Source: Mollicutes bacterium (GTDB lineage Bacteria > Bacillota_I > Bacilli_A > RF39 > UBA660). Taken from it: a DNA stretch of 64,000 nt. The stretch is taken from assembly GCA_012520435.1 (NCBI GenBank), contig JAAYOI010000007.1:964-64963 (forward strand). The letters are read 5' to 3'. The notes under the pieces were generated by a model. The model was not told the DNA's origin. It saw nothing but the letters and a program-made list of their open reading frames with translations, and did not search any database. Positions 1-64,000 of this stretch are shown in pieces; position 1 is the first letter of the stretch, and the number at the start of each line of letters is the position of its first letter. The position numbers were made by a program, and so were the translations under genes.

Positions 1-52
1 ATATTAGTGATATAATGATGATGAAATATAATATGGAGGTATGAGGTAGAAG

Positions 53-1462
53 ATGAAAAAATATAGTTTTTTGAAAATTTTAGGAATTACCTTTTTGATA
101 GTAGTAGCCCTATCATGGATAATTCCAGTTGGTAGTTATTATGATGGAACTTTTACTTTAGGTAAAACTGATCCTCTTGGTTTACTTGATTTAATTAGAT
201 TACCATTAAGTACTTTTGCCAATTTTATTCATTATGGAATTACTATATTGATAATTGGTGGTTTATATGGTGTTTTAATTAAAACAGGTGCTTACGATAA
301 TTTAGTTGAAAAAATTGTTGAAAAATTTAAAGGAAAAGAAAAAACATTCTTAATTATTACGGTTTTATTCTTTTCAATTTTAACTTCCCTTACAGGATTG
401 GTATATCTTCTTTTGGTATTGGTTCCTTTCTTTATGGCTATCTTATTATTAATGAATTATAATAAACTAACAACTTTGATGGCTACTGTTGGTGCAATGT
501 TTGTTGGTTTAATTGGTTGTACTTATGGATTTAATATTAATGGTATTATCAATTACTATTTTGCTTTAAAGAATCATGATGAAATAATTACCAAATTTAT
601 TTTCCTTGCTCTTATTACTTTCTTATTAGTTGTATTTGTTGTCAAAACAAGTAAAAGAGTAGATACTGAAAAAGAAAAAATCAATATACCTTTATTTAAA
701 AAAGATAAAAAGAACCAAAAAAGTTATTGGCCATTAGCTATTGTAATGATTACAACTTTAATTATTCTATTAATTGGAATGTATAATTGGATATATTCAT
801 TTAATGTTACTTTCTTTTCCGAAATGCATAATAGTCTAATGGATCTTAAAGTAGCAGATTATCCTATTGTTAAAAATATTATAGGTTCTGTTAATGCGAT
901 GGGATATTGGAACATCTATGAACTAGCCGTCATATTAATTGCTGCAATGTTATTAATTGGTTGGATTTATAGTTTAAAATCAAAAGATTTAGTTGATAGT
1001 TTTATTAGTGGTGCAAAAGAAATATTACCAACGGCTTTATATGTAACTCTAGCTAATATTATTTTTACAATTATTATAAGTGGTTCTAATGATCAAAATA
1101 TGTTTTATTCAATTGCCAATTATTTCTTTAATCTTACCGAAAAACTTAATGTTGTAACTATGTCTTTAGTTTCCTCTATTGGTTCATTCTTCTATAACGA
1201 TTTTAGTAGTTATTTGGAAGCTATGGGAACTAATATCGCAATCATTTATCCAGATGCCGAATTTTACCAAATAATTGGTCTCATTTCAAGAACAATGTAT
1301 GGATTAGTAATGTTTATTGCTCCAACTAGTTTATTATTAGTAGGAGGACTAACATATTTAAATATTTCATATAAAGAATGGTTAAAATATATTTGGAAAT
1401 ATTTAATTCAAGTTTTAGTAATTGCTCTCTTAGTAATGGTTATAATGCTTATTTTTATTTAA
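53..1462 (+). CDS. YfcC-family (DcuC-superfamily-like) polytopic membrane transporter
   Basis: 469-aa multi-TM protein. N-terminal region SWIIPVGSYYDG...LGLLDLIRLPLSTFANF...GITILIIGGLYGVLIKTGAYD matches the YfcC/arginine-ornithine-antiporter-like family pattern. RBS AGGTAG lies upstream of the ATG. Confidence 0.55.
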   Translation: MKKYSFLKILGITFLIVVALSWIIPVGSYYDGTFTLGKTDPLGLLDLIRLPLSTFANFIHYGITILIIGGLYGVLIKTGAYDNLVEKIVEKFKGKEKTFLIITVLFFSILTSLTGLVYLLLVLVPFFMAILLLMNYNKLTTLMATVGAMFVGLIGCTYGFNINGIINYYFALKNHDEIITKFIFLALITFLLVVFVVKTSKRVDTEKEKINIPLFKKDKKNQKSYWPLAIVMITTLIILLIGMYNWIYSFNVTFFSEMHNSLMDLKVADYPIVKNIIGSVNAMGYWNIYELAVILIAAMLLIGWIYSLKSKDLVDSFISGAKEILPTALYVTLANIIFTIIISGSNDQNMFYSIANYFFNLTEKLNVVTMSLVSSIGSFFYNDFSSYLEAMGTNIAIIYPDAEFYQIIGLISRTMYGLVMFIAPTSLLLVGGLTYLNISYKEWLKYIWKYLIQVLVIALLVMVIMLIFI

Positions 1463-1657
1463 TTTATCCATAAGATAATTAAATATAGAGATGATATCAA
1501 AATCATCTCTTTTATTTTTGTAAAAAATGTAAACAATTAAATAATTAAATAATTTAATAATATTTTACCTTTAAAAAATTGACATTTTATGATAAAATAT
1601 TAGTGCAAGGATATATTTATACTTATAATTTCATATCTTATTTTGGAGGCTAATTAA

Positions 1658-2293
1658 TTGGAATGGGTTATAGATAATCAAACATATAAAGTAGAGATTC
1701 AACGAAAAAATAATAAAAATACATATCTTAGAGTTAATGAAGATTTAACCATTTTAATTACAACTAATTATTTAGTAAGTAAAAAACAAATTAGTGATTT
1801 ATTAAGACGTAATGAAAAATATTTACAAAAGATGATAAGTAAACGTATAAAAGAACAAGAAAAGAAAAAGTTATTTAGTTATTTAGGAAAAAATTATGAT
1901 ATTGTAATAGTACCAACGATGAATAAAATAGAAATTATTAATAATAAGATTTTAGTAAAAAGTTGGGATTATTTAAATAAATGGTATGGTAATGAGATTA
2001 AAAGAGTATTTAGTGAAAGATTAAATATTATTTATCAAAAGTTTAATGAACAACTTCCTTATCCTAAATTAAAGATTAGAAAAATGAAAACAAGATGGGG
2101 AGTTTGTAATCGTAAAAATTTATCAATTACCCTTAATAGTGAATTAATAAAATTGGATATAGAAAAAATTGATTATGTTATTATTCATGAACTTGCGCAT
2201 TTTATCCATTTTAATCATTCAATTAATTTTTGGAATATTGTAGCTAAGTATTGTCCTAATTATAAAGCAATTAGAAAAAGTATGAAGGAGTAG
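1658..2293 (+). CDS. YgjP-like DUF45/M48-type metal-dependent hydrolase
   Basis: C-terminal motif WGVCNRKNLSITLNSELIKLDIEKIDYVIIHELAHFIHFNHSINFW matches the DUF45 consensus (W.xC...IDYVvvHELcHLxHxNHSxxFW) with HEXXH. Confidence 0.7.
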   Translation: MEWVIDNQTYKVEIQRKNNKNTYLRVNEDLTILITTNYLVSKKQISDLLRRNEKYLQKMISKRIKEQEKKKLFSYLGKNYDIVIVPTMNKIEIINNKILVKSWDYLNKWYGNEIKRVFSERLNIIYQKFNEQLPYPKLKIRKMKTRWGVCNRKNLSITLNSELIKLDIEKIDYVIIHELAHFIHFNHSINFWNIVAKYCPNYKAIRKSMKE

Positions 2294-2300
2294 TGATAGT

Positions 2301-3515
2301 ATGCGAAAAATATTTAATATTTTAATGATTATTGTTTTAGTCATTCCTTATGTTATTCTTCCTGAAGAAGTAGAAGCTAAAACTTTAGGTGATTTAAAAC
2401 GTGAATTGGCAGAGTTGGAAGCAGAAATAAGACAAAATAAAAAAGAAAAGGAAATGACTGAACAACAAATTACTAATACACGTACTAATATACAAAATAT
2501 TAGTGAAGAAATTGAACAAATTTATGTTGATATTGAAAATTTAAATAAAGAAATAGTTGAATTAAATATTGAAATAGTTAATAAAAATGAAGAAATAAAA
2601 AAGATTATGAATTTTGTGCAAACATCTAATGGTGAGTCTGCATATTTAGAATTTGCTTTTGGAGCTAAAGATTTTACTGATTTTATTTACCGTGTAGCTA
2701 TATCAGAACAATTAGCTAGCTATAATAAAAATTTAATAGAAACATATAAAAATATGATTGAAGCTAATAAACTAAAAGAAATACAATTAAACAACAAAAC
2801 AGTAGAATTAACTAATAATCAACAAAGTTTAAGTAAATTACTTTCTAATTTAAACAGTAAACTTACGGAAATACAACATGAAGGGGTAAGCATCGAAGAA
2901 GATATTAGGATGCAAAAGGAAGTAATTAAGTTATATCAAAGTTTAGGTTGTAAAGATAATGACGATATTAAAACTTGTGGTAAAAATATGTTACCACCAG
3001 AAACTGCTTTTTTACGTCCAGTTGTAAAAGGGCATGTTACTAGTGAATTTGGGTATCGTACTTATACAAAAAATGGTAAAAAAGTCTCTGGTTACCATTA
3101 TGGCATTGATATGAGTGAAAGCGGAACAGTTCCAATTTATGCAGCCGGACGTGGTATGGTTATTGCGGTTTTCTATAAGCAACCATGTGGTGGTAATATG
3201 GTATACATTCATCATAATGTAAATGGTAAAACTTATACGACAATGTATGCCCATTTAAGAAAAGTTTATGTATCAAAAGGTGATGTTGTTGATCGTGATA
3301 CCCAAATAGGTACAATGGGTGGTAGCCCTAGTACTGAGCCATGGGATGAATGTACGACTGGGCAACACCTTCATTTCCAAATTGCTACTGGTTTATATTA
3401 CAAAGATTATTCAAGTTCATCAAATTTCAGTTCGCGTTCATTTAATCCAAGAAATCTAGTTAATTTTCCAAAAGGTACATATGTAAAATGGTATGATCGT
3501 TGGACTAAATATTAA
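2301..3515 (+). CDS. secreted coiled-coil M23 (LytM-domain) peptidase, EnvC-like
   Basis: N-terminal signal/TM segment followed by a long heptad-rich coiled coil. C-terminal M23 motifs are intact: HYGID (HxxxD) and QHLHFQ (HxH). Confidence 0.75.
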   Translation: MRKIFNILMIIVLVIPYVILPEEVEAKTLGDLKRELAELEAEIRQNKKEKEMTEQQITNTRTNIQNISEEIEQIYVDIENLNKEIVELNIEIVNKNEEIKKIMNFVQTSNGESAYLEFAFGAKDFTDFIYRVAISEQLASYNKNLIETYKNMIEANKLKEIQLNNKTVELTNNQQSLSKLLSNLNSKLTEIQHEGVSIEEDIRMQKEVIKLYQSLGCKDNDDIKTCGKNMLPPETAFLRPVVKGHVTSEFGYRTYTKNGKKVSGYHYGIDMSESGTVPIYAAGRGMVIAVFYKQPCGGNMVYIHHNVNGKTYTTMYAHLRKVYVSKGDVVDRDTQIGTMGGSPSTEPWDECTTGQHLHFQIATGLYYKDYSSSSNFSSRSFNPRNLVNFPKGTYVKWYDRWTKY

Positions 3516-3560
3516 AAAAAGGAATTAAATATTCCTTCTTTTTAAAAAGGAGGATATTAT

Positions 3561-4025
3561 ATGAAAAAAATTTTAATTTTATTAATGTTAATTTTAATAA
3601 CTGGATGTACTAATAACAATGAAAAAAAATATTATGCTTTAGTTAAAGAACTAAAGCAAATTGAAACAACAACTATTAATATCCCTTTTGACATAACTAT
3701 TGTTTTAGATAAAATAACAGATAATGAAATTGTTTATAACGCTGTTATTGATAATGCTCAAGAAGAAATCAAAGATGTAGTTGCTTTAGTTACTAATGAT
3801 CAAGTAACTAATAAAATGTATCCAAGTATTGGTATTTTTGATAAAAAAATAAAAATTGTTCCTAGTCATAAAGAAATAAATGATGATAGTGTTAAAGGTA
3901 TTGCTTTAGTAGGATATTTACCTTTTGATAAAGAAATAGAAGAATTTAGTGGTATTTTTAAAGTTTATGTTGAGTTTACTTTAAAAGGTAAAAGACAAAA
4001 AATATATTATATATACAAAATATAA
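3561..4025 (+). CDS. hypothetical lipoprotein
   Basis: Signal peptide with lipobox (LILITGC). No recognisable domain. Confidence 0.45.
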   Translation: MKKILILLMLILITGCTNNNEKKYYALVKELKQIETTTINIPFDITIVLDKITDNEIVYNAVIDNAQEEIKDVVALVTNDQVTNKMYPSIGIFDKKIKIVPSHKEINDDSVKGIALVGYLPFDKEIEEFSGIFKVYVEFTLKGKRQKIYYIYKI

Positions 4026-4069
4026 CAAAGTATAACAGTTCTTTATTATATAATTATTGTGGTGATTTC

Positions 4070-4243
4070 ATGAAAGTAAAATTGTTTGATGAAAGCCACG
4101 AAAAAGATTTAGAAGATAAGATTAATACTTTTTTAAGTGAAATGGAAGGAACTTTAGTTGATATTAAATATCAAGTAGCTATATGTGCGAATGGTGAAGA
4201 ACAAATATATTGTTTTTCAGCAATGATTATATATGAAAAATGA
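4070..4243 (+). CDS. cse60: small sporulation protein Cse60 homolog (57 aa; absent from the ORF track)
   Basis: My own translation gives MKVKLFDESHEKDLEDKINTFLSEMEGTLVDIKYQVAICANGEEQIYCFSAMIIYEK. As far as I recall the Cse60/YteV family pattern (KLFDExHEKDLE...FL...DIKYQV...EQIYCFSAM.IY), this fits. TGA stop at 4241-4243. Confidence 0.6.
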   Translation: MKVKLFDESHEKDLEDKINTFLSEMEGTLVDIKYQVAICANGEEQIYCFSAMIIYEK

Positions 4244-4254
4244 GGTTGTGAACT

Positions 4255-5907
4255 ATGAAAAGAAATAGCTTTATTGAAGGTGCAATGATAACAACGATTG
4301 GTATTGTTATTTGTAAAATAATTGGATTAATATATGTTATTCCTTTTTATGGCATTATAGGTTCCCAAGGTGGAGCTCTTTATGGTTATGCTTACTCGAT
4401 TTATGCCATTTTTTTAAATTTATCATCAAGTGGTATTCCCGTTGCCATAAGTCGGGTAGTAAGTGAATATAATACTTTAAAGTATTATTATACAAAAGAA
4501 AGAACATACAAAATTGGGACCTATATTATTATGGGTTTAGGCTTAACTTTTTTTATTCTCTTAATGCTTTTTGCTAAACCTATTGCTAGTAGCATTTTAG
4601 GTGATTTACAAGGTGGTAATACAATTGAGGGAGTTAGTTTTGTTATTCGCATTATATCAACAACTCTTTTAATTGTTCCATTATTAAGTGTAACCAAAGG
4701 TTATTTACAAGGTCATAAAATTATGGCACCATCAAGTATTTCTAATATTCTTGAACAAGTTGTTAGAGTAAGTATTATTGTTGGTGGAAGTTTTATAGCT
4801 TTAAAAGTTTTTAATTCATCTTTAGAAGAAGCGGTAGGAATTGCCGTTTTTGGAGCAACCATTGGTGCTTTAGTAGCTTTCCTTTATTTATTTTATAAAA
4901 TTCAAAAAAATAAAGATAAATTAAATAAAGATGAACCAATGACACGTTCAGAGGTACAAATAACAACTAAAGATATTATTAAAAAAATTATTTTTTATGC
5001 TTTACCATTTGTTGTTATTGATCTTGCCCAATCAGCATTTTATATGGTTGATACTTTTACGGTTGTTAATACTATGGTTAAATTAGGTTTTGGTAATATT
5101 GCTGAAACAACTATTGGTACCATTACAACTTGGGCATCTAAATTAAATATGATTGTTATTTCAATATCAACGGGTATCATTATTAGTTTAATTCCTAATA
5201 TTGCTAGTAGTTATGTTAAAAAAGATATGACTGATGTATCTAAAAAAATCAATCAAGCTTTACAAATTTTATTATTTGCTATTTTACCAATGACTATTGG
5301 CCTACATTTTCTCGCAACACCTACTTGGGTTCTTTTCTATAGCTATGATATAGTAAGTATTTCTATTTTTAAAATATTTATTTTCCAAGCTTTATCTTTT
5401 TCCATTTATATGCTTTTAATTGATATTTTTCAAACCATGAATGATACTAAAATTGCTTTAGGTACTTTATTTGGTAGTTTTTTTGGTAAATTATTATTAA
5501 ATATTCCTATGATGCATTTATGTAAATTAATTGGTATAGATGTTTATTATGGGCCATCTATGACAACTTTATTAGTTCATATGGTTGCGATTATTTTCTT
5601 ATTTTATAAATTAAAAACGAAATATAAAATCAATTATCAAGAAATGCGTTATAATGCCTTAAAGACTATTTTATGTGTTTTGATTATGGTGATTGTATTA
5701 AAAATATTAAATATATTCTTAACGATTGATGCGCCAACGAGAATAGAAGCTTTTATTAAAGTTGGTATATATTCTTTTGTGGGTGCTTTAGTTTATATAA
5801 CAGTTGCTTATAGTAGTAGATTAATTCATCATATTTTTGGTGAAAATATTGTTAAGATGGTTATTAGTAAGATACCTTTTGTGAAGAAAAAAATAAAATT
5901 AGATTAG
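4255..5907 (+). CDS. SpoVB/YtgP-family MOP-superfamily flippase (polysaccharide/peptidoglycan precursor export)
   Basis: 550 aa, about 14 TM segments. GIPVAISRVVSEY and KGYLQGHKIMAPSSISNILEQVVRVSI align with B. subtilis SpoVB (GLPVAISKLVAEA / RGYFQGKQNMNPLAMSQVLEQVVRISL). Confidence 0.7.
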   Translation: MKRNSFIEGAMITTIGIVICKIIGLIYVIPFYGIIGSQGGALYGYAYSIYAIFLNLSSSGIPVAISRVVSEYNTLKYYYTKERTYKIGTYIIMGLGLTFFILLMLFAKPIASSILGDLQGGNTIEGVSFVIRIISTTLLIVPLLSVTKGYLQGHKIMAPSSISNILEQVVRVSIIVGGSFIALKVFNSSLEEAVGIAVFGATIGALVAFLYLFYKIQKNKDKLNKDEPMTRSEVQITTKDIIKKIIFYALPFVVIDLAQSAFYMVDTFTVVNTMVKLGFGNIAETTIGTITTWASKLNMIVISISTGIIISLIPNIASSYVKKDMTDVSKKINQALQILLFAILPMTIGLHFLATPTWVLFYSYDIVSISIFKIFIFQALSFSIYMLLIDIFQTMNDTKIALGTLFGSFFGKLLLNIPMMHLCKLIGIDVYYGPSMTTLLVHMVAIIFLFYKLKTKYKINYQEMRYNALKTILCVLIMVIVLKILNIFLTIDAPTRIEAFIKVGIYSFVGALVYITVAYSSRLIHHIFGENIVKMVISKIPFVKKKIKLD

Positions 5908-5912
5908 TAGTA

Positions 5913-5939
5913 AAAAGGATGATATTACCATCCTTTTTA
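5913..5939 (+). terminator. intrinsic terminator after the flippase gene
   Basis: Hairpin aggatg-atattac-catcct followed by a T-run. Confidence 0.55.
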
Positions 5940-6100
5940 TTATTAAATATAGAATAAATTAAATTAAAGCCAAAAAATGTGATAAAATATAGTTACGTGA
6001 TTCATTTAATTTTGTTCAATTTTTTATCGGACATGATTTAGTCAATATCAATGAAATAACTTGGGATAATAAAGATAGGCATCCAATATCAACGGCTGCT

Positions 6101-6517
6101 ATGTGTTATCTAAAAGGAAATTATCATTTAGGAGAATTTTTATATTCTCAACCAACCTATAAAGATAATGAACAAAAGGTTAAAGATGAATCTGATTTAG
6201 TAATTTTAAAAGTTTTATCAGATAAAAAACCAAAATTAGAAGAATTTATTAAGAATCCTAAATTCACATGTAATTTAAGTAGATATATTTATTTAATGCA
6301 ATTACTTGTAATAAATATTAAAAAAAATAGTGAACAAATTGAAATAAAAGATTTAGATACATTTGATGAACTTTTAATTTCCAAAATGAGTGAAGAAGAT
6401 AAAGAAATGCTAGAAATTTCACGTTTAAGATATAATAAAAATAATGAAAAGGATAGTTATTTATCAATATTAAAAGGTAATAGTTTATCAAATTTAGAAA
6501 GAAAAAAATTAAAATAA
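6101..6517 (+). CDS. hypothetical protein (138 aa)
   Basis: ORF only; no recognisable motif. Followed by a terminator hairpin at 6551-6581. Confidence 0.35.
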   Translation: MCYLKGNYHLGEFLYSQPTYKDNEQKVKDESDLVILKVLSDKKPKLEEFIKNPKFTCNLSRYIYLMQLLVINIKKNSEQIEIKDLDTFDELLISKMSEEDKEMLEISRLRYNKNNEKDSYLSILKGNSLSNLERKKLK

Positions 6518-6550
6518 TTTATAATAATGAATTAATTTTAAATAGAATAA

Positions 6551-6581
6551 AACTAAATAGTATTATTTAGTTTTTTTTGTT
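6551..6581 (+). terminator. intrinsic terminator upstream of clpC
   Basis: aactaaata-gtat-tatttagtt followed by eight T. Confidence 0.5.
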
Positions 6582-6640
6582 GATTAAAAAACTAAATTTA
6601 TTCACAATATAAACATAGAATAAAAATAGGGAGGAATAAT

Positions 6641-8968
6641 ATGTTTGGTAATTTTACCGAAGAAGCAAGAAAAATATTAGTTGATGCGAAAAAAGAAATG
6701 TATGATTTAAAACATCCTTATGTTGGTAGTGAACATTTATTATTAGCTATCTTAAAAAATGATAATAATATATCTAAAAAATTAAAAGATTATAATTTAG
6801 ATTATCAAACATTAAAAAATGAAATAATTAAAATAATTGGAGTTGGAACTAATTCAAATAATTGGTTTTTATATACACCTTTATTAAAAAGAATTTTAGA
6901 AAATGCGATTATTGATAGTAAAGAAAATAACAATGGGGAAGTTACTGTTGAACACCTTTTTTCTAGTTTATTAGAAGAAGGAGAAGGTGTCGCAATTCGT
7001 ATAATGTTAGGCATAAATATTGATGTTGATGAACTTTATGGTGAATTTTCATATAAATTAAATAATACGAATAAAAGAAAAAAGAATAAAAAATTATTAA
7101 TTGAAGAATTAGGAATCGATCTTAATCAAAAAGCATTAAATAATGAAATAGATCCAGTTGTTGGTAGAGAAAAAGAAATAAGAAGAATCTTAGAAATTTT
7201 ATCAAGAAGAACTAAAAATAATCCTTTATTAATAGGAGAAGCAGGGGTAGGGAAAACGGCCATTGTTGAGGAATTAAGTAGATTAATTGTTAATGGGGAA
7301 GTACCACTTCCTTTACGTAATAAAAGAATTATTTGTTTAGATATGGCAACCATGGTAGCGGGAACTAAATATCGTGGGGAATTTGAAGAACGTGTTAATA
7401 AAGTATTAAAAGAAATTGAAGAAAATGATGATATTATTCTTTTTATTGATGAAATTCATACTTTAGTAGGAGCGGGTGGGGCAGAAGGAGCGATTGATGC
7501 ATCGAATATCTTTAAACCAGCTTTAGCTAGAAATAAACTTAGATGTATTGGGGCAACCACTATTGATGAATATAAAAAATATATTGAAAATGATCGTGCT
7601 TTAGAAAGAAGATTTCAAAAAGTTATGATCGATATTCCTGATAAAAAAACAGTTAAACAAATTTTAAATAAATTAAAAGAGATATATGAGAAATATCATT
7701 ATGTTCATCTTAGTGATAAAATAATTGATCTTATTATCGATTTATCAGAAAAATATGTTTATGATCGTAATCAACCTGATAAAGCTATTGATATTTTAGA
7801 TGAAGTTTGTGCCAAAGTAAGTTTAAAAGAAAGCCATACTTTAAAACGTTATAATAATTTAAATAAAGAATTACAAGAAATTATAAAAAAGAAAAATGAA
7901 GCTATTATTAATAATGATTTTGATAAGGCATCAGAATATAAAGAAAAAGAAAATGCTTTAATGAATGAAATAAATAATTTAGAATTAGGTCTTTATAATG
8001 ATAATATTAAAGAAGTGACAATTGAAGATGTGGCTGAAGTAGTTAGTATTAAAACGAAAATACCTGTTTATGAATTATTAAATGATCAAGAAAAAATTAT
8101 TAAGGTCATGGAAGAAAATATTAGTTCTAAAATAGTTGGGCAAGAAGAAGCGGTATCAGAAGTTATTAATATTGCTAAAAGGATAAAATTAGGTTTTAAA
8201 GATGAGAGTAAATGTTATTCAATTATGTTTTGTGGACCAACGGGCGTTGGTAAAACTGAACTTGCCAAAATTTTTGGTAATAATTTAGTAGGGGAAACTA
8301 ATGTTATTAAACTTGATATGAGTGAATATGTAGAAAGTCATTCGGTTAGTAAAATAATAGGAGCTCCTCCTGGTTATGTAGGATATAGTGATCAAAAAAA
8401 TTTATTAGAAGAAATACGTAATAAACCATATTCCGTAGTTATTTTAGATGAAATCGAAAAAGCTCATGATAGTGTTATTAATCTTTTCTTTCAAATTTTA
8501 GATGAAGGTAAAATAAAGGATTCATCAGGTAAAATTATTAGATTTGATAATGTTGTTATTGTTATGACATCTAATATTGGTTTTGAAAAAAATAATTTAG
8601 GATTTAATAAACCAACTAATGATGATATAATTACTAAACTTAAAGATTATTTTCAATTACCATTTATTAATCGGATTGATAATATTGTTGTTTTTAATAG
8701 ATTAACAGAAGAAAATATTCATACATTAATATTAAAGAAAATAAAAAAATTAAAAGAAAAATATCAAAAGAAAGATATTAAATTTAAAATTAGTAATAAT
8801 GTAATTAAAGAAATAATTAAAGAATCTAATTATGAAGAATTTGGAGCTCGCAAAATAGATAAAGTAATTAAACAAAAAGTAGAAAATATTATTATTGAAA
8901 AAATTATGGATAATGTGAAAAATATTAATATAAAAACAATTAAAAAAGAATCTATTTTAAATATTTAA
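6641..8968 (+). CDS. clpC: ATP-dependent Clp protease ATP-binding subunit ClpC (Clp_N, D1, UVR-like linker, D2)
   Basis: Clp_N repeats (SEHLLLAIL / VEHLFSSLL). D1 Walker A GEAGVGKTAIVE. D2 Walker A GPTGVGKTELAK, with IGAPPGYVGY and sensor-2 GAR. RBS GGGAGGA upstream. Confidence 0.85.
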   Translation: MFGNFTEEARKILVDAKKEMYDLKHPYVGSEHLLLAILKNDNNISKKLKDYNLDYQTLKNEIIKIIGVGTNSNNWFLYTPLLKRILENAIIDSKENNNGEVTVEHLFSSLLEEGEGVAIRIMLGINIDVDELYGEFSYKLNNTNKRKKNKKLLIEELGIDLNQKALNNEIDPVVGREKEIRRILEILSRRTKNNPLLIGEAGVGKTAIVEELSRLIVNGEVPLPLRNKRIICLDMATMVAGTKYRGEFEERVNKVLKEIEENDDIILFIDEIHTLVGAGGAEGAIDASNIFKPALARNKLRCIGATTIDEYKKYIENDRALERRFQKVMIDIPDKKTVKQILNKLKEIYEKYHYVHLSDKIIDLIIDLSEKYVYDRNQPDKAIDILDEVCAKVSLKESHTLKRYNNLNKELQEIIKKKNEAIINNDFDKASEYKEKENALMNEINNLELGLYNDNIKEVTIEDVAEVVSIKTKIPVYELLNDQEKIIKVMEENISSKIVGQEEAVSEVINIAKRIKLGFKDESKCYSIMFCGPTGVGKTELAKIFGNNLVGETNVIKLDMSEYVESHSVSKIIGAPPGYVGYSDQKNLLEEIRNKPYSVVILDEIEKAHDSVINLFFQILDEGKIKDSSGKIIRFDNVVIVMTSNIGFEKNNLGFNKPTNDDIITKLKDYFQLPFINRIDNIVVFNRLTEENIHTLILKKIKKLKEKYQKKDIKFKISNNVIKEIIKESNYEEFGARKIDKVIKQKVENIIIEKIMDNVKNINIKTIKKESILNI

Positions 8969-9028
8969 TAAAAATTAAAAAAATATAATAAAATTTTACT
9001 ATTTTTTAAATTTTATGATATAATTAAT

Positions 9029-9886
9029 TTGGTGATATATATGGCGGTAACTGTTGAGCAAGTATTAGAAAGGTTGGATAATAACAAAGAATTCAATTCT
9101 GTAATTATTAATGGCCTATCAATATTAATTTTAAAATTAAATGATAGATTTCCTTCTATTGATTTAACAAGATTATTTGAAAGAGTTGATACTTTAAAAA
9201 TTAAAACAGGAAATAAACATGTAGTTGGCGATATTGGCCGCTATGATGTTAGTAATAATATTATTGAACTTAATAGTTATGAGGTTACCAAAAAAGATGA
9301 TAATATTAATAATATTTTGATGCAACAGTTATTGGAAGTAAATACCAAAAAATCTAATGAGGATGATATTTTTGAAGGTGTTAGAATTGGTTTTAGATCG
9401 ATTGTTGCTAATAATTTAGTTGGCAATAATTTAGATAAAAATCCTTATTTTCCGATAGAAAGAGTTGTAGATCTGATAACTTATGTGGCAGGATATAATC
9501 TTGTTGAAGATTGTTATTTTAAAGATGACTATACACCTTTAGTGGCAGAATTAAATAGGATATATAATAATCCAAAAACTGTAAATGATATTTTTGATAT
9601 GTTGAAATATGATGTTAAAAGAGTACATTCGTCAGATGGGAAAAGTCATTTAGGAAATATTCAAAGAATATTAATTGATGGTTTTGTTAGCAAAGAAAAT
9701 TTAACTAAACAAGAACTAGAACGTTTTAGAACAACTTTAATGGGAAATCCAGCTATTTTTGAAGGAGAAGAAAAAAAATATCAATCGATAATTGGTGTAT
9801 ATGAATATTTTGATCAAAAAATTGCTGAAAGAATGAATCAAATGCCATTATCACCAGTAATACAAGAAGTAGGAAGAAGTAGATAA
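9029..9886 (+). CDS. hypothetical protein (285 aa); true start possibly the ATG at 9041
   Basis: ORF only; no recognisable domain. An extended -10 element (TGATATAAT) lies upstream. Confidence 0.35.
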   Translation: MVIYMAVTVEQVLERLDNNKEFNSVIINGLSILILKLNDRFPSIDLTRLFERVDTLKIKTGNKHVVGDIGRYDVSNNIIELNSYEVTKKDDNINNILMQQLLEVNTKKSNEDDIFEGVRIGFRSIVANNLVGNNLDKNPYFPIERVVDLITYVAGYNLVEDCYFKDDYTPLVAELNRIYNNPKTVNDIFDMLKYDVKRVHSSDGKSHLGNIQRILIDGFVSKENLTKQELERFRTTLMGNPAIFEGEEKKYQSIIGVYEYFDQKIAERMNQMPLSPVIQEVGRSR

Positions 9887-9953
9887 AAGTAAAGAATGAT
9901 GAAAATCATTCTTTTTTATTACAAATGTGATACAATATTAACAGGTGATATAA

Positions 9954-11378
9954 ATGAAAAAAGTTAGAACAAGATTTGCACCATCTCCTACTGGTTATAT
10001 GCATGTTGGTAATTTAAGAAGTGCTTTATTTGCATATTTAATCGCAAGACATTATGGTGGTGAATTTATTTTAAGAATTGAAGATACTGATCGTAGTAGG
10101 TATGTTGAAGGTGCAGTTGAATTTATCTATGATATATTTAATAAATTTGGATTAAAAATAGATGAAGGACCAAATAATGAAGGTAAATGTGGTCCATATA
10201 TTCAAAGTGAACGATTACCTTTATATAAAAAATATGCCGAAGAACTTGTTAAAATGGGTAAAGCTTATTATTGTTTTTGTAGTGAAGAAAGGCTTGAAAA
10301 ATTACGTAAGGAAGCTGAAGAAAATAAAGTACCTTTCTTATATGATAAACATTGTTTGAAATTAAGTAAGGAAGAAGTAGAAGCTAAAATAAAAGCAGGT
10401 ATTCCTTATGTTATTAGACAAAATATTCCTGATGAAGGAATAACCGAATATGATGATTTAGTATATGGTCATATTGCGATTGAAAATCGTTTATTAGAAG
10501 ATCAAATTTTAATTAAATCAGATAATTATCCAACTTATAATTATGCGAATGTCATAGATGATCATTTAATGGGAATTACTCATGTAACAAGAGGTAATGA
10601 ATATTTATCATCAACTCCTAAATATTTACTTTTATATGAGGCTTTTGGTTGGGAAAGTCCCGTCTATATTCATATGCCTCATGTTATTAAAACCGATGGT
10701 ACAAAAATAAGTAAAAGAAATAAAGATGATAATTTAATTGATTTATTAAATGATGGTTATTTACCAGAAGCCATCATCAACTATTTAGCGTTCCTAGGTT
10801 GGAGTCCTGAAGATAATGAAGAAATATTATCTTTAGATGAATTAATTAAAAAATTTGATATAAAAAGAATTAGTAAATCATCAGGTGCTTATGATGTAAT
10901 GAAACTAAGATGGGTAAATAGTCATTATATAAAGAAATTAGATGATGATAAATTAATAGAATTAGTAAGACCACATTTAGAAAATACTTATGATTTATCC
11001 AATAAAAGTGATGAATGGATAAAAGATTTAATCCTTTTATATCGTGATCATTTATCATATGGTAAAGAAATTATAGAAGTATCTTCTTTATTCTTTAAAG
11101 AAGAAATTAGTTTAGATCAAGAATGCAGGGAATTTATGCAACAAGAAGGTATTGATGAAACTTTAAAAATATTTAAAGATGAAATAAGTAAAATAGAAGA
11201 ATGGAATCTTGAAAATATTAATATAGCTATTAATAATACTAAAGAAAAAAGTGGGGCTAAAGGAAAAATGTTATATATGCCAATTAGAATTAAAGTAACT
11301 GGTCAAATGCATGGACCAGAATTACCTAATACTTTATATTTATTAGGTAAAGATATAGTATTAAAAAGACTTAATTAA
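9954..11378 (+). CDS. gltX: glutamate--tRNA ligase
   Basis: HIGH-type motif PSPTGYMHVGNLRSALFAYL and KMSKS-type KISKRN. Typical GluRS length (474 aa). Confidence 0.9.
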   Translation: MKKVRTRFAPSPTGYMHVGNLRSALFAYLIARHYGGEFILRIEDTDRSRYVEGAVEFIYDIFNKFGLKIDEGPNNEGKCGPYIQSERLPLYKKYAEELVKMGKAYYCFCSEERLEKLRKEAEENKVPFLYDKHCLKLSKEEVEAKIKAGIPYVIRQNIPDEGITEYDDLVYGHIAIENRLLEDQILIKSDNYPTYNYANVIDDHLMGITHVTRGNEYLSSTPKYLLLYEAFGWESPVYIHMPHVIKTDGTKISKRNKDDNLIDLLNDGYLPEAIINYLAFLGWSPEDNEEILSLDELIKKFDIKRISKSSGAYDVMKLRWVNSHYIKKLDDDKLIELVRPHLENTYDLSNKSDEWIKDLILLYRDHLSYGKEIIEVSSLFFKEEISLDQECREFMQQEGIDETLKIFKDEISKIEEWNLENINIAINNTKEKSGAKGKMLYMPIRIKVTGQMHGPELPNTLYLLGKDIVLKRLN

Positions 11379-11379
11379 G

Positions 11380-11406
11380 GATATAGAATTTTTATATCTT
11401 TTTTTC
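11380..11406 (+). terminator. intrinsic terminator after gltX
   Basis: gatata-gaatttt-tatatc hairpin followed by a T-run. Confidence 0.45.
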
Positions 11407-11446
11407 TAATATAATTAAATATATGTTATAATAAATAAGGTAAGAA

Positions 11447-11993
11447 GGTATAATATGGAAAAAGTAGATGTATATAATAAGAGGCATGAAAAGTTAAATT
11501 ATATTAAAGAGAAAAAAGAATTAGAGGTAGGAGAGTATCGTTTATCTTGTTTTGCATGGATTATCAATGATAAGATGAACTATTGATTTAACAAAGATTA
11601 GCAACCTCAAAAAAATTTCCTAATATGTGGGAAACAATATCAGGTGGTGCATTAGAAGGGGAATCTAGTTTAGATGGGATTATAAGAGAACTAGATGAAG
11701 AATTAGGAATAAAAGCTAATATTGAAGATTTAACTTTTATTGGTTTATATATAAGATATAATGATTTTGTAGAAATATGGGTTTTAAAAAGTAATATTGA
11801 CATTAATAATTTAAAATTACAAGATAGTGAAGTACAAGCAGTAAAATGGGTAACTATTTCTGAATATGAAGAAATGGTAAATAATAATACTGCTATTCCG
11901 ACAAGTTTTAATATATTTAAAACATATTATGAAGAATATTATGGTAAAAAAGTATCAGTTGTTGATGGAAAATTAGTAATTGAAAAAATATAA
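11447..11993 (+). pseudogene. Nudix hydrolase gene disrupted by frameshift(s)
   Basis: The N-terminal 46 codons (MEKVDVYNKRHEKLNYIKEKKELEVGEYRLSCFAWIINDKMNY) end at a TGA stop (11585-11587); Trp readthrough would only reach a TAG 12 nt later. The Nudix box (GGALEGESSLDGIIRELDEELGI) continues in a different frame (track ORF 11625-11993). The upstream in-frame sequence QRLATSKKFPNMWETISGG follows directly after a TAA. Confidence 0.6.
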
Positions 11994-14529
11994 GAGGTGT
12001 CTTATGAATAAAAAAGATTATCTTAATTTAGGAATATTATCATTAATTAGTTTAATAATGCTTTTTTTATTTTGGAATACGGGTAATTTATATGGTTCTA
12101 AAACTGATTGGCTTAGTCAACATTGGACTTTTGCTGAATATTTTCGTAATCTTTTTTATCATACAAATAATTTTTTTCCTAATTTTGCTTTCAATATTGG
12201 AGCAGGTCAAAATATCTATCATTTTGCTTATTACGGTTTATTAAATCCTATTATTTTAATTTCTTATTTATTTCCTTTTATTAAAATGATTAATTATATA
12301 ATGTTTGTTAGTTTATTATCTATTTTTATTAGTACTTTTTTATTTTATAAATGGTTGCGTAATAATCATTTTAGTACTAAAACAACAATGTTTTCATCTA
12401 GTTTATTTTTATTAGCTAGTCCTTTAATCTTTCATAGTCATCGCCAAATTATGTTTATCAATTATCTACCTTTTCTTATTTTAGGTCTTATAGGTATTGA
12501 TAAATATTTTAAAAATCAAAAAAGATGGTTATATACCTTAAGTGTCTTTTTAATGATTATGACAAGTTATTATTATAGTGTTGGTGGTTTATTAGTTTTT
12601 GTTATTTATGGTATATATTGTTATTTAAAATTAAATAAAAAGATTACGATAAAATCTTTTTTGATAGATGGTTTAAAATTTTTAATACCAATATTTATTG
12701 GTATCTTATTATCAGGTATTTTATTATTACCAATTATGGGTGTTATTTTAAGTAGTAGGGTTGATATTGAAACAAGTATTACTTTAAAAGAATTATTTAT
12801 ACCTCAATTAGATTTAAATATTTTATTATATGATGCTTATTCATTAGGACTTACTTCCATAGCTTTTATTGCTTTAATAAATAATTTTTTTAATAAAAGA
12901 AAAGAAGACAAATTTTTAAATATAATTATTTCCATTATTTTCTTTATTCCTATTTTTATGTATTTATTAAATGGTACTTTATATATTAGAGCTAAAGTAT
13001 TAATTCCTTTTTTACCACTTATGGGTTTATTGATTAGTATTTTTTTAGAAAAATTATTGAATCAACAAATTAAAATAAAATTATTATTTTTAATTTTAAT
13101 AATAGTAAATATAATTATTTATTTTACTGGTTATCATAATAACTTCTATTATTTTGATTTATTAATATCAATGATTGTTTTATTAATTTATAATAGAAAA
13201 AAGAAATGTTCTTTATTATGTATTCCTTTATTATTAATTGCTTTTTATAGTTGTTTAAATTCTAATTTAGAAGATGAATTAGTAACTAAAAAAGAATATT
13301 ATAATATCTTTGATAAAAGAAAAGAAGAATTAATTTTAGATACTATTAAAGAAGATAATTCTTTTTATCGTTTTAATAATTTATTAGATACCTTACCAAC
13401 TATTAATAAGGTATATAGTCCTAATTATTATCAAACATCATTATATTCATCAATATATAATAACGATTATTATAACTTTTTTGTCAATACTTATAGTAAT
13501 GCTTTACCATATCGTAATTTACTTATAATACCGCAAACTAATAATATTTTATTTCAAACTTTAATGGGAGTAAAATATCTTTTAACTAAGGATAATATTC
13601 CCATTGGTTATAATTTAATTAAAGGAAATAAAGAAATAGGTATTTATCAAAATGATAATGTTTTTCCTTTAGTATATATAATTGATAATATAATAAGTTA
13701 TGATGAATTTTATGAATTAAAATATCCATATAAATTAGATGTTCTTTTAAATAATGTGATTATTGATGGTCAAAGTAAGAATCCCATTTTAAGTTCTATT
13801 AGACCTATTGAATTAAATTATGATATAGTAGTAGGTAATAATTTAGAAATAAATAAAGAAGATAATAAATATATTATTAAGGCTAAAGAAAAAGATATTA
13901 TTAATTTAAAATTAAAAGAAAAAATAAATAATAAAATTTTATTTATTAAATTTGATGTTTTAAAATCACCTAGTTGTAATAAAGGTGATATAAGTATTGA
14001 TATTAATGGTATAACTAATAAACTTACTTGTAAAAGTTGGATATATCATAATCAAAATTATACTTTTGAATATACTATATCATCATCAAAAGATATTGAA
14101 GAATTAAAAATTAAATTTAGTAAAGGTACTTTTGAAATAACTAATATTGAAACTTTTATTATGGATTATAATGATGTAATAAAAGCAACAAAAAAAATTG
14201 ATAAAATGATTGTTGATATAGATAAAACAAAAGGTGATATTATCAAAGGAAGTATTAGTACAGATAAAGATGGTTATTTGGTTTTAACAATTCCTTATGA
14301 TAAAGGATTTAAAATAAAACTAAATGGGGAAAAACAAGAGTATGAACGAGTTAATAATGGTTTTATTGGTATACCGATTACTAAAGGTCATTATGAAATT
14401 GAAATCAAATATCAAGCGCCTTTATTTAAAGAAGGAGTAATTAGTAGTGTAATAGGTTTAATGGGATTCATCTTAATATGTTTATTAGATTTTAGAAAAA
14501 GCAAGATTAAAATAGAAAAAATAAAATAA
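11980..14529 (+). CDS. YfhO-family large polytopic membrane protein (putative glycosyltransferase)
   Basis: 849 aa, multi-TM with a C-terminal extracytoplasmic domain. The N-terminal pattern DWLSQHW...FRNLF...FPNFAFNIGAGQNIYHFAYYGLLNP fits the YfhO family. Confidence 0.6.
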   Translation: MKKYKRCLMNKKDYLNLGILSLISLIMLFLFWNTGNLYGSKTDWLSQHWTFAEYFRNLFYHTNNFFPNFAFNIGAGQNIYHFAYYGLLNPIILISYLFPFIKMINYIMFVSLLSIFISTFLFYKWLRNNHFSTKTTMFSSSLFLLASPLIFHSHRQIMFINYLPFLILGLIGIDKYFKNQKRWLYTLSVFLMIMTSYYYSVGGLLVFVIYGIYCYLKLNKKITIKSFLIDGLKFLIPIFIGILLSGILLLPIMGVILSSRVDIETSITLKELFIPQLDLNILLYDAYSLGLTSIAFIALINNFFNKRKEDKFLNIIISIIFFIPIFMYLLNGTLYIRAKVLIPFLPLMGLLISIFLEKLLNQQIKIKLLFLILIIVNIIIYFTGYHNNFYYFDLLISMIVLLIYNRKKKCSLLCIPLLLIAFYSCLNSNLEDELVTKKEYYNIFDKRKEELILDTIKEDNSFYRFNNLLDTLPTINKVYSPNYYQTSLYSSIYNNDYYNFFVNTYSNALPYRNLLIIPQTNNILFQTLMGVKYLLTKDNIPIGYNLIKGNKEIGIYQNDNVFPLVYIIDNIISYDEFYELKYPYKLDVLLNNVIIDGQSKNPILSSIRPIELNYDIVVGNNLEINKEDNKYIIKAKEKDIINLKLKEKINNKILFIKFDVLKSPSCNKGDISIDINGITNKLTCKSWIYHNQNYTFEYTISSSKDIEELKIKFSKGTFEITNIETFIMDYNDVIKATKKIDKMIVDIDKTKGDIIKGSISTDKDGYLVLTIPYDKGFKIKLNGEKQEYERVNNGFIGIPITKGHYEIEIKYQAPLFKEGVISSVIGLMGFILICLLDFRKSKIKIEKIK

Positions 14530-14534
14530 AAAGG

Positions 14535-14562
14535 TTGAATTACTTATATTTTGTGATATAAT
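14535..14562 (+). promoter_or_regulatory. sigma-A-type promoter of the pheST leader
   Basis: TTGAAT, 16-nt spacer, TATAAT with an upstream TG (extended -10). Confidence 0.5.
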
Positions 14563-14568
14563 TAATTG

Positions 14569-14810
14569 TAACAAAATTTGAATAATTAAGAAGCGATGAT
14601 AAGGAAGTAGTATTAAAAGTTCTTATTTATAGAGAGTTAGTGGTTGGTGGAAACTAACAATAATCTTTTATGAATTCGTCCTTGGAGCTTTATATTCAAA
14701 AAATATAACGATGACGCGTTATAGTCTAAGAGGGTATAGAAATAAATTTATTTCTATGAAATAAGGTGGTACCGCGTAAATCACGTCCTTAATGGATGTG
14801 ATTTTTTTAA
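14569..14810 (+). promoter_or_regulatory. T-box riboswitch leader (Phe-specific, pheST)
   Basis: Conserved T-box sequence AAGGTGGTACCGCG at 14764-14777. Terminator atcacgtcc/ggatgtgat plus a T-run at 14779-14808. Stem I elements AGAGAG...GGTGGAAA are present. Candidate UUC specifier in GAATTCG. Confidence 0.8.
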
Positions 14811-14825
14811 TAGAAGGAGGTTAGT

Positions 14826-15872
14826 ATGAAAGAAAAAATAATAAATTTAAAAAAAGAATTTTTAAAAGATTTAGATGGTGTAAATAATTTAGGTGAACTT
14901 AATGAAGTACGTGTTAAATATTTAGGTAAAAAAGGTTATATTCAAGAATTAAGTAGTATTATGGGAAGTTTATCAATTGAAGAAAAGAAAGAATATGGAA
15001 TGTTTTTGAATGATTTTAAAAATGAAGTTAATGAATTATTAGAAAAGAAAAGACAAGAATTAGAAGAGTTAGAATTAAACAAAAAATTAGAAACAGAAAA
15101 AATTGATATAACTTTACCAGCTACGGATATTCCAGTAGGTACTTTCCATCCTCTTACTAGAGTAATTGAAGAAATTGAAGAATTATTTGTATCAATGGGT
15201 TATGATGTAGTTGAAGGACCGGAAATAGAATTGGATTTATATAACTTTGAAAAACTTAATTTACCAAAAGGACATCCAGCTAGAGATGCCCAAGATAGTT
15301 TTTATATAACGGAAGAAGTTTTACTTAGAACTCATACTTCACCTGTTCAAGCACGTATAATGGAAGCTAATAAAGATAAAGGACCAATTAGAATTATTTG
15401 TCCAGGAAAAGTTTATCGTCGCGATGAGGATGCTACTCATTCTCATCAATTTACGCAAATTGAAGGATTAGTAATTGATGAAGGAATTAGTATGGCGCAT
15501 TTAAAAGGAACATTAGAAATATTTGCAAAAAAAATGTTTGGGGAAGATCGAACTATTCGTTTTCGTCCAAGCTTTTTCCCATTTACCGAACCTAGTATTG
15601 AAGCCGATGTTTCTTGCTTTAAATGTGATGGTAAAGGTTGTCCATTATGTAAATATACTGGTTGGATAGAAATTTTAGGTGCTGGAATGGTTCATCCAAA
15701 TGTCCTTCGTATGAGTGGTTATGATCCTGAAAAATATACTGGATTTGCTTTTGGTATGGGACCTGAAAGAATTGCAATGTTAAAGTATGGAATTAATGAT
15801 ATTCGTCATTTCTATACTAACGATATGCGTTTCCTAAAAGATTTTAATAGAATAGAAGGAAGTGATGAATAA
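14826..15872 (+). CDS. pheS: phenylalanine--tRNA ligase alpha subunit
   Basis: Class II motifs ([36 protein letters not shown]). RBS GGAGG upstream. Confidence 0.92.
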
Positions 15873-18262
15873 TGCGTGTTAGTAAGAGTTTTTTAAGTGA
15901 TTATATCGATATTAATGATATTGATTTTCAAGAAATAGCTGATAAAATGGTATTTGCTGGTAATGAATATGAAAGCATTGAAAAGATTAGTAGTGCAACT
16001 AATTTAGTTGTTGGCTATATTCTTGATTGTCAAAAACATCCTGAATCAACTAAGTTAAGTATTTGTAAAGTTGACATTGGTGATGGCGAACATAAACAAA
16101 TTTTATGTGGAGCACCTAATGTTAGAACTGGTCAAAAAGTAATTGTTGCCAAAGTAGGGGCAACTTTACCGGGTGGGATTACCATTGGTAAAGCTAAACT
16201 AGCAGGACTAAAATCTGAAGGCATGATCTGTTCTTTAGCAGAACTTGGTATTGAATCAAAATATTTATCCGAAGAAGATAAAAATGGCATTCATGTTTTT
16301 CCTGATGATGCACCTATTGGTGAAGATGCGATTAAGTATTTAAGATATGATGATGAAGTAATCGATTTTGATTTGACCGCTAATCGTGGTGATTTACTTA
16401 GTATTTTAGGAATGGCTTATGAAATAGGAACTTTATATAATAAAAAAGTAAAAGAGCCAAATGTTGATGTTGAAGAAATAGATGAAGATATTCATGATAC
16501 TCGTCGATTAAAAGTCTTAACTGATAAATGTTCGATTTATTTAGGTAAATTAGTTAAAAATATTGTTATTAAAGAAAGCCCTCGTTTTATTCAAACAAGA
16601 TTGATGGCTAGTGGTATTAGACCAATTAATAATGTTGTTGATATTAGTAACTATGTTATGTTAGAATTTGGTCAACCATTACATTTCTTTGATGCTGATA
16701 AATTAGTTAAAAATGTTTATGTTAGAATGGCTGAAGAAAATGAAAAAATAACAACCTTAGATGGTATTGAAAGAACTTTAAGTAGTAATGATATTGTGAT
16801 TGCTGATGATAATGGACCAGTTGCTTTGGCGGGTGTTATGGGAGGACTATCAACCGAAGTAACTGAAGAAACCAAAAATATCTTTATTGAAGCTGCTATT
16901 TTCCATCCGTATAATATTCGTCATACTTCTAAACGTATTTTACGTAGTGAATCTAGTATGCGTTATGAAAAGGGAATTGATTCAGCTCGTACTTTACTAG
17001 CAATCAAAAGAGCATGTTATCTTTTAAATAAATATGCAAGTGGGGAAGTTGTAAGTGGTATTTTAACTCATGATGTAACTGATAAAAGTGATAAAAAGAT
17101 AACTATTACTATTGATAAAATAAATAATGTATTGGGAATGCAATTAGATAAAGATACTATTGCTGATGTTTTTGATAGATTACAATTTAAATATACAATT
17201 GATAAAAATACTTTTACGGTTTTAGTTCCAACTAGAAGATTAGATGTTAATATTAAAGAAGATTTAATTGAAGAAGTAGGTAGAATTGTTGGTTATGATA
17301 ATGTTAAAGGTATTTTACCAATTACTTCAATTAAAAGAGGTAGTTATTTACCAAAAACCGAATTTATTAAAAATGTTCGTAAAAGATTAACATCACTAGG
17401 ATTAAACGAAGTTATTACATATTCTTTAATTAGTGAACAAGATAGTGATAAATTTATTAAAGAAACTTATGAAAAAGTAATTTTAAATAATCCAATGAGT
17501 GAAGACCGAAAAATTATGCGTAATAGTTTAATTCCTTCTTTAATAGAGGTATATCATTATAATAGTTCACGTAATATTAAAGATGTTAATATTTTTGAAA
17601 TAGGATCTTGTTATTCTAAAGTTAATGAAGACTATGTTGAAGAAGCTAAAGTTAGTGGGCTATTATATGGCAATTATTTTATTAATGATTGGCAACATAA
17701 TATCATTAAAGTCGATTTTTATGTTTTAAAAGGTATTATTGAAAACTTACTAAAATATTTAGGATTAGCTAATCGTTATAATTTTAGTAATCAAGATTTA
17801 ATAAAAGATTTACATCCTGGTCGTAGTGCCAATATTATTGTTGATAATGAAATAATTGGTTATTTAGGTCAAATTCATCCAAACATTAACAAAAAAGAAA
17901 TATATGTATTTGAATTAAGTCTTGATAAATTAATGAATAAAAGAGTTCGTAATATTAAATTTAAAGAAATACCTAAATATCCAAGTATCAATAAAGATGT
18001 TGCTTTCATTGTTAATAAAAATATATCATCTATTGATATAGAAAAAGTCATTAAAAAAGTAAGTGGAAGATTACTTACAGAAGTTAATGTATTTGATGTT
18101 TATGAAGGAGAAAACATTGGTAAAGATAAAAAATCAATTGCTTATTCCTTAACTTTCCAAGATCCAAATAAAACTTTAACTGATGAAGAAGTAACAGTTA
18201 TCTTTAATAAGATAATTGAAGAAGTTAAAAAACAAATTGGTGGCGAAGTTAGAGATAAATAA
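15872..18262 (+). CDS. pheT: phenylalanine--tRNA ligase beta subunit
   Basis: 796 aa. tRNA-binding domain, B3/B4 and B5 domains, C-terminal FDX-ACB. Overlaps the pheS stop (ATGA). Confidence 0.92.
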   Translation: MRVSKSFLSDYIDINDIDFQEIADKMVFAGNEYESIEKISSATNLVVGYILDCQKHPESTKLSICKVDIGDGEHKQILCGAPNVRTGQKVIVAKVGATLPGGITIGKAKLAGLKSEGMICSLAELGIESKYLSEEDKNGIHVFPDDAPIGEDAIKYLRYDDEVIDFDLTANRGDLLSILGMAYEIGTLYNKKVKEPNVDVEEIDEDIHDTRRLKVLTDKCSIYLGKLVKNIVIKESPRFIQTRLMASGIRPINNVVDISNYVMLEFGQPLHFFDADKLVKNVYVRMAEENEKITTLDGIERTLSSNDIVIADDNGPVALAGVMGGLSTEVTEETKNIFIEAAIFHPYNIRHTSKRILRSESSMRYEKGIDSARTLLAIKRACYLLNKYASGEVVSGILTHDVTDKSDKKITITIDKINNVLGMQLDKDTIADVFDRLQFKYTIDKNTFTVLVPTRRLDVNIKEDLIEEVGRIVGYDNVKGILPITSIKRGSYLPKTEFIKNVRKRLTSLGLNEVITYSLISEQDSDKFIKETYEKVILNNPMSEDRKIMRNSLIPSLIEVYHYNSSRNIKDVNIFEIGSCYSKVNEDYVEEAKVSGLLYGNYFINDWQHNIIKVDFYVLKGIIENLLKYLGLANRYNFSNQDLIKDLHPGRSANIIVDNEIIGYLGQIHPNINKKEIYVFELSLDKLMNKRVRNIKFKEIPKYPSINKDVAFIVNKNISSIDIEKVIKKVSGRLLTEVNVFDVYEGENIGKDKKSIAYSLTFQDPNKTLTDEEVTVIFNKIIEEVKKQIGGEVRDK

Positions 18263-18292
18263 AAAGGATTAATTAGTTTTAATCCTTTTTTA
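18262..18292. terminator. bidirectional intrinsic terminator shared by pheT (+) and the GGDEF gene (-)
   Basis: aaggattaa-ttagt-tttaatcctt hairpin flanked by A/T runs on both sides. Confidence 0.55.
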
Positions 18293-19060
18293 CTATAATT
18301 TTTTTGATTCATTTTTCATATTATTATAAATAACAATTTGATTACGACCACTTTTTTTACCATGATATAAAGCGTCATCTGCTTCCTTAATAACTTGATC
18401 AATATCTTTTGTACCATCATATATTTGAATACCAAAAGTCATCGTTGTTTCAAAGTTAATATTGAAGTCAGTTTGTTCAATGGTTTGCTTAATTTTTTCA
18501 ATACGTGGAACAATTTGTTCAAGATTATCAGTTTTCAAAATAATCAGAAATTCTTCGCCACCATAACGTCCAACAAAATCGTTTTTACGAATATTTTGGC
18601 GAAAGATTTCACCAATTTTACTTAAAACTGTATCACCAACTGAATGTCCAAATTTATCATTAATTTGTTTAAAATGGTCAATATCACCCATGATAACGGT
18701 AAAAGGTTGTCCTATTTTATTAAAAATTTCAACCGCTTCTTTAATGGCAGCATCAACACCTTTACGATTATACAATCCTGTTAAATCATCAGATATTCCT
18801 TGTAAATATAAATTTTGTTCTCTTAATTTATAAATAGTGATATTCGTAATAGCATGAATAACTTCTTCACCTATATTTTTGGTAGCAATATGATACCATC
18901 TTTTTAATTCATCAATGTATATTTCACCATTATAATTATTTTTAATTAAATCTATAAAATGTTTATCAATATTTTGGTTGTTATAGGTGATATTATTGTT
19001 TTTATCGGTCACAATAACAATCGTATCTAAAGCTTTTAAAATTTTATCAGTATCTGCCAT
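18293..19060 (-). CDS. diguanylate cyclase (GGDEF domain) with small N-terminal sensor domain
   Basis: RYGGEEF active-site motif and DxLTGLYNRKG. 255 aa. Confidence 0.8.
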   Translation of the reverse strand: MADTDKILKALDTIVIVTDKNNNITYNNQNIDKHFIDLIKNNYNGEIYIDELKRWYHIATKNIGEEVIHAITNITIYKLREQNLYLQGISDDLTGLYNRKGVDAAIKEAVEIFNKIGQPFTVIMGDIDHFKQINDKFGHSVGDTVLSKIGEIFRQNIRKNDFVGRYGGEEFLIILKTDNLEQIVPRIEKIKQTIEQTDFNINFETTMTFGIQIYDGTKDIDQVIKEADDALYHGKKSGRNQIVIYNNMKNESKKL

Positions 19061-19082
19061 ATTTATCCCACCTTTTAAAATA

Positions 19083-19820
19083 TTAATTTATGGTAATTAT
19101 ATCACGATAAAACTTATTTATAAAATGTTGATAAGCTTCATATTCTAATTTTAAATCAAAAGATTTAAATTTAAAATTAGGATTTTTACTTTTAATTAAA
19201 GTTCTAACAAAGTATTTTAATAATTCGGGATTTCTTCCTATAATTGGGCCAATTAAATAAGTTCCATAAAAATTACGATAATGAATACCTTCTTTAGTAC
19301 TATTAGGATAACTACCAATTCCTTTTATGACTGTAAATAAAGGATATTTTAAATTATCTTTAATAACACTATTTTGATTTTGAAAACCAATTACTTCTTG
19401 ATCAATTAAATCAGTTTTAAAAATAGCTTCATCAATCATTCTAAATTCTTCTTCTTTAACGGTAAATTTAAATATATCTAAAGCTTTATGTTTCTTTTTA
19501 TTCTTATCATATATATACTTTCCAAATAATTCAATTGCATTCCCTGTAACTAAAAAGAATTTATCATTTTCAATTGCTTCTTTAATTTGTTCTTTATATT
19601 TCAATAAATGTTTTAAAGCTATCTTTTGATTATGCTCAGTACCAGCACCTATATAAACTAAATCATATTGATCAAAATCAAGTTCATCATCAATCGTAAG
19701 AAATTTTATTGAAACATTTATACCTTGATGTTCTAATTGTTTTTTAAGAATTTTTATATTTCCATTTTCCCCATATAAATTTAATAAATCATAATATAAA
19801 TAAGCAATTGTAAATTTCAT
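19083..19820 (-). CDS. gatD: lipid II isoglutaminyl synthase glutaminase subunit GatD (CobQ-type GATase)
   Basis: YDLLNLYGENGNI...YIGAGTEHNQ matches GatD (DKLNLYSDIGNI...FIGGGSDREQ). Immediately downstream of murT on the same strand. Confidence 0.75.
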   Translation of the reverse strand: MKFTIAYLYYDLLNLYGENGNIKILKKQLEHQGINVSIKFLTIDDELDFDQYDLVYIGAGTEHNQKIALKHLLKYKEQIKEAIENDKFFLVTGNAIELFGKYIYDKNKKKHKALDIFKFTVKEEEFRMIDEAIFKTDLIDQEVIGFQNQNSVIKDNLKYPLFTVIKGIGSYPNSTKEGIHYRNFYGTYLIGPIIGRNPELLKYFVRTLIKSKNPNFKFKSFDLKLEYEAYQHFINKFYRDIITIN

Positions 19821-19821
19821 A

Positions 19822-21141
19822 TTAGGCCTCCTGCTTTAACATTTTCTTAAATTTCTTTTCAACATCAAAGTATAAGATACAATAAATTCTTTTTAAACTG
19901 TGCTTTTTGATAACCTTTAACATTTCATCAGACGATAAACAAATAACAATTTTTTTAGGAATAACATTCGCATATTTTAATCTAACGGCAATATCATGCG
20001 CAAATGTTCCAACACATATAATTTTATTGATTGAATCATCATTTAACATTTCAAAATTGATATCCCATAACCATGATAAATCTTTTAAATTATATCTACC
20101 ACTAATTCTATCAAACCCTATAACAACCGTTTTTGGTTCTTTTTGTTTAGAAACATATTCTAATGATTGATTATAAGAAATAGGTGTTTCGTTTTTGCTT
20201 AATAACAGAATAAAGTCTTTATTATCAACAGTCATAATATCTAATCTTTTAATTTTTAAAGATAAATTATTTATAGCTTCAACTGTTTTTTCTTTAGGAA
20301 TGTTAGATAAAGAAGCAACAGTATAACATGCCAGTAAATTATAAACGTTATATAAAGACGTACTATTCATTTTTATTTCTACAATATCAACCATAAAACT
20401 GCTATCACTTACTAATTTGGCTTCATAATCAGGTTTAACTCTTTTAAAATCATTATTAGAACATTCATAGTTTCCTAAATTACCATAATGATAATAAGTA
20501 AATCTTAACTTTTTATTACAAATTGGACAATATACTAAATCTAAAGTATTTAAAGCGGGTTCATTTTTAGAATAAATCGTTTTACTTAAGCCATAGAAAG
20601 TTACGCTTCCTTTATGATATAAACTAAATTTAGAAATTAATGGATCATCAGCATTCAATACTAAATGGATATCACTACTAATATGAGCATTAATATCTTC
20701 CCAAACAATATCAAAATGACCATTGCGCGCTAATTGATCACGAGAAAGATTATTAATAATAAAGTAATTTGGTTTGATATATTCAATAACTTTTTTAACA
20801 TACCTCTCATCAATTTCTAAAATTAAAACATCAGCTTTTATTTTTCCCAAAATATTTGCATTTTCAATTAAACAGGTAAGAATTCCTGCTTTTAAATTAG
20901 AACCTCTTGTATTATTGGCAACCTTAAATCCTGCATGTTTATAAATAGCTGTTAAAGTATTAGAAATAGTTGTTTTTCCCGTTGTTCCCGTAACCGCAAT
21001 TGTAATTTTAGGCATTTTAAAATAATTAAAAATATTTTCATCTATTTTTAAAGCTAAAGATCCTGGATAAGCTGAACCTTTATTAAATTTTCTTAAAATA
21101 AATCCTATTATTTTACAAATAAGAACAATAAATGGTTTCAT
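19822..21141 (-). CDS. murT: lipid II isoglutaminyl synthase subunit MurT (Mur-ligase family with C-terminal DUF1727 Cys ribbon)
   Basis: VTGTTGKTTISN P-loop. Cys cluster CPICNKK...C.NN. Start moved to MKPF (21141), which has an AGAGGTG RBS and a TTATAAT -10; the longer track ORF starts with 19 extra residues. Confidence 0.75.
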   Translation of the reverse strand: MKPFIVLICKIIGFILRKFNKGSAYPGSLALKIDENIFNYFKMPKITIAVTGTTGKTTISNTLTAIYKHAGFKVANNTRGSNLKAGILTCLIENANILGKIKADVLILEIDERYVKKVIEYIKPNYFIINNLSRDQLARNGHFDIVWEDINAHISSDIHLVLNADDPLISKFSLYHKGSVTFYGLSKTIYSKNEPALNTLDLVYCPICNKKLRFTYYHYGNLGNYECSNNDFKRVKPDYEAKLVSDSSFMVDIVEIKMNSTSLYNVYNLLACYTVASLSNIPKEKTVEAINNLSLKIKRLDIMTVDNKDFILLLSKNETPISYNQSLEYVSKQKEPKTVVIGFDRISGRYNLKDLSWLWDINFEMLNDDSINKIICVGTFAHDIAVRLKYANVIPKKIVICLSSDEMLKVIKKHSLKRIYCILYFDVEKKFKKMLKQEA

Positions 21142-21271
21142 ATTCGCACCTCTTATTAAATTATAACACATTTCGACTTTATAGAGTAATAAAAACATCT
21201 TTTTTCTAGTTTTGTCGAAACTATTTATAATTTAAAAAGGGGGTGTTATTATTTAGGAGGACGGTGATAAT

Positions 21272-21511
21272 ATGAAACTTGATATGGAATATACCAAAAA
21301 CACTCTATATATAAATATATCGGGTATTATTAATAGAGACGGAATAAAAAAATTAAGAAAAAAAATGTTTTATATTATTGAAGAATATAATATTTATGAT
21401 ATTGTTATCGATATTAAAAATAAATTATCAATGGATGCGGATGCCTTTTATAATTTGTTAGATGAATATGATATAAAATATGGCGGGAATTTAATTGTAG
21501 TCGATAAATAG
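21272..21511 (+). CDS. small hypothetical protein (79 aa), possibly STAS-like
   Basis: ORF with GGAGG RBS. Followed by two palindromic hairpins at 21512-21570. Confidence 0.35.
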   Translation: MKLDMEYTKNTLYINISGIINRDGIKKLRKKMFYIIEEYNIYDIVIDIKNKLSMDADAFYNLLDEYDIKYGGNLIVVDK

Positions 21512-21583
21512 ATTTAAAAATTTAAATCTATTTTTATTTTCATAAATAAATCTATTTTTTAATAGATTTATATAGGTGGGTTT

Positions 21584-21823
21584 ATGAAATTAATTGATCG
21601 CTTTCGTAATTATATATTAGAAGAAGAATTTACGATTAATATTTATCCTAATAAGATAAATATTGTTAATTATACAAGTATTAATCATTTTGATAATCAT
21701 AAAGTTGTAATAAGACATAAGGATGGGGAAGTTATTATTAATGGTAATAATTTAGTAGTATCGAGATTATTATTAGATGAAATTTTAATAACGGGGGATG
21801 TTAAAAATATAGAATTAAGGTGA
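21584..21823 (+). CDS. yqfC: sporulation protein YqfC (YabP family)
   Basis: 79 aa, YabP-like (VVIRHKDGEVIINGNNLVVSRLLLDEILITGDVKNIE). Immediately followed by yqfD, as in B. subtilis. Confidence 0.7.
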   Translation: MKLIDRFRNYILEEEFTINIYPNKINIVNYTSINHFDNHKVVIRHKDGEVIINGNNLVVSRLLLDEILITGDVKNIELR

Positions 21824-21824
21824 T

Positions 21825-23012
21825 TTGATGAAGAATGCGTTTTTTGAAAGATTATTTGGGATGGTTAAATTAAGAATAAAAGGAAGAAATATTGAACGAT
21901 TTTTAAAAAGATTAGTTGATCAAAAAATTGAATTACATAAAATCATTTATTTACACTACAATGAAGTTGATATTATTGTAAGTAAAAAAGATTATGAAAG
22001 AATAAAGGAAATAAAAACTATTTATGATATAAATATAATAGATAGTTATGGTATGATTAAAATAAAGAAAATAATCAATTTAAATAAAATAGTAATTATT
22101 GGTATTATTTTAGGTATAGGTTTACTTCTTTTTTTATCAAATTTAATATTAAATATTGAAATAATTCATACTAATAAAGATTTAAGAAATTTATTAACTA
22201 AAGAATTAGAATTATATGGAATAAAAAAAAGAGGATTTAAAAAAAATTATTTTGAACTTCAAAAAATAAAAGAACAAATTATTTTAAAACATAAAGATAA
22301 AATTGAATGGTTAGAAATAGAGAGTGTTGGAACTAAATATATTGTTAGAGTTCAAGAAAGAAAATTACCAATTATTGAAAAACAACCAGAGAATCGTCAT
22401 ATTGTAGCTAGTCGTAATGCGATTATAAGAAGTATTGAAGCAGAACAAGGAGTAATAGTAAGAAATATTAATGATTATGTAAGACCTGGCGATATCATTA
22501 TTAGTGGAGAAATTAAATTATATTATACGGTTAAAGAAATAGTAGGAGCCAAAGGAAGAGTATTTGGCGAAGTTTGGTATCAAACAAAAGTTGAATATCC
22601 TTTTATTTATAAAGAAGAAAAAGAAACGGGTAAAAAGAAAAAAGTTTTAGTTTTACAATTATTAAATAAAGAAATAGAGTTATTTAATTTTAAACCTTTT
22701 AAAAATAAGAAAAAAGAAAATAAAATTTTATTAGAAAATAATTGGTTACCAATTAAACTTATGTGGCAATATCAAAAAGAAATAAATATTATTGAGGAAA
22801 TTAATACGGAAGAAGAAGCTATTAATAAAGCTATTGCCTTAGCACGTGAGAAAATGCAGAGTAAATTAGATGACAATGAATATATTATTAGTCAAAATTG
22901 TTTGAAAGTTACAATTAGAAATAGTACAATAGTATTAGATATGTTTTATGCGGTACATGAAGATATTACTAGTTATCAAAGAATAGAAGAAATACCTAAG
23001 GAAATAGAATAG
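21825..23012 (+). CDS. yqfD: stage IV sporulation protein YqfD
   Basis: 395 aa with a single central TM. GEVWYQTKVEYPF and RHIVASRNAIIRSIEAEQGVIVRNINDYVRPGDIIISG align with B. subtilis YqfD (GETWYRSEVTVPL / PRNIVAKKKATITRMFVQKG...LLVSG). Confidence 0.7.
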   Translation: MMKNAFFERLFGMVKLRIKGRNIERFLKRLVDQKIELHKIIYLHYNEVDIIVSKKDYERIKEIKTIYDINIIDSYGMIKIKKIINLNKIVIIGIILGIGLLLFLSNLILNIEIIHTNKDLRNLLTKELELYGIKKRGFKKNYFELQKIKEQIILKHKDKIEWLEIESVGTKYIVRVQERKLPIIEKQPENRHIVASRNAIIRSIEAEQGVIVRNINDYVRPGDIIISGEIKLYYTVKEIVGAKGRVFGEVWYQTKVEYPFIYKEEKETGKKKKVLVLQLLNKEIELFNFKPFKNKKKENKILLENNWLPIKLMWQYQKEINIIEEINTEEEAINKAIALAREKMQSKLDDNEYIISQNCLKVTIRNSTIVLDMFYAVHEDITSYQRIEEIPKEIE

Positions 23013-23022
23013 GGGTGAGTTC

Positions 23023-23634
23023 ATGTTAAGAGCAAGTATTATAAGTATTCTTGAAGAAATTGGTTTAACCATCTTTTTGATTTGTTTTGGAATTGAACTC
23101 ATCCGTTTTATGTATTTAATTGCTAAAAAGAAAAAAATTATTTTTTATAAAGAAATATTATTTTTAGGTTTTGTTATTTATATTGTTTGTTTATTTTATG
23201 TCGTTACTTTTCAAGATGTTAATTGGTCTACCTCTAATTATGTTCCATTTGGTGAAATGCTTCGTTATACTTTTGGAAGTAAGTTATTTTTTAAAAATGT
23301 CATAGGTAATATGGTTATGTTTTTACCATATGGTTTTTTTATTTCATACTTTTTTAAAATTAAAAAAGTATGGATTATGTTTTTATTAACCTTACTTACA
23401 TCCTTATCCATTGAAACAACACAATCAATGATTGGACGAGTTTTTGATATCGATGATATTATTCTTAATTTATTAGGTGGAATTATGGGACATTATTTAT
23501 ATCGGTTTTTAGATAATATTAAAAGTCATTTACCAGTTTTCTTGAAAAAAAGAATTATTTATAATATAATTATGTTAGGTATACTAGTAGGAATTATTTT
23601 ATATTTACTAAACATTATAAATATAGGAGTGTAA
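23023..23634 (+). CDS. VanZ-family membrane protein
   Basis: NMVMFLPYGFF...ETTQSMIGRVFDIDDIILNLLGGIMG fits the VanZ consensus. Confidence 0.65.
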   Translation: MLRASIISILEEIGLTIFLICFGIELIRFMYLIAKKKKIIFYKEILFLGFVIYIVCLFYVVTFQDVNWSTSNYVPFGEMLRYTFGSKLFFKNVIGNMVMFLPYGFFISYFFKIKKVWIMFLLTLLTSLSIETTQSMIGRVFDIDDIILNLLGGIMGHYLYRFLDNIKSHLPVFLKKRIIYNIIMLGILVGIILYLLNIINIGV

Positions 23635-23636
23635 TA

Positions 23637-24086
23637 ATGAAGAATAAAGTTGGTTTTTTTAATGAAACAGATGAAGAAATAAAAGAATTAGAAGAAATAA
23701 AAAAGTTAATAGAATATGCTTTAAAAAGGGAAAAATTAGAAAATGTTGAATTTAATATTGTTATTGTCGATAATGCAACGATTCATAAATTAAATAATGA
23801 ATATCGGGGGGTTGATAGTCCCACAGATGTTTTATCTTTTGCTTTAGAAGATAATTTGGATATTAAATTACCTGGTATTAGATTACTAGGTGATATTTAT
23901 ATATCATTAGATAAATTAAAAGAACAAGCCAAAGAATATGGTCATAGTTTTTTAAGAGAACTAGCTTTCCTTACCATTCATGGATTTTTACATTTATTAG
24001 GATATAATCACATGGATCAAAAAGAAGAAGAAATAATGTTTAAAAAGCAGGAGTTGATTTTAGATGGATATGGAATTAAGAAATAA
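23637..24086 (+). CDS. ybeY: rRNA maturation RNase YbeY
   Basis: HGFLHLLGYNHMD zinc-binding motif. 149 aa. Confidence 0.88.
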   Translation: MKNKVGFFNETDEEIKELEEIKKLIEYALKREKLENVEFNIVIVDNATIHKLNNEYRGVDSPTDVLSFALEDNLDIKLPGIRLLGDIYISLDKLKEQAKEYGHSFLRELAFLTIHGFLHLLGYNHMDQKEEEIMFKKQELILDGYGIKK

Positions 24087-24459
24087 ACAAAAAAGAAGAA
24101 GTTTAAAAAGATTTATAACTAGTTTTAAACATTCTTTAGATGGACTTAAATATGCTTATAAATATGAACAAAGTATGATTATTCATTTAATAGTTGTAAT
24201 ATTGGTAGTAGTATTTGGAGTATGGCTCAAAATAAGTTTAATGGAATGGTTATTATGTTTTATTTTAATTGGTCTTGTTCTTGCAACCGAACTTGTTAAT
24301 ACTTCTTTAGAAGCGGTGGTTGATCTTACTTGTCCTAAAATTCATCCTTTAGCGAAGATTGCCAAAGATACGGCATCGGCTGCTGTTTTTGTTTTTTCGC
24401 TAATCGCTTTTATTAGTGGTTTAATTATCTTTTTACCTAAGATTTTAGAATTGATGTAG
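24064..24459 (+). CDS. dgkA: diacylglycerol/undecaprenol kinase DgkA
   Basis: ATELVNTSLEAVVDL motif and three TM helices. Overlaps the ybeY 3' end. Confidence 0.8.
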   Translation: MDMELRNKQKRRSLKRFITSFKHSLDGLKYAYKYEQSMIIHLIVVILVVVFGVWLKISLMEWLLCFILIGLVLATELVNTSLEAVVDLTCPKIHPLAKIAKDTASAAVFVFSLIAFISGLIIFLPKILELM

Positions 24460-24467
24460 GTGATAAC

Positions 24468-24851
24468 ATGAAGGAAAGATTATTAAAACTATTAGATAAT
24501 GCTTATGCTCCTTATTCAAATTATAAAGTTGCTTCTATTGTAGAAACTAAAGATGGAAAAATTTATGAAGGTGTTAATGTTGAAAATGCTTCGCTTGGAG
24601 CATCGGTATGTGCTGAGATGAATGCGATTAATGATGCCGTTGAAGATGGATATCGTAAAGGTGATTTTAAAGCTTTATATGTAATGGTTGCAAGTGATCG
24701 TTTAGCTTTTCCTTGTTTTATTTGTAGACAAGTAATTACAGAATTTTTTAATCTTGAAGATGACTTAATTTTAATGAATAAAAACGAAACCAAAAAATAT
24801 AAAATCAAGGATATTATAGTTCATCCTTTTTCAAGTGAGGATTTAAAATGA
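24468..24851 (+). CDS. cdd: cytidine deaminase
   Basis: CAEMNAI and PCFICRQVITEF zinc-ligand motifs. 127 aa. Confidence 0.88.
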   Translation: MKERLLKLLDNAYAPYSNYKVASIVETKDGKIYEGVNVENASLGASVCAEMNAINDAVEDGYRKGDFKALYVMVASDRLAFPCFICRQVITEFFNLEDDLILMNKNETKKYKIKDIIVHPFSSEDLK

Positions 24852-25732
24852 AATCAGGATTTGTTAGTTTAGTGGGAAGACCTAACGTTGGTAAATCCAC
24901 TTTACTTAATAGTATTATTGGTAAAAAAATTGCGATTATCTCTGATAAACCACAAACAACAAGAAATCTTATTCAAGGGATTTATAATGAAGAAGATACC
25001 CAAATTGTTTTTGTTGATACACCAGGTATTCATAAACCTAAACATAAATTAGGTAAATATTTAAATAAACAAACATACTATACTATTAATGATGTTGATG
25101 TTATTGTTTTTTTAATTGATGGTAGTGAATCTTTAGGGCCTGGTGATAAATATGTTATTGAAAAATTAAAAGAAGCAAATAAACCAGTTATTTTGGCTAT
25201 TAATAAAATTGATAAATTAAATAAAGATGAAATTTTGTTAAAGATTGATGAATACAAAGATTTATATAATTTTCAAGAGATAGTACCATTATCTGCTTTA
25301 AAAAATGATAATGTTGATACTTTAATTAAAGTTATCAAAAAATATTTACCAGATACAATTAAATATTATGAAGATAATGGAGTTACAAATAAGCCATTAG
25401 AATTTATGATGGCTGAAATTATTCGTGAAAAAGTATTAATGTTAACCGAAGAAGAAGTACCACATTCGGTTACATGTGTTATTGAACATTTTGAAAAAAA
25501 AGATGATATTTATACAATAAATGCTACTATTATTGTGGATCGTGAATCTTTAAAAAAGATTATTATTGGTAAAAAAGGTAATAAAATAAAAGAAATAGGA
25601 ATTTTATCAAGACAAGATTTAGAAAGCCTTTTGGGTGGAAAAGTATATTTAGATTTATATGTTAAAACAATAAAAAAGTGGCGCAATAAAGAGAAATATT
25701 TGGCAGAATTTGGCTTTAATAAATTTGAATAA
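24848..25732 (+). CDS. era: GTPase Era
   Basis: G1 GRPNVGKSTL, G3 DTPG, NKID. C-terminal KH domain. Overlaps cdd by 4 nt. Confidence 0.92.
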   Translation: MKSGFVSLVGRPNVGKSTLLNSIIGKKIAIISDKPQTTRNLIQGIYNEEDTQIVFVDTPGIHKPKHKLGKYLNKQTYYTINDVDVIVFLIDGSESLGPGDKYVIEKLKEANKPVILAINKIDKLNKDEILLKIDEYKDLYNFQEIVPLSALKNDNVDTLIKVIKKYLPDTIKYYEDNGVTNKPLEFMMAEIIREKVLMLTEEEVPHSVTCVIEHFEKKDDIYTINATIIVDRESLKKIIIGKKGNKIKEIGILSRQDLESLLGGKVYLDLYVKTIKKWRNKEKYLAEFGFNKFE

Positions 25733-25775
25733 ATAAAAATTATAATCACCACTATATTATTGAAAGGGTGGTTAT

Positions 25776-25865
25776 ATGAATAAAGAATTATTATGGCAAT
25801 TATTTAAAACTACAGGAAAAATAGAATATTATATTAAATATAAAGAATTAGAAAGGAAGAAGTAA
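25776..25865 (+). CDS. yqzL: YqzL-family small protein (29 aa; absent from the ORF track)
   Basis: MNKELLWQLFKTTGKIEYYIKYKELERKK fits the YqzL pattern (W.lF..TG.i..YL..KE.E). It sits between era and recO exactly as yqzL does in B. subtilis. RBS AAAGGGTGG upstream. Confidence 0.55.
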   Translation: MNKELLWQLFKTTGKIEYYIKYKELERKK

Positions 25866-26123
25866 ATGAATATTGTTGAAAAAAGAGATGTTGTAATTGG
25901 TGGTATATACCGTCATTTTAAAGGAAAAATGTATAAAGTATTAATGATTGGTTATGATAGTGAAACCAATAATGATGAAAATCCAAGAAAATTAGTTATC
26001 TATCAAGCTTTATATGGGGATAATAAAATTTGGGTTAGAGATTATGAAATGTTTTTATCAGAAGTTGATCAAGATAAATATCCCGATGTTACCCAAAAAT
26101 ATCGTTTTGAATTAGTAGACTAG
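25866..26123 (+). CDS. DUF1653 family protein
   Basis: GGIYRHFKGKMYKVL...ETNNDENPRKLVIYQALYGDNKIWVRDYEMF matches the DUF1653 consensus. Confidence 0.65.
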   Translation: MNIVEKRDVVIGGIYRHFKGKMYKVLMIGYDSETNNDENPRKLVIYQALYGDNKIWVRDYEMFLSEVDQDKYPDVTQKYRFELVD

Positions 26124-26131
26124 GTGATTTT

Positions 26132-26869
26132 ATGGAAATAAAAAAGATTGAAGGAATAATCATAAGTGAAAAAGATTATAGTGAAACAAGTAAGATTTTA
26201 AATATTATTACCAAAGATTATGGTATCATTAGTGCGATTGCCAAAGGTTGCAAATCTTTAAAAAGTGAACTTAGAAGTGTAAGTAATAAACTAACTTATG
26301 GTTATTTCAATCTTTATTACAAAGTGGATAAATTATCCACTTTGATTAGTGTTGATGTTATTGATAATTTCCGTAATATTAAAACGGATATTAAAAGAAT
26401 TAGTTATGCAAGTTATTTATTAGATATAACTGAACAAGTAATGAAACAAAGTACGAGAAATGATATTTATGATTTATTAATAAGTAGCTTAATTAAAATT
26501 AATGAAGGTTATGATCCGATGGTCATTACCAATATTTTAGAATTAAAATATTTAGATTATTTAGGTGTTATGCCTATTATTGATCGATGTGCGATATGTG
26601 GTTCTAATACTTCTATTATAACTTTATCAAGTTCTAAAGGTGGATATATTTGTAGTAAGTGTTATACTAATGAAAAAAGAGTTAGTTCTAAAACAATTAA
26701 AATGCTTAGAATGTTTTATTATGTTGATATATCTAAAATATCTAAGTTAGATATTAGTGAAGAAGTAAAAAAAGAAATAAATACTTTTTTAGATGAATAT
26801 TATGATCAATATACCGGTTTATATTTAAAAAGTAAATCTTTTCTAAAAGGCTTAAATAAAATATGTTAG
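26132..26869 (+). CDS. recO: DNA repair protein RecO
   Basis: OB-fold N-terminus. Zinc ribbon CAICGS...CSKCY. 245 aa. Positioned after era/yqzL. Confidence 0.82.
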   Translation: MEIKKIEGIIISEKDYSETSKILNIITKDYGIISAIAKGCKSLKSELRSVSNKLTYGYFNLYYKVDKLSTLISVDVIDNFRNIKTDIKRISYASYLLDITEQVMKQSTRNDIYDLLISSLIKINEGYDPMVITNILELKYLDYLGVMPIIDRCAICGSNTSIITLSSSKGGYICSKCYTNEKRVSSKTIKMLRMFYYVDISKISKLDISEEVKKEINTFLDEYYDQYTGLYLKSKSFLKGLNKIC

Positions 26870-26877
26870 GAGATATT

Positions 26878-27321
26878 ATGGCTGAATATAAATATTTAGT
26901 AGTTGCTTTTACAACATTAGTTTTAGCCCAATCAATTAAATTTACAATTGAATCAATTCGCGATAATAAATTAAAGTGGGGTAGATTCTTTAATGGTAGT
27001 GGTGGTATGCCTAGTTCTCATAGTTCATTTACTTTTTCACTGGCCATAATGCTAGGTTTTAATGAAGGCTTTACTTCTCCCTTATTTGCAATCGCCTTAG
27101 TTTTTTCATTAGTGGTTGCTTATGATTCGATGGGTCTTAGAAAAGAAAGTAGTAAGCAAGCAGAAGCAATTAATAAAATAGTTGAAGAATTTATTAATCG
27201 CCATTATAAAATTGGAATTAAGCATTTAAAAGAAGAATTAGGACATAATCCTATTGAAGTAATTGCCGGTATGTTTTTAGGTTTTCTAACAAGTAGTTTT
27301 TTTACATTTGTAGTTTTTTGA
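26878..27321 (+). CDS. divergent PAP2 family protein (YuiD-like)
   Basis: GGMPSSHSSF aligns with B. subtilis YuiD GGMPSSHSAA. C-terminal LGHNPIEVIAG matches LGHQPIEVFFG. Start set at MAEYKY. Confidence 0.8.
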   Translation: MAEYKYLVVAFTTLVLAQSIKFTIESIRDNKLKWGRFFNGSGGMPSSHSSFTFSLAIMLGFNEGFTSPLFAIALVFSLVVAYDSMGLRKESSKQAEAINKIVEEFINRHYKIGIKHLKEELGHNPIEVIAGMFLGFLTSSFFTFVVF

Positions 27322-27365
27322 TAATATTTAGTAATATGTGTTAAATAAATATGATACATTATTAG

Positions 27366-27448
27366 CACACAAATTGATTGTGGTGCGAAAAAATGCATAT
27401 AATAATAATGCTACTATTGTAGCAAAAAAAGCTGGTGATTCCCACCAA
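27366..27448 (+). ncRNA. possible degenerate ToxI-like repeat RNA (type III antitoxin remnant)
   Basis: Noncoding stretch upstream of toxN containing three loosely related direct repeats (attattagcacacaaattg / attgtggtgcgaaaaaatgc / attgtagcaaaaaaagctgg), followed by a terminator. The arrangement fits a toxI-toxN locus, but the repeats are irregular and degenerate. Confidence 0.25.
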
Positions 27449-27468
27449 TAAGAGGAAATGAAAGAAGA

Positions 27469-27499
27469 GACCAGAGAGCACACTCTAGTCTTTTCTTTT
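27469..27499 (+). terminator. intrinsic terminator between the toxI-like region and the toxN-like ORF
   Basis: gaccagag-agcaca-ctctagtc hairpin (one mismatch) followed by TTTTCTTTT. Confidence 0.55.
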
Positions 27500-27547
27500 G
27501 GTTATTTTTAATGTATAATAAGTACAATAAATGGTGGTGATAGAATC

Positions 27548-28042
27548 GTGAAAAATTTTAGAATTGTAAAAGTTGATCATGAATATTGTGATTATTTAAG
27601 AAAATTTGATAATAAAGTTTGTTATAATAAAGGCAGTAAAGAATTAAGACCATTTATAGGTATTTTATTTACTGTAAATAACTATGAATATTTTGCGCCA
27701 TTATCTAGTCCTAAAGAAAAACATAAAAAAATGAAAAATACTTTAGATTTTGTTAAAATAGATAATGGAAAATTAGGGGCAGTTAATTTTAATAATATGA
27801 TTCTTGTTCAAAGTATCAATTATAAATTAATTGATTTAAAATAAAAAACTGATAATTTAAAAGAACAAAAATATATTAACTTATAATCGCAATTACTTTG
27901 GTTAAATAGAAATAAAAGGATTGTTAGAGGAAAAGCAATAAAACTATATACCAAATACAAAGATAAAACTTTACCAAAAAATATAATGGATAGATGTTGT
28001 AATTTTCTTTTGTTAGAAGAAAAATGTAAAGAATATAATTAA
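27548..28042 (+). pseudogene. toxN: toxN/AbiQ-family type III toxin (endoribonuclease) gene with two in-frame stop codons
   Basis: GTG start. N-terminal 98 codons MKNFRIVKVDHEYCDYLRKFDNKV...RPFIGILFTVNNYEYFAPLSSPKEKHKK...NNMILVQ match AbiQ/ToxN (MKFYTI...YL..FD.KV...AFIGIV..I.G..YLAPLTSPK..H...MIP). In-frame TAA stops at 27842-27844 and 27884-27886. The same frame continues to 28042 (...KAIKLYTKYKDKTLPKNIMDRCCNFLLLEEKCKEYN), restoring the full ~165-codon family length. Confidence 0.65.
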
Positions 28043-28047
28043 TCTTA

Positions 28048-28078
28048 TTGACAATTATATATTTTTAAGGTATATAAT
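28048..28078 (+). promoter_or_regulatory. sigma-A promoter of the glyQS leader
   Basis: TTGACA (28048-28053), 17-nt spacer, TATATA/TATAAT. Confidence 0.6.
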
Positions 28079-28210
28079 AAATGTAACTTATATATCAATG
28101 CGATGATGGGGTTGGAATCCCGGAGCAATATACTAAAAGCGATTCTTCTAGAATAAGTAAGGTGGAACCGCGGGGTAACTCGTCCTTACAACTATTCTGG
28201 AAGTTTTTTT
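28079..28210 (+). promoter_or_regulatory. T-box riboswitch leader (Gly-specific, short glyQS type)
   Basis: T-box sequence AAGGTGGAACCGCGG at 28158-28172. A long terminator helix (ttctagaataagtaagg / ccttacaactattctggaa) followed by TTTTTTT at 28204-28210. The track ORF from 28162 runs through this leader; the true start is 28225. Confidence 0.7.
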
Positions 28211-28224
28211 ATAGGAGGGGTAAA

Positions 28225-29595
28225 ATGAATTTAGAAAAAATTGTTAATTTATGTAAACAATATGGATTTATTTTTCAAGGTAGTGAAATTTATGATGGAC
28301 TTGCGAATACTTGGGATTATGGACCTTTAGGAGTGGAATTAAAAAATAATATTAAAAAAGCATGGTTAAAAAAGTTTGTTCAAGAAAATCCTTATAATGT
28401 TGGTATGGATAGTGCAATTTTAATGAATCCTAAAACATGGGAAGCTAGTGGACATTTAAGTAATTTTAATGATCCATTAATTGATTGTAAGGAATGTAAA
28501 ACAAGGCATCGTGCCGATAAATTGATTGAAGAATTTACGGAAGGAAAAATTACAGTTGATGGTTGGTCAAATGAAAAATTAATTGAATATATTAAAGAAA
28601 ATAATGTAAAGTGTCCAAAATGTGGTAAAGTAAATTATACTGATATTCGCCAATTTAATTTAATGTTTAAAACTTTTCAAGGAGTTGTTGAAGATAGTGC
28701 TAATACGATTTATTTGCGTCCAGAAACAGCTCAAGGTATATTTGTTAATTTCTTAAATGTTCAAAGAAGTATGCGTTTAAAAATACCTTTTGGCATTGCT
28801 CAAATAGGTAAAAGTTTTCGTAATGAAATAACGCCAGGTAACTTTATTTTTAGAACCCGTGAATTTGAACAAATGGAATTAGAATTTTTCTGTAAACCAG
28901 GAACCGAATTAGAATGGTTTAAATATTGGAAAGATTATTGTTATAATTGGTTATTAAGTTTAGGAATTAACAAAGAAAATATTCGCCTTCGCGATCACTC
29001 AAAAGAAGAATTAAGTCATTATTCAAATGCAACAACTGATATTGAATATAAATTCCCATTTGGTTGGGGAGAATTATGGGGGATTGCTAGTCGTACCGAT
29101 TATGATTTAAAACAACATCAACTTTTTTCTAAAAAAAGTATGGAATATTTAGATCCCGAAACTAATGAAAAATATATTCCTTATGTTGTTGAACCTAGTT
29201 TAGGTGCCGATCGAATGATTTTAGTTATTTTATGTGATGCTTATGATATTGAAACATTAGAAGATGGAAGTGAAAGAGAAATCATGAAATTCCATCCTAC
29301 TTTGGCTCCATATAAGGTTGCTGTTTTCCCATTAATTAAGAAAAATCATTCAGAAAAAGCTAAAGAATTATATCAAATGTTAAGTAAACATTTTATGGTT
29401 GTTTATGATGAAACTGGCAATATTGGTAAAAGATATCGTCGTCAAGATGTTATTGGAACACCATTTTGTATTACCGTTGATGATGAAACTTTAAATAATA
29501 ATACAGTAACAATTCGTGATCGTGATACGATGAAACAAATAACTTTATCAATTTATGAAATTATAGATTATCTAAAAGGAAAAATAGAATATTAA
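28225..29595 (+). CDS. glyQS: glycine--tRNA ligase (homodimeric GlyQS type)
   Basis: [37 protein letters not shown]-terminus. Class II motifs and the zinc-binding CKECK...CPKC insertion. RBS GGAGGGG upstream. Confidence 0.92.
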
Positions 29596-29689
29596 TATTT
29601 TTCCTTTTTTATTGTAAATACTTATTTGGTATATATATTTTAAATAAATTACAACTAATTATAATAAATTAAGTAATTTAAGTAAAAAA

Positions 29690-29709
29690 TTTTACTATAT
29701 ATAGTAAAA
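29690..29709. promoter_or_regulatory. perfect 20-bp palindrome upstream of sepF (candidate operator)
   Basis: TTTTACTATATATAGTAAAA is perfectly self-complementary. It lies about 100 nt upstream of the sepF start, just upstream of a TGGTAAAAT extended -10. Confidence 0.3.
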
Positions 29710-29806
29710 AACAAGAAAAATAATAAAAAAATATTTCTTTTTTTATAAAACTATGGTAAAATGTTATGTAGTAAAGTGTATAATAGTGTAGAGTGGAGGA
29801 ATATAT

Positions 29807-30214
29807 ATGGGTTTTAGCATCAAAAAATGGTTATCAAATGATGAGCCAGATGTATTTAGTAATAGTGGTGTTGGAGATGCTTATTATCATGTAAGGCCAG
29901 AAGAAACTTTACAAGAAGGAAATAAAATGATTTTATTGGAACCTCGTGCTTATTCAGAATCACAACAAATTGCCGATTATTTACGTAATCGTAATACGGT
30001 TGTTGTTAATTTAAAAAGGGTTACACCTGATCAAGCAAAAAGAATTGTTGATTTTTTAAGTGGAACTATTTATGCGATTGATGGTGGTATTCAAAAAATA
30101 GGCGGTGGCATTTTCTTGTGTACCCCAAATAATGTTAATATTGAAGGTAAAATTACTGATGAAAAAGATAGTAAAAATATTCATGATAATGATGATATAG
30201 ATATTGAATGGTAA
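29807..30214 (+). CDS. sepF: cell division protein SepF
   Basis: [72 protein letters not shown] matches the SepF/DUF552 core. Confidence 0.82.
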
Positions 30215-30284
30215 TTTAGAAAAATAATATTGAAATTGAAAAGAAAGTGTGCTACAATACTTAGTAGCGCCAAGGGGTGAGATG

Positions 30285-30743
30285 ATGGAAAAATTTAACC
30301 GTACACTTCGTGGCTATAATCCAGCAGAAGTAAATCGTTTTTTAGATCAAGTTATTAAACAAGTTGAGGAAATGGTTAATGAGCTAAAAGTTAAAAATGA
30401 ACGTATTATTGAATTAGAAAAAGTTGAGCAAGAAAACCAAATTTTAAGAGACAAATTAGGACAATATGAAAGAATGGAAGAAACTTTAAATAAAGCAATT
30501 TTAATGGCTCAAAGAACTTCTGATCAAATTAGGAGTGCTGCTCAACAAGAAAGAGAAACTATTATTGAGGATGCTAAAAGGAATGCTAGTCGCATTGTTA
30601 ATGAAGCTTTACTTCGTGCTGAAAAAACAGAATATGAGGCTAGTATGCTTAGACGAAATTTAAATGTTTTTAAAAGACGTTTACGCGATATTATCGAATC
30701 TCAATTAGAATTTGTTGATGATATTGAAAAAATTGAATTATAA
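30285..30743 (+). CDS. divIVA: cell division/septum-placement protein DivIVA
   Basis: RGYNPAEVNRFLDQV DivIVA N-domain followed by coiled coil. Start chosen at the second ATG, 7 nt after the GGGG RBS; 30282 is an alternative. Confidence 0.8.
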   Translation: MEKFNRTLRGYNPAEVNRFLDQVIKQVEEMVNELKVKNERIIELEKVEQENQILRDKLGQYERMEETLNKAILMAQRTSDQIRSAAQQERETIIEDAKRNASRIVNEALLRAEKTEYEASMLRRNLNVFKRRLRDIIESQLEFVDDIEKIEL

Positions 30744-30759
30744 AAACAGATGATGGAGA

Positions 30760-30960
30760 CGGTATGTTACAGCGTTTTATAGAGAGTTAGTGGTTGGTGG
30801 AAACTAACAAACAAATAATATACGGATCACTCCTGATGTATCTTCTCGATAAGTAGGGAAGAATCGCAAGTTGCGTTATCAAAAATAAGTGCGTAAGTAA
30901 ATTACGAATTAAGGTGGTACCGCGTTCAAAACGTCCTTAAAATTAAGGATGTTTTTTTAA
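30760..30960 (+). promoter_or_regulatory. T-box riboswitch leader (Ile-specific, ileS)
   Basis: T-box sequence AAGGTGGTACCGCG at 30911-30924. Terminator cgtccttaa/ttaaggatg plus TTTTTTT. The 34-nt stem I module is identical to that of the pheS leader. AUC (GGATCAC) is the candidate specifier. Confidence 0.8.
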
Positions 30961-30992
30961 TACTTTTTTATCGCAAAAAGGAGAGGTGAATT

Positions 30993-33716
30993 ATGGACTA
31001 TAAAGATACATTATTAATGCCTAAAACAGAATTTAGTATGCGAGGTAATTTACCAGAAAATGAAAAAGTCCAAAGACAAAAATGGGAAGAAATGGCTTTA
31101 TATAATAAAATATTAGAAAAAAATAAAGATGGTAAACCATTTGTTTTACATGATGGTCCTCCATATGCGAATGGGGATATTCATATTGGGCATGCTTTAA
31201 ATAAAATTTTAAAAGATTTTATTAATCGTTATCATATGTTAGAAGGGGACCAAGTTATCTATATTCCAGGTTGGGATGTTCACGGTCTTCCAATTGAAAC
31301 GGCTGTTACTAATAGTGGTGTTAATCGTAAAGAAATGGGAAAAAATGAATTTAGAGATTTATGTAAAAAATATGCTTTAGAACAAATTGAAAAACAAAAA
31401 GACCAATTTAAAAAATTAAATGTTATTGGTGATTGGGAACATCCATATGTAACAATGGAAAAAAGTTTTGAAGCAAGACAAATTGAAGTATTTGCCGAAA
31501 TGGCTAAAAGAGGTTTAATCTATAAAGGATTAAAACCTGTTTACTGGAGTCCAAGTAGTGAATCTGCTTTAGCAGAAGCCGAAATTGAATACTATGATCG
31601 TAAAGATCCATCTATTTATGTAGCTTTTCCAGTAGTTGAAGGCAATGATGTTATAGATGTTAATGATAATTTAGTTATTTGGACGACTACTCCTTGGACC
31701 TTACCTGGTAACTTAGGAATTGCTGTTAGTGACCAATTTGATTATGCTAAAATTTTAGTTAATGATAAGAAATATATTGTTGCTAAAGACCTACTTGATA
31801 CTTTAGCTCAAGAATTCGAATGGAAAGAATATGAAATAGTAAATACCTTTAATGGTAAAAAATTAGAAGGTGTTAAATATCAACATGTTTTTATGGATCG
31901 TACCTCACCAGTTATTATTGGTTATCTTGTTGCTCTTGATACAGGAACTGGTTTAGTTCATATCGCACCAGGTTATGGTGAAGATGACTTTATTATTGGT
32001 AAACAATATAATTTAGGACTAATTAATGGTATTAATGACCAAGGATATTTAACCGAAGAATCGGGAGAATTTGCGGGATTATATTTTGAAGATGCTAATA
32101 AAGCTATTACTATAAAATTAGATGAACTTGGTGTTTTATTAAAACTTAAATTTATTACCCACTCTTATCCTCATGATTGGCGTACTAAAAAACCAGTTAT
32201 TTTTAGAGCTACTTTCCAATGGTTTTGTAGTATTGATAAAATTCGTGATGATTTATTAAATGAAATTGAAAACAAAATTAAATGGATGCCAGAATGGGGT
32301 AAAGTAAGATTATATAATATGATTAAAGAAAGAGGAGATTGGTGTATTTCACGCCAACGTGTTTGGGGTGTCCCAATTCCAATTTTCTATAATGAAGATG
32401 GTAGTGAAATTGTTGATTATGATGTTATGATGCATGTAGCTAAACTCTTTAGAGAACATGGATCCGACATTTGGTTTAAATGGGATGCAAAAGATTTATT
32501 ACCTGAAGGTTATAGTAATCCAGCTAGTCCTAATGGTAATTTTACAAAAGAAGAAGATATCATGGATGTTTGGTTTGATTCAGGTTCAACCCATACAGGA
32601 GTTTTAGTTGAAAGAGGATTAAAATTCCCAGCTGATATTTACTTAGAAGGATCAGATCAATATCGTGGATGGTTTAATTCATCACTCATTTGTAGTGTAG
32701 CTGTTCATGGAATAAGTCCATATCAACAAATTGTATCTCATGGCTTTGTTCTAGATGGTAAAGGCTTAAAGATGAGTAAAAGTATGGGTAATGTTATTGA
32801 TCCACTTAAAGTTATTGATATGCATGGTTCTGATATTTTAAGATTATGGGTTGCTAGTGTCGATTATAAAGAAGATGTTCGTATTAGTGAAGAATTAATT
32901 GAACAAGTAAAAGAAAGTTATCGTAAAATTAGAAATACTTATCGCTTTATGTTAGGTAATTTATTTGATTTTAATCCTAAAATCGATAAAGTTAAATTTA
33001 AAGATATGAGTAAATACAATCAATATATGTTGATTGAATTAAATGAAATTATTAAAGAAATAAAATATAGTTATAATACTTTTAATTTCCAAGATATTTA
33101 TAAAATTGTTAATAATTATGTTAATGATTTATCTACTTTTTATTTAGATTTTACTAAGGACATATTATATATTGAATCTTTTAATTCTTATAAGAGAAGA
33201 AGTGTTCAAACCGTTTTATATGAAATTTTAACATCTTTAATTAAACTATTAGCGCCAATTTTACCTTATACTAGCGAAGAAGTATATCAATTATTACCTG
33301 GTGAAAAAGAAGAAAGTGTTCATTTAGAAAGAAATCCAGAAATAAAAGAATATGAAAATGCCCAAGAAATAATGAATTATTTTGATAAATTCTTTAAAAT
33401 TAAAGATGATGTTTATAAAGCATTAGAAGAAGCACGTAATGAAAAATTAATTGGTAAAGGATTAGAAGCTAGAGTTTATATTCAGGCAACTGGTGAATAC
33501 TTAGATATTGTTAAAGATTTAGGTAAAGATTTAAAACAATTACTAATTGTATCTGATGTTGTTTTAACTGATGAGGAATTACCTAAATATAGTGTTATTG
33601 GGGTAAAAGTAGAAGCCTTTGTTAGTAAAAAGTGTGAAAGATGTTGGAATTATTTTGAAGAAAAAGATATGCATGGTGATATTTGCGATCGTTGTTATGA
33701 GGTTATTAGTGAATAA
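30993..33716 (+). CDS. ileS: isoleucine--tRNA ligase
   Basis: HIGH (PYANGDIHIGHAL), KMSKS, C-terminal zinc-finger cysteines (CERCW...CDRC). 907 aa. Confidence 0.95.
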   Translation: MDYKDTLLMPKTEFSMRGNLPENEKVQRQKWEEMALYNKILEKNKDGKPFVLHDGPPYANGDIHIGHALNKILKDFINRYHMLEGDQVIYIPGWDVHGLPIETAVTNSGVNRKEMGKNEFRDLCKKYALEQIEKQKDQFKKLNVIGDWEHPYVTMEKSFEARQIEVFAEMAKRGLIYKGLKPVYWSPSSESALAEAEIEYYDRKDPSIYVAFPVVEGNDVIDVNDNLVIWTTTPWTLPGNLGIAVSDQFDYAKILVNDKKYIVAKDLLDTLAQEFEWKEYEIVNTFNGKKLEGVKYQHVFMDRTSPVIIGYLVALDTGTGLVHIAPGYGEDDFIIGKQYNLGLINGINDQGYLTEESGEFAGLYFEDANKAITIKLDELGVLLKLKFITHSYPHDWRTKKPVIFRATFQWFCSIDKIRDDLLNEIENKIKWMPEWGKVRLYNMIKERGDWCISRQRVWGVPIPIFYNEDGSEIVDYDVMMHVAKLFREHGSDIWFKWDAKDLLPEGYSNPASPNGNFTKEEDIMDVWFDSGSTHTGVLVERGLKFPADIYLEGSDQYRGWFNSSLICSVAVHGISPYQQIVSHGFVLDGKGLKMSKSMGNVIDPLKVIDMHGSDILRLWVASVDYKEDVRISEELIEQVKESYRKIRNTYRFMLGNLFDFNPKIDKVKFKDMSKYNQYMLIELNEIIKEIKYSYNTFNFQDIYKIVNNYVNDLSTFYLDFTKDILYIESFNSYKRRSVQTVLYEILTSLIKLLAPILPYTSEEVYQLLPGEKEESVHLERNPEIKEYENAQEIMNYFDKFFKIKDDVYKALEEARNEKLIGKGLEARVYIQATGEYLDIVKDLGKDLKQLLIVSDVVLTDEELPKYSVIGVKVEAFVSKKCERCWNYFEEKDMHGDICDRCYEVISE

Positions 33717-33750
33717 ATAATTTAAGTAGTCATATAAAAATAATAGCTAA

Positions 33751-34458
33751 TTAGCTATTATTTTTGTTTTTAATAAATTCCCTTAATATTTTAGTTAGAG
33801 CTCTTTTTTCAATTCTTGATACATAACTTCTTGATATTCCTAATTGTTCGGCAATTTCTTTTTGAGTTATTTCTTCATGTCCATCTAAACCATATCTTTT
33901 ACAAATGATTTCTTTTTCACGATCAGTTAAAACATTAAAATATTGTTTTAGTAAAGAAATATTATTTTGTTTATGAAGATCCATCGCAAAATCAGGTTTA
34001 GGTGTTTTTAAAATATCTAAAAAGGTTATTTCGTTACCATCTTTATCAAACCCAATTGATTCGGTAATACTAATATTTTTACTATTTTTTTTATCACCTC
34101 TAAAATACATAAGGATTTCATTTTCAATACATCTTGCACAATAAGTAGTTATTTTCGTTCCATGTTTATAAGAATAACTATCAACTCCTTTAATAAGACC
34201 AATCGTTCCAATACTAATTAAATCATCAATATCTTCTTTTTTATGATTATATTTTTTAACAATATGAGCAACTAATCTTAAATTGTGTTCAATTAATTTA
34301 TTACGTGCCTCCTTATCACCTAATTTAGATCTCCTTATACATTCTTCTTCTTCTTCTTTAGATAAAGGATCAGGAAAAACATTATTAGAGTAAGCAGCAG
34401 TAAAGATATAAAAATCTTTAAATATTTTTTTAATCAGTTTCCATAGCATCAAAATCAC
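33751..34458 (-). CDS. sigK: sporulation sigma factor SigK (pro-sigma-K, uninterrupted)
   Basis: The pro-sequence/region 2 NNVFPDPLSKEEEEEC...NKLIEHNLRLVAHIVKKY...DLISIGTIGLIKGVDSY...YCARCIENEILMYFR and the C-terminal ISRSYVSRIEKRALTKI are near-identical in pattern to B. subtilis SigK (NNAFPQPLSSSEEKKY...NMLIEHNLRLVAHIVKKF...ISRSYVSRIEKRALMKM). Confidence 0.82.
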   Translation of the reverse strand: MILMLWKLIKKIFKDFYIFTAAYSNNVFPDPLSKEEEEECIRRSKLGDKEARNKLIEHNLRLVAHIVKKYNHKKEDIDDLISIGTIGLIKGVDSYSYKHGTKITTYCARCIENEILMYFRGDKKNSKNISITESIGFDKDGNEITFLDILKTPKPDFAMDLHKQNNISLLKQYFNVLTDREKEIICKRYGLDGHEEITQKEIAEQLGISRSYVSRIEKRALTKILREFIKNKNNS

Positions 34459-34522
34459 ATCCTAATTAATTATATGGGATAGACTTATCCATAATTATTT
34501 TGAATAAAAAAAAGTTCTTTTA

Positions 34523-34531
34523 TGGTATAAT
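34523..34531 (+). promoter_or_regulatory. extended -10 promoter element for the AAA+ gene
   Basis: TGGTATAAT located 21 nt upstream of the ATG at 34552. Confidence 0.4.
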
Positions 34532-34551
34532 ATTTTTTAGGGGGAATGGTT

Positions 34552-36438
34552 ATGGAGATTAATGAGAAAAAAACCCATGAATTATCAGAAATATCAAACA
34601 TAGATTTAGAATTTTTAGAATTTTATTTAGAAGAAAATAATTTGAATGTTAATAAAATTATTGAAAATTTAAAAAGTTTAAATTTTAATAAAGATATAAT
34701 TCCTATTTTATTTTTTCACGATTATAATTTAACATTTAATCCATTCATTTATTTAATAATGGAAATGAAAAATTCCATTAAAAATATGTATAATAACTTT
34801 AAATATTTTGAAAAGTATAATTTACAAAAAGATATTCTTAGATTTTATTATGGAATAGTGCACTTAGTTAAAAGAAATCCTGATGTTCCCAAAAAAATAG
34901 GGGCAAGGATACTTAAAAAATTTGATACCAATCTAGCAAAATATATTGAAAAAGATAAAGTGGGACAATCAGATGAAATAAAATGGCTTATTAAACACTT
35001 AACTAATATTTTAAAATTTAATCATAATGGGGAATTAATTAATGATTGTTGGCAATTTGATTATATTCGTAAAATGCTAAATATTGCTTATATGCGAATA
35101 TTTTTGGAAATAGCTAATGTTGATGAAGAAACTTTTGAAATCTTATCTCATTTAGAATTACGTTTACTTTCAGATTCTACTTATGAAGATGATGATACCT
35201 TTTTTATTAATGTGAATTTATATGATGGAATTGTTTTTGATAAAATATTGGAAATGTTTTTTGATGATTTTGAAAGTAATGAAGATGTTATATATGATTT
35301 ATTTGAACAATTTATTGAAAAAGTAGAAGATAATTTTCTTTTTAATGATTTAGATAAAAAAGAAGAAAAAAATAAAAAAGAAAAGGAAGAAAAAGAAAAC
35401 AAAGAAAGTGAAAACAAAGAAAGTGAAAACAAAGAAAAAGTGATCAACAAAAATACATTATCATATTTAAATTTAGAAAAACTTCTCAAAGAAAAAATTA
35501 TAGGTCAAGATAACGTTATTGAGAAATTAGTTGAAAGAATAAAGATTGCTAATTTTGGAGTAAGTAAAGAAGTTGGCGCGAAAGCAGTCTTTTTGTTGGC
35601 AGGACCAACCGGGATTGGTAAAACTGAAATAGTTAAATTAATTAGTCAAAATATTGGTGATAATTCAAATAATAAAACAAAGAGTAATTTGATTAGACTT
35701 GATATGAGTGAATATAAAGAATCACATACTGGTAGTAAAATAATAGGAGCGCCTCCAGGATATGTTGGATATGATGATTTGGAAGATAATACTGTTTTTG
35801 ATAAAATAAGAAGAAATCCTAATGCCATTATATTATTAGATGAAATTGAAAAAGCTCATCCAGAAGTTTTAGATATTTTTCTTCATATTTTTGATGAAGG
35901 AAAAGCAATGACTAATAAACAAAAAGAAGTTGATTTTAGGAATAATATCTTTTTTATGACAACTAATATTGGATCTTTTGAAGCAAGTAAAAATGCAATT
36001 GGTTTTGATAATAATAGAGATAAAAATTTAGATAAATTAGGAACTTATAAAAAAGCTTTAGAAAAATATTTAAGACCAGAATTTATTAATCGGATTGATG
36101 AGATTATAATTTTTAATAGTTTAACCAAAGAAAATGTCGCAACAATTATTAATAATCAAATAAGCAATCTTGAAAAAATAATAAAAGAAGAAAAGCAGAT
36201 GAATATTGGAATAAAGATATCTAATGAAGCTTTAGAATATTTGATTAATAAAAGTGATTATAGCAGATATGGTGCTCGTGAAATTCGTCGTATAATTGAA
36301 ACCCATGTATTAAAACCTATTATTAATAATTTAAGTAATGGCATTAATCTTAATAATAGAAATTTACATATTGACTATGTAGAAAATGGATTAGATTATC
36401 GATTTGAAAAAATTAAAATATTAACGAAAGAAATGTAA
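34552..36438 (+). CDS. single-ring ClpB-D2-type AAA+ ATPase with an unknown ~300-aa N-terminal domain and a K/E-rich linker
   Basis: The C-terminal half carries only a Clp D2 module (GPTGIGKTEIVKLIS; LIRLDMSEYKESHTGSKIIGAPPGYVGYDD; ILLDEIEKAHPEVLDIFLHIFDEGK; sensor-2 GAREIRR). There is no Clp_N, D1 or middle domain. The N-terminal 300 aa have no recognisable motif. Start set at the second ATG, 7 nt after GGGGG. Confidence 0.6.
   Translation: MEINEKKTHELSEISNIDLEFLEFYLEENNLNVNKIIENLKSLNFNKDIIPILFFHDYNLTFNPFIYLIMEMKNSIKNMYNNFKYFEKYNLQKDILRFYYGIVHLVKRNPDVPKKIGARILKKFDTNLAKYIEKDKVGQSDEIKWLIKHLTNILKFNHNGELINDCWQFDYIRKMLNIAYMRIFLEIANVDEETFEILSHLELRLLSDSTYEDDDTFFINVNLYDGIVFDKILEMFFDDFESNEDVIYDLFEQFIEKVEDNFLFNDLDKKEEKNKKEKEEKENKESENKESENKEKVINKNTLSYLNLEKLLKEKIIGQDNVIEKLVERIKIANFGVSKEVGAKAVFLLAGPTGIGKTEIVKLISQNIGDNSNNKTKSNLIRLDMSEYKESHTGSKIIGAPPGYVGYDDLEDNTVFDKIRRNPNAIILLDEIEKAHPEVLDIFLHIFDEGKAMTNKQKEVDFRNNIFFMTTNIGSFEASKNAIGFDNNRDKNLDKLGTYKKALEKYLRPEFINRIDEIIIFNSLTKENVATIINNQISNLEKIIKEEKQMNIGIKISNEALEYLINKSDYSRYGAREIRRIIETHVLKPIINNLSNGINLNNRNLHIDYVENGLDYRFEKIKILTKEM
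35389..35445 (+). repeat. tandem 15-nt repeat (aaagaaagtgaaaac x2 plus degenerate copies) encoding a KESENKESEN K/E-rich linker
   Basis: Direct repeats are visible inside the AAA+ gene. They explain the spurious low-complexity minus-strand ORF 35181-35489. Confidence 0.5.
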
Positions 36439-36496
36439 AAAGGCATTTCTTTTTTGTTTAAAATATGTTAAACTTTATATGATTGTTTTATTGTAG

Positions 36497-38215
36497 GTGA
36501 TATTAATGAGAAAGAATATATTTAATAAAATAGTGATTTTAGGTATTTTGATATTTCTTTTTGGTTTATATTTATTACTAAGCGAAAATTTTAATATTGA
36601 AAATTTTGATCAAACAATTGGTAGTAAACAATTTAATGTTCTAAAATGGTCAAAAAGTATAGGAACAAGTAAATATAAAGTTATTATTAAAAATAATAAT
36701 AAAATTATAAAAGAAATAATAACTCCTAATCATGAACTTATTCTTGATGATTTAAATCTTACTTCTAATTCTTTTACGGTTGATGTTATTGCCTATCACA
36801 AACTAAAAAGACAAGTTAAACGTTCTAAAACTTTTAATTGGAATTTACCACTCATTCAACTTAATAAAGAGGAAATACCGGTATTAAGTAAAAGCGATAT
36901 TACCGATGTTACAATTAATTTAATAAATAATGCTAATCAAGATAATTATATAATTGTTTCAAAAGAAGGGAAGGATTTAAAACATTTAAATATTGAAGAA
37001 AATAAAATAAGTGCCTCATTTTTTAAAGATTTAGATGATTATTTAGGAACTTATGAAATTATGTTATGTCAAGATTATAATGATAAAAAAATAATCTTAC
37101 ATAAAACATATCTTAATATCATACCTAAACCCATTACTGATATTGTTATCAATCAACCATTAAATAATAGTGAAGTTTCTTTAGATGATTTAATTATTAA
37201 TTTTAGTGGTGGAAAATATGCTGATAAATATTATTATAGTTTACAGGATCAAGATGGAAAAATAATAATTGATAAAGCTTTAATTGATTCTCAACAATTT
37301 ATAATTTCTAAAGATTATTTAAATCCAGAAGAAAAGTATACTTTAATTATTACAGGTCAACATTTTTTAGATAATAATGTAACCAAATCTGTTAAACTAA
37401 ATTTTAAAGTAGCGCCTCTTAATAAAGTTAGTCAAATTATTAGTACTAAACCAAGTGGGGAAATTGGTAAAAATAGAGCAGTTAGACTTTTAACTTATAC
37501 AAATGATGCCCAAATTTATTATACCCTTGATGGAAGTATACCAACTAAAAATAGTATTGAATATAAGGGATCAATTTTTATTGATCGAGATGTAACATTA
37601 AAAGCGATTGCAGTAAAAGAAGGTATGATTGATAGTGATATTTTAGAACTCCAATTTAAAGCAGTTGAAAAAGAACCAGTTATATATTTAAGTCCTTCCA
37701 TTCAAAATGAAAATTATGGTGTAAAAAAGGCTGGATATACAACCGAAAGAGAAATGATGAACAAAATAAGTGATTATATTGAAGAACGTTTAAAACAAAA
37801 AAAGATAATTGTTTATCGCAATCATCCTGATATGACTTTGTCAGAGATTGTCAATGAATCGTCAAAATATGATGTAGATTTACACCTGGCTATTCATTCT
37901 AATAAATTTAATGGTAAGGTTTCAGGTGTAGAAACTTGGATTCATGAATATGAAGTAGGCAAAGCTTATGAAATTGCTAGTTTGATTCAAAAGGCATTAA
38001 TGCAAATTTATTATAATCCAAAAGGAAATCGTGGTATTAAATATAATAATGAAATAGATGAAATGCGTGAGACAAGTCCTAAGAATGTTACGAATGGAGT
38101 ATTAGTAGAAATCGCTTTTCATGATCATTATAAAGATGCCAAATGGATAGTTGATAATCAAAAGAAAATAGGTTATGCGATTGCTGATGCGGTAGCAAGT
38201 TATTTTGGGAGATAG
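36497..38215 (+). CDS. membrane-anchored cell-wall hydrolase: Fn3-associated/chitobiase-C-like domain plus Amidase_3-like (MurNAc-L-Ala amidase) C-terminal domain
   Basis: N-terminal TM segment. AQIYYTLDGSIPTKNSIEYKGSIFIDRDVTLKAIAVKEG is a typical Fn3-associated motif. The C-terminal region (DVDLHLAIHSNKFNGKVSGVETWIH, preceded by IYLSPSIQNEN in place of the usual xDxGHGG) resembles the Amidase_3 family with an atypical first motif. Confidence 0.45.
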   Translation: MILMRKNIFNKIVILGILIFLFGLYLLLSENFNIENFDQTIGSKQFNVLKWSKSIGTSKYKVIIKNNNKIIKEIITPNHELILDDLNLTSNSFTVDVIAYHKLKRQVKRSKTFNWNLPLIQLNKEEIPVLSKSDITDVTINLINNANQDNYIIVSKEGKDLKHLNIEENKISASFFKDLDDYLGTYEIMLCQDYNDKKIILHKTYLNIIPKPITDIVINQPLNNSEVSLDDLIINFSGGKYADKYYYSLQDQDGKIIIDKALIDSQQFIISKDYLNPEEKYTLIITGQHFLDNNVTKSVKLNFKVAPLNKVSQIISTKPSGEIGKNRAVRLLTYTNDAQIYYTLDGSIPTKNSIEYKGSIFIDRDVTLKAIAVKEGMIDSDILELQFKAVEKEPVIYLSPSIQNENYGVKKAGYTTEREMMNKISDYIEERLKQKKIIVYRNHPDMTLSEIVNESSKYDVDLHLAIHSNKFNGKVSGVETWIHEYEVGKAYEIASLIQKALMQIYYNPKGNRGIKYNNEIDEMRETSPKNVTNGVLVEIAFHDHYKDAKWIVDNQKKIGYAIADAVASYFGR

Positions 38216-38296
38216 ACTATAGAAAATATAGTCTATTTTTATATATAGTACTTGACAATACAAGATAGCTGGTATAAAATGTATCTGAGGTGATGT

Positions 38297-38620
38297 ATGA
38301 ACACACAATTTAAGAAAGGGGTATTAGAATTAATTGTTTTGGTATCCGTTTATAAAAAAGATATGTATGGATACGAATTAATAGAAGAAGTATCTAAAGT
38401 AGTTGATGTTAATGATGGAACTATATATCCCTTGTTAAAAAGATTAACCTTAGAAAAATATTTTGAAACATATTTAGTTGAATCAAATGAAGGACCATCA
38501 CGCAAATATTATCGTATTACAGATTTAGGTAAGAAAAGAATGAAAGAATTAATGGATATATGGGTCTCTTTCGCAAGTTCTGTTAATAAATTTATAGAGG
38601 AGAGTGAAAAAAGTGAATAA
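38297..38620 (+). CDS. PadR-family transcriptional regulator
   Basis: LELIVLVSVYKKDMYGYELIEEVSK...GTIYPLLKRLTLEKYFETY...SRKYYRITDLGKKRMKEL shows the classic PadR winged helix. Confidence 0.82.
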   Translation: MNTQFKKGVLELIVLVSVYKKDMYGYELIEEVSKVVDVNDGTIYPLLKRLTLEKYFETYLVESNEGPSRKYYRITDLGKKRMKELMDIWVSFASSVNKFIEESEKSE

Positions 38621-39968
38621 GAAAAAATTTTTAGAAGAATTAGAAAAACGTTTAATTATTTTAGATGAAACGGAAAAACAAGATATATTAAATGAATATA
38701 AAGATATAATTAATGAAAAAGTAAAGCATGGGAAAACCGAAGAAGAAGCAATTGCTGATTTTGGAAGTATTGATGAATTAGTAAAAGAAATTCTTGGTGC
38801 ATATAAAATTAATCCAGATTATCTTAAAAATAAACAAACAAATTCAGAAAAAGCTAAAGAAATTATCAATAATAGTGAAGATTTAATTAAAACAGGAGCT
38901 AAAAAATTAGCTGATTTTACACGTAATATTATTAATGATATAAAACAATCAGATATTACTGTTGAAACAATTTTTGAAATAATTATTAAAGCAGTTTTGT
39001 TATTATTTGGCTTTGTGATATTAAGAATACCTTTTTGGATTATTGAAGGTTTAGGGTTGGAAATTTTGGATATGATTTTTTATCCATTTGATAAAATACT
39101 AGTTTTTATTTGGTCAGTAATTATAGGTGTGCTTTATCTTACAACATGTATTATTATTGCCTTCTTAGTTTTTAAAAGATATTTTTATTCTAATTCTAAA
39201 CCAAAAGATAATATTTCTGAAATAAAGAAAGAAAAGATAAATATAAAAGACCAAGTTGAAAAAAAACAAAATAAAAATAATAATAATTCAACTATTATGA
39301 TTATTCTTAAAGTAATTTTAGTTTGCTTTTTTCTCATTCCTTTATTTTTATCTAATTTTGGATTAACTATTGCTTTAGTAGTTTTAGGATTCTTATTATA
39401 TAAAGGGTTAAATGTTATTAGTTTAATAATTGTTTTACTTGGTTTAATTACTATTTTTGGATGTATAGGTTCATTTATTAATAATATTTTACGCAATCGT
39501 ATAAAATTTAATTTTATTTCTTTAATAATTGGTATTGCTTTATTTGTAACAGGTTGTTTATTAGTGGTTGATAGTGCTATTAAGATTGATTATTATAATG
39601 ATATACCACATTATTCTTATGTACCTAAAACCATTGTTTATAATGAAGAAATTGATGAAAAAACTTATATTTATGGTAATGATGAAATTGAAATAGTTAT
39701 TGATAATACATTAGAAGATGGCAAAATAGATATTGAGGTTACTTATTATGATGATTTTATTGCCATAAATAAAAGAAATCACACTGAGAAAAGAAATGAT
39801 GATATTTATATTACTACGAGATTACGTAATAATAGTATAGGAAAATTATTAGATATTATGGTTGCTAAATTAAAAGAAAATAAAATTTATAATTATGGTT
39901 ATTTCTTTAAACCAGAAATTAGAGTGTTTGCTAATGAAAAGACTATTAATTTGATTAAAGAGGGGTAG
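38604..39968 (+). CDS. DUF1700 (PadR-associated) membrane protein with C-terminal extracytoplasmic domain
   Basis: The N-terminus FLEELEKRLIILDETEKQDILNEYKDIINEKVKHGKTEEEAIADFGSIDELVKEILGAY fits DUF1700. Several TM helices. Overlaps the PadR stop and is translationally coupled. Confidence 0.6.
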   Translation: MKKVNKKKFLEELEKRLIILDETEKQDILNEYKDIINEKVKHGKTEEEAIADFGSIDELVKEILGAYKINPDYLKNKQTNSEKAKEIINNSEDLIKTGAKKLADFTRNIINDIKQSDITVETIFEIIIKAVLLLFGFVILRIPFWIIEGLGLEILDMIFYPFDKILVFIWSVIIGVLYLTTCIIIAFLVFKRYFYSNSKPKDNISEIKKEKINIKDQVEKKQNKNNNNSTIMIILKVILVCFFLIPLFLSNFGLTIALVVLGFLLYKGLNVISLIIVLLGLITIFGCIGSFINNILRNRIKFNFISLIIGIALFVTGCLLVVDSAIKIDYYNDIPHYSYVPKTIVYNEEIDEKTYIYGNDEIEIVIDNTLEDGKIDIEVTYYDDFIAINKRNHTEKRNDDIYITTRLRNNSIGKLLDIMVAKLKENKIYNYGYFFKPEIRVFANEKTINLIKEG

Positions 39969-40045
39969 AATAAATACCCCTCTTTTTATTAATTATCTAG
40001 TTTTCAAAAATAATAATTAATGATATAATTGAAAAGAATAGTAGT

Positions 40046-41662
40046 ATGGTGATGGAAATGAAAAGAACTATTGCAGAATTTAAAAAATATTTTAAAATTG
40101 CGCCCCAAGAATATACTTTTAAAATTATTATTTCTATAATCTTAAGAGCACTTTTACTTTTAATACCAGTTTTATTTAGTAATGTTATTAATGAAGTTAC
40201 TAAATCTAATTATAATAAAGCTATTATGTTAATAATTATTTCGATTATTGTAACAGTATTATATCGTTTCTCAGAATGTTTAAATAATTATTTATATCAC
40301 AAATTATATAACAAAATATATCAATATAACTATGACCAAATTGTTAGTGTTACTAATAACAATTCTATTTTTAGTTTATCAAGATTTACGATGGGTGAAT
40401 ATAGTAATATAGCTATTAATGATGTAGCTGTTATTTCAACTTTTTATACTAATATTATAATGCGTACTGTTCAATTTTTAGAATTTATATTTATATATTC
40501 TTATTTTTTAAATATAAATAAATTTTTATTTTTATTTGTTTTAATCTTTAGTGTTTTAATCTTTATTATAAGTTTTAAAACAACTCAAAAATTACAAAAT
40601 TTAAATAATCGTGTTAAATTATATTTAGATCAAGTAACATCATCTACTAATGAATATTTTTTAGGAATAAAAGAAATTAAAAGTTTTAATCTTTTTGAAA
40701 AAATATTTCAAAGTTTAAAAAATAAAATAAATAATTATTTGGGAGCTAATAAAAAATATAATAATAATTCAATTTATTTAAATCAAAGTTATTTATTTAT
40801 GTGGGAAACGGTTCGTTTATTATCAGTTATTTATGGAATATATCTTTTAAAAGATAATGTTATTGAAGTAGGAGTCTTACTTATTATATATAATTATTAT
40901 CAAAAAATAATTGATAATTTTTCAATGGTTCTTACTGTTAATTTAGATTATCGTATTTTAAATGTATCTTTAGATCGTGTTAAGAAAATTTTTGAATATA
41001 GCAAAACAAAAGTAGGAAAAGAACAAATGCCTACGGTTAATGGTGAAATAACATTTAAAAACATTTTATATGGATATCGAAATAATCCTATCTTAAATAA
41101 AGTATCATTTTATATACCAGCTAATTCTATTAATGTTTTATATAGTAAACAAAGTTGTAAGAAAAAAGGTGTTTTTGAATTATTATTAAAACTTAATAGA
41201 CAACATGAAGGAAAAATTAAAATTGATAATATAGATATTAATGATATTGGTGATAATGATTATTTTAAGATGTTATCAATTACGAGAGAAGATCCTTTCT
41301 TCTTTAATATGAGTATTAAAGAAAATTTATTATTAGTTAATAATGATTTTGATAAAATAGTTGATATATGTAATAAAATAGGTCTTGATTATTATTTAAG
41401 CTTTTTAGATAAAGGATATGATACTAAATTAGATAATCCCAATATTAATTCTAATGTTAAGCAATTATTATCGATTGCTAGAATATTAATTAAAGATAGT
41501 AAGATTATGTTATTTGATGAAAGTATTGATATCTTAGAAGTTAAATCAAGAAAAAAAATATTAAAAATTTTAAAAGAATTATCTAAAGATCATACCATTA
41601 TTATTTCTACTCATGATGAAGATGTTATTGATATAGCTGATAATATTATTAATTTAGATTAA
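40046..41662 (+). CDS. ABC exporter-like fused permease/NBD protein with degenerate ATPase motifs
   Basis: Six-TM type I exporter domain, then an NBD-like domain. Walker A is degenerate (LYSKQSCKKKGVF versus GxxGxGKST). The Q-loop reads ITREDP. The signature motif is degenerate (NSNVKQLLSIAR versus LSGGQ). Walker B is IMLFDES. The H-loop His is retained (ISTHDED). Confidence 0.6.
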   Translation: MVMEMKRTIAEFKKYFKIAPQEYTFKIIISIILRALLLLIPVLFSNVINEVTKSNYNKAIMLIIISIIVTVLYRFSECLNNYLYHKLYNKIYQYNYDQIVSVTNNNSIFSLSRFTMGEYSNIAINDVAVISTFYTNIIMRTVQFLEFIFIYSYFLNINKFLFLFVLIFSVLIFIISFKTTQKLQNLNNRVKLYLDQVTSSTNEYFLGIKEIKSFNLFEKIFQSLKNKINNYLGANKKYNNNSIYLNQSYLFMWETVRLLSVIYGIYLLKDNVIEVGVLLIIYNYYQKIIDNFSMVLTVNLDYRILNVSLDRVKKIFEYSKTKVGKEQMPTVNGEITFKNILYGYRNNPILNKVSFYIPANSINVLYSKQSCKKKGVFELLLKLNRQHEGKIKIDNIDINDIGDNDYFKMLSITREDPFFFNMSIKENLLLVNNDFDKIVDICNKIGLDYYLSFLDKGYDTKLDNPNINSNVKQLLSIARILIKDSKIMLFDESIDILEVKSRKKILKILKELSKDHTIIISTHDEDVIDIADNIINLD

Positions 41663-41740
41663 ATGCATTTAATGCATTTTTTTTATTTTCTAAAAGGAAT
41701 ATATTAAGAGGGATAATATGTTATTGATAGGAGGTGAAAG

Positions 41741-43291
41741 ATGAAAAAATATTATCTTTTTTTATTTTTGTTTTTCTTTTTAATTAGTAATGTTAAAGCA
41801 GAAACTTATTATTCTCCATATACCGATTTTAGTGAATGGACTACTACTTATGTAAAAGAAGATGATATTACGATTGTTGAAGGTGAAAGAAGATATAAAT
41901 GGTATAAAGAAGGAAAAATATTAGGAGATTATTATATTGAAGGAGAAAATAATCCTAATTTTCCTTTAATTGATTATGAAGATTTTATTGTAACTTCTTT
42001 TTCAGAATGGAGTAAGACAAAACCAGAAGAAAAGTTAAATCGGCTTATTAATGAAAGAACATTATACGAATATCAAGATATGAAAGAAGTTCGTTATATT
42101 CATTTAAGTAATTTACAAGGTAGTTATGGATCATTGCGAATAAGTGAAATTGAGGTATATGTTGATAATAATAAAATATCTTATAGTTATTATTGTGAAG
42201 GATGTAATTCTGATTTTAAAGATCATATTAACAATGGTAAAACGATTGAAAATATGTCTTATATTAATAATAATGGTTATCTTCGAATTGATTTAAATAA
42301 TTATTATTCAATTGATCGTATTAATCTTAAGTTATATCTTTTTGATGTGGGAACTACTACCAAAAAATATGATATTAAAATTACTAGAGAAAAAAATTTA
42401 AATAGTACTAGTTATTTAGAAAAGAAAGTTTCACTTAATTTTTCTTGTGAAAAATTAAGTGAGATAATTCCTTTTACTTATAATTATTTAAATATGAATA
42501 TTACTAATCTTGAATGGTATGAGAAAAAAGAATCTTTAGATTATATTGAATCAACACCCACAAGAAAAGTTAATCCAATAAAAGAATATCAATATCAAGA
42601 TAAATTATATCGTTATTATAAATTAGAAAAAGAATATTCTAATGATTATTATAAAGAAGAACCTGTTAATTATCCTAAAAAAGATGAAAATATGTATCAA
42701 GATTATTATCGTTATAAAAAACGTGATAAAGTTGTTATTCAAGATGAACTATTAATTACTGATTATGATATTACTTTATGGGATTTTATTATTAGTAGTA
42801 CAACTAATAATATTCAAATAGAAAGTAATCTTGATATTAATAAAAATGGTGTTTATAAAGTTAAATATATTTTACCTTTTGAAACTATTATTAAGAATGT
42901 TGAAGTTAATATTCCTGATAATAATTTAGATAATCAATTAGATAAATTAAATCAAGAAATAAAAAACTTAAAAGAAGATAATTTAAATCTTTTAGAAACT
43001 ATTAAAATAAAGGATCAAAAAATAAAAGAATTAGAAAATAATAATCAAGTAAATAAGCAAACAAATAAAAAAAATAAAACATCTTTACAAGAATATCAAG
43101 ATAAAACAAATAATCAAAATAATAAATTAGAAGAAATATTAAATAAGAATCAGTTATTAGAGAATGATAATATGAAATTAAGTACTAAAAAATCATCATT
43201 TATTGATAATGATATGGTATTAACTAGTTTATTTATTTTTTTAATTTGTTATTTAATCATTTTAATAATTAAGAAAAAAAAGTCGATTTAA
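41741..43291 (+). CDS. secreted Tyr-rich surface protein with C-terminal coiled coil and TM anchor
   Basis: Signal peptide (LISNVKA/ETYY). Tyr-rich globular region. An N/K/Q-rich coiled coil (about 410-480). C-terminal hydrophobic anchor followed by KKKKS. Confidence 0.45.
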   Translation: MKKYYLFLFLFFFLISNVKAETYYSPYTDFSEWTTTYVKEDDITIVEGERRYKWYKEGKILGDYYIEGENNPNFPLIDYEDFIVTSFSEWSKTKPEEKLNRLINERTLYEYQDMKEVRYIHLSNLQGSYGSLRISEIEVYVDNNKISYSYYCEGCNSDFKDHINNGKTIENMSYINNNGYLRIDLNNYYSIDRINLKLYLFDVGTTTKKYDIKITREKNLNSTSYLEKKVSLNFSCEKLSEIIPFTYNYLNMNITNLEWYEKKESLDYIESTPTRKVNPIKEYQYQDKLYRYYKLEKEYSNDYYKEEPVNYPKKDENMYQDYYRYKKRDKVVIQDELLITDYDITLWDFIISSTTNNIQIESNLDINKNGVYKVKYILPFETIIKNVEVNIPDNNLDNQLDKLNQEIKNLKEDNLNLLETIKIKDQKIKELENNNQVNKQTNKKNKTSLQEYQDKTNNQNNKLEEILNKNQLLENDNMKLSTKKSSFIDNDMVLTSLFIFLICYLIILIIKKKKSI

Positions 43292-43366
43292 AATAAATTC
43301 TATTTTTGTCGGATTGGTATAAAAAAGAGAATAGGTGTGCTAAATTATTAAGGAAGAGGTGATTAA

Positions 43367-43714
43367 ATGTTAGAAATTACAACTGAGTTTCGTAAAGGTG
43401 TTTTGTTTGTTCGTTTAAGTGGTGAACTCACCAAACAAACAGTAGATAAATTAAATAAAGAAGTAACATCTTTAATTAAAGATAATGGGATTAGAAATAT
43501 TGTTTTTAATATCAAAGATTTAAATATGATTGATATTAAAGGTATTAATGCTTTACTTTATAATTATGAATTATCTAAAGCTAATAATGGTAAAGTATGT
43601 GTTTGTGGAATTAAAAATCCACTAGTAAGTCAACGTATTAGAAATAGTCGATTATTAAAATATATGTATGAATCTAGTGATGAGTTAGGGGCTTTTAATA
43701 TCATTAATTTATAA
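43367..43714 (+). CDS. spoIIAA: STAS-domain anti-sigma-factor antagonist (SpoIIAA-like) lacking the phosphorylatable serine
   Basis: 115 aa. Aligns to B. subtilis SpoIIAA (LCIRLTGEL / IRHIVLNLEDLSFMDSSGLG versus LFVRLSGEL / IRNIVFNIKDLNMIDIKGIN). The Ser58 position is Lys here. Confidence 0.65.
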   Translation: MLEITTEFRKGVLFVRLSGELTKQTVDKLNKEVTSLIKDNGIRNIVFNIKDLNMIDIKGINALLYNYELSKANNGKVCVCGIKNPLVSQRIRNSRLLKYMYESSDELGAFNIINL

Positions 43715-43723
43715 GGTGATAAT

Positions 43724-44392
43724 ATGGTACAAGAACTTAATGATATTATTTTAGAAAACCAAAATTTAATTTATTCTTTAACGCATTATTTTGAAGGATA
43801 TCATAGTAAAGAAGATTTATTTCAAGTAGGAGTAATTGGGCTTATTAAAGCCTATAAAAAATATAATAATCATATGGATGTTAAATTTACTACTTATGCT
43901 TATCCTTTTATTTTAGGAGAAATGCGTAAATATGTAAGAGAAGATAAAGGTATTAAAATAAGTCGTGATATTATTAAACTTAATTTAAAAATCGAAAAAG
44001 CTAGTATTCTTTTATCACAAAAATTGATGCGTGAACCAACGATTAAAGAACTTGCCCATTATCTTGAAATTCCTGAAGAATCAATTGTTGAAGCTAAAAA
44101 AACAATTAATGTTTTACAAAGTTTAGATGAACCAATAAATAGTAAAGATGGTAAAGAAATGAGTTTACATGAAACAATAAGTAATATTAATAATATGGAT
44201 TTAACTAGTTTAATTCAATTAAAAGATGAACTTAATAATTTAACACCTTTTGAAAAAAGTCTTATTCAAGCTAGATATATAAATGATTTAACGCAACAAG
44301 AAACAGCTGAATTTTTAGGTATAAGTCAAGTCCAAGTATCAAGAAAAGAACAAAAAGTAATAACTAAACTTCGAAACAAACTATTGAATTAG
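43724..44392 (+). CDS. sigF: sporulation sigma factor of the SigF/SigG/SigB group (SigF by context)
   Basis: DLFQVGVIGLIKAYKKY, YAYPFILGEMRKYVRED and LGISQVQVSRKEQK match SigF regions 2 and 4 (DLFQIGCIGLLKSVDKF; LGISQVQVSRLEKK). Located 10 nt after spoIIAA and followed by spoVA genes, as in the B. subtilis spoIIA-spoVA neighbourhood. Confidence 0.7.
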   Translation: MVQELNDIILENQNLIYSLTHYFEGYHSKEDLFQVGVIGLIKAYKKYNNHMDVKFTTYAYPFILGEMRKYVREDKGIKISRDIIKLNLKIEKASILLSQKLMREPTIKELAHYLEIPEESIVEAKKTINVLQSLDEPINSKDGKEMSLHETISNINNMDLTSLIQLKDELNNLTPFEKSLIQARYINDLTQQETAEFLGISQVQVSRKEQKVITKLRNKLLN

Positions 44393-44451
44393 TTTGTTTT
44401 TTGTATATATTGTAAAAACTTTTTCATAATAAAATTAGGAGGAAATAAAGA

Positions 44452-44892
44452 ATGGAAAAGAATCGTTATAAAGATTTAGTTAATAAACATACACCTAAAG
44501 AAAATCGTTTATATAATATCATGGTAGCTTTTATAACAGGTGGTTTAATGGGATTATTAGGTGAATTTTTAATTCAAGTATATTCTTATTTTTTGAATAT
44601 TCCATCTAAAGAAGCATCAACCTTTATGATTATTACTTTAGTTTTATTTGGTACATTATTTACTAGTTTAGGTTTTTTTGATAAATGGGTTAATTTTGCG
44701 AAATCTGGATTAATTATTCCGATTACTGGTTTCGCCCATGCGATGATGAGTGCGAGTTTAGAATATAGAAAAGAAGGATTAGTTACAGGTATAGGTACTA
44801 ATATGTTTAAATTAGCTGGTAGTGTTATTATTTTTGGTACTGTTAGTGCTTATCTTGTAGGTTTAATAAGATTAATACTATTTGGAGGTTAG
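44452..44892 (+). CDS. spoVAC: stage V sporulation protein AC
   Basis: 146-aa four-TM protein. ITGGLMGLLGEF...GFAHAMMSASLEYRKEGLVTGIGTNMFKLAGSVI is typical SpoVAC. Confidence 0.85.
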   Translation: MEKNRYKDLVNKHTPKENRLYNIMVAFITGGLMGLLGEFLIQVYSYFLNIPSKEASTFMIITLVLFGTLFTSLGFFDKWVNFAKSGLIIPITGFAHAMMSASLEYRKEGLVTGIGTNMFKLAGSVIIFGTVSAYLVGLIRLILFGG

Positions 44893-44895
44893 AAC

Positions 44896-45885
44896 ATGAC
44901 ATTTAAATATAATAATGTATATATTAATGAAACCAGTACGGTAGTAGGACCTTATGAAAAAAAAGGACCTTTAAATAATTATTTTGATAAAAGTTATGAT
45001 GATTTATATTTTGGTACTAAAACATGGGAACAAGCAGAAATGAAATTAATCGAAGAAAGTGTTAATATTTTATTAAAAAAGTTAAAGAAAAATCGATTTG
45101 ATATCGATTTACATATTTCTGGTGATTTATTAAATCAAATTGTAGCTAGTAATTATGCAGCTGCACGTTTAGGAATACCTTTTTTAGGCGTTTATAGTGC
45201 GTGTGCTAGTAGTGTTGAAGGATTGATATTAGGTGCCAATATGATTGAAGCAGACCAAATAAAAAATTGTATATGTAGTGCATCTTCCCATAATAATGCG
45301 GCTGAAAAACAATTTCGTAATCCGGTTGAATATGGTGGACCAAAACCAAAAACAGCTACTTTTACAACTACTGGTGGTGCAAGTGCCTATTTATCTTCTA
45401 ATAAAAAAGGAATAAAAATTGAAAGTAGTACGATTGGTACGGTTCAAGATTTAGGGATTACCGATGCTTTTCATATGGGAGCAATTATGGCTCCAGCAGC
45501 TGGTGATACAATCTATCAACATTTAAATGATTTAAAAAGAGAAATCGATTATTATGATTTAATTTTAACTGGTGATTTAGGTGTTTATGGTAAAAAAATA
45601 TTAGTTGATTATATGCAAACAGAATATGGAATTGAACTTAAAAATTATGATGATACAGCAACCATAATTTATGATTTAGATGAGCAACCAGTTTATGCAG
45701 GAGGAAGTGGATGTGCTTGTGCACCACTTGTTACTTATGGTTATATTTTTAGGAAAATGCATAAAAATGAATATCGCCGAATTTTATTAGTAGCAACCGG
45801 TGCCTTACTTTCTACTACCATGGTTAATCAAAAACTTTCCATTCCTTCAATTGCTCATGCTATTAGTTTGGAGGTTATAGAATGA
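44896..45885 (+). CDS. spoVAD: stage V sporulation protein AD
   Basis: 329 aa, thiolase/FabH-like fold. Family-typical N-terminus (YNNVYINETSTVVGPYEKKGPL...YDDLYFGTKTWEQAE) and active-site region (GVYSACASS). Confidence 0.85.
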   Translation: MTFKYNNVYINETSTVVGPYEKKGPLNNYFDKSYDDLYFGTKTWEQAEMKLIEESVNILLKKLKKNRFDIDLHISGDLLNQIVASNYAAARLGIPFLGVYSACASSVEGLILGANMIEADQIKNCICSASSHNNAAEKQFRNPVEYGGPKPKTATFTTTGGASAYLSSNKKGIKIESSTIGTVQDLGITDAFHMGAIMAPAAGDTIYQHLNDLKREIDYYDLILTGDLGVYGKKILVDYMQTEYGIELKNYDDTATIIYDLDEQPVYAGGSGCACAPLVTYGYIFRKMHKNEYRRILLVATGALLSTTMVNQKLSIPSIAHAISLEVIE

Positions 45886-46232
45886 ATTACGTAAATGCTT
45901 TTCTTTTTTGTGGCTTAGTATGCGTTATTGCCCAAATCATTCTTGATAATACAAAACTTACACCTGGTCATGTAACAACCATTTTTGTAGTCGTAGGAAC
46001 CTTCTTAGATGTATTTAATTTTTATGATAAATTTGTTCTTTGGGCTGGTGGTGGAGCCTTAGTTCCCATTACTAGTTTTGGTCATTTATTAATTCATGGT
46101 GCTTTAGCCAAGGCTGCCAATTTTGGTGTAATGGGATTAAGTTTAGGAATGTTTGATTTAGTTTCATCCGGTGTTATAGCTGCCATTTTCTTTTCTTTCC
46201 TTTTTTCACTTGCCTTTAAACCAAGAGATTAG
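45882..46232 (+). CDS. spoVAEB: stage V sporulation protein AEb
   Basis: 116-aa membrane protein. LTPGHVTTIFVVVGTFLD...GGGALVPITSFGHLL...GVMGLSLGMFDL is typical SpoVAEb. Overlaps spoVAD by 4 nt. Confidence 0.8.
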   Translation: MNYVNAFLFCGLVCVIAQIILDNTKLTPGHVTTIFVVVGTFLDVFNFYDKFVLWAGGGALVPITSFGHLLIHGALAKAANFGVMGLSLGMFDLVSSGVIAAIFFSFLFSLAFKPRD

Positions 46233-46252
46233 TTACCATTATGGTAACTATT

Positions 46253-46905
46253 TTAGTTTTTATGACGTACAGTTGTATATATTAATCGATGATCCGAAAT
46301 TTCTTTTGTTTCGTTAGGATTTAATATACCAAATGATTCAATATCCCAATTATGAGGAACAAAAATATGATCTAGTGTTTTTTCTTCACCCTTTTTTGAA
46401 ATCCATGTTGCTTGATTAATTGGAATTCTTTGCATTTCACATTGATCTTTTAATAAATAATCAAGGTGAGTATTAATCATACAGATATGATTGAATTTTT
46501 TATTTTTTACTATTACAGCTGTAGCTATTCTAGGCATTAGTGCAGCTTTATAGATAGTTTTAATCAATAATTTAGGATTAGAAGGAATCCACGGTAATTT
46601 ATGAGTATTTGAATAAATTACTTCTTGATCGGTTATAATGGCATTGTTTTCATTGTAAGGAAATTTAGTTAAAAATTTATTTCCATAGCGATAATTTTCA
46701 TAAAAGCCATAGTTAGGTAAATGCATCATCATATTATTAGTAAGTTTTTTAGTTATTCTTGTGTTCCCCAAAAATCGAATTCATATTTTTGAATTAAAGT
46801 AGCTATTTTTATCGCTTGAACTATATAATTATTGCGATTTGTACTATTATTTTTGATATTAAAAGAACCAATAAATAAATTTTCCATATTACTTCCTTAT
46901 AAAAT
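46253..46905 (-). pseudogene. endonuclease/exonuclease/phosphatase (EEP)-family gene split by a 1-nt frameshift
   Basis: N-terminal fragment (revcomp 46905-46774): MENLFIGSFNIKNNSTNRNNYIVQAIKIATLIQKYEFDFWGTQE, ending at TAA. It continues in the -1 frame as the track ORF 46253-46771 (LGNTRITKK...GNAIIT...LDHIFVPHNWD...SDHRLIYTTV) with EEP hallmark motifs. The break lies in the A-rich sequence GAATAACTAAAAAA. Confidence 0.55.
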
Positions 46906-47063
46906 AAGTGAGTAATATTCTAACACTTCTTAATATTAAATGCAATATATTGGTGATGCCTTATTTTTATTATTAATGTTGACAACAAAACAAATGTTCG
47001 TTATACTTAAATAGTATTTATTTAGGAATAGTGTGATATAATACTACTAGTTTGAGGTGACTT

Positions 47064-49886
47064 ATGGATAAGATAATTGTTAAAGGTGCAAGAGAAAATA
47101 ATTTAAAAAATATTGATATTGAATTACCTAAAAACAAATTAATTGTTATGACTGGTGTTAGTGGTAGTGGTAAAAGTAGTCTAGCATTCGACACTATATA
47201 CGCCGAAGGACAAAGAAGATATATTGAAAGTTTAAGTGCGTATGCTAGACAATTTTTAGGTGGTAGTGAAAAACCTGATGTTGATAGTATTGAAGGTTTA
47301 AGTCCATCGATTAGTATTGATCAAAAAACAACTAATCGAAATCCTCGTAGTACGGTTGGAACAGTTACCGAAATATATGATTATTTAAGACTTTTATATG
47401 CCCGAATTGGAATTCCATATTGTCCTATTCATCAAAAACCTATTACTAGTCAAAGTATTGAAGAGATGACTAATCAAATTTTAAATTTAGAAGAAAATAC
47501 CAAAATTAGAGTTTTAAGTCCGATTGTTCGTGGTGAAAAAGGAACTCATAAAGAATTGATTGAAAAACTTCGTAAAGATGGATATGTTCGAATAAGGATT
47601 GATAACACAGAATATGATTTGATGGAAAATATCGAACTTGATAAAAATAAAAAACATAATATTGATGTTGTTATTGATCGCTTAATAATTAAAGAAGATA
47701 TTCGAAGTCGTTTATATGAATCAATTGAACTTGCTACTAAATTAGCTAAAGGTAAAGTTGTTATTGATGTTATTGGTGGCGAAGAAATTTTAATGAGTGA
47801 AAACTATGCATGTCCAGAATGTGATTTTTCCCTTCCTGAATTAGAACCTCGCATGTTTTCTTTTAATGCTCCATATGGTGCTTGTGAAGATTGTAAAGGA
47901 TTAGGTATTAAGTTAAAAGTTGATGAAGATTTAATTATTGCTGATTCTAATTTAAGTATTAAAGAAGGAGCTATTATTCCTTTAAATAATACCGATAATA
48001 ATATCTTTTTTACAATTTTAGAAGAAACTTGTAAATTATATAATATTGATTTAAATAAACCTATTAAAAAATTAAGTAGAGAAGAACTAGACATTATCTT
48101 TTATGGTTCTCCACAACCAGTTGACATCAAGTATGTGTCAAAAAATGGTAATGTTCGTTATAGTAAAGAATATTATGAAGGTATTATTACCAACTTAGAA
48201 CGTCGTTATATGGAAACTAAAAGTGGATGGATTCGTGAATGGATTGAACAATTTATGACGGAACTACCTTGTCCTACTTGTCATGGAGCAAGATTAAATG
48301 ATGCGGTTTTATCAGTCTTCATTAATAAAAAAAATATTTATCAATTAACGGAATTAAGTATTCGTGAATTAAGTGAATTTTTTGATAATTTAAAACTAAA
48401 TAAAGAACAAACAGAGATTGCTAGATTAGTTATAAAAGAAATTAAATCGCGTTTACAATTTTTAATAAATGTTGGTCTTGAATATTTAACACTTAGTCGT
48501 GAAGCTAGTACCTTAAGTGGTGGAGAAATGCAACGTATTAGACTCGCAACTCAAATTGGATCACAATTAACTGGTGTTTTATATGTTTTAGATGAACCAA
48601 GTATTGGTTTACATCAACGTGACAATCAAAGATTAATTAATTCATTATTAGAAATGCGTGATTTAGGTAATACTTTAATTGTAGTTGAACATGATATGGA
48701 AACAATGCTTGCCAGCGATTATTTAGTTGATATTGGACCAGGTGCAGGCCTTCATGGTGGTGAAGTAGTAGCTGCCGGAACACCTGAAGAAGTTATGAAA
48801 AATCCTAATAGTATAACTGGTAGATATTTAAGTGGACTTGAGAAAATAGATATTCCTAAAATAAGACGTAAGGGTAATGGTAAATTTTTAGAAATAATAG
48901 GAGCTAGAGAAAATAATTTAAAAAATATTGATGTTAAAATACTACTGGGAACATTTACTTGTGTTACTGGTGTAAGTGGTAGTGGTAAAAGTAGTTTAAT
49001 TACGGAAATTTTATATAAAACAGTGGCTGCTAATCTTTATAAAACAAAAGAAAAACCAGGTAAATGTAAAGAAGTTAAAGGATTAGAAAATATTGATAAA
49101 GTTATTAATATTTCACAAGATCCAATTGGTAGAACGCCAAGAAGTAATCCCGCTACTTATACTGGTGTTTTTGATGATATTCGCGATGTTTTCGCATCTA
49201 CCAAAGAAGCTAAGATTAGAGGTTATGATAAAGGGAGATTTTCATTTAATGTTAAAGGTGGTAGATGTGAAGCGTGTTGGGGTGATGGTGTTAAAAAAAT
49301 TGAAATGCATTTTTTACCTGATGTATATGTTCCTTGTGAAGTATGTAAAGGAACGCGTTATAACAGTGAAACATTAGAAATTAAATATAAAGGTAAAAAT
49401 ATTTATGATGTTCTTGAAATGCGAGTTGAAGAAGCAATTGAATTTTTTGAAAATATTCCAAAAGTTAAAAATAAATTACAAATGCTTATGGATGTAGGAC
49501 TTGCATATATAAAGCTAGGACAAGGAGCCCCAACTTTAAGTGGTGGGGAAGCAAGTCGTATTAAATTAGCAAAAGAACTTCAAAAGAAACCTACTAGTAA
49601 AAGTTTATTTATCTTAGATGAACCAACTACTGGGCTTCATAGTGAGGATATTAAAAAACTACTAATAATTCTTCAAAGAATTGTTGATAATGGTGATACC
49701 GTTATTGTTATAGAACATAACTTAGATGTTATTAAAGTAGCAGATTATATTATCGATTTAGGTCCTGAAGGTGGTAATTTAGGCGGGGAAGTAATTGCTA
49801 CTGGAACACCTGAAGAAATAACAAAAGTAAAAGAAAGTTATACAGGTGAGTTTTTAAAACCATTACTAGAAAAAGATTCAAATTAA
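47064..49886 (+). CDS. uvrA: excinuclease ABC subunit A
   Basis: Two ABC ATPase modules (GVSGSGKSSLAFDT, GVSGSGKSSLITE; LSGGE signatures) and zinc-finger Cys clusters. 940 aa. Confidence 0.95.
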   Translation: MDKIIVKGARENNLKNIDIELPKNKLIVMTGVSGSGKSSLAFDTIYAEGQRRYIESLSAYARQFLGGSEKPDVDSIEGLSPSISIDQKTTNRNPRSTVGTVTEIYDYLRLLYARIGIPYCPIHQKPITSQSIEEMTNQILNLEENTKIRVLSPIVRGEKGTHKELIEKLRKDGYVRIRIDNTEYDLMENIELDKNKKHNIDVVIDRLIIKEDIRSRLYESIELATKLAKGKVVIDVIGGEEILMSENYACPECDFSLPELEPRMFSFNAPYGACEDCKGLGIKLKVDEDLIIADSNLSIKEGAIIPLNNTDNNIFFTILEETCKLYNIDLNKPIKKLSREELDIIFYGSPQPVDIKYVSKNGNVRYSKEYYEGIITNLERRYMETKSGWIREWIEQFMTELPCPTCHGARLNDAVLSVFINKKNIYQLTELSIRELSEFFDNLKLNKEQTEIARLVIKEIKSRLQFLINVGLEYLTLSREASTLSGGEMQRIRLATQIGSQLTGVLYVLDEPSIGLHQRDNQRLINSLLEMRDLGNTLIVVEHDMETMLASDYLVDIGPGAGLHGGEVVAAGTPEEVMKNPNSITGRYLSGLEKIDIPKIRRKGNGKFLEIIGARENNLKNIDVKILLGTFTCVTGVSGSGKSSLITEILYKTVAANLYKTKEKPGKCKEVKGLENIDKVINISQDPIGRTPRSNPATYTGVFDDIRDVFASTKEAKIRGYDKGRFSFNVKGGRCEACWGDGVKKIEMHFLPDVYVPCEVCKGTRYNSETLEIKYKGKNIYDVLEMRVEEAIEFFENIPKVKNKLQMLMDVGLAYIKLGQGAPTLSGGEASRIKLAKELQKKPTSKSLFILDEPTTGLHSEDIKKLLIILQRIVDNGDTVIVIEHNLDVIKVADYIIDLGPEGGNLGGEVIATGTPEEITKVKESYTGEFLKPLLEKDSN

Positions 49887-49961
49887 GTTTGAATCTTTTA
49901 GTTTGGCATTATTTATGATATACTATTATTAGAAGATTAAAAATTAGAAGGAAGGTATATT

Positions 49962-50663
49962 ATGACACCACATATTGAAGCTAAAAAGGAAGATATTGCT
50001 AGTATTGTTATTATGCCAGGTGATCCTTTAAGAGCTAAATATATTGCCGAAAATTATTTAACTGATTATATGTTAGTTAATGATGTTAGAAATATGCTAG
50101 CATATACCGGTTATTATAAAGGGAAAAGAGTAACGGTTATGGCATCCGGGATGGGTAATCCTAGTATGGGAATTTATTCTTATGAACTTTTTAAATTTTA
50201 TGATGTTGATACTATTATTAGAGTAGGATCATGTGGTGCATATACTAAAAATTTAAATTTATATGATTTAATATTAGTAGAAGAAAGTTATTCTGATTCT
50301 AATTATGCATTTGTGCAAAATGGTTTTAAAGATAAAATTATTACATCATCATCAGAATTAAACGAAGTAATAATCCAAAAATCTAAAGAATTAAATATCA
50401 ACCTTAATATTGGACGTATTCATTGTACAGATGTTTTTTATAAAGATAATAATCCATTTAAAGAATTATATGAAAAATATAATTGTCTTGCAACTGAAAT
50501 GGAAACATTTGCTTTATTTTCTAATGCTAAATATTTAAATAAAAAGGCAACATGCATTTTAACTGTATCTGATAATCTTGAAACTAAAGAAGAAACAACT
50601 AGTGAAGAACGTCAAAATGCTTTTACGCAAATGATTGAGCTTGCTCTTGAATCAATATTATAA
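49962..50663 (+). CDS. deoD: purine nucleoside phosphorylase DeoD-type
   Basis: VIMPGDPLRAKYIAE...SGMGNPSMGIYSYEL...ATEMETFALF is PNP/UDP family-1. Confidence 0.85.
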   Translation: MTPHIEAKKEDIASIVIMPGDPLRAKYIAENYLTDYMLVNDVRNMLAYTGYYKGKRVTVMASGMGNPSMGIYSYELFKFYDVDTIIRVGSCGAYTKNLNLYDLILVEESYSDSNYAFVQNGFKDKIITSSSELNEVIIQKSKELNINLNIGRIHCTDVFYKDNNPFKELYEKYNCLATEMETFALFSNAKYLNKKATCILTVSDNLETKEETTSEERQNAFTQMIELALESIL

Positions 50664-50702
50664 AATCTTATAATCAACATATACTAAAAACGAGGTGGAA
50701 AA

Positions 50703-51986
50703 ATGAAATATAAAAAATATCCTATTGGTCCATATAATCTTCATATTATTAATACTGATAAATTTAAAACAATTACCATTTTTTTTAATTTTAAAAGAAA
50801 AATAGTAAAAGAAGAAATTACATATCGTAATATATTAAGAGATATTTTATTTCAATCATCTAAAAAATATCCTACATCTCGTTTATTAAATATGGAAATA
50901 CAAGAATTATATGATATTAAATTAGAAAATCGATTACATCATTCTGGTCATTATTCTATGATTTCTTTTAGTGGTCAATTTCTTCATGAAAAGTATACAG
51001 AAGAAGGTATGATAGATAAATCGATAGCTTTTTTATGTGAATTAATTTTTACTCCTAATGTTAGTAATCGTAAATTTGATAGTCAAACTTTTATTAATTC
51101 TAAAAACCATATTAAAGAAAAACTTGAAAGTTATAAAGAAGACTTAAAAAACTATAGTTTTCAAAGAATGTTTGAAGTAATGGATGAAAAATCTGTTATT
51201 TCTTATCGACCAATTGGATATTTAGAAGATTTAGAAAAAATTAATGAAAGTAATTTGTATAAATATTATGAAAATGTTATCAAAAGTGATTTATTAGATA
51301 TTTTTGTTATTGGTGATGTTGATAATACTAAAATAAAAAATATGATTATGGAAAAAGTGCCGGTTAATACTCTAAAAAAACCAAGTAAAAGTCATTATGT
51401 TACACATAAACATTATCGTAAACGTGCTCGTAAAGTTATTGAAGATGATGATATTAATCAAAGTCGTTTAGTAATGGGATGTAAATTGGATAAATTAACT
51501 GATTTTGAAAAAAAATATGTAGGAGCAGTTTATTCATTTATTTTAGGTGGTGGACCTGATTCTAAATTATTTAAAACAGTTAGGGAAAAGCATTCATTAT
51601 GTTATAGTGTCAATTCTAATATTAGAACGATTTCTAATTTATTAATCATTTATGCGGGAATTGATAGTAAAGATTTTGAAAAGGCTGAAAAACTTATTCG
51701 CAAAGAAATGAAAAACATAGAAAATGGAAAATTTACTGAAGAAGATATCGAAAAAGCTAAATTAACTTATTACAATAGTTGTAAAGAAATATTAGATTCT
51801 CCTTATAATATTATTAATACTTATGTTTCTTATGAATATTTAGGAATGGACTTATTAGAGGAAAGAATGAAAGAAATTAATAAAGTAACCAAAGATATGG
51901 TTATTAAATTTAGTAAAAAGGTACATTTAGATACGATTTATTTATTGAAAGGAGATAGTTTAGATGCAGAAAAAAACACTCCTTAA
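50703..51986 (+). CDS. M16-family (pitrilysin-like) peptidase, non-catalytic partner subunit
   Basis: Insulinase-like fold, 427 aa, lacking the HxxEH zinc motif. Paired and overlapping with the downstream M16 gene, like B. subtilis ymfF/ymfH. Confidence 0.6.
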   Translation: MKYKKYPIGPYNLHIINTDKFKTITIFFNFKRKIVKEEITYRNILRDILFQSSKKYPTSRLLNMEIQELYDIKLENRLHHSGHYSMISFSGQFLHEKYTEEGMIDKSIAFLCELIFTPNVSNRKFDSQTFINSKNHIKEKLESYKEDLKNYSFQRMFEVMDEKSVISYRPIGYLEDLEKINESNLYKYYENVIKSDLLDIFVIGDVDNTKIKNMIMEKVPVNTLKKPSKSHYVTHKHYRKRARKVIEDDDINQSRLVMGCKLDKLTDFEKKYVGAVYSFILGGGPDSKLFKTVREKHSLCYSVNSNIRTISNLLIIYAGIDSKDFEKAEKLIRKEMKNIENGKFTEEDIEKAKLTYYNSCKEILDSPYNIINTYVSYEYLGMDLLEERMKEINKVTKDMVIKFSKKVHLDTIYLLKGDSLDAEKNTP

Positions 51987-53241
51987 TTTGAATTTGGAGC
52001 TTTATGAAGATAAATTAAGTAATGGTTTAGAAATATATGTTGTTCCTAAAAATGTTAATGGAATTTATGCAACTTTTTCAACTAAATTTGGTTCGATTCA
52101 TAATACTTTTGTACCTATAGGAGAAGAAGAATTAATTACTGTTCCAAATGGTATTGCCCATTTTCTAGAACACAAAGTTTTTGAACAAGAAGATGAAACT
52201 GATCCCTTTACCTTTTTTAGTGAAAGAGGGGCTGATGCCAATGCCAATACATCACAAATAAAAACGACATATTTATTTTCGGGAACAACTTTTTTCAAAG
52301 AAAATTTAAATTATTTATTTGATTATGTTCAAAGTCCATATTTTACTGATGAAAATGTAGAAAAAGAAAAAGGAATTATTGAACAAGAAATTTTAATGTA
52401 TCAAGATGATCCTTTTTCAAGAATTTATGAACAAAGTTTATTCAATTCTTTTGTTAAAATTTCTCATCGTTTACCGATTGCTGGTACGATTGAAACTATT
52501 AGAAAGATTACGAAAGAAGATTTATATAAATGTTATAATACTTTCTATCATCCTGCTAATATGTTTGTTGTTGTAACTGGTAATGTTAATCCTGATGAAG
52601 TTTATGATATTATTAAAACTAATCAAGAAAAAAAGTCTTTTCCTTCATCATTTAAAACAGTAATAAGACATAATAATGAACCTGATCATGTTTTTAAGAA
52701 AGAAGAAATTTTAGAAATGAATGTTACTATTCCTAAAATAGCTTTCAATTATAAATTTAATATTTCTAATCTTAATTATTTAAAACGTCATATCATTAAT
52801 TATATAGGTTTATTTTTTGATATTAAATTAGGTTTAACATCTTCATTTTATGAAAAGATGCAAAATGATAATATTTTAACAAGTGGTTTAGAAATAAGTT
52901 ATATTGAAACTGATAAACATCTTTTAATAATGTTATTTGCTGATACTAAAGAACCAGAAAAATTAATTGAAAATATTCAAAGAGAATTAGAAAACTTAGA
53001 AATAAGTGAAGAAGAATTTAATCGTAAGAAAAAATTATTACTTAGTTCTTATCTTTATATGAGTGATAATATTTATCAAATTAATCATAAGATTATGAAT
53101 AATATTGTTAAAGAAGGAGAAGTTATTACCGATGCTTATCAAGAATATAGTAATTATAATGTCCAAGAATTAAATGATATTATTAATAAATTATCTTTTG
53201 AACATCATAATTATGTTATTATTAAGCCTAAAAATAATTAA
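51964..53241 (+). CDS. M16-family zinc peptidase (catalytic subunit)
   Basis: Inverted zinc motif HFLEH (GIAHFLEHKVF) plus a downstream Glu-rich region. 425 aa. Confidence 0.7.
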   Translation: MQKKTLLNLNLELYEDKLSNGLEIYVVPKNVNGIYATFSTKFGSIHNTFVPIGEEELITVPNGIAHFLEHKVFEQEDETDPFTFFSERGADANANTSQIKTTYLFSGTTFFKENLNYLFDYVQSPYFTDENVEKEKGIIEQEILMYQDDPFSRIYEQSLFNSFVKISHRLPIAGTIETIRKITKEDLYKCYNTFYHPANMFVVVTGNVNPDEVYDIIKTNQEKKSFPSSFKTVIRHNNEPDHVFKKEEILEMNVTIPKIAFNYKFNISNLNYLKRHIINYIGLFFDIKLGLTSSFYEKMQNDNILTSGLEISYIETDKHLLIMLFADTKEPEKLIENIQRELENLEISEEEFNRKKKLLLSSYLYMSDNIYQINHKIMNNIVKEGEVITDAYQEYSNYNVQELNDIINKLSFEHHNYVIIKPKNN

Positions 53242-53296
53242 TACTTGCAAACATTTATAATTTATGATAAATTATTAACTAGTTAGGAGGTTCAAT

Positions 53297-53509
53297 ATGG
53301 AAATTGTGTTATTAACAATATCACTTTTCTTAATTGCCCTTGTTTTATTACAAAGTAGTAAAGCTGAAAGTGCTTCAAATATTATTTCGGGTGGAAATAG
53401 TGATTTGTTTGCTAATAGAAAAGAACGTGGTGGGGAATTATTTATTAGTCGTTTAACACTTACAGTTGGTATTATTTTCTTTATTTTATGTTTAATTATG
53501 GGCTTTTAA
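53297..53509 (+). CDS. secG: preprotein translocase subunit SecG
   Basis: 70 aa, two TM helices. LVLLQSSKAESASNIISGG matches the SecG signature (LLQ.gKg...gG). Confidence 0.8.
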   Translation: MEIVLLTISLFLIALVLLQSSKAESASNIISGGNSDLFANRKERGGELFISRLTLTVGIIFFILCLIMGF

Positions 53510-53563
53510 ATTTGTCATTTACTTGTCATTAATGAAAAATTAAATTTTAATTAACTTTTAAAT

Positions 53564-53590
53564 AATAGAATATTTCTATTATTTTTTTAA
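53564..53590 (+). terminator. intrinsic terminator after secG
   Basis: aatagaa-ta-tttctatt hairpin followed by a T-run. Confidence 0.45.
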
Positions 53591-53623
53591 TTTTTTTGTT
53601 ATAATATTTTATAGGGTGTTATA

Positions 53624-54649
53624 ATGGAAAACATATACGGGTATACGTTAAGTAGACTCGAAAATTATTTTATAGAAAGAAATGAAAAAAAGTTTAGAGT
53701 TATTCAAATATATGAATGGTTATATAAAAAAAGAGTTAATAGTTTTGATGAAATGACAAATATAAAAAAAGAACTTATTGAAGAATTAAAAAAAGAATTT
53801 AATTTAAATAAATTAAAAATTATTAAAAGATTAGATGGTAAAGATGTTCATAAATATTTATTTGCATTAGAAGATGGTAATAAAATTGAAGCTGTTTTAA
53901 TGAAACATAATTATGGTAATAGTTTATGTTTATCAACCCAAGTTGGTTGTAATATGGGGTGTACTTTTTGTGAAAGTGGAAGATTAAAAAAGGTAAGAAG
54001 TTTATATCCTCATGAAATGGTTTTACCGATATTACAAATTGAAAGCGATTTAAATATAAGAATTACTCATTTAGTTATTATGGGTATTGGTGAACCATTT
54101 GATAATTATGACAATGTTATGGAATTTATTAATATTGTCAATCATCCTAAAGGAATTGATATAGGAGCACGTCATATAACGATTTCTACTTGTGGTATCA
54201 TTCCTAAAATTGAAGAATTTATGAAATCAGGAAAACAAGTCAATCTAGCGATTTCCCTTCATGCTCCTAATGATGAATTAAGAAATAAATTAATGAGTAT
54301 TAATAAAGTTTATAAACTTAAAGATTTAATCGAGGTTATTAAAAAATATATTAAAGTAACTAAAAGACGAGTAACTTTTGAATATATTATGTTAAAAGAT
54401 ATTAATGATACACCAGAACTAGCTCATGAGCTTGTTAATTTATTAAAGGGAATTAATTGTTATGTTAATTTAATTCCTTATAATGAAACAAGTCATCATC
54501 GTTATCAAAAAAGTCCTAAAGAAAATATCATGAGATTTTATGACATTTTACAAAAAAATAAAATTAATGTAACGATAAGAAAAGAGTTTGGTAGTGAAGT
54601 TATGGCCGCTTGTGGACAACTCCGCTCGAACTATGAGGAGGAAAAATAA
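53624..54649 (+). CDS. rlmN: 23S rRNA/tRNA adenine-C2 methyltransferase RlmN (radical SAM)
   Basis: CLSTQVGCNMGCTFCESG radical-SAM cluster motif and the C-terminal Cys (MAACGQL). Located upstream of prpC-prkC as B. subtilis yloN is. Confidence 0.85.
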   Translation: MENIYGYTLSRLENYFIERNEKKFRVIQIYEWLYKKRVNSFDEMTNIKKELIEELKKEFNLNKLKIIKRLDGKDVHKYLFALEDGNKIEAVLMKHNYGNSLCLSTQVGCNMGCTFCESGRLKKVRSLYPHEMVLPILQIESDLNIRITHLVIMGIGEPFDNYDNVMEFINIVNHPKGIDIGARHITISTCGIIPKIEEFMKSGKQVNLAISLHAPNDELRNKLMSINKVYKLKDLIEVIKKYIKVTKRRVTFEYIMLKDINDTPELAHELVNLLKGINCYVNLIPYNETSHHRYQKSPKENIMRFYDILQKNKINVTIRKEFGSEVMAACGQLRSNYEEEK

Positions 54650-55383
54650 TGCAATATTATTATGCGACTGATTCGGGAAAAGTTAGAAGTCATAATGAAG
54701 ATAGTGTTATTATTGTCGAAAATGAAAATAAAGAATATTTAATGGTAGTTGCTGATGGAATGGGTGGACATCGTGCAGGTGAAATCGCATCCAATATCGC
54801 CGTTTCTCAACTTAGTAAAAGTTTTCAAGAAAAAGAAACCTTAGGTAGTAAGGAAGAAGCTATCAATTGGTTAAAAGATGTTGTTAGCGAAGCTAATATG
54901 TTAATTTATAAATATACGCAAGCTTATCCTGAAAGTTTAGGTATGGGAACGACGATTATTGTATGTGTTTTAACTAAAGATTACTTATTATTTGGTAATA
55001 TTGGAGATAGTTCGGGTTTTGTTATTAAAAATAAAAAATTACATAAAATCACAACGGATCATACTTTAGTTAATTTACTTGTCAAATCTGGTGAAATAAC
55101 GGAAGAAGCAGCTAAAGAACATCCTCGTAAAAATGTTTTAATGAAAGCTTTAGGAGCAACCACTTCCGTTGAAATGGATATTTTTGATGTAGAAATTGAT
55201 GTTGATGGTATTTTATTATGTAGTGATGGTTTAACTAATTTGTTAGATATTGAAGCTATAAATAGAGTTTTAAATGAGGATTTAACTTGTGAAGAAAAGG
55301 TAAAAAAACTAATTATTAAATCAAATAATCGTGGTGGCACCGACAATATTTCTATTGCTTATTTAGTAAAGGATGGTGATTAG
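54649..55383 (+). CDS. prpC: PP2C-family Ser/Thr phosphatase PrpC/Stp
   Basis: VADGMGGHRAGEIAS and DGLTN PP2C motifs. 244 aa. Confidence 0.85.
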   Translation: MQYYYATDSGKVRSHNEDSVIIVENENKEYLMVVADGMGGHRAGEIASNIAVSQLSKSFQEKETLGSKEEAINWLKDVVSEANMLIYKYTQAYPESLGMGTTIIVCVLTKDYLLFGNIGDSSGFVIKNKKLHKITTDHTLVNLLVKSGEITEEAAKEHPRKNVLMKALGATTSVEMDIFDVEIDVDGILLCSDGLTNLLDIEAINRVLNEDLTCEEKVKKLIIKSNNRGGTDNISIAYLVKDGD

Positions 55384-55384
55384 G

Positions 55385-57103
55385 ATGATTAATAAAGGAC
55401 AAAAGATTAATGACCGTTACCAAGTCGTTAAAATGATTGGTGAAGGTGGCATGGCTAATGTTTATTTAGCTTATGACACCATATTAGATCGTTATGTAGC
55501 TGTCAAAGTATTACGTGGTGACTTGGCAACTGATGAAAAATTTATTAGAAGATTTCAAAGAGAAGCTATTGCAGCTAGTTCTTTAAGTCATCCTAATATT
55601 GTGGAAATATATGATGTTGGTGAAGATAATGGTAAATATTTTATTGTTATGGAATATGTTAACGGCAAAACTTTAAAGAGTTTAGTTAAAAAACGTGGTG
55701 CTTTAACACTTCATGAAGTTGTTGATATTATGTTACAACTAACAAGTGCGATTGCTTGTGCCCATAATAGTTATATTATTCATCGTGATATTAAACCCCA
55801 AAATATTTTAATATTAGATGATGGTCGTGTTAAAATTACTGATTTTGGGATTGCCATGGCTTTAAATCAAAAAGAATTAACCCAAACTAATTCGGTTATG
55901 GGTTCAGTTCATTATTTACCACCAGAACAAGCTAATGGTTCAGGCTCAACCATTAAAAGTGATATTTATTCTTTAGGTATTTTAATGTATGAATTATTAA
56001 CCGGTAAAGTTCCTTTTAGAGGGGAAAATGCGGTTGAAATTGCGATAAAACAAATGAAGGAACAAATTCCTAGTGTTTGTCAAATTAATCCTGATATTCC
56101 TCAAAGTATTGAAAATATTATTTTAAAAGCATGTGCTAAAAATCCTAAAAATCGTTATGATAGTGTTTCTGAAATGTATCAAGATTTAGAAGTAGCTCTC
56201 AAAGAAGAAAATTCAAATGTTCGTCGAATTGTTTATAAATATCCAGAACATGAATTAGAAGAAACAAAAGTAATGCCAAAAGTTAATGAAATAAAAGAAA
56301 AATTAAAGGATCAAAATAGTGAAGATAGTATGAGTGATGGAAATGATAAAACAATTAATAAGATTTTAATTATTTTAGTATCTATTTTTATTGGTTTGGT
56401 TGCTTTGGGATGTTTGGCTATTATTATATATCCTAAGTTAACTGAAAAACCAGAAATTACAATACCAGATGTTTCAGGGTTAACAGTTGTTGAAGCTGAA
56501 AAACAATTAGAAAAATTAGGTTTTGTCGTAAGCAATGATGTAGAAGAAAAACATAATAGTGATATTGAAGAAGGAAAAGTTATTGGTACAAAACCACAAG
56601 TAGGAAGAAGTGTTAAGAAGGGAACAACTGTAACTTTAATTGTATCTTTAGGATCCAGAGGAATAACCTTAGAAGATTACGTTGGTAAAAATTATTATGA
56701 AGTAAAAGCCACTTTAGAAGCTGTTGGAATAAATGTTATTATTGAAGAAAAAGAAGTTGAAGATAAAACCAATGTTAAAGCTGATATAATTATTGAACAA
56801 AGTATAGAACCAGGTACAGAATTAACTGAAGGTGATACCATTATCTTATATATTCCTGATATTGTTACGGAATATCCTGATTTTGTAACTGAAGGTTGGA
56901 GCGTTAAAGAAATAGAAGCCTTTTGTGATGAATATGATATTAATTTAAATATTAATTATCAAGAAACAGAAGAATATCCTGATGGAACAGTTTTAGCTCA
57001 AAGTTTTCCAGCTGGAAGACGAGTTGTCCCTAATACAACTTTAACCATTACTGTAGCAACCCCTCCAGTTCAAGAACCTATTGAAGAGGAACCTACAGAA
57101 TAG
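55385..57103 (+). CDS. prkC: Ser/Thr protein kinase PrkC with C-terminal PASTA repeats
   Basis: Kinase subdomains (GEGGMANVYLA...VAVK; HRDIKPQNIL; DFGIA). A TM helix. Three PASTA-like repeats (PDVSGLTVVEAEKQLEKLGF...). Start set at MINKGQ, just after the prpC stop. Confidence 0.85.
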   Translation: MINKGQKINDRYQVVKMIGEGGMANVYLAYDTILDRYVAVKVLRGDLATDEKFIRRFQREAIAASSLSHPNIVEIYDVGEDNGKYFIVMEYVNGKTLKSLVKKRGALTLHEVVDIMLQLTSAIACAHNSYIIHRDIKPQNILILDDGRVKITDFGIAMALNQKELTQTNSVMGSVHYLPPEQANGSGSTIKSDIYSLGILMYELLTGKVPFRGENAVEIAIKQMKEQIPSVCQINPDIPQSIENIILKACAKNPKNRYDSVSEMYQDLEVALKEENSNVRRIVYKYPEHELEETKVMPKVNEIKEKLKDQNSEDSMSDGNDKTINKILIILVSIFIGLVALGCLAIIIYPKLTEKPEITIPDVSGLTVVEAEKQLEKLGFVVSNDVEEKHNSDIEEGKVIGTKPQVGRSVKKGTTVTLIVSLGSRGITLEDYVGKNYYEVKATLEAVGINVIIEEKEVEDKTNVKADIIIEQSIEPGTELTEGDTIILYIPDIVTEYPDFVTEGWSVKEIEAFCDEYDINLNINYQETEEYPDGTVLAQSFPAGRRVVPNTTLTITVATPPVQEPIEEEPTE

Positions 57104-57110
57104 GAGGATT

Positions 57111-57944
57111 ATGGAAGGTAGAATTATTAAAGTTATTAGTAATGATTATTCAGTTTTAGTTAACAATCAAATATATATTTGTAAACCAAGGGGAAAATTT
57201 CGTAATATAAAGATAACCCCTTTAGTTGGTGATATTGTAACTTTTGATCCTATCAATAATTATCTTTTAGAAATAAAATCAAGAAAAAATTCTTTAATTA
57301 GACCACCAATTAGTAATATCGATCAAGCAGTTATTATAACGAGTGTTAAAGAACCAGACTTTTCTACTAATTTATTAGATAAATTATTAGTAATAATTGA
57401 ATTTAATAATGTTAAACCAATTATTTGTTTTACTAAACTAGATTTATTAAATAAAAATGAATTAAAAGAAATTAAAGAATATATTAATTATTATCAAAGA
57501 ATCGGTTATGATGTTTATTTAAATACCGAAATAAATAAAATTAAAAAAATATTTAAAGATAAGGTAACTGTTTTTACAGGTCAAAGTGGTGCTGGTAAAT
57601 CAACTTTATTAAATCATTTAGATAAATCTTTAAATCTTAAAACGGATGAAATATCAGTTGCTTTAGGACGGGGTAAACATATTACTAGACATGTTGAATT
57701 AATTCCTTTATTTGGGGGATTAGTAGCCGATACCCCAGGTTTTTCAGCCATTTCTTTTATCGATATGACGAATAATGATATTAGAGATAATTTTATTGAA
57801 TTTAATGAATATCGCCATAATTGTAAATATAAAGATTGTATGCATAATTTAGAAGATGGTTGTTATATAAAAGAAAAAGTAAATGACGGAACTATTTTAA
57901 AAAGTCGATATGAAAATTATTTAAAGTTTATTAATAGGGAGTGA
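57111..57944 (+). CDS. rsgA: ribosome small-subunit GTPase A (RsgA/CpgA/YloQ)
   Basis: OB domain. Circularly permuted GTPase (TKLDLL...; GQSGAGKSTLLN). Zinc-finger CxxxxC...H...C. Start at MEGR, which has an AGGAGG RBS. Confidence 0.85.
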   Translation: MEGRIIKVISNDYSVLVNNQIYICKPRGKFRNIKITPLVGDIVTFDPINNYLLEIKSRKNSLIRPPISNIDQAVIITSVKEPDFSTNLLDKLLVIIEFNNVKPIICFTKLDLLNKNELKEIKEYINYYQRIGYDVYLNTEINKIKKIFKDKVTVFTGQSGAGKSTLLNHLDKSLNLKTDEISVALGRGKHITRHVELIPLFGGLVADTPGFSAISFIDMTNNDIRDNFIEFNEYRHNCKYKDCMHNLEDGCYIKEKVNDGTILKSRYENYLKFINRE

Positions 57945-57948
57945 TTCC

Positions 57949-58581
57949 ATGAAATTATCGGCATCCTTTTTATCTATAAAAAATAATTTAAAAGAAAATA
58001 TTTTAAAATTAGATAAAACAACTATTGATTATTTACATTTAGATATTATGGATGGGGCCTTTGTTTCTAATAAAACTTGGAATATTAAGGAAATAAAAGA
58101 TTTATTAAAAAAGACAACTAAACCTCTTGATGTTCATTTAATGGTAAAAGATGTTTATAAATATATTGATGATTATAAAACAATTAAACCTACATATCTT
58201 ACATTTCATTATGAAGCAGCTAAAGATCCTTTAGAAATAATTAATTATATTAAAAAGAATAAAATTAAAGTAGGTATGTCGATAAAACCTAATACTTCAG
58301 TACAAGAAATATTTCCTTATTTATCACAACTTGATTTAGTTTTAGTTATGAGTGTTGAACCTGGTGAAGGTGGTCAAGATTTTCTTATATCAACTGTAAA
58401 CAAAATAAGATTATTAGATGAAATACGTAAAAATTATGAATATCATTACCTCATTGAAGTTGATGGTGGTATTAATGATGAAACTATTCAATATTGTATG
58501 TCAGCGGATATAATTGTAGTTGGAAGTTATATTACAAGTAGTGATGATTATCAAGGTCAGATAGATAAATTAAAAACATAA
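57949..58581 (+). CDS. rpe: ribulose-phosphate 3-epimerase
   Basis: LHLDIMDGAFVSN and the MSVEPGEGGQ TIM-barrel motifs. Confidence 0.85.
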   Translation: MKLSASFLSIKNNLKENILKLDKTTIDYLHLDIMDGAFVSNKTWNIKEIKDLLKKTTKPLDVHLMVKDVYKYIDDYKTIKPTYLTFHYEAAKDPLEIINYIKKNKIKVGMSIKPNTSVQEIFPYLSQLDLVLVMSVEPGEGGQDFLISTVNKIRLLDEIRKNYEYHYLIEVDGGINDETIQYCMSADIIVVGSYITSSDDYQGQIDKLKT

Positions 58582-58679
58582 TTTATTATTTTAAAAGGAA
58601 ATAATTCTTCATTATTTCCTTATTTTTTTATATTATTGTTTTAGAAGGTAATATATGTTAAAATTGAAATGTAAGTGAG

Positions 58680-60071
58680 ATGAGGAATATGGAATATAAT
58701 GTAGGAATTATTGGTTGTGGACCAGCTGGTATTTTTAGTACATTAGAATTATTAAAACATGATCCTAATATGAAAATTGTTATGTTTGATAAAGGAAAAA
58801 GTATAAAAGTAAGGAGTTGTCCTAAAAAGAAAACTGTTCAATGTGTTAGTTGTAAACCATGTAATATTGCATGTGGTTTTGGTGGAGCGGGTGCTTTTTC
58901 GGATGGGAAATTATCTTTATCGAAAGATGTTGGTGGCTGGTTAGAAGATTATGTTGGAACTGAAAAAATCGAAGAATTAATTAAATATATTGATAATATA
59001 TATCTTGATTATGGTGGCAATATAAAAATTGCTTATAATAAAGAATTTGCTGAAAAAATAGAATATGAATGTAGTAAATATGGTTTAAAATTTGTTAAGT
59101 GTCCGATTAGACATCTTGGAACGGAAGCTAATGCCATAATTTTAGATAAAATGTATGATTATATTATTAGTCATAAAAATGTTGAAGTTGTTTTAAATAC
59201 TGAAGTTTTAGATGTTAAACTAAATGGTCCTATTAAAAAAATTATTACTAAAAATAAAGAATATTTATGTAAAAATATTATTTTTGCCGTAGGTCGTAGT
59301 GGTTCTCAATGGTTATATGATATATGTAAAGAAAATAATATTGAAACAATTAATAATCAAGTTGATATTGGAGTTAGAGTAGAATTACCAAGATCCATTA
59401 CTGATCATTTAACTAACGAATTATATGAATTTAAAATATATAACACTTCTAAAACAACTGAAAATATTGTTAGAACATTTTGTATGAATCCTGGTGGATT
59501 TGTTACCCAAGAAAATTATGATGATGATTTAGCATGTGTTAATGGTCATAGTTATCAATCTCAAAAGAGTAATTTAACTAATTTTGCTTTATTAGTATCA
59601 TCACATTTTACTGAACCTTTTGATGAACCAATTGAATATGGTAAGTATATTGCAAGGTTAGGTAATATGCTTACGGGTGGTAAAATTATGGTTCAAAGAT
59701 TATATGATTTAAAACGTGGGCAAAGATCAACAATGAAAAGAATAAGTAAATTAACTTATCAACCAACTTTAAAAGATGCGGTGCCTGGGGATTTATCTTT
59801 TGTTTTGCCAGCTAGAATTCTTAATGCTATCTTAGAAACATTTGATGTATTAGAAAATATTTGTCCAGGTATATCAGGAAAAGAAACAATTCTTTATGGT
59901 GTTGAAGTAAAATTTTATTCATCTAAAATAAAGGTTAATAATAATTTAGAAACAGTTATTAAAGGTGTTTATGCGATTGGTGATGGAGCTGGTATTACTA
60001 GAGGATTAATGCAAGCATCGATTAGTGGTGTGATGGCTGCAAGAAGTATTGTTGAAAGTAATAATTATTAA
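58680..60071 (+). CDS. NAD(P)/FAD-dependent oxidoreductase (COG2509-type, uncharacterised FAD-dependent dehydrogenase)
   Basis: N-terminal Rossmann GIIGCGPAGIFS. Cys-rich insert (CPKKKTVQCVSCKPCNIACGFGGAG). C-terminal AIGDGAGITRG. Confidence 0.6.
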   Translation: MRNMEYNVGIIGCGPAGIFSTLELLKHDPNMKIVMFDKGKSIKVRSCPKKKTVQCVSCKPCNIACGFGGAGAFSDGKLSLSKDVGGWLEDYVGTEKIEELIKYIDNIYLDYGGNIKIAYNKEFAEKIEYECSKYGLKFVKCPIRHLGTEANAIILDKMYDYIISHKNVEVVLNTEVLDVKLNGPIKKIITKNKEYLCKNIIFAVGRSGSQWLYDICKENNIETINNQVDIGVRVELPRSITDHLTNELYEFKIYNTSKTTENIVRTFCMNPGGFVTQENYDDDLACVNGHSYQSQKSNLTNFALLVSSHFTEPFDEPIEYGKYIARLGNMLTGGKIMVQRLYDLKRGQRSTMKRISKLTYQPTLKDAVPGDLSFVLPARILNAILETFDVLENICPGISGKETILYGVEVKFYSSKIKVNNNLETVIKGVYAIGDGAGITRGLMQASISGVMAARSIVESNNY

Positions 60072-60175
60072 TTTAAAAATGCAATTACTATATTGCATTT
60101 TTTTATGGAATAAAGTTAAAAATTTTGATATAATTAAATAGTACAATAATAAAATAGGAAGAAAGAGTGAAAAAG

Positions 60176-63100
60176 ATGAAGAAAATAATGATTGTTGATG
60201 GTAATGAAGCATGTAGTTATAATGCTTATATGTTTACTGAAGTAGCAGGTATCTATCCCATTACACCATCTAGTCCTATGGCTGAACATTTGGATGAATG
60301 GAGTAGCCAAGGACGTTTAAATATTTTTAATGATAAAGTTAAGGTTGTAGAAATGCAAAGTGAAGCAGGAGCAGCGGGAATGGTTCATGGTTCATTACAA
60401 GCTGGCGTTTTAACAACCACTTTTACTTCTAGTCAAGGATTATTATTAATGATACCTAATATGCATAAAATGGCAGGGGAATTATTACCGGCTGTCTTTC
60501 ATATTGCTGCTCGTTCTTTATCCAATCATGCTTTAAGTATTTTAGGGGATCATCAAGATATTTATTCGGTAAGACAAACAGGTTTTGCTATGCTTGCTTC
60601 ATCATCAGTTCAAGATGCAGGTTATTTATCAGCTATTGCCCATCTTTCGGCCATCAAATCATCAGTTCCATTCTTACACTTTTTTGATGGTTTTAGAACC
60701 AGTCATGAGTTACATAAAATTGAAGTTTTAGAAATAGATGATTATCGTGGGTTAATTGATTATGAGGCTTTAAAACGTTTTAGAGATAGAGCTTTACAAC
60801 CAGGTAAAGCAATTACCCGTGGAACTAATCAAAATGATGATATTTATTTTCAAGCAATGGAAGTAAGAAATAAATATTATGAAGAAGCTGTAGATGTTGT
60901 TAAATATTACATGGATGAAATAAATAAATTAGCGGGAACTAATTATGCACCATTTAATTATTATGGTGATCCGGTGGCTACTAAAGTTATTGTTGCAATG
61001 GGATCAGTTTGCGAAACCATTAAAGAAACAATCGATTACTTAAATACTAAGGGATATCATGTTGGTTTAATCGAAGTTCATTTATATCGACCATTTAGTT
61101 CAAAATATTTACTAAATGTTTTACCTAATTCTGTTAAAAAAATTGCCGTTTTAGATCGTACTAAAGAACCAGGTAGTATTGGCGAGCCATTATATTTAGA
61201 TGTTGTTGCCGCTTTAAAAGAAAAAGATTTAATGATTGTAGGTGGACGTTATGGATTATCAAGTAAAAATACGACTCCAGCCCAAATTAAAGCTGTTTAT
61301 GATATGTTAGAAAATAATCCTACTCATAATTTTACAATTGGTATTGAAGATGATCTTACTAATTTAAGTTTAAAAATAGATGATCATTTTAAAATTAATG
61401 GATCTCGTGAATTTTTAATTTATGGTTATGGCAGTGACGGTATGGTTAGTGCTTCTAAATCAATCATTAAAAATATAGGGGATAATACTAATAAGTATGT
61501 CCAAGGATATTTTCAATATGATTCTAAAAAATCAGGTGGTGTAACCTTAGGACATTTACGTTTTTCGGATAAATCAATTAAATCTACTTATTATGTAGAA
61601 AGTCCGGAATTAGTAGTTGTTACAAAAGATAGTTATTTAGATGAATTCGATTGTTTAAATGAAATAATTGATAATGGTACTTTTATTTTAAATACTGTTA
61701 AAACCAAAGAAGAAATAATAGAAACATTAAATGATGATATTAAGAAAAGAATAATTGAAAAAAATTTAAAATTTTATATCATTAATGCTTATGAACTTGC
61801 ACGTAAAGTTGGTTTAAAAAATAAAATTAGTACCATTATGGAAAGTGTTATTATGTATTTAACTAATATAATTGATTATAATAGTGCGAAAGAACATATG
61901 AAAAAGAATGTTCAAGAAAATTTTGGACGTAAAGGTGAAGAAGTTGTTAAAGCAAACTATTTAGCTATTGATGAAGCTATTAACTATTTAGAAGAAGTAA
62001 AAATTACGGAATATGGAATTTTTATTAATGGTAAAATAGATGAAAAAGATGTCTTTACCATGATAAATAGAAGAAAAGGAAATTTACTTCCAACTTCGGC
62101 TTTTGAAGAGTTACCTGATGGAACTTTTATTGGGGGAACAAGTGCTTTAGAAAAAAGATGTATTACTGATATTGTTCCAAAATGGATAAGTGAAAATTGT
62201 ATTCAATGTAATCAATGTTCATTTGTTTGTCCGCATTCGGTTATTAGACCATTTTTACTTAATCAAGAGGAATATGATAAAGCTCCCGAGTATATTAAAA
62301 ATAGATGCGTAAAACCAATTGAAAAGAATTTAAGTGAATATTATTATATTATTGGAGTTTCGATTAAAGATTGTACGGGTTGTGGTTTATGTATTAAAAC
62401 ATGTCCAGGTAAAGATGATGAAAAAGCTCTTATACCAGCTGAATTTGATCAAGAAATTAAAAATCATGAACAAGACATTTTTGATTATTTATTAAAAAAT
62501 ATTAGTTATAAAGGTGTTCATAATATTAATACAGTTAAAGGTAGTCAATTTAAAGAATCAAAATTAGAATTTCATGGAGCATGTGCGGGATGTGGACAAC
62601 CTGCTTATATTCGTTTATTAACCCAATTATTTGGTGAAAAAATAATAATTGCGAATGCAACGGGATGTTCATCTATTTATGGAGCTAGTGTACCATCAAT
62701 GCCATATACTATTCCTTGGGCTAGTTCCTTATTTGAAGATAATGCTGAATATGGATATGGTATGTTGGTTGCTAGTAATACCATACGTCATCGTATTAAA
62801 AATATTATGGAAAATAATATGGATAATCCGAATGCTGAATTATTTAAATTATGGTTAGATAATTATGATGATTATAAAATTACTAAAGAAGTATATGAAA
62901 AATTAGATTATAATACCGTTCCTCATGAATTAAAGGAATTAAAAGAATATTTAATTAGTCGTTCCATTTGGATGATTGGTGGCGATGGTTGGGCCTATGA
63001 TATAGGATTTAGTGGTATTGATCATTTGCTTGCTAGTAATGATGATGTTAATATCTTAGTCCTTGATACCCAAGTATATTCAAATACAGGTGGGCAATCA

Positions 63101-63595
63101 TCAAAGGCTAGTCCCATTGGTAGTATTGCTTCTTTCGCAACTAGTGGTAAAACCAACAATCGTAAAGATTTAGCGCGTATTGCTTTATCATATCCACATG
63201 TTTATGTTGCACAAGTTAATTTAGGCGCTAATCCAATGCAATTAATTAAAGCTTTTAATGAGGCTGAAAGTTATAAAGGACCGTCAATTATTATTGCTTA
63301 TACTCCTTGTATTGCTCATGGTATTAAAGGAGGATTAGAAGAAGCAATTGAAAATGAAAAATTAGCTACTAAATGTGGATATTTCTTAACATTTAGATAT
63401 AATCCTGTTGAAGCTAAATTTACTTTAGATAGTAAAGATGTTGACTTTAATTTATATGCTGAATTTTTAAATAATCAAACTAGATATTCAATGTTAAAAC
63501 GTGTTAATCCCGAAAAAGCACAAGAATTATTAGAAGCTAATAAGAAGGCAGCAATGAAAAGTTATGAATATTATAAAACTTTAAGTAATAATTAA
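60176..63595 (+). CDS. nifJ: pyruvate:ferredoxin (flavodoxin) oxidoreductase
   Basis: About 1140-aa single-chain PFOR. Ferredoxin 2x[4Fe-4S] motifs (CIQCNQCSFVCPH; CTGCGLCIKTCPG). TPP-binding GGDGWAYDIG. Start set at the MKKIMIV ATG. Confidence 0.92.
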   Translation: MKKIMIVDGNEACSYNAYMFTEVAGIYPITPSSPMAEHLDEWSSQGRLNIFNDKVKVVEMQSEAGAAGMVHGSLQAGVLTTTFTSSQGLLLMIPNMHKMAGELLPAVFHIAARSLSNHALSILGDHQDIYSVRQTGFAMLASSSVQDAGYLSAIAHLSAIKSSVPFLHFFDGFRTSHELHKIEVLEIDDYRGLIDYEALKRFRDRALQPGKAITRGTNQNDDIYFQAMEVRNKYYEEAVDVVKYYMDEINKLAGTNYAPFNYYGDPVATKVIVAMGSVCETIKETIDYLNTKGYHVGLIEVHLYRPFSSKYLLNVLPNSVKKIAVLDRTKEPGSIGEPLYLDVVAALKEKDLMIVGGRYGLSSKNTTPAQIKAVYDMLENNPTHNFTIGIEDDLTNLSLKIDDHFKINGSREFLIYGYGSDGMVSASKSIIKNIGDNTNKYVQGYFQYDSKKSGGVTLGHLRFSDKSIKSTYYVESPELVVVTKDSYLDEFDCLNEIIDNGTFILNTVKTKEEIIETLNDDIKKRIIEKNLKFYIINAYELARKVGLKNKISTIMESVIMYLTNIIDYNSAKEHMKKNVQENFGRKGEEVVKANYLAIDEAINYLEEVKITEYGIFINGKIDEKDVFTMINRRKGNLLPTSAFEELPDGTFIGGTSALEKRCITDIVPKWISENCIQCNQCSFVCPHSVIRPFLLNQEEYDKAPEYIKNRCVKPIEKNLSEYYYIIGVSIKDCTGCGLCIKTCPGKDDEKALIPAEFDQEIKNHEQDIFDYLLKNISYKGVHNINTVKGSQFKESKLEFHGACAGCGQPAYIRLLTQLFGEKIIIANATGCSSIYGASVPSMPYTIPWASSLFEDNAEYGYGMLVASNTIRHRIKNIMENNMDNPNAELFKLWLDNYDDYKITKEVYEKLDYNTVPHELKELKEYLISRSIWMIGGDGWAYDIGFSGIDHLLASNDDVNILVLDTQVYSNTGGQSSKASPIGSIASFATSGKTNNRKDLARIALSYPHVYVAQVNLGANPMQLIKAFNEAESYKGPSIIIAYTPCIAHGIKGGLEEAIENEKLATKCGYFLTFRYNPVEAKFTLDSKDVDFNLYAEFLNNQTRYSMLKRVNPEKAQELLEANKKAAMKSYEYYKTLSNN

Positions 63596-63606
63596 GGAGG
63601 TAATTT

Positions 63607-64000
63607 ATGGAAAGATCTTATGTTATGTTAAAACCAGATGCTTGTGAAAGAAAATTAATTGGACGTATTATTAGTCGAATTGAAGATAAGGGATATAAAA
63701 TTACTAATATGAAAATGATGTATTTGAATGAAAAAATTTTACGTGAACATTATGCTCATTTAGTTGATAAACCATTTTTTCCTAATCTCGTTGAATTTAT
63801 GACCTCAGGTCCAGTTGTTGGCATGATTGTTGAAGGTGAAGACGTAATAAAAGGTATTAGAATTTTAATGGGACCAACTAATTGGTATGAGGCTTTACCT
63901 GGAACAATAAGAGGGGATTTTGCTAATACTACAACTTGTAATTTAATTCATGGCTCTGATTCAGTTGAAAGTGCTGAAATCGAAATAAAAAGATTCTTTG
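63607..64000 (+). CDS. ndk: nucleoside diphosphate kinase (3'-truncated by the window end)
   Basis: SYVMLKPDACERKLIGRII...NLIHGSDSVESAEIEI includes the catalytic His (NLIHGSD). GGAGG RBS upstream. Confidence 0.88.
   Translation, partial: MERSYVMLKPDACERKLIGRIISRIEDKGYKITNMKMMYLNEKILREHYAHLVDKPFFPNLVEFMTSGPVVGMIVEGEDVIKGIRILMGPTNWYEALPGTIRGDFANTTTCNLIHGSDSVESAEIEIKRFF

Follow-up and report, generated by a model that had tools for sequence, protein, structure and literature searches.

A decayed ToxIN-family toxin-antitoxin locus in a chromosomal housekeeping cluster of a Mollicutes bacterium

The 64,000-nt stretch of Mollicutes bacterium DNA analysed here (the window; contig JAAYOI010000007.1 of GCA_012520435.1) holds, between a yuiD-like gene and glyQS, an open reading frame of 98 codons that resembles the front part of a ToxN/AbiQ endoribonuclease, and in the same frame two further stretches of codons, each following a TAA. 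The question is whether this frame encodes a short protein in its own right, the remains of a toxin, or a toxin that is still made by decoding of its stops, and whether the noncoding region upstream of it still serves as an antitoxin. The reading we favour, at a probability of roughly 0.9, is that the locus is a recently inactivated chromosomal ToxIN module (type III toxin-antitoxin/abortive infection); the features on which the argument draws are collected in Table 1.

Table 1. Features of the locus, by position in the window; L011 is the orthologous locus of GCA_964465805.1
Feature	Position	Strand	Sequence and remarks
Degenerate extended -10 box	27352-27360	+	TGATACATT; family TGnTATATT; located by alignment to the orthologue; putative promoter element
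Leader hairpins	27366-27396	+	CACACAA/TTGTGGTG, then GC..GC; conserved with the orthologue; from RNA folding
Promoter-like site	27374-27403	+	TTGATT-18-TATAAT; promoter scan 10/12; overlaps the leader hairpins
5' hairpin	27410-27423	+	GCTAC-TATT-GTAGC; directly 5' of the antitoxin unit; present in many family loci
Surviving ToxI-type unit	27424-27460	+	A-tract, then GCUGGUGAUUCCCACCAAUAAGAGGAAAUG; orthologous to unit 1 of L011
Degenerate partial unit	27461-27467	+	AAAGAAG; AAAAAAG in relatives
Rho-independent terminator	27468-27499	+	Stem 27468-27491, T-run 27492-27499; 89% identical to L011
Spacer	27501-27541	+	Conserved TGTATAAT (-10-like, 27512-27519); putative function
toxN Shine-Dalgarno sequence	27533-27541	+	GGTGGTGAT; within the spacer; putative function
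toxN pseudogene	27548-28042	+	165 codons including the terminal stop
toxN lesion 3, P86L (CTT)	27803-27805	+	Leu replaces Pro of the NFNNMIPV motif
toxN lesion 1, TAA	27842-27844	+	Codon 99
toxN lesion 2, TAA	27884-27886	+	Codon 113
toxN lesion 4, one-codon deletion		+	After codon 111; codon present in all other aligned sequences

The toxin gene and its lesions

With its internal stops masked, the toxN translation matches the Pfam family ToxN_toxin (PF13958) with 151.3 bits (E 3.4e-44; profile positions 2-159 of 159), the curated cut-off being 25 bits, and it matches no other Pfam family. The AbiQ model of PADLOC is matched as well (E 3.5e-32), and so are four chains of solved structure, of which ToxN of Bacillus thuringiensis (4ATO; E 2.1e-22, residues 8-163) is the closest, followed by ToxN of Pectobacterium atrosepticum (2XD0; E 6e-13), ToxN of Escherichia coli (7D8O; E 5e-11), and AbiQ (4GLK; E 2.3e-8). 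The assignment to the ToxN/AbiQ endoribonucleases, made in a first-pass annotation from the sequence alone together with the proposal of a profile search, is borne out by these matches; an NCBIfam search with the toxin and the yuiD-like protein returned no family within the E-value limit of 0.001.

The toxN frame (frame 1) opens with GTG and closes with TAA at 28040-28042, and the two internal stops divide it into segments of 98, 13, and 51 codons. Over 27548-28042 it contains three stops in 165 codons versus 7-33 in the other five frames, and the 51 residues past the second stop match the C-terminal part of PF13958 by themselves (32.9 bits, E 8.9e-8); reading through both TAA codons restores the C-terminal part of ToxN, as had been proposed. 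The lesions were mapped by aligning the window gene with 18 relatives: there, the first stop falls into a variable column (T, S, K, G, or A in the relatives) and the second into a column that is mostly Lys, and both internal TAA codons are one substitution away from AAA.

The catalytic residues of ToxN, K33, T52, S53, and K55 (PMC8860590), correspond to R34, S53, S54, and K56 of the window protein, and Gln117 of ToxN to Q115. In the alignment with solved ToxN the catalytic motif is encoded 5' of the first stop, the invariant Q115 3' of both. The predicted product comprises at most 98 residues and would lack the equivalents of Tyr110 and Gln117 as well as the C-terminal RCCNF-LLEEK region; as Q115 would remain untranslated, and as the exchange Gln117Ala abolishes toxicity in E. 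coli ToxN (PMC8860590), such a 98-residue product is expected to be non-toxic.

A search of 5.8 billion protein clusters returned at least 2,424 relatives of toxN at E ≤1e-10, the best of which reach 60-70% identity and, at 161-200 aa (in most cases 166-173), contain PF13958; no intact allele closer than 70% was found in these clusters, and none of the GTDB representative genomes matched belongs to the species of the window. For relatives that are cultured or borne by plasmids or phages, identity does not exceed 47%. The best 80 intact relatives, all from species-representative genomes, served as the comparison set: none has an internal stop, and all are uninterrupted over about 164-174 codons, which upholds the view that the window gene is a nonsense-inactivated toxin and not a gene for a short protein. 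The uninterrupted toxin frame of about 165-195 codons that is a feature of the ToxIN family is lacking in the window.

Apart from its lesions the gene has hardly departed from the family. It deviates at one of 63 columns conserved to at least 95%, the deviation being P86L (P86 is invariant in the 80 relatives), and intact members show 0-5 such deviations. Its identity to the closest orthologue at codon positions 1, 2, and 3 is 0.81, 0.85, and 0.73, which is the pattern of coding sequence and is also seen in era, recO, and yuiD. Because the toxin is otherwise as family-like as intact members, its inactivation appears to be recent, in agreement with the fairly recent event suggested at first sight of the sequence; the coding-type pattern and the comparable identity of the flanking proteins argue that purifying selection acted on the window toxN during most of its divergence.

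The orthologous locus and the antitoxin array

The closest intact relative (P0001; locus L011) is a protein of 167 aa with 70% identity, and its gene comes immediately downstream of the same DUF212/yuiD gene, with ybeY-dgkA-cdd-era-DUF1653-recO further upstream; it supplies the intact copy that was to be sought in related genomes. The flanking proteins are 61-71% identical between the window and GCA_964465805.1 and hence no better conserved than toxN. Since the site is shared and the flanks resemble toxN in identity, the toxIN module appears to have been inherited vertically at the yuiD site. At about ten metagenomic loci that are less closely related, the cluster era-recO-glyQS contains no toxN, and none of the 79 other toxN loci occupies this neighbourhood, which points to a lineage-specific insertion into a conserved housekeeping cluster. 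The insertion next to the yuiD-like gene that was originally proposed holds; on its other side follows the T-box leader of glyQS, and one related genome shares the upstream arrangement.

In the part of the definition by Blower et al. that is quoted in PMC5086642, a type III locus is a ToxN homologue preceded by a terminator, which in turn is preceded by a tandem array. Such an array is present in the orthologue (35 nt x 3.2, consensus TAAAAAAAGCGGTGATTCCAGCCAAAAATGGAACT, Tandem Repeats Finder score 189, followed by a hairpin and a T-run) and, within 500 nt ahead of toxN, in almost every relative whose upstream sequence is long enough, where it has units of 34-37 nt and mostly 3.2 copies; by pattern count, the number of full units is exactly three in 65 of the 80 relatives. 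The relatives were searched for a single-unit array in front of an intact toxN and none was found, the minimum being 2.2 units; apparent short-array exceptions are truncated contigs or have units bounded by AACAAAG.

In the window the tandem array is missing. Tandem Repeats Finder (minimum score 30) reports nothing between 27200 and 28200 except an 8-nt A-rich run inside toxN, and the direct repeats of the region are two-copy matches of 14-17 nt, each with one copy over the Shine-Dalgarno region of toxN. The loosely repeated units of about 20 nt that the first-pass annotation had described are not there, nothing beyond chance being detected by either scan; the upstream region actually consists of one intact ToxI-type unit of 35-37 nt and a degenerate stub. 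A covariance model (R1) built from 18 units and run unfiltered over all 64 kb finds one unit (27425-27460, 35.9 bits, E 3.6e-14), with a score within the range of units from intact loci; the next-best match, an A-run, reaches 10.8 bits. When the window is aligned with L011, a single gap of 69-70 nt, exactly two units, separates them, the deletion mapping between 27453 and 27461-27467, and aligned identity is 83-89% through leader, unit 1, and terminator (83% over 27361-27460). By parsimony, with one sister genome and the wider family as reference, the ancestral array would have comprised 3.2 units; the window locus keeps 1.2 and is the only family member examined with a broken toxin. Erosion of the array, which had been suspected, can now be described as the deletion of two of three units, with one unit left that the covariance model recognizes.

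At the 3' end of the array the AAAAAAG tract of the relatives, presumably the last cleavage site, is mutated in the window. For antiQ, the antitoxin of AbiQ, at least 1.8 of the 2.8 units are required and 0.8 is inviable (PMC5086642); measured against this benchmark the window antitoxin, with 1.2 units and a damaged 3' A-tract, looks sub-functional. A scan of 26500-29000 against Rfam at E ≤1 matched only the T-box leader, and the intact array of L011 gave chance-level matches only.

The unit itself has a well-defined structure in the family. The covariance model identifies 144 units in 51 related loci, and covariation was tested on 118 distinct units in a model-based alignment, as MAFFT misaligned the 3' helix. 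The test supports two interleaved helices, with a covariation score of 0.132 versus 0.047 in shuffles (0 of 500 as high) and far above slid controls. In helix 1 (xGGUG/CA-or-G-CCx') every cell (100%) is paired and compensatory changes occur; helix 2, to which (and not to helix 1) the unit alignment was fitted, joins the loop NCC with a downstream GGN', its pair 18-53 being UA in 76, CG in 14, GC in 13, AU in 8, and UG in 7 units and unpaired in none. The window unit is able to form both helices (UGGUG/CACCA and UUCC/GGAA). From this pattern the family antitoxin unit is predicted to be a compact H-type pseudoknot, as in solved type III antitoxins. As AbiQ and B. thuringiensis ToxN cut within A-tracts (A^AAA and A^AAAA, respectively; PMC7781912), the A-tracts bounding the units are, by analogy, likely processing sites.

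The putative promoter of the family, TTGACx-17-TGnTATATT, was read from the alignment with the orthologue and from 20 family upstream regions; its -35 box (TTGAYT/TTGACA, 17 nt upstream) has no counterpart in the window. At the other end of the noncoding region, the hairpin and T-run reported earlier as a terminator are present, between repeats and toxin gene as is typical of the ToxIN family and conserved with L011, though 48 nt before the GTG and not immediately in front of it. A 150-nt fold that includes the terminator has -42.1 kcal/mol (z = -4.69). Downstream of the terminator, an 18-nt stretch of the spacer (TTATTTTTAATGTATAAT) is identical in L011.

With the orthologue and about 80 relatives as a guide, the ancestral locus would have consisted of a sigma-70 promoter, a structured leader, a 35-nt x 3.2 toxI, a terminator, and toxN. 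Ancestral ToxN would have cut the toxI precursor in the A-tracts at unit boundaries, and each unit of roughly 35 nt would have folded into a small H-type pseudoknot that binds and blocks ToxN, probably in a 3:3 triangular complex by analogy with solved ToxIN complexes; loss of the toxI supply, for instance on phage infection, would have freed the RNase. In the window, two of the three full toxI units are gone, removed by a clean deletion from one repeat to another. Given the lesions of toxN, the two-unit loss, the AAAGAAG A-tract, and the missing -35 box, the module is predicted to be unable to work any longer, whether in toxin-antitoxin pairing or in defence. As to the order of events, it is possible that the toxin was lost first and the array drifted afterwards; it is also possible that slippage or unequal recombination first made the array collapse, and that this selected for toxN-null survivors.

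An alternative, which we regard as improbable, is that only the toxin is dead and that the cassette of promoter, leader, single unit, and terminator (27352-27499) is retained as a functional orphan ToxI sRNA. As an anti-addiction or decoy RNA it might neutralise ToxN of this subfamily carried in by plasmids or phages, or it might serve in other regulation; it would then be a naturally occurring type III antitoxin of one unit whose cognate toxin is missing. The unit does keep both pseudoknot helices and an intact-range score, the region folds strongly, and the promoter-like TTGATT-18-TATAAT remains. Identity to the orthologue is 83-89% in leader, unit, and terminator, versus 56-73% for the genes compared at their third codon positions; recent decay predicts equal conservation, however, and this identity fits it while leaving room for selection on the RNA. 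Moreover, the -35 box of the family promoter is lost, the 3' A-tract from which a monomer would be released is mutated, antiQ-type antitoxins need at least 1.8 units experimentally (PMC5086642), and no target ToxN is known in the 64 kb of the genome that are visible.

The stop codons in the sampled population

Both internal stops are real, and in the contigs sampled they are fixed. Exactly the 98-aa product is called on 24 contigs in a public metagenome assembly collection. Ten of these (L001-L010) were read; they stem from biogas-fermenter and other metagenomes with separate ENA/Logan assembly or run accessions, two seemingly from one run. The toxN stretch including both TAA codons is invariant in all ten, and so is the gene order, cdd-era-DUF1653-recO-DUF212(yuiD)-toxN-glyQS-sepF-divIVA. 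Over 3-6 kb, eight contigs are 99.9-100% identical to the window; L001 (99.1%) and L009 (97.2%) differ on account of divergent stretches elsewhere in the locus. The sole polymorphism near toxN, 27387 G>A, lies in the leader, and with 3 SNP sites in 6 kb the ten contigs represent a near-clonal population that gives no power for a test of relaxed selection.

That the stops are decoded, by reassignment of UAA, programmed read-through, or a suppressor tRNA, so that full-length active ToxN is made at a low, regulated level, might be suggested by the frame kept across both stops, by the 51 downstream codons that are still family-like, and by the fact that low toxin expression via terminator read-through is a design feature of type III loci (PMC5086642). 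This is nevertheless very unlikely: TAA is the usual stop in the window, ending 26 of its 38 ORFs of at least 200 codons; the 64 kb contain no tRNA gene; none of the 80 relatives has an internal stop; the invariant proline is lost as well; and an array under the minimum tolerated for antiQ (PMC5086642) would be lethal if the toxin were active. That toxN is intact, its two TAA codons being errors of sequencing or assembly, a case named at the outset as one that would overturn the view of a remnant, can practically be dismissed in spite of the otherwise fully preserved frame, as the same product and toxN stretch recur on the contigs from separate accessions and as decay is indicated independently by P86L, by the missing codon, and by the loss of two toxI units.

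Relation to known type III systems

The locus is a decayed member of the ToxIN family, nearest to B. thuringiensis ToxIN and AbiQ/antiQ in sequence and repeat geometry. ToxIN of B. thuringiensis plasmid pAW63 resembles the ancestor proposed above in having a 34-nt x 2.9 array, a terminator, and toxN (PMC5086642), and in being cleaved within an A-tract (A^AAAA; PMC7781912). In contrast to it, the window copy is chromosomal, in a housekeeping cluster (era-recO-yuiD/glyQS), is a pseudogene, and has 1.2 units; its repeat is, as far as testable, unrelated in primary sequence, and no Rfam family matches. For AbiQ/antiQ of Lactococcus lactis pSRQ900, the Pfam and PADLOC family is that of the window toxin; its array (35 nt x 2.8) likewise has a terminator behind it and is cut where the sequence is rich in adenine (PMC5086642, PMC7781912), whereas its toxin is more distant in sequence and the system is plasmid-borne and functional in phage defence. 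The ToxIN systems of P. atrosepticum and E. coli (2XD0/2XDB, 7D8O) have the fold in common with the window toxin, in which the residues of their catalytic motif have aligned counterparts, their antitoxin being a pseudoknot in a heterohexamer with the toxin; they differ in their 36-nt x 5.5 repeats, in cleavage at AA^AU or GAAAU, and in their proteobacterial plasmid hosts. The other two type III families, CptIN and TenpIN, resemble the window locus in general layout (repeats, terminator, toxin), and the window toxin is not a member of either because PF13958 is its only Pfam match.

Pseudogenised toxin-antitoxin loci are commonplace. A search of the literature found nothing specific on toxN pseudogenes and no characterised member of this ToxIN subfamily. 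The subfamily is large and uniform yet follows the known design, so that the understanding of type III systems is unchanged, and the finding is ordinary in kind and chiefly of value for annotation: the 98-aa "ToxN" ORF should be annotated as a pseudogene and the RNA upstream of it as a toxI remnant. Beyond this, the locus offers a natural example of both halves of one type III module decaying together, with an array below the repeat number that antiQ requires. The comparison also defines a large ToxIN subfamily, the at least 2,424 proteins mentioned above, in uncultured low-GC bacteria of gut, rumen, and biogas reactors; its antitoxin is stereotyped (34-37 nt x 3.2) and has no Rfam model, and the covariance model used here could seed a curated family.

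Antitoxin copy number and atypical arrays

Among the 80 toxN loci of intact relatives (L012-L091), compared for arrays lying 60-260 nt upstream of toxN, the number of toxI units is strikingly uniform; a pattern count put 65 of them at 3.2 units (three complete ones, no more and no fewer, and a 0.2 stub), with 2.2 or 4.2 units in a few. Since each such array holds three full units, one transcript would yield just the three monomers that make up one 3:3 complex. The relative L076 has an atypical architecture, its array (3615-3719) lying 269-380 nt upstream of toxN; within the 270 nt that follow the array, a promoter-like site and an apparent small ORF starting MKLTKLNKAVLDDF are inserted ahead of toxN. 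Another relative, L060, carries a lone additional toxI-like unit (1113-1147; 25.2 bits) about 250 nt upstream of its regular three-unit array. At about 3595-3690 of L018 (-405 to -310 from toxN) lies a separate tandem repeat of 50 nt x 1.9, AAATGTTAATCGCTTCCAGGTGGTGCGAGCTATAAATGATCCCGGTCGAG (Tandem Repeats Finder score 171); it sits immediately upstream of the toxI promoter, where a different repeat-RNA locus may come to its end.

Leader, promoters and repeats around toxI

The repeats are preceded by a conserved structured leader (see the table) with the consensus CAYAAGTGATTATGTTGTGCAAAAnTGCATATAATAnTAnTGC, followed by a hairpin of the GCTAC..GTAGC type. One compensatory change separates the window (CACAcAA/TTgTG) from its relatives (CACAtAA/TTaTG). 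The leader may serve as a stabilising 5′ structure, or else it may be promoter DNA. The sole polymorphism near the locus, 27387 G>A, is found in five of the ten independent metagenomic contigs; it falls within the small leader hairpin, which it makes more like the consensus of the relatives, TGCAAAAA.

Features flanking the toxN remnant (window positions)
Feature	Position	Location or occurrence	Evidence
Conserved structured leader	27361-27423	ahead of the toxI repeats	equivalent positions in relatives L012, L013, L015, L017, L018, L060, L067
T-box leader	28035-28190	ahead of glyQS	Rfam match, 40.4 bits
glyQS T-box promoter element TTGACA	28048-28053	begins 6 nt past the toxN stop	

While the textbook type III design has a single promoter and relies on terminator read-through, a subset of the family loci differs in having a strong promoter of the sigma-70 type past the toxI terminator and ahead of toxN; it is a perfect TTGACA-17-TATAAT in L029 (about 3890-3960) and is also found in L052, L058, L050 and L028. 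Scores of at least 10/12 in this interval were obtained for 11 of 61 loci, versus 3.6% of shuffles.

The sole "direct repeat" near the window's array pairs 27423-27439 (AAAAAAAGCTGGTGAT, the 5′ part of the toxI unit) with 27525-27541 (AATAAATGGTGGTGAT, the toxN ribosome-binding region); this likeness is probably coincidence, and every ToxI unit of the family contains a Shine-Dalgarno-like GGTGA.

The abutting glyQS T-box

The T-box match, which overlaps the last toxN codons, scores below the Rfam gathering score of 93, as is expected for short glycine T-boxes. The TTGACA after toxN is also present in the syntenic intact orthologue (L011, 5518-5523).

Contig and genome quality

Two of the contigs carrying the window's own locus, L001 and L009, otherwise match the window closely and show dense clusters of mismatches and indels at window-equivalent 28896-29030; L001, the coverage of which is 1.2, has further clusters at 25376-25571 and 26036-26075. 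The genes affected are glyQS, era and DUF1653, and the clusters could be strain-level recombination tracts or reflect chimeric, low-coverage assembly. The metagenome-assembled genome with the intact orthologue (L011/L012; GCA_964465805.1, CAYXLG010000024.1) is labelled "uncultured Muribaculaceae bacterium"; the gene order yqfD-ybeY-dgkA-cdd-era-recO and the AT-rich sequence of CAYXLG010000024.1 point to Bacillota. There is probably an error in the genome's label or in its binning.

Follow-up and report, generated by a model that had tools for sequence, protein, structure and literature searches.

Lists of the Clp unfoldases found in Bacillota usually name ClpC, ClpE, ClpL, ClpB, ClpX and ClpY, and a gene of an uncultured Mollicutes bacterium raises the question of what might be done by a Clp protein that carries one ATPase module behind a domain without recognised relatives. 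The gene lies on contig JAAYOI010000007.1, in a stretch of 64,000 nucleotides that is referred to here as the window (Table 1). Its reading frame, on the forward strand, can begin at 34546 or 34552 and ends at 36438; the ATG at 34552 was assigned as the start because of its spacing from the ribosome-binding site, and the product is identical to NCBI NLL44139.1 (628 aa). The initial annotation, made from the DNA alone, had described a stand-alone D2-type AAA+ module joined to an unrecognised N-domain, lacking Clp_N, D1 and the middle domain. Domain searches agree with this description on every point, as Pfam and NCBIfam matches cover the D2 module, residues 1-300 have none in Pfam or PADLOC, and the NCBIfam models of ClpA (262 bits, cut-off 993) and ClpB (247 bits, cut-off 1232) match through their D2 parts alone. 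Class I Hsp100 proteins (ClpA, ClpB, ClpC, ClpE and ClpL) are distinguished by two AAA+ modules (D1 and D2) per chain and a Clp_N repeat domain at the N-terminus; here, there is one AAA module, and no Clp_N repeat domain precedes it.

Residues ~306-600 are composed of AAA_2 (152.9 bits, cut-off 27) and ClpB_D2-small (48.7 bits, cut-off 21.9) in Pfam, and the best PDB match of this module is the D2 of Bacillus subtilis ClpC (ClpC/MecB, PDB 3j3t), to which it is homologous over its full length (1e-59). Walker A, Walker B, sensor-1, the arginine finger, sensor-2 and the GYVG pore loop are intact and invariant in 15 family members, and all the ATPase motifs, together with G486-F487, stay unchanged over family identities of 35-100%. 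On the translated sequence, Walker A, Walker B and the GAREIRR of the D2-small part are found as first described. The segment IGAPPGYVGY, by contrast, had been mistaken for the arginine-finger region and is the D2 pore-1 loop, whose tyrosine presumably grips the substrate, a role carried over from established knowledge of the ClpB/ClpC D2. On the same footing, we take the arginine of FINRID to be the arginine finger and that of GAR to be sensor-2.

Table 1. Coordinates of the gene, its parts and related features in the window
Feature	Position	Strand	Basis or remark
CDS, 628 aa: orphan N-domain, linker and single ClpC-type D2 AAA+ module	34552..36438	+	
Putative sigmaA extended -10 promoter TGGTATAAT	34523..34531	+	Consensus match, 25% GC genome
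Ribosome-binding site GGGGG	34540..34544	+	7 nt 5' of ATG 34552
Orphan all-alpha N-domain, about 14 helices (predicted)	34552..35316	+	AF2 pLDDT 85, pTM 0.86
Flexible K/E-rich linker EKVEDNF...KEKVINKNTL	35317..35460	+	pLDDT below 50, residues 258-305 (full-length model)
15-nt tandem repeat AAAGAAAGTGAAAAC, encoding KESEN	35387..35451	+	TRF: period 15, 4.1 copies, 88% matches
D2 large AAA+ subdomain	35461..36105	+	Pfam AAA_2, E 1e-44
Walker A GPTGIGKT	35602..35625	+	Invariant in family
Pore-1 loop GYVG	35758..35769	+	G405, Y406, G408 invariant in family
Walker B IILLDEI	35827..35847	+	D432, E433 invariant in family
I-G-F tripeptide at tip of flexible loop, putative ClpP-docking P-loop	35998..36006	+	
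Arginine finger, R516 in FINRID	36091..36093	+	By homology to ClpB/ClpC D2
D2-small subdomain	36121..36345	+	Pfam ClpB_D2-small, 8e-13
Sensor-2 GAR, inside D2-small	36271-36279	+	
sigK, divergent neighbour	33751..34458	-	NCBIfam NF004471, 305 bits (cut-off 252)
Canonical two-ring ClpC, same genome	6641..8968	+	D2 38% identical, LGF loop

The ClpP partners ClpX, ClpA, ClpC and ClpE carry [L/I/V/M]-G-[F/L] on a surface loop that follows sensor-1, and such a tripeptide, IGF, occurs here on a loop (residues 483-493) that is predicted to be flexible, with pLDDT below 50 in the full-length AF2 model. It aligns with VGF of B. subtilis ClpC, LGF of the ClpC encoded in the window and IGF of sequences labelled ClpC or ClpA, and it is missing from the four ClpB-labelled sequences that were compared. 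The function of VGF/IGF P-loops in docking to ClpP is documented (10.1101/2022.09.15.508104). Within the family, [I/M/V]-G-F is invariant where ClpC has its VGF, with G486 and F487 fixed while the flanks vary, and the tripeptide is present in all 17 family members, compared with 19 of the 104 two-ring matches (85 lack it). Without selection for ClpP docking, such constancy amid drifting flanks would be difficult to account for. Both the pore loop and the putative ClpP-binding loop, whose presence the initial annotation had left to be checked, are found and invariant, and since the docking loop is carried, the D2 is classed as ClpC/ClpA-type, the kind that partners ClpP, rather than as the ClpB type named at first.

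In front of the linker stands an N-domain of ~260 aa for which AF2 predicts a helical fold with confidence. Neither by sequence nor by fold were relatives found in Pfam, PDB or BFVD, and a profile of the N-domain, searched against 1.84 billion proteins, matched solely proteins of the same architecture, that is, joined to this D2. Several residues are invariant in the family, namely N65, Y101, G103, D127, N154 and E204 (630-aa numbering), with an N-P-F motif included. The fold is thus conserved and confined to this architecture. In ClpC, the N-terminal parts comprise Clp_N, D1 and the M-domain, which contain the binding sites for the adaptors MecA and McsB as well as the main regulatory elements, and two rings are formed; although the Walker, sensor and pore motifs are common to both proteins and the [V/L/I]GF docking loop sits at the same position, the protein studied here has none of these parts, would form a single ring by its architecture, and has in their place a charged linker preceded by an orphan helical domain.

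The family is small, with about 19 clusters that all come from metagenome-assembled genomes (MAGs) of uncultured low-GC Bacilli, and its rarity and uncharacterised status, as supposed at the outset, hold good. Members form one clade with the host ClpC as sister in a rough neighbour-joining tree that is without support values and drawn from a biased sample of matches. Loci of relatives were searched with a 5-sequence alignment of the N-domain, whose patterns fit the main subfamily only; hosts of the divergent subfamily are placed by a PheS search no more finely than 'Bacilli bacterium' MAGs.

Taken together, these features favour, with a probability of roughly 0.55, a single-ring, ClpP-coupled unfoldase that is derived from a ClpC-type D2 and in which the orphan N-domain selects substrates or adaptors; the protein would probably be a new specialised protease partner. 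In the course of its descent, the Clp_N, D1 and M-domains of a ClpC-type ancestor may have been swapped for a lineage-specific, all-helical domain and a flexible charged linker. The protein would assemble as a hexamer through D2 alone and dock to ClpP, substrates being threaded via the GYVG pore and passed on to ClpP by the IGF loops, in the manner of ClpX or the ClpC D2. The N-domain would serve as a recognition platform for substrates or adaptors and provide the protease with a dedicated set of clients, a role suggested by its position and by analogy with the zinc-binding domain of ClpX, the N- and M-domains of ClpC and the ankyrin domain of human CLPB/Skd3. ClpX works along the same lines: its single AAA+ ring docks to ClpP through an IGF-type loop, and an accessory domain at the N-terminus recognises substrates or adaptors. 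However, it belongs to another AAA+ clade, whereas the AAA module here is a ClpA/B/C-type D2. Consistently, the ClpX model of NCBIfam reaches 37 bits where 359 are required, matching in the C-terminal small domain only, and Pfam finds no ClpX zinc-binding domain (zf-C4_ClpX) in the product.

The strongest competitor, considerably less probable, is a stand-alone unfoldase or disaggregase that acts independently of ClpP and remodels or solubilises its clients without degradation. Human CLPB/Skd3, a mitochondrial disaggregase with ankyrin repeats that is not a ClpP partner, likewise combines a helical protein-interaction domain with one Hsp100 D2 module, and its structures match at ~1e-40. A tblastn search with an approximate B. 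subtilis query gave no match to clpP, either in the window or in the loci that were fetched (each ~3-22 kb), which counts against coupling to ClpP; a ClpP of this genome can be inferred only because its ClpC carries an LGF loop. In addition, ClpC can itself act as a disaggregase independently of ClpP (10.1101/2022.09.15.508104). What sets the protein apart from Skd3, and argues for the ClpP-coupled unfoldase, is the docking tripeptide held exactly in place, which ClpB-type sequences lack. Moreover, neither ankyrin repeats (Pfam and fold searches) nor another known client-binding domain (Pfam) is matched in the N-domain, whereas Skd3 has its ankyrin domain.

Less probable still is a sporulation-specific chaperone or adaptor-fused unfoldase of the mother cell or spore, functionally tied to sigK and to the cell-wall amidase nearby. 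The setting that had suggested it is real: NCBIfam identifies sigK divergent upstream, an Amidase_3 protein is encoded downstream, and YqfD, SpoVB-like, SpoIIAA, SigF-like and SpoVAC/AD proteins are encoded elsewhere in the window. The gene is also divergent from sigK in L001/L002, L003 and L006, spoIIAA-sigF-spoVA lies close by in both the window and L011, and the host possesses many sporulation genes. However, sigK adjacency follows overall synteny and is limited to these closer relatives; it is missing at L011, at L012 and in the divergent subfamily (L004/L010/L014). In L012/L013, the family gene sits between pyk and polC. In the divergent subfamily, it is located between a gene of the metallo-beta-lactamase fold and the rnf cluster, where the response regulator and histidine kinase of a two-component pair intervene on the former side in L004/L010 and an acetyltransferase plus one unannotated gene on the rnf side in L014, and no sporulation genes were seen there in about 13-18 kb. 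The amidase is 3 genes off in L001 and absent in L003/L008, and no partner gene is conserved among the orthologous loci, whose neighbours vary. Adjacency to sigK would thus reflect local synteny (ileS/sigK ... PadR-HAAS), and a functional pairing of the two genes is improbable.

The upstream region points the same way, as the putative promoter resembles that of sigmaA and not those of SigE, SigK, SigF or SigG. In L001, L003 and L011, TGnTATAAT precedes the ortholog at a corresponding place, and a sigmaA-type promoter is kept in 7 of 8 loci. Counting both strands, this element occurs only 20 times in the window, mostly before housekeeping genes. A generic promoter scan (43 sites, 41 expected) is uninformative in such AT-rich DNA. 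A search for CtsR operators gave matches at chance level only, none of them 5' of the gene. Transcription would thus start from a housekeeping sigmaA-type promoter, from which it follows that the protein is presumably not restricted to sporulation. The sporulation reading of the gene is weak, and the mother-cell or spore-specific role proposed in the initial annotation is not upheld, given the loss of the sigK link in divergent members, the inconsistent amidase and the promoter type.

A component of anti-phage defence, of the Dodola/PDC-M37 kind with a single ClpB-like ATPase, is highly improbable. Dodola contains a ClpB-domain ATPase (PMC11514479), and PADLOC matches both PDC-M37B (2e-28) and DolB (4e-24), which are also single AAA_2-type ATPases. 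However, the likeness does not extend beyond the AAA core common to such ATPases (profile positions ~64-298 of 375-390), and its 98 bits compare with 262 bits for true Clp D2 models. None of the 8 flanking genes is matched by partner models, no defence gene occurs in the flanks, and the locus is characterized by conserved housekeeping synteny and vertical inheritance with no mobile-element context. Unlike DolB and PDC-M37B, the protein has a D2-small domain and a docking P-loop, both of which point to the true Clp lineage.

An ordinary, decaying ClpC paralog, truncated and with a degenerated, functionless Clp_N+D1 as its N-half, is just as improbable despite the closeness of the D2 to host ClpC in the rough tree, because the N-domain is confidently predicted as all-alpha without beta-strands or a P-loop (AF2), shows no similarity to the N/D1 of the ClpC in the window and keeps its invariant residues over deep divergence beside wholly intact ATPase motifs; the diverged or rearranged Clp_N+D1 that the initial annotation had considered for this domain was rejected on the first two grounds and because Pfam and fold searches gave the domain no relative.

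Beyond the ClpP-coupled unfoldase itself, it may be proposed, tentatively, that the family represents an unrecognised class of Clp protein, a single-ring ClpP activator in which a ClpC D2 has acquired a helical domain for recognition, of de-novo or orphan origin, in place of N, D1 and M, confined to an uncultured, very AT-rich, spore-forming clade of Bacilli and devoted to dedicated clients, possibly regulators whose genes lie in its conserved neighbourhood (pro-sigmaK or the PadR-HAAS pair). If true, a class I Hsp100 would be reducible to a ClpX-like single ring and could be re-targeted through domain replacement, the N-domain would define a new orphan fold, and the protein would offer a compact natural model for the assembly of a D2 ring, its grip on substrates and its driving of ClpP. 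Practical impact would be limited, as the family is tiny and metagenome-assembled genomes are its only source.

One MAG, JAQUFI01, holds two copies (L006 and L008), for which an interpretation as paralogs was rejected; they probably stem from co-binned strains because they are halves of one syntenic slot, lie at contig ends and differ in coverage. The linker, which differs in length and sequence across the family, is K/E-rich and encoded by 15-nt tandem repeats as originally reported, on the evidence of TRF, the DNA and the translation. The copy number of the repeat is polymorphic: the near-identical P0002 and P0003, from other samples, both have 623 aa, and P0002 is shorter by exactly one 5-aa unit (ESENK).

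The initial annotation had described a stand-alone Clp D2 module joined to an unrecognised N-terminal domain; the feature is real and that description is largely correct. The start it had chosen, the second ATG at 34552, is borne out by a well-spaced Shine-Dalgarno sequence (residue numbers follow the 630-aa frame, with the ORF counted from 34546). In Pfam searches, AAA_2 covers residues 346–520 (1e-44) and ClpB_D2-small residues 526–600 (8e-13), the NCBIfam ClpA, ClpB and ClpV models align by their D2 portions only (215–262 bits vs cut-offs of 885–1232), and neither Pfam nor PADLOC, permissive thresholds included, matched residues 1–300. The gene is rare and uncharacterised, and a more fitting description of its product is a single-ring unfoldase that derives from ClpC, bears a ClpP loop and has an orphan N-domain.

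Features of the Clp-D2 gene, its surroundings and related loci
Feature	Sequence	Position	Strand	Remark
Putative sigmaA-type promoter element	TGGTATAAT	34523-34531	+	8 nt 5' of RBS
Shine-Dalgarno	GGGGG	34540-34544	+	7 nt 5' of second ATG, 34552
ORF		34546..36438	+	630 codons
Linker tandem repeat		35387-35451		period 15
Amidase		window 36497-38215		572 aa
PadR-HAAS pair		window 38297-39968		
PadR-HAAS pair		L001 14851-16567		
PadR-HAAS pair		L003 10439-12140		
PadR-HAAS pair		L008 2256-3948		
Canonical ClpC and upstream stretch		window 6101-8968		ClpC 775 aa
Secreted or anchored protein		window 41741-43291		516 aa
spoIIAA and SigF-like gene		window 43367-44392		
spoIIAA and SigF-like gene		L011 14083-15104		

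The label ‘ClpB-D2-type’ failed in one decisive respect, as D2 has a ClpC-like P-loop tripeptide. In the HMMER alignment to Bacillus subtilis ClpC (1e-59), AIGFDN of the query lies opposite YVGFNV. The VGF tip of the ClpC P-loop docks ClpC onto ClpP, and IGF plays the same role in ClpX (bioRxiv 10.1101/2022.09.15.508104). MAFFT alignment placed [I/M/V]-G-F at this position in every family member, LGF in the window’s own ClpC and IGF in ClpC- and ClpA-labelled matches, with nothing comparable in four ClpB-labelled matches; by count, the motif is present in 17/17 family members and in 19 of 104 two-ring matches, the other 85 being without it. Across the family G486 and F487 are invariant while the P-loop flanks drift, and the loop (483–493) is probably flexible, because it is of low confidence in the full-length AF2 model. 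GAPPGYVGY, previously assigned to the arginine finger, we take instead, from established knowledge of ClpB/ClpC, to be the D2 pore-1 loop, with the R of FINRID as arginine finger and GAR as sensor-2. The D2 ATPase and translocation apparatus is intact, and the P-loop tripeptide is invariant.

Preceding this module is an orphan helical domain, conserved in the family and tethered through a flexible, charged linker of polymorphic length. From 15 family N-domains, AF2 gave a confident model (mean pLDDT 85, pTM 0.86) with 14 helices and no strands; because the predicted fold is entirely helical, a degraded RecA-like D1 was ruled out at the level of the model. N65 (within an N-P-F motif), Y101, G103, D127, N154 and E204 are invariant in the family, and the N-domain evolves faster than D2 (20–50% vs roughly 50–70% identity). 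The linker is K/E-rich and encoded by a tandem repeat. Two 99% identical proteins from other samples, P0002 and P0003, are both 623 aa long vs 628 aa here, and P0002, as read from its sequence (P0003 by length alone), has exactly one ESENK unit fewer, so that the 15-nt repeat (KESEN units) is copy-number polymorphic, which suggests slippage as the driver of length variation. In the full-length model (pTM 0.48), residues 258–305 are disordered, so the N-domain is predicted to be flexibly tethered to D2.

In a search of 5.8 billion proteins, query coverage above 90% was reached by P0001–P0017 only, and all other matches were two-ring ClpB, ClpC or ClpA proteins aligned to the C-terminal half. 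A profile HMM of the N-domain retrieved four of 1.84 billion cluster representatives, all of 576–623 aa and of the same architecture, and N-domain patterns found five loci in four MAGs among 185,579 species-representative genomes. These MAGs are labelled ‘Bacilli bacterium’, Muribaculaceae and Ignavibacteriales; the bins with the latter two names (loci L007 and L009) are probably mis-binned or mislabelled. Their gene content is Bacilli-like (sigK, PadR-HAAS synteny). In one ‘Bacilli bacterium’ MAG (JAQUFI01), a single syntenic locus is present in two versions, L006 and L008, which differ in coverage and are probably co-binned strains (or species); paralogy was set aside, as they are two halves of one syntenic slot at contig ends. 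A divergent subfamily (P0015–17, P0121/122; 35–38% identity) was recovered from metagenomes, including soda-lake ones, and its PheS resolves no further than uncultured ‘Bacilli bacterium’. In a neighbour-joining tree of D2 segments, which is rough, without support values and drawn from a biased sample, the family is monophyletic (17/17), with the window’s own ClpC and P0060 as sister.

The window does contain further sporulation genes (YqfD, SpoVB-like, SpoIIAA, SigF-like, SpoVAC/AD/AEB), with sigK divergent upstream (305 bits vs a cut-off of 252) and an Amidase_3/CHB_HEX_C protein downstream, as initially annotated. The order sigK(-), Clp-D2 gene(+), PadR-HAAS is kept in the main subfamily (the window, L001/L002, L003, L006 with L008), with variable insertions of DUF2935, three HGD-D/BcrAD genes, the amidase and small ORFs. 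L011 has a PBP5-like gene 5' of the Clp-D2 gene and, 3' of it, two unannotated genes followed by spoIIAA-sigF-spoVA; pyk and polC flank the gene in L012/L013. In the divergent loci (L004, L010, L014), it lies between a stretch from leuS to a metallo-beta-lactamase-fold gene and the rnf cluster, with no sporulation gene in view; L004 and L010 add a response regulator/histidine kinase pair on the metallo-beta-lactamase-fold side, and in L014 an acetyltransferase and an unannotated gene intervene before rnf. No partner gene is conserved across the loci compared, and the proximity of sigK looks like a matter of inherited synteny rather than of functional pairing. Upstream of the gene, L001, L003 and L011 have TGATATAAT at the equivalent place, and L004, L010 and L014 have TTTACA-N17-TATTAT/TAGTAT; no CtsR box was seen. 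In the window (25.3% GC), only 20 copies of TGNTATAAT are present in 128 kb, both strands counted, typically adjoining the 5' side of housekeeping genes (uvrA, rRNA methyltransferase rlmN, pyruvate:ferredoxin oxidoreductase). These observations argue, at the consensus level only, for sigmaA-type rather than sporulation-specific transcription. Given this promoter, the synteny and the divergent loci, the suggested sporulation-specific role is not supported. Throughout the main subfamily, the PadR regulator 3' of the gene overlaps a ~455-aa multi-pass membrane protein with N-terminal HAAS. The amidase has a long unmatched N-terminal region, a CHB_HEX_C_1/Fn3_assoc module and a C-terminal Amidase_3; its CwlD-like match is weak (29 bits vs a cut-off of 222).

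The single ring would be hexameric and may feed clients into ClpP by way of the GYVG pore, with the N-domain as a putative recognition platform, likened to the zinc-binding domain of ClpX, the N/M domains of ClpC and the ankyrin repeats of Skd3. The main weakness of a ClpP partnership is that clpP was seen neither in the window nor in any fetched locus; the host genome presumably encodes ClpP, since the co-resident ClpC has an LGF loop. The main rival is a ClpP-independent, Skd3-like remodeller. An anti-phage role of the Dodola/PDC-M37 kind, Dodola including a ClpB-domain ATPase (PMC11514479), is suggested by PADLOC matches to PDC-M37B (2e-28) and DolB (4e-24), but is very improbable, as these span the AAA core only, with scores much lower than those of Clp D2 models, 0/8 flanking genes match a partner, and the gene is embedded in stable housekeeping synteny.

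Elsewhere in the window, the canonical ClpC, with its LGF P-loop, is without preceding ctsR-mcsA-mcsB; the 138-aa ORF upstream of it had no NCBIfam match, and a CtsR operator search across the window gave nothing above chance. The canonical operon order is spoIIAA-spoIIAB-sigF. In the window, a gene for a 222-aa SigF-like sigma factor, which scores under the SigF equivalog cut-off (193 bits vs 321), lies 9 nt downstream of spoIIAA (STAS anti-anti-sigma), and the anti-sigma kinase gene spoIIAB is absent between them, an arrangement common to the window and the related locus L011. Directly upstream of spoIIAA lies the gene for a secreted or anchored protein that matched no PADLOC model and has an N-terminal signal-like segment, a coiled-coil/asparagine-rich region and a C-terminal TM helix.

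Follow-up and report, generated by a model that had tools for sequence, protein, structure and literature searches.

The gene at positions 40046 to 41662 of the window, by which we mean the whole 64-kb stretch of DNA that was analysed, appears from its sequence to encode a hydrolysis-incompetent membrane protein of the ABC fold that is kept by selection and probably works as a stand-alone homodimer without ATP. The explanation that we find rather likely is that it belongs to a lineage-restricted family of the type IV (ABCB-like) exporter fold, in which the NBD has turned into a non-catalytic structural module. ABC exporters are defined by the ATP-driven dimerisation of their NBDs. Known heterodimeric exporters have one degenerate composite site, with a defective Walker B and H-loop in one chain and a defective signature in the other, and to our knowledge, degenerate ATP sites in known exporters always stand beside one consensus site. 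A full-text literature search on exporters with two degenerate sites, or with a lost Walker A and signature, returned systems with a single degenerate site only.

40046–41662, plus strand: ABC exporter-fold gene, encoding a 538-aa fused TMD-NBD protein with the TMD at residues 1–317 and the NBD at residues 330–538.

The start chosen by the gene caller is probably the ATG at 40058, which is also the likely true start; it is preceded by GGTGATGG and gives a protein of 534 aa (P0001, 100% identical). With a GC content of 0.18, the gene is the lowest in GC of the region. The preliminary description had read the product as a fused TMD-NBD protein with the ABC exporter fold, and this reading holds. 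ABC_membrane and ABC_tran (Pfam) were found at 49 and 33 bits, above their cut-offs of 28 and 25, respectively, and NCBIfam and PDB sequence matches also place the protein in the exporter fold. The AF2 model of the whole chain (pLDDT 90.3) is composed of an N-terminal helix, six long TM helices (residues 20–52, 56–105, 116–157, 159–206, 217–269, and 275–317), two short coupling helices (108–112 and 208–213), and the NBD, and Foldseek gave TM values of 0.84–0.90 against TM287/288, Sav1866, HlyB, and PCAT1. The six-helix TMD, the two coupling helices, and the C-terminal NBD of a type IV (ABCB-like) exporter are all present. The motif segments of the ATP site were located as follows:

41144–41167, plus strand: Walker A remnant SKQSCKKK (S367–K374), with an entropy of 2.02 bits.
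41285–41296, plus strand: Q-loop remnant REDP (residues 414–417), with Gln replaced by Glu415.
41444–41458, plus strand: signature (C-loop) remnant INSNV (I467–V471) in place of LSGGQ.
41504–41539, plus strand: Walker B IMLFDE (487–492), followed by an altered D-loop SIDILE (493–498).
41606–41617, plus strand: H-loop STHD (521–524), with His523 kept.

All of these placements come from gap-free alignments to P-glycoprotein, both single-sequence and family-profile. Aligned to GSSGCGKS and GNSGAGKS, the Walker A pattern GxxGxGK[ST] has all three Gly and the Ser/Thr replaced and only the Lys kept; together with E415 in the Q-loop and INSNV for the signature, this agrees with the degeneracy described earlier for these three motifs, as does the retention of the H-loop histidine, H523. 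The catalytic Glu of Walker B had also been called degenerate, but this was a misreading: I487-M-L-F-D491-E492 aligns to ILLLDE, with both D491 and E492 intact. The SALD of the D-loop is changed to DILE, and the A-loop aromatic is kept as Y342. Compared with a competent ABC ATPase, the protein lacks the Walker A pattern, the Q-loop Gln, and LSGGQ and has the Walker B Asp-Glu and the H-loop His. The alignments support the conclusion, already drawn in the preliminary description, that the protein would be unable to form a canonical ATP site, and from the motifs we infer a loss of ATP binding. Since the Walker Lys, the Walker B Asp-Glu, the H-loop His, and the A-loop Tyr are kept, weak or non-canonical nucleotide binding may be possible.

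The usual partner of a degenerate ABC chain is a more canonical one, and the preliminary description had noted that such proteins normally work only as the non-catalytic half of a heterodimer. On this reading, a canonical half-transporter encoded elsewhere in the genome would give ATP binding and the power stroke to a silent partner. We consider this unlikely. The search for a partner covered a minor portion of each genome, namely the 64-kb window and 10 kb on each side of the family gene in relatives. Canonical ABC exporter genes occur in pairs no more than 10 kb from the family gene in five of 58 GTDB loci, and a relative (L011) has a classical heterodimer pair, with IFDD/SQR in one chain and ISSGQ in the other. 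However, these nearby pairs are ordinary self-sufficient heterodimers that are already complete with one degenerate site, and in L011 a gene on the opposite strand separates the pair from the family gene. As the preliminary description had noted, there is no adjacent partner: the ABC protein is the only ABC exporter that phmmer detected in the 64-kb window, and no half-transporter is conserved beside the ABC gene across 62 loci. The position of the defects also argues against pairing. Unlike the chains of the L011 pair, this one has lost consensus residues on its Walker A/Q-loop face as well as on its signature/D-loop face; the Walker A of a partner would face INSNV and its signature would face SKQSCKKK, so no consensus site would arise in any homo- or heterodimer that contains the chain.

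The best structural matches of the same fold (TM 0.84–0.88) are TM287/288, TmrAB, BmrCD, EfrCD, LmrCD, and Rv1273c/72c, and heterodimers of this type, like the ABC protein, tolerate non-consensus residues in Walker B, the H-loop, and the signature. In them, degeneracy is split over two chains, one composite site is canonical, each chain has at least one canonical face, and the half-transporter genes are adjacent and co-oriented, whereas the ABC protein is an orphan chain with both faces degenerate and such gene pairing was found neither in the 64-kb window nor as a conserved feature of the 62 loci.

No neighbour family is common to more than 13 of the 62 loci, and the loci of the closest relatives (57–62% identity) share nothing with the window except the ABC gene. 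A conserved upstream neighbour was rejected, as the HAAS membrane protein and PadR show no similarity to the products of the two genes upstream of the L001 ABC gene; an mrnC-rlmB context was likewise rejected as a family-wide feature, being present in 12 of the 62 loci and in one subclade. The immediate surroundings of the gene in the window are the following:

39957–39985, plus strand: terminator-like hairpin of 11 pairs (5 GC) with a T-run, closing the upstream PadR-HAAS unit.
40001–40029, plus strand: promoter-like site TTTTCA-17-TATAAT, extended by TG and lying immediately before the ABC gene.
41663–41690, plus strand: short hairpin ATGCAT-TTA-ATGCAT plus T-run, immediately past the stop codon of the ABC gene, a possible weak terminator judged from sequence.
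41741–43291, plus strand: gene for a secreted, C-terminally anchored surface protein, with no functional link to the ABC gene in the evidence of this analysis.

The ABC gene lies in its own terminator-bounded unit. A terminator scan gave three intrinsic-terminator-like sites against 0.3 expected; it did not call the hairpin at 41663–41690, which has too few G-C pairs. The promoter-like site is a consensus match only, of a kind that is not enriched in the AT-rich DNA here. With a terminator and a promoter-like site of its own upstream and the hairpin and T-run downstream, a transcript shared with the surface-protein gene is unlikely.

The surface protein has a signal peptide (residues 1–20), a beta-rich ectodomain (approximately 21–390) with 12% Tyr, an N/K-rich helical stalk (392–483), and a TM helix (487–515), in agreement with the signal peptide, Tyr-rich domain, N/K/Q coiled coil, and C-terminal membrane anchor reported earlier. 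The HMM search suggested at that time found nothing above the Pfam or NCBIfam thresholds; weak sub-threshold Pfam hints are a galactose-binding-like domain in four of 37 members and a bacterial Ig-like domain in five of 37. That the ABC protein is a dedicated exporter or partner of this Tyr-rich coiled-coil protein had been put forward as plausible. The two genes are indeed adjacent, on the same strand, and 78 bp apart, and the best NCBIfam similarities of the ABC protein are protein and peptide exporters (HlyB, LssB, bacteriocin ABC transporters). The scores are, however, all far under their cut-offs (134.8 vs. 725.55, 121.9 vs. 500, and 93.3 vs. 523.85), and the signal peptide of the surface protein is of an ordinary kind. 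Similarity to the group of HlyB, LssB, PCAT1, and the Mbov_0121 family is also structural (TM 0.90 for HlyB and 0.86–0.88 for PCAT1), but compared with these type I secretion and bacteriocin exporters, the ABC protein begins directly with the helix preceding TM1, has no N-terminal C39, C39-like, or CLD domain, has no membrane-fusion protein (MFP) gene nearby, and has degenerate ATP motifs.

Distribution across loci speaks against this pairing as well. A homologue of the surface protein is encoded in none of the 68 loci around family ABC genes, and its orthologues occupy the place between the HAAS gene and spoIIAA where there is no ABC gene (L070 and L071) or where an unrelated RCC1/N_methyl gene is present (L069). 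An export or partner role for the surface protein is therefore not supported and has a very small probability in our estimate; its gene is a chance neighbour of the ABC gene, not its cargo. Both genes had been assigned to an accessory stretch, which is right for the ABC gene, the only one that varies at the site, and wrong for the surface-protein gene, which in relatives is a constant component of the Amidase_3-PadR-HAAS-...-spoIIAA block.

About 700 homologues of the ABC protein were found at E<1e-5, the best 120 having 44–62% identity. Family members are present in 57 of 58 species-level genomes, the remaining one having only a canonical relative (L067), and in these 57 species the ORFs are approximately 540 aa long, share 38–62% identity, and, contig ends and masked stretches aside, are intact. 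In a set of 1.84 billion representatives, the family accounts for approximately 25 clusters at 50% identity, with a sharp change to canonical motifs just below it (P0212 with ISGGE, Gln, DE, and His). It is small, and all its members come from uncultured low-GC Firmicutes of guts and digesters. They carry the annotation "ABC transporter ATP-binding protein", which overstates what they can do.

Motifs were counted in 59 distinct relatives, and two columns were also scored in 121. The signature SGG is absent from all of them (0/59 and 0/121), and the Q-loop Gln occurs in three of 59 and none of 121. A perfect Walker A pattern is found in 26 of 59, the catalytic Glu in 38 (many relatives have Asp-Asp there), and the H-loop His in 30. 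The comparison of motifs across orthologues, proposed in the preliminary description as a check, thus gave a positive result: the degeneration is conserved, which indicates a gene under selection and not a pseudogene. The A-loop aromatic is invariant, and SLSRF and Y.YY.K are each present in 59 of 59; invariant TMD motifs of this type are absent from the canonical outgroup L067. Two such segments stand out in the TMD:

40361–40408, plus strand: family motif NSxFSLSRFxxGxYxN (residues 106–121) in ICL1, with invariant columns, spanning the coupling helix 108–112.
40883–40921, plus strand: family motif IIYNYYQKIIDNF (residues 280–292) that occupies the first turns of TM6 and includes the invariant K287 and D290.

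TM6 is the helix at 275–317 in the AF2 model, and the membrane placement of IIYNYYQKIIDNF follows from helix boundaries, not from coordinates. Against a protein mean of 1.4 bits, entropy is 0.72 in ICL1 and 0.21 in TM6, compared with 2.02 in Walker A, 1.78 in the signature, 1.64 in the Q-loop, and 1.68 in the D-loop. The ATP-site segments thus appear to be under relaxed constraint, while column conservation makes strong purifying selection evident on the NBD core fold, the A-loop aromatic, the SLSRF coupling helix, and the TM6 stretch YNYYQKIIDN. Strong conservation is also seen in the NRQHEG segment and in the helix that follows Walker A. In TM3, TM5, and TM6, the ionisable residues E146, R257, K287, and D290 are invariant in the family and E254 is nearly so.

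The loss of several catalytic motifs, together with the low GC content, could also suggest a decaying pseudogene or an annotation artefact, and a recent pseudogene had been named as an alternative from the start. This is hardly credible and was rejected on conservation across the family: the ORFs remain intact in 57 species with invariant membrane-domain motifs, the model is confident over the whole chain, and the NBD is overall as conserved as the TMD (1.42 vs. 1.39 bits). Base composition was rejected as the cause of motif decay, since canonical motifs (GVSGSGKS and LSGGE, twice) are retained in UvrA, which is encoded 5 kb from the ABC gene in the same window.

The conserved parts of the NBD are also consistent with a ligand sensor in place of a motor, in which a nucleotide or other cytosolic ligand would gate a membrane-domain channel or receptor without hydrolysis, as in CFTR or SUR. 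The invariant A-loop aromatic, the conservation of the post-Walker A helix and the NRQHEG segment, and the perfect Walker A and Asp-Glu kept in 26 and 38 of the 59 relatives, respectively, point in this direction. No segment of the protein is more variable than Walker A, however, and it disappeared on at least three occasions, which is hard to square with a conserved ligand site; the window protein is without any P-loop glycine or Mg-coordinating Ser/Thr; we judge a sensor role decidedly improbable.

The order of losses was read from a quickly built NJ tree whose only outgroup, a distant one, was a fully canonical relative with 29% identity. It places one signature loss on the stem and needs a minimum of three changes for Walker A, six for the catalytic Glu, and six for the H-loop His. 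On this tree, the common ancestor of the family was already without the LSGGQ signature and the Q-loop Gln, and Walker A eroded later in some sublineages, as did the catalytic Glu and the H-loop His, apparently several times. The window protein itself has lost Walker A and kept Asp-Glu and His. Basal members with a perfect Walker A may still bind ATP.

Sav1866, MsbA, LmrA, BmrA, and bacterial Atm1 are likewise single-gene TMD-NBD proteins of approximately 540–580 aa with six TM helices and two coupling helices. These homodimers depend on ATP hydrolysis, and all their motifs are canonical, whereas the ABC family has 0 of 59 signatures, three of 59 Q-loop Gln, and its own invariant TMD motifs, unlike the canonical outgroup. 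SbmA/BacA and NBD-stripped LmrA indicate that the membrane fold of ABC exporters can run without ATP (PMC8442886). SbmA/BacA (SLiPT) is proton-driven through conserved acidic residues in its cavity (PMC8442886; PMC13316013) and has neither an NBD nor coupling helices (PMC8442886). The ABC family likewise has invariant ionisable residues, in TM3, TM5, and TM6; unlike SbmA/BacA, it keeps a well-folded NBD, and the coupling helix is among its most conserved segments.

In the preferred explanation of a non-catalytic NBD module, the protein would act as a stand-alone homodimer, with its activity in the membrane domain, translocating or binding a polar or charged ligand. The ligand cavity could be lined by E146, R257, K287, and D290, whose in-membrane placement comes from helix boundaries and not from coordinates, and the NBDs would serve as a clamp on the coupling helices. 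Such activity would be independent of ATP hydrolysis and could be facilitated, ion-gradient-coupled, or that of a scaffold or receptor. A more specific idea, which is speculative and has a low probability, is that the family could be a natural intermediate from primary to secondary transport: a full-length exporter made ATP-independent by the charged TM3/TM5/TM6 network, with a vestigial NBD clamp.

The family represents conserved orphan single-chain exporters in which, judging from the motifs, neither composite site could be canonical. Its drifting ATP-site residues beside an invariant coupling helix and TM6 provide a natural experiment on the non-catalytic contribution of the NBD scaffold and on the repurposing of ABC pumps, and since the clade spans intact to fully eroded Walker A, it offers ready comparison points for biochemistry. 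If the ATP-independent intermediate were true, the family would supply the step that is missing between pumps of the Sav1866/LmrA type and NBD-less transporters of the SbmA type, with several stages of NBD decay caught within one clade.

The ORF at 40046-41662 encodes a protein whose ABC exporter fold is secure. Pfam recognizes ABC_membrane at residues 27-284 (49 bits, cut-off 28) and ABC_tran at residues 350-493 (33 bits, cut-off 25), and all NCBIfam matches are far sub-threshold, the best being type I secretion HlyB (134.8 bits vs. a cut-off of 725.55). The AlphaFold2 model, built with 68 family sequences as input, is confident (pLDDT 90.3, pTM 0.80) and has six long transmembrane helices preceded by an N-terminal helix and followed by an alpha/beta NBD, with two short helices (108-112 and 208-213) at the coupling-helix positions of ABC exporters. 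Foldseek against the PDB returned TM287/288, Sav1866, Atm1, MsbA, TmrAB, PCAT1, and HlyB with TM-scores of 0.84-0.90. The window is very AT-rich, with GC of 0.18-0.22 over this gene and the next. ATG 40058 is the likelier start codon because the 100% identical database copy (P0001, 534 aa) begins at MKRT and GGTGATGG stands just before this ATG.

Features of the ABC gene and its surroundings
39957-39985: strong terminator-like hairpin, 3' of the upstream HAAS gene
40001-40029: promoter-like site with extended -10, 5' of the ABC gene
40046-41662, forward strand: ABC gene, ORF of 538 aa
Directly after the ABC stop codon: short ATGCAT hairpin and T-run, read by eye from the sequence
41741-43291, forward strand: surface-protein gene, ORF of 516 aa

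The motif register was taken from a phmmer alignment of the NBD to C. elegans Pgp-1, gap-free across the motifs, and the 68-member family profile aligned to ABCB1 gave the identical register.

ATP-site and membrane-domain motifs: canonical form, state in the ABC protein, and retention among 59 distinct family NBDs taken from the loci
Walker A: GSSGCGKS; S367-KQSCKK-K374, three Gly and the Ser/Thr replaced, Lys kept; G....GK[ST] kept in 26/59
Q-loop: Gln; E415; kept in 3/59
Signature: LSGGQ; I467-NSN-V471; SGG kept in 0/59
D-loop: SALD; DILE
Walker B: ILLLDE; I487-MLF-D491-E492, Asp and catalytic Glu both present; Asp kept in 59/59, Glu in 38/59 (Asp in 17)
H-loop: His; H523 present; kept in 30/59 (Arg in 24)
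A-loop: aromatic; Y342 present; kept in 59/59
SLSRF, first intracellular loop: kept in 59/59
Y.YY.K, TM6: kept in 59/59

The preliminary description had Walker A, the Q-loop, and the signature degenerate and the H-loop His kept, as the alignment bears out (SKQSCKKK, E415, INSNV, H523). It had also counted the Walker B catalytic Glu as degenerate, which was a misreading, as E492 aligns to the Glu of ILLLDE; with this one motif error, its observation on the gene was largely right. AT pressure on Gly codons was rejected as the cause of the motif loss, as UvrA, encoded 5 kb downstream, has GVSGSGKS and LSGGE intact in both ABC modules.

A search of 5.8 billion proteins found 705 homologues at E<1e-5, the best 120 of which, P0001 aside, share 44-62% identity and are 510-586 aa long. 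A GTDB species-representative scan found 58 loci, all in uncultured MAGs, with guts, rumen, chicken, rabbit, and anaerobic digesters as sources. Their labels include Bacilli, Mollicutes, Mycoplasmatota, Firmicutes CAG:884, and Erysipelotrichaceae; several are unreliable and look like placeholders (e.g., 'uncultured Muribaculaceae'). Exhaustive HMMER over 1.84 billion 50%-identity representatives gave about 25 clusters belonging to the family, the weakest at ~31% identity and 244 bits; immediately under this limit, at 197 bits, the protein P0212 is canonical (GISGSGKS, Gln, ISGGE, LLDE, His). The finding is real: these are lineage-restricted proteins of ABC exporter fold without a possible consensus ATP site. 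In the comparison across orthologues that had been proposed, the degeneration proves conserved (SGG in 0/59, Gln in 3/59), and the query with its best 120 database homologues agrees (0/121 for each). A pseudogene reading of the ABC gene is refuted by this conserved degeneration.

ATP-contacting residues are usually the best-conserved part of any ABC protein; in this family, their variability lies above the protein average, with column entropies of 2.02 bits for Walker A, 1.78 for the signature, 1.68 for the D-loop, and 1.64 for the Q-loop against 1.4 for the whole protein, 0.72 for the ICL1 motif, 0.67 for the helix after Walker A, and 0.21 for the TM6 motif. Constraint is strong on the TMD, coupling helix, and NBD core and relaxed on the catalytic residues that remain. 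L067 (a relative 29% identical, all five motifs canonical) served as the root of an NJ tree in which members with intact Walker A are basal. Fitch parsimony assigns one change to the signature and minima of 3 to Walker A, 6 to the catalytic Glu, and 6 to the H-loop, numbers that are only approximate because the tree is quick and has one outgroup. The family-wide loss of signature and Q-loop happened once, and the clear pattern in the sequences is one in which hydrolysis would have been lost early and the other ATP-site residues then eroded freely. Just outside the family, P0215 (28% identical) combines canonical Walker A, Q-loop, Walker B, and His with a degenerate signature (VIPES), the pattern of a signature-defective heterodimer half, and may represent the type of the family ancestor.

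Invariant columns, scored over 68 sequences, concentrate in the membrane domain and its NBD interface.

Invariant residues
TM1: R34, L37, L38, P41
TM2: E77
Around the first coupling helix: T103, N106, S107, S110-F114
TM3: R140, E146, I150, Y153
TM4: K191, D195
TM5: R257
TM6: Y282, Y284, Y285, K287, I288, D290, N291
Just past the Walker A helix: N384, H387, G389

The helix boundaries of the model would place E146, R257, K287, and D290 in the part that spans the membrane. Both family TMD motifs are absent from L067. As judged from these alignments, the pattern shows that selection on the family targets something besides ATP turnover.

The gene had been described as having no adjacent partner half-transporter, and a phmmer search with the ABC protein as query turned up no second ABC exporter across the 64-kb window, nor does the window carry any classical heterodimeric pair. 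Among 62 non-redundant family loci, each neighbour family is present in 13 at most, and a recurrent mrnC-rlmB-sigma-whiA context is restricted to one subclade of 12 loci; the ABC gene is an orphan. Canonical exporter pairs stand within 10 kb of the family gene in 5/58 GTDB loci (L011, L013, L014, L018, L022), three of which are among the closest relatives, with the pair a few kb away. The L011 pair (L011 2600-6338) is a classical heterodimer with one degenerate site (GSTGSGKS, ISGGQ, IFDD, SQR in chain one; GPTGAGKT, ISSGQ, LDEATS, AHR in chain two), and an opposite-strand gene separates it from the family gene. In known heterodimeric exporters, the defects are spread so that one composite site remains consensus, whereas the single ABC chain is defective on both faces; therefore, any dimer with it has no consensus site, and the earlier interpretation as half of a heterodimer is not supported.

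The next gene encodes a surface protein with the signal peptide MKKYYLFLFLFFFLISNVKA, a beta-rich ectodomain of 12% Tyr, and, in the model (pLDDT 87.1), helices over residues 392-483 followed by a TM helix at the C-terminus (487-515). It is 100% identical to hypothetical protein GX247_00550 of a MAG labelled 'Mollicutes bacterium' and has 64 homologues. Pfam gave no domain above threshold (weak hints: galactose-binding-like, bacterial Ig-like), and structure searches gave no informative match. Its ORF contains an almost perfect inverted repeat (14-17 bp, 4-nt loop), scanned as terminator-like on both strands. Orthologues lie in a block of ClpB-like AAA, Amidase_3 (in the window with CHB_HEX_C and Fn3_assoc domains), PadR, HAAS, surface protein, STAS, sigma, and SpoVAC/AD/AEB genes.

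Further features of the window
36497-46232: conserved block, with counterparts in L069, L070, and L071
42428-42465: inverted repeat within the surface-protein ORF
43367-44392: SpoIIAA-like STAS gene, 9 nt, then SigF-like sigma gene
46253-46771, reverse strand: 172-aa ORF, TTG start, no Pfam match

The slot between the HAAS and surface genes is variable: it holds the ABC gene in the window and an RCC1/N_methyl gene, whose product has a pilin-like leader, in L069 (P0124, 49% identical), and it is empty in L070 and L071 (P0122, 57% identical), where the surface gene directly follows HAAS. Because orthologues keep their block position without an ABC gene, the surface-protein gene is, on gene order, a fixed block member beside spoIIAA and the ABC gene one of several slot occupants; the preliminary placement of both genes in an accessory stretch holds for the latter only. 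A surface-protein homologue occurs in 0/68 ABC-family loci, so the proposed role as cargo or partner finds no support, and the adjacency carries no functional signal.

The spoIIAB anti-sigma kinase gene is missing between the STAS and sigma genes, as in L069 8645-9727 and L070 7707-8735, and of ten small ORFs scanned in the rest of the window, none encodes an HATPase_c protein. The C-terminus of the 46253-46771 product (…LDHIFVP…ISDHRLIY) resembles an endonuclease/exonuclease/phosphatase-family end, of which it may be a truncated remnant. Although the source MAG is labelled Mollicutes, the organism is, by gene content, a walled, very low-GC Firmicute and probably spore-forming, because the window (~20-30% GC) encodes a cell-wall amidase, SepF, DivIVA, and the sporulation genes spoIIAA-like, sigF-like, and spoVAC/AD/AEB.

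The ABC protein would act as a stand-alone homodimer, as single-gene half-transporters do by default. The NBDs would serve as a structural clamp, and function would be located in the polar, charged TMD cavity, independent of ATP hydrolysis. SbmA/BacA and NBD-less LmrA show that the membrane fold can run on a proton gradient (PMC8442886; PMC13316013); however, these lack NBDs and coupling helices, both of which the ABC family conserves. The protein may be a facilitator, an ion-coupled transporter, a scramblase, or a non-transport scaffold.

Follow-up and report, generated by a model that had tools for sequence, protein, structure and literature searches.

A spoIIA-derived operon of RF39-type Bacilli that lacks spoIIAB and encodes a SpoIIAA-like STAS protein without the phosphorylatable serine

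How two cell fates are set up is exemplified in textbooks by the SpoIIE/SpoIIAA/SpoIIAB partner switch, which activates sigma F. How can sigma F be controlled when the operon has no kinase gene? This question is raised by a locus in an RF39-type MAG, a "Mollicutes/Bacilli bacterium" with a GC content of approximately 25%. The window, i.e. the whole stretch of DNA that was analyzed, comprises 64 kb. The genes of the locus are arranged as follows:

43367-43714, + strand: SpoIIAA-derived STAS protein of 115 aa, not phosphorylatable at the canonical site
43713-43719, + strand: ribosome-binding site AAGGTGA of the sigma gene, read from the sequence
43724-44392, + strand: short, diverged SigF-like sporulation sigma factor of 222 aa with regions 2, 3 and 4
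44452-46232, + strand: dipicolinate-channel genes spoVAC (44452-44892), spoVAD (44896-45885) and spoVAEb (45882-46232), assigned by Pfam and NCBIfam

The original prediction had described a STAS antagonist gene, a SigF-like gene after a spacer of 10 nt, and spoVAC/AD/AEb. The gene order was confirmed, and with it the preserved spoIIA-spoVA synteny, since spoVAC/AD/AEb directly follow the sigma gene. The spacer measures 9 nt by coordinates, from the STAS stop codon ending at 43714 to the sigma ATG at 43724. As predicted it leaves no room for spoIIAB; it carries the ribosome-binding site of the sigma gene, which overlaps the STAS stop codon and indicates translational coupling. The NCBIfam scores of the spoVA products were at or near the equivalog cutoffs (SpoVAC 162.8/164, SpoVAD 411.6/411.8, SpoVAEb 126.7/131.1), and a terminator-like hairpin was found at 46230-46250. 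A read-through fusion of STAS and sigma, which share a frame in the window with a single TAA between them, was rejected; the frame relation varies across species, with gaps of 4, 8, 10, -8, -11 nt and others. A gap of 1.5 kb between the two genes occurred in one locus (L024), and the insert there is metK.

The STAS protein matched PF01740 (STAS) with 56.4 bits (cutoff 22.6, E 2.8e-15) and TIGR00377 (anti-sigma-factor antagonist) with 56.7 bits (cutoff 53.45). With TIGR02886, the spoIIAA equivalog model, it reached 58.8 bits and stayed below the cutoff of 114.75, yet this was its top-scoring model. Comparison with SpoIIAA structures by phmmer gave an E value of 1e-14. The AF2 model (pLDDT 97.4) exhibited the SpoIIAA fold with a four/five-stranded beta-sheet and four helices. 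Its top Foldseek matches were the SpoIIAA chains 1thn_B and 1tid_B with a TM score of 0.91 (0.88-0.92 for the SpoIIAA chains), and further matches included RsbV, RsbS, TM1442 and STAS domains of SLC26/SulP proteins. Like spoIIAA, the gene shares its operon with sigF and adjoins spoVA; it does not lie directly upstream of spoIIAB, the sigma gene being next.

In an ungapped alignment to the solved SpoIIAA structures, D57-S58-S59-G60 of B. subtilis corresponds to D56-I57-K58-G59, and the DSSG loop indeed reads DIKG. The proposed replacement of phospho-Ser58 by lysine has to be corrected. The S-to-A crystal variant 1TID, with the loop "DASG", identifies the first serine of the loop as the acceptor, which aligns with Ile57; Lys58 stands for the neighboring Ser59. 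The consequence drawn from it remains valid: with Ile57 at the N-terminus of helix 2 in place of the acceptor serine, the antagonist has no residue at the canonical site that could be phosphorylated. Family alignments also revealed that the loss is lineage-wide, with Ser at this position in 0/80 and Thr in 1/80 species loci. Among 150 family representatives at 50% identity the column contains L, I, S, E, K, N, M, Y and others and holds 0.67 bits of information; it ranks among the least constrained positions, and no conserved Ser or Thr came to light. Its flanks are near-invariant (D56 in 141 and G59 in 143 of the 150 representatives). Three distant members carry a serine, and spoIIAB is missing there too. 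The variability of positions 57 and 58 shows the loss of the old function, while nothing in it points to a specific contact newly formed at this site.

The best NCBIfam model for the sigma factor was SigF. TIGR02885 (SigF) gave 192.7 bits against a cutoff of 321.45 and covered profile positions 13-231, and NF004052 (SigF/SigG subfamily) gave 189.8 bits against 311 with a match starting at position 34; both scores are below the cutoff and neither match is full-length. The rival models SigG (149/139 bits) and SigB (131 bits) scored lower. The top PDB match was sigma F, 1L0O_C (E 4e-40), in which residue 6 of the query is aligned to residue 31 of the chain. The protein lacks approximately 25-30 N-terminal residues of canonical SigF. 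It is also distinct from the SigG of the clade, which is encoded separately and is canonical (374.5 bits against a cutoff of 372 in locus L016). The sigma factor probably still serves promoters of the forespore type, e.g. that before spoVAC. With SpoIIAA and SigF as the best sequence and structure matches of its two products and with the spoVA synteny retained, the operon is a descendant of spoIIA.

The predicted absence of spoIIAB from the operon was confirmed. No SpoIIAB-like sequence was detected in the 64-kb window by phmmer and tblastn with the SpoIIAB proteins of B. subtilis and G. stearothermophilus as queries, and no SpoIIAB-like ORF within ±10 kb in 86 loci. Hence neither the operon nor the window nor these surroundings provide a GHKL (HATPase_c) anti-sigma kinase linked to STAS and sigma. 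One ORF of 149 aa (23637-24086) gave a noise-level match to SpoIIAB (E 0.13) and was identified as YbeY. The sole PP2C phosphatase in the window is Stp1, paired with PrkC (54649-57103). Two upstream neighbors were considered as new anti-sigma factors and rejected: a secreted/anchored protein of 516 aa (41741-43291) precedes STAS in 37/80 loci, and an ORF of 85-89 aa was found in approximately 21 loci of one sub-lineage. A gene-presence survey of RF39 (Microb Genom 2024, PMC10868615) lists, in the sections cited here, a diminished occurrence or total lack of spoIIAB and spoIIE. The absence of any such kinase elsewhere in the genome may be deduced from these sections, which report presence and absence of KEGG orthologues; assignments of this kind can overlook proteins that have diverged, and both products of the present operon, STAS and SigF, fall below curated cutoffs as well.

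In a collection with one genome per species the STAS family was matched about 235 times, and from these matches 80 species loci were fetched for the locus-level analysis, including that of Acholeplasma sp. CAG:878 (GTDB RF39/CAG-822). Members of the clade are uncultured gut and digester bacteria of the order RF39 and relatives with small genomes of 1.2-1.5 Mb; none has been cultured. The relatives turned out to be RF39-type "Mollicutes/Bacilli" MAGs and not the Erysipelotrichia and Clostridia named in the original prediction. The sigma gene follows STAS within -32 to +14 nt in 73/76 scorable loci, and this coupling was retained over deep divergence (53-79% identity) while neighboring genes vary. 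Both proteins are strongly diverged (STAS 0.51 and SigF 0.60 of the NCBIfam cutoff), whereas SigK, SigG, SpoVAC/AD/AE and YqfD of the clade reach 0.8-1.0, and SigK and SigG are canonical. The evolutionary distances of STAS and sigma are correlated (partial Mantel r 0.44, 0/2000 permutations), a correlation that shared rate shifts or linkage can also produce. It was the highest of the pairs tested, with r 0.28-0.34 for pairs of SpoVA subunits.

The sequences upstream of the operon and of spoVAC contain conserved promoter elements, and the upstream element recurs in front of a second SpoIIAA-like gene of the window:

43298-43313, + strand: extended Spo0A-box-like element TTCTATTTTTGTCGGA with the core TGTCGGA (43307-43313), lying approximately 55-70 nt ahead of the start codon of STAS
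43317-43347, + strand: promoter-proximal block conserved across relatives, consisting of GTATAAA (43317-43323), approximately 13 nt and TGTGCTAAATTA (43336-43347)
44403-44431, + strand: putative forespore-type promoter (sigma G/F consensus) GTATA-N17-CATAATA upstream of spoVAC
21272-21511, + strand: truncated SpoIIAA paralogue of 79 aa ("mini-STAS") with the predicted topology b1-b2-a1-b3-a2-b4 and no C-terminal helices, assigned by profile and structure matches

TGTCGAA or TGTCGGA occurs at the same place (-56 to -64) in 55/66 related upstream regions, inside a conserved TTCTAGTTTTGTCGAA block. TGTCGAA is the known 0A-box consensus, and the putative assignment of the box to Spo0A is based on it. 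The window contains 14 matches to the 0A-box motif with 21.8 expected, so that a match in a single window is not significant and the weight lies in the positional conservation across species. From this conserved box we infer that the operon is under the control of Spo0A. Among the 66 upstream regions aligned, most preserve both GTATAAA and TGTGCTAAATTA in sequence and spacing; the latter fits a putative extended -10 element (TRTGn and TAAATT). A generic sigma-70 scan found no full -35/-10 promoter upstream of STAS, as is expected of an activator-dependent promoter. The element before spoVAC is the sole exact match to GTATA-N17-CATAATA in the window (0.12 expected), and G[ACT]AT[AG]-N17/18-CAnnnTA precedes spoVAC in 42/45 related loci. 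Its assignment to the forespore consensus presumably holds here as in B. subtilis, from whose established promoters it is taken. The operon as a whole presumably has a forespore role.

The only other good copy of the 0A-box motif in the window, an exact TTCTAGTTTTGTCGAA at 21204-21219, precedes the gene of the truncated paralogue, which is monocistronic and lies upstream of yqfC-yqfD. The mini-STAS protein was related to the STAS family by hhalign (97.3% probability, E 1.7e-11), to TIGR02886 (E 7e-5) and to SpoIIAA in the PDB (E 3e-4). Its AF2 model (pLDDT 92.9) gave SpoIIAA as the top Foldseek matches with a TMq of 0.80. At least 166 protein clusters belong to it, all "hypothetical" where named by the source, and the same synteny was observed in two other genomes. 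Possibly, it is a further component of a rewired system.

Could the unusual operon be an artefact of assembly or gene calling, in which a misassembly removed spoIIAB or a frameshift masked it? The one reason to think so would be that MAGs are unreliable in general, and the chance of this is negligible. The 9-nt spacer holds a ribosome-binding site, and the same protein with the same gene order and an identical junction was found on at least 23 independent contigs from different samples. The same architecture is present in 80 species assembled by many groups; two of the sequences are complete chromosomes, of 1.20 Mb (JBAMOY010000001.1, circular) and 1.49 Mb (OW818670.1). The original prediction had left a choice between a rewired system and a degenerate relic. 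That the module is decaying in a lineage which has given up sporulation is very improbable and is already contradicted by the selection data, even if the genomes of RF39 relatives are reduced, no spore former among them has been cultured, a machine-learning tool gives RF39 MAGs a sporulation probability of 0% (PMC12536801), and STAS and sigma score under curated family cutoffs. Both genes are under purifying selection, with dN 0.14 vs dS 1.03 to the nearest species. The ORFs are intact in 80 species, disruption being confined to contigs of low coverage (e.g. L003, L005), and STAS is as conserved as sigma (median identity 0.59 vs 0.58). Moreover, the promoter motifs including the Spo0A box are conserved, and spoVAC/AD/AE, yqfC/D, SigK and SigG are intact and near-canonical. 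The relic was therefore rejected. Rewiring in this lineage is supported, since the arrangement and the serine loss are lineage-wide and both genes are kept by selection.

Two further explanations were weighed. An anti-sigma factor for sigma F might be encoded elsewhere. Candidates would be a homologue of SpoIIAB/RsbW that has diverged and may have lost kinase activity, or a protein of another family. In that case STAS, which cannot be phosphorylated, would act as an antagonist that is always "on", and its amount, stability or localization instead of its phosphorylation would set the activity of sigma F. Phosphorylation-independent antagonists such as RsfA of M. tuberculosis are known, and the STAS protein keeps the SpoIIAA fold and the loops facing SpoIIAB, with SpoIIAA chains from SpoIIAB complexes as top structural matches. 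We nevertheless consider this unlikely. Partner-switching genes are normally linked and none was found within the regions searched, and the center of the would-be interface (positions 57/58) belongs to the least constrained parts of STAS. The KEGG-based survey weighs on both sides, as its cited sections report spoIIAB and spoIIE as lacking in RF39 (PMC10868615) and their wording also leaves room for reduced presence. Alternatively, STAS may have no relation to sigma F now and be kept for another job, e.g. binding of a small molecule or of another protein, next to sigF by operon history, with sigma F under transcriptional control or other factors. The unconstrained phospho-site, the versatility of STAS domains as binding modules in transporters and signaling proteins, to which the SLC26/SulP matches belong, and the position of the truncated paralogue away from any sigma gene would fit. 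This appears distinctly improbable in view of the tight coupling to sigF among variable neighbors, the co-variation of STAS and sigma beyond every other tested pair, and their shared unusual acceleration relative to their families.

The best overall explanation, to which we assign a probability of roughly 50%, is a kinase-less form of spoIIA in RF39 and related uncultured small-genome Bacilli in which STAS still regulates sigma F. That the module is functional without a kinase and independent of phosphorylation, the core of this explanation, is very probable. The ancestral spoIIAA-spoIIAB-sigF operon would have undergone a clean loss of spoIIAB, which left STAS and sigma F translationally coupled beside spoVAC/AD/AEb. 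As sporulation begins, Spo0A probably still turns the operon on via the conserved 0A-box promoter. The SpoIIAB kinase/SpoIIE phosphatase cycle would no longer act on STAS, and the acceptor position would be free to vary with the fold and the flanking Asp and Gly kept. STAS is under selection and always co-made with sigma, and the two proteins have diverged and co-varied; from this we infer that STAS still regulates sigma F, by phosphorylation-independent protein binding. The most likely mode may be direct stoichiometric binding of STAS to the N-terminally shortened sigma F, as an inhibitor or a chaperone; such a direct contact is put forward tentatively. A bolder proposal, which we regard as speculative, is an order-level clade of predicted endospore formers without SpoIIAB and SpoIIE. 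There STAS would be the direct phosphorylation-independent regulator (anti-sigma factor/chaperone) of the shortened sigma F, and the truncated paralogue, apparently controlled by Spo0A, its competitor or partner. If true, STAS modules alone would make up a partner switch that needs neither kinase nor phosphatase.

RsfA of M. tuberculosis is a phosphorylation-independent anti-anti-sigma factor acting on UsfX/SigF; 8IH8 (UsfX-RsfB) is presumably a related structure. Both systems are of the SigF type and have a STAS antagonist without a Ser/Thr phosphorylation switch. In M. tuberculosis the partner of the STAS protein is the GHKL-type anti-sigma factor UsfX, whereas none is linked in the RF39-type loci. 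With the canonical spoIIA operon of B. subtilis and G. stearothermophilus (1AUZ, 1H4Y, 1TH8/1THN/1TID/1TIL, 1L0O) the RF39-type operon shares the SpoIIAA fold (TM 0.91, 33-34% identity), the SigF-like sigma factor, spoVA directly downstream, a probable Spo0A-dependent promoter and a forespore-type spoVA promoter. It differs by the missing spoIIAB, the change of Ser58 to Ile here and to variable residues across the clade, the shorter sigma factor, the scores of both proteins far under the SpoIIAA/SigF cutoffs, and the lack of spoVAA/AB. The minimal set of Candidatus Arthromitus (Galperin et al. 2012, PMC3533761) is similar in its small genome, four sigma factors, spoVAC/AD/AE and yqfC/D. In contrast to the RF39-type clade, whose operon has lost the kinase gene, Ca. 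Arthromitus still has SpoIIAA, SpoIIAB and SpoIIE. The clade found here includes the RF39 genome CAG-878, which connects it to the survey of this group (PMC10868615). The reduction of spoIIAB and spoIIE is already listed there; its cited sections do not describe that STAS and sigF are retained as an operon of two genes, that the phospho-site is lost and that STAS is under selection, nor do they mention the promoter motifs or the truncated paralogue.

Comparative studies have found SpoIIE, SpoIIAA and SpoIIAB in every spore former, including the most streamlined ones. The RF39-type clade, which is widespread in gut and digester, breaks this pattern: sigma F, SpoIIAA, SigG, SigK, spoVA and yqfC/D are kept under selection, the kinase gene is gone from the operon and the phospho-site has been freed. 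This would imply either that sigma F is held and released in a novel manner or that forespore-specific control is possible without such holding. In both cases two or three small proteins would suffice for a direct test of what cell-specific activation of sigma F minimally requires. Finally, sporulation predictors based on spoIIAB and spoIIE will class RF39-type organisms as non-sporulating.

The putative sporulation operon lies in a window with a G+C content of ~25% and comprises the following genes.

43367-43714, + strand: STAS protein, 115 amino acids (Pfam STAS, E 2.8e-15)
43724-44392, + strand: sigma factor, 222 amino acids, with regions 2, 3 and 4
44452-44892, + strand: spoVAC
44896-45885, + strand: spoVAD
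45882-46232, + strand: spoVAEb

A spacer of 9 nt separates the STAS stop codon from the start of the sigma gene, and the ribosome-binding site of the sigma gene (AAGGTGA) overlaps the STAS stop codon. No gene can fit in between. The original prediction had given 10 nt for this spacer, which has to be corrected, and had rightly stated that there is no room for spoIIAB. Using SpoIIAB of B. subtilis (sequence validated against the PDB) and of G. stearothermophilus as queries, phmmer and tblastn revealed no SpoIIAB-like sequence across the 64 kb window, whichever reading frame was considered, and in 86 loci no ORF lying up to 10 kb to either side resembles SpoIIAB. Hence, the predicted absence of spoIIAB from the operon was confirmed at this scope. 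The only PP2C phosphatase in the window is Stp1, which adjoins PrkC at 54649-57103. Directly upstream of the STAS gene (41741-43291, + strand) a 516-aa protein without a Pfam family is encoded, which combines a signal peptide with a membrane anchor at the C-terminus and a long coiled-coil tail rich in Asn and Lys; it is kept at this place in 37 of 80 loci. At 46253-46887 (- strand) two overlapping ORFs of 172 and 44 aa without family match resemble one frameshift-split gene, and this split is called identically on the independent contigs L001 and L002.

The exact STAS protein, named 'MAG: anti-sigma factor antagonist [Mollicutes bacterium]' at NCBI, recurs with the same flanking genes on 23 or more contigs from independent assemblies. 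A search with the STAS family alignment against one genome per species yielded 235 confirmed matches. The best 80 of these 235 loci come from MAGs that bear the labels Mollicutes, Tenericutes or Bacilli and derive from digesters and from the guts of chickens, rabbits, ruminants and humans. Among them are Acholeplasma sp. CAG:878 and two complete chromosomes (1.20 and 1.49 Mb). In GTDB the genus CAG-878 is placed in order RF39, family CAG-822 (PMC8035907). The complete or near-complete chromosomes, L020 (JBAMOY010000001.1) and L079 (OW818670.1), carry the sporulation operon, and their organisms, if sporulating, would be among the endospore formers with the smallest genomes. The sigma gene starts between -32 and +14 nt from the STAS stop codon in 73 of the 76 loci with a sigma gene on the contig. 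The sole large gap, and the only split pair among these loci, was observed in L024, where metK (10557-11723) is inserted. About half of the loci show spoVAC/AD/AEb downstream. One sub-lineage (~21 loci) possesses a conserved ORF of 85-89 aa (…LELIKFN.LKK…FIREFRLNNQ…) upstream of STAS, mostly just before it. This ORF belongs to no known family and is absent from the window; examples from four related loci are as follows.

L036, 8063-8326
L053, 9601-9858
L063, 9595-9864
L057, 6860-7129

In order to locate the phosphorylation site, the STAS protein was aligned with solved SpoIIAA structures. The alignment is gapless (E ~1e-14) and places D57-S58-S59-G60 of B. subtilis opposite D56-I57-K58-G59. 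The acceptor is the first serine, as the DASG loop of the crystallised variant 1TID confirms. Consequently, the predicted DIKG loop is present, while the proposed Ser-to-Lys exchange is not: Ser58 is replaced by Ile, and Lys replaces Ser59. Among 120 protein clusters (56-100% identity) position 57 is never Ser or Thr, and position 58 is Ser in one. In the 80 species loci this position is occupied nearly throughout by I, M, L, C, V or Y, with no Ser and a single Thr; the loss of the acceptor serine is thus lineage-wide. When 1.84 billion representatives were searched with a profile, 271 proteins were detected at E ≤ 1e-10. For the best 150 of them the acceptor column (L21 I19 S19 E17 K14 N11 M9 Y8 and others) holds 0.67 bits, among the lowest values in the protein, so that no conserved Ser/Thr emerges, and the Asp (141/150) and Gly (143/150) on either side hardly vary. 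The three distant Ser-bearing members that were checked all occur in operons in which STAS is paired with a sigma factor of 213-219 aa and spoIIAB is missing; in two of these, spoVA comes next. Read most simply, these alignments suggest that the acceptor residue was freed from constraint together with the loss of the kinase.

The sigma factor was scored best by the SigF model (192.7 bits), followed by SigG (149/139) and SigB (131), all far under cutoff. Among solved structures it is closest to the sigma F in the SpoIIAB complex 1L0O (E 4e-40), and the next PDB match is the 256-residue sigma factor 8x6g_H (E 3e-29). Measured against canonical SigF, the protein starts around residue 26-34 and lacks the N-terminal segment; the sigma factors of relatives are similarly short (214-234 aa). 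Locus L016 encodes a canonical, full-length SigG (16133-16933, + strand; 374.5 bits, equivalog cutoff 372) 5 kb downstream of its STAS-sigF pair, and the SigG of this clade reaches 273.9 bits on the SigF model, above the 192.7 bits of the sigma factor itself. The 79-aa ORF after this SigG (16967-17206) appeared YlmC/YmxH-like by eye. An uninterrupted SigK gene (33751-34458, - strand; 305 bits, subfamily cutoff 252), ~9 kb upstream of the operon, has only a short N-terminal pro-sequence-like extension. Because the sigma gene is flanked by a SpoIIAA homologue and by spoVA, and SigG is separate, we take its product to be the sigma F orthologue. The ratio of score to cutoff is 0.51 for STAS and 0.60 for sigma F versus 0.8-1.0 for SigK, SigG, SpoVAC/AD/AE and YqfD. 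Therefore, STAS and sigma F are the two fast-evolving members of an otherwise conservative gene set.

Alignment of 66 regions upstream of the STAS gene revealed TTCTAGTTTTGTCGAA, 3 nt further GTATAAA, ~14 nt further TGTGCTAAATTA, and then the ribosome-binding site.

43298-43347, + strand: the TTCTAGTTTTGTCGAA-GTATAAA-TGTGCTAAATTA elements of this alignment
43317-43347, + strand: GTATAAA and TGTGCTAAATTA blocks, between the Spo0A box and the ribosome-binding site
44403-44431, + strand: GTATA-N17-CATAATA, a consensus match between the sigma gene and spoVAC

The core TGTCGAA of TTCTAGTTTTGTCGAA, which equals the Spo0A-box consensus, occurs in 55 of the 66 regions at -56 to -64 relative to the start codon; the match in the window alone is not significant, and its weight rests on positional conservation across species. 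TGTGCTAAATTA matches a TRTGn-TAAATT extended -10. GTATA-N17-CATAATA fits the consensus of sigma G/F (forespore) promoters in B. subtilis perfectly and is the only such match in the window (expected 0.12), and this predicted spoVAC promoter is kept in 42 of 45 loci. It looks as if the STAS-sigma module were switched on by Spo0A and fed forespore-type promoters, as in model organisms. The GTATA of the upstream block also fits a forespore-promoter -35, and a second, sigma F/G-dependent promoter may precede STAS, comparable to the read-through from dacF into spoIIA in B. subtilis.

The sole other copy of TTCTAGTTTTGTCGAA in the window is exact (21204-21219, + strand) and precedes a 79-aa ORF.

21272-21511, + strand: truncated SpoIIAA paralogue, 79 amino acids, monocistronic, upstream of yqfC-yqfD

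This ORF matches no Pfam family. Profile comparison with the STAS family (hhalign 97.3%, E 1.7e-11), TIGR02886 (E 7e-5) and SpoIIAA 1AUZ (E 3e-4) shows that it is a truncated SpoIIAA paralogue, a STAS core without the C-terminal helices. Its AlphaFold model (b1-b2-a1-b3-a2-b4, pLDDT 92.9) likewise ends before these helices and has SpoIIAA as best structural match. The equivalent of the phospho-site reads D-A-D-A, with no Ser. At least 166 clusters (74-95 aa) make up the family, and wherever a source names them they are 'hypothetical'; the gene stands upstream of yqfC-yqfD in both other genomes checked. Since two SpoIIAA-derived proteins share this Spo0A-box motif upstream and no kinase accompanies them, one may speculate that the rewiring drew once more on the STAS module itself.

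Anatomy, breadth, selection, the lost phospho-site constraint and the motifs together suggest a functional, phosphorylation-independent SpoIIAA-sigma F module, to which we assign a probability of about 0.85. An artefact is practically negligible, misassembly being excluded by the recurrence of the arrangement on independent contigs and the adjacency of the pair. The original prediction had also considered a degenerate relic. Decay is highly improbable: STAS is conserved like sigma (over at least 70 species the median identities to the proteins of the window are 0.59 and 0.58, respectively), dN is 0.14 and dS 1.03 against the nearest species, and the AlphaFold model is very confident (pLDDT 97.4). 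The best PDB matches of this model are SpoIIAA chains (TM 0.91, rmsd 1.4-1.6 Å), and its helix 2 begins exactly at residue 57. The window and its relatives furthermore retain yqfC/yqfD, SigK and the SpoVA proteins, the latter scoring at equivalog cutoffs.

How a phosphorylation-independent module would operate can be stated only tentatively. As the favoured mode, the STAS protein could bind sigma F directly and stoichiometrically, as inhibitor or chaperone, and translational coupling would favour such binding. Somewhat less probable is an anti-sigma factor, unlinked or unrecognisable, that is constitutively antagonised by STAS. A function of STAS unconnected with sigma F appears unlikely. Pairwise STAS and sigma distances in 33 species, controlled for the three SpoVA proteins, gave a partial Mantel r of 0.44, reached by 0 of 2000 permutations, compared with 0.28-0.34 for pairs of SpoVA subunits; this co-variation supports a continuing functional link and is not proof of contact.

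Further sporulation-type matches in the window were weak, and two T-box leaders (126 bits each) were detected.

4255-5907, + strand: SpoVB-like flippase (157.8 bits, cutoff 372)
2301-3515, + strand: coiled-coil M23 peptidase, faint SpoIIQ match
36497-38215, + strand: large Amidase_3 protein, faint CwlD match
14587-14793, + strand: T-box leader, upstream of pheS/pheT
30741-30941, + strand: T-box leader, upstream of a gene that by eye resembles isoleucyl-tRNA synthetase

In the presence/absence table of the RF39 gene-content survey (PMC10868615) spoVB is reduced or absent; because the window holds a SpoVB-like match, that survey may under-call diverged genes. The reduction or absence of kinase and phosphatase is already on record in the same table. 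By contrast, comparative studies list spoIIAA, spoIIAB and spoIIE for every spore former, including the streamlined Candidatus Arthromitus (PMC3533761; bioRxiv 10.1101/2022.02.25.481979). Our literature searches yielded no account of a two-gene STAS-sigF operon being retained, of a phospho-site released from constraint, of selection acting on STAS, of a shortened and accelerated sigma F or of the promoter motifs. The kinase-less STAS-sigF operon is real and lineage-wide. Partly anticipated by the survey, it is a variant of a known system and not a new kind, and is of interest to sporulation biology.
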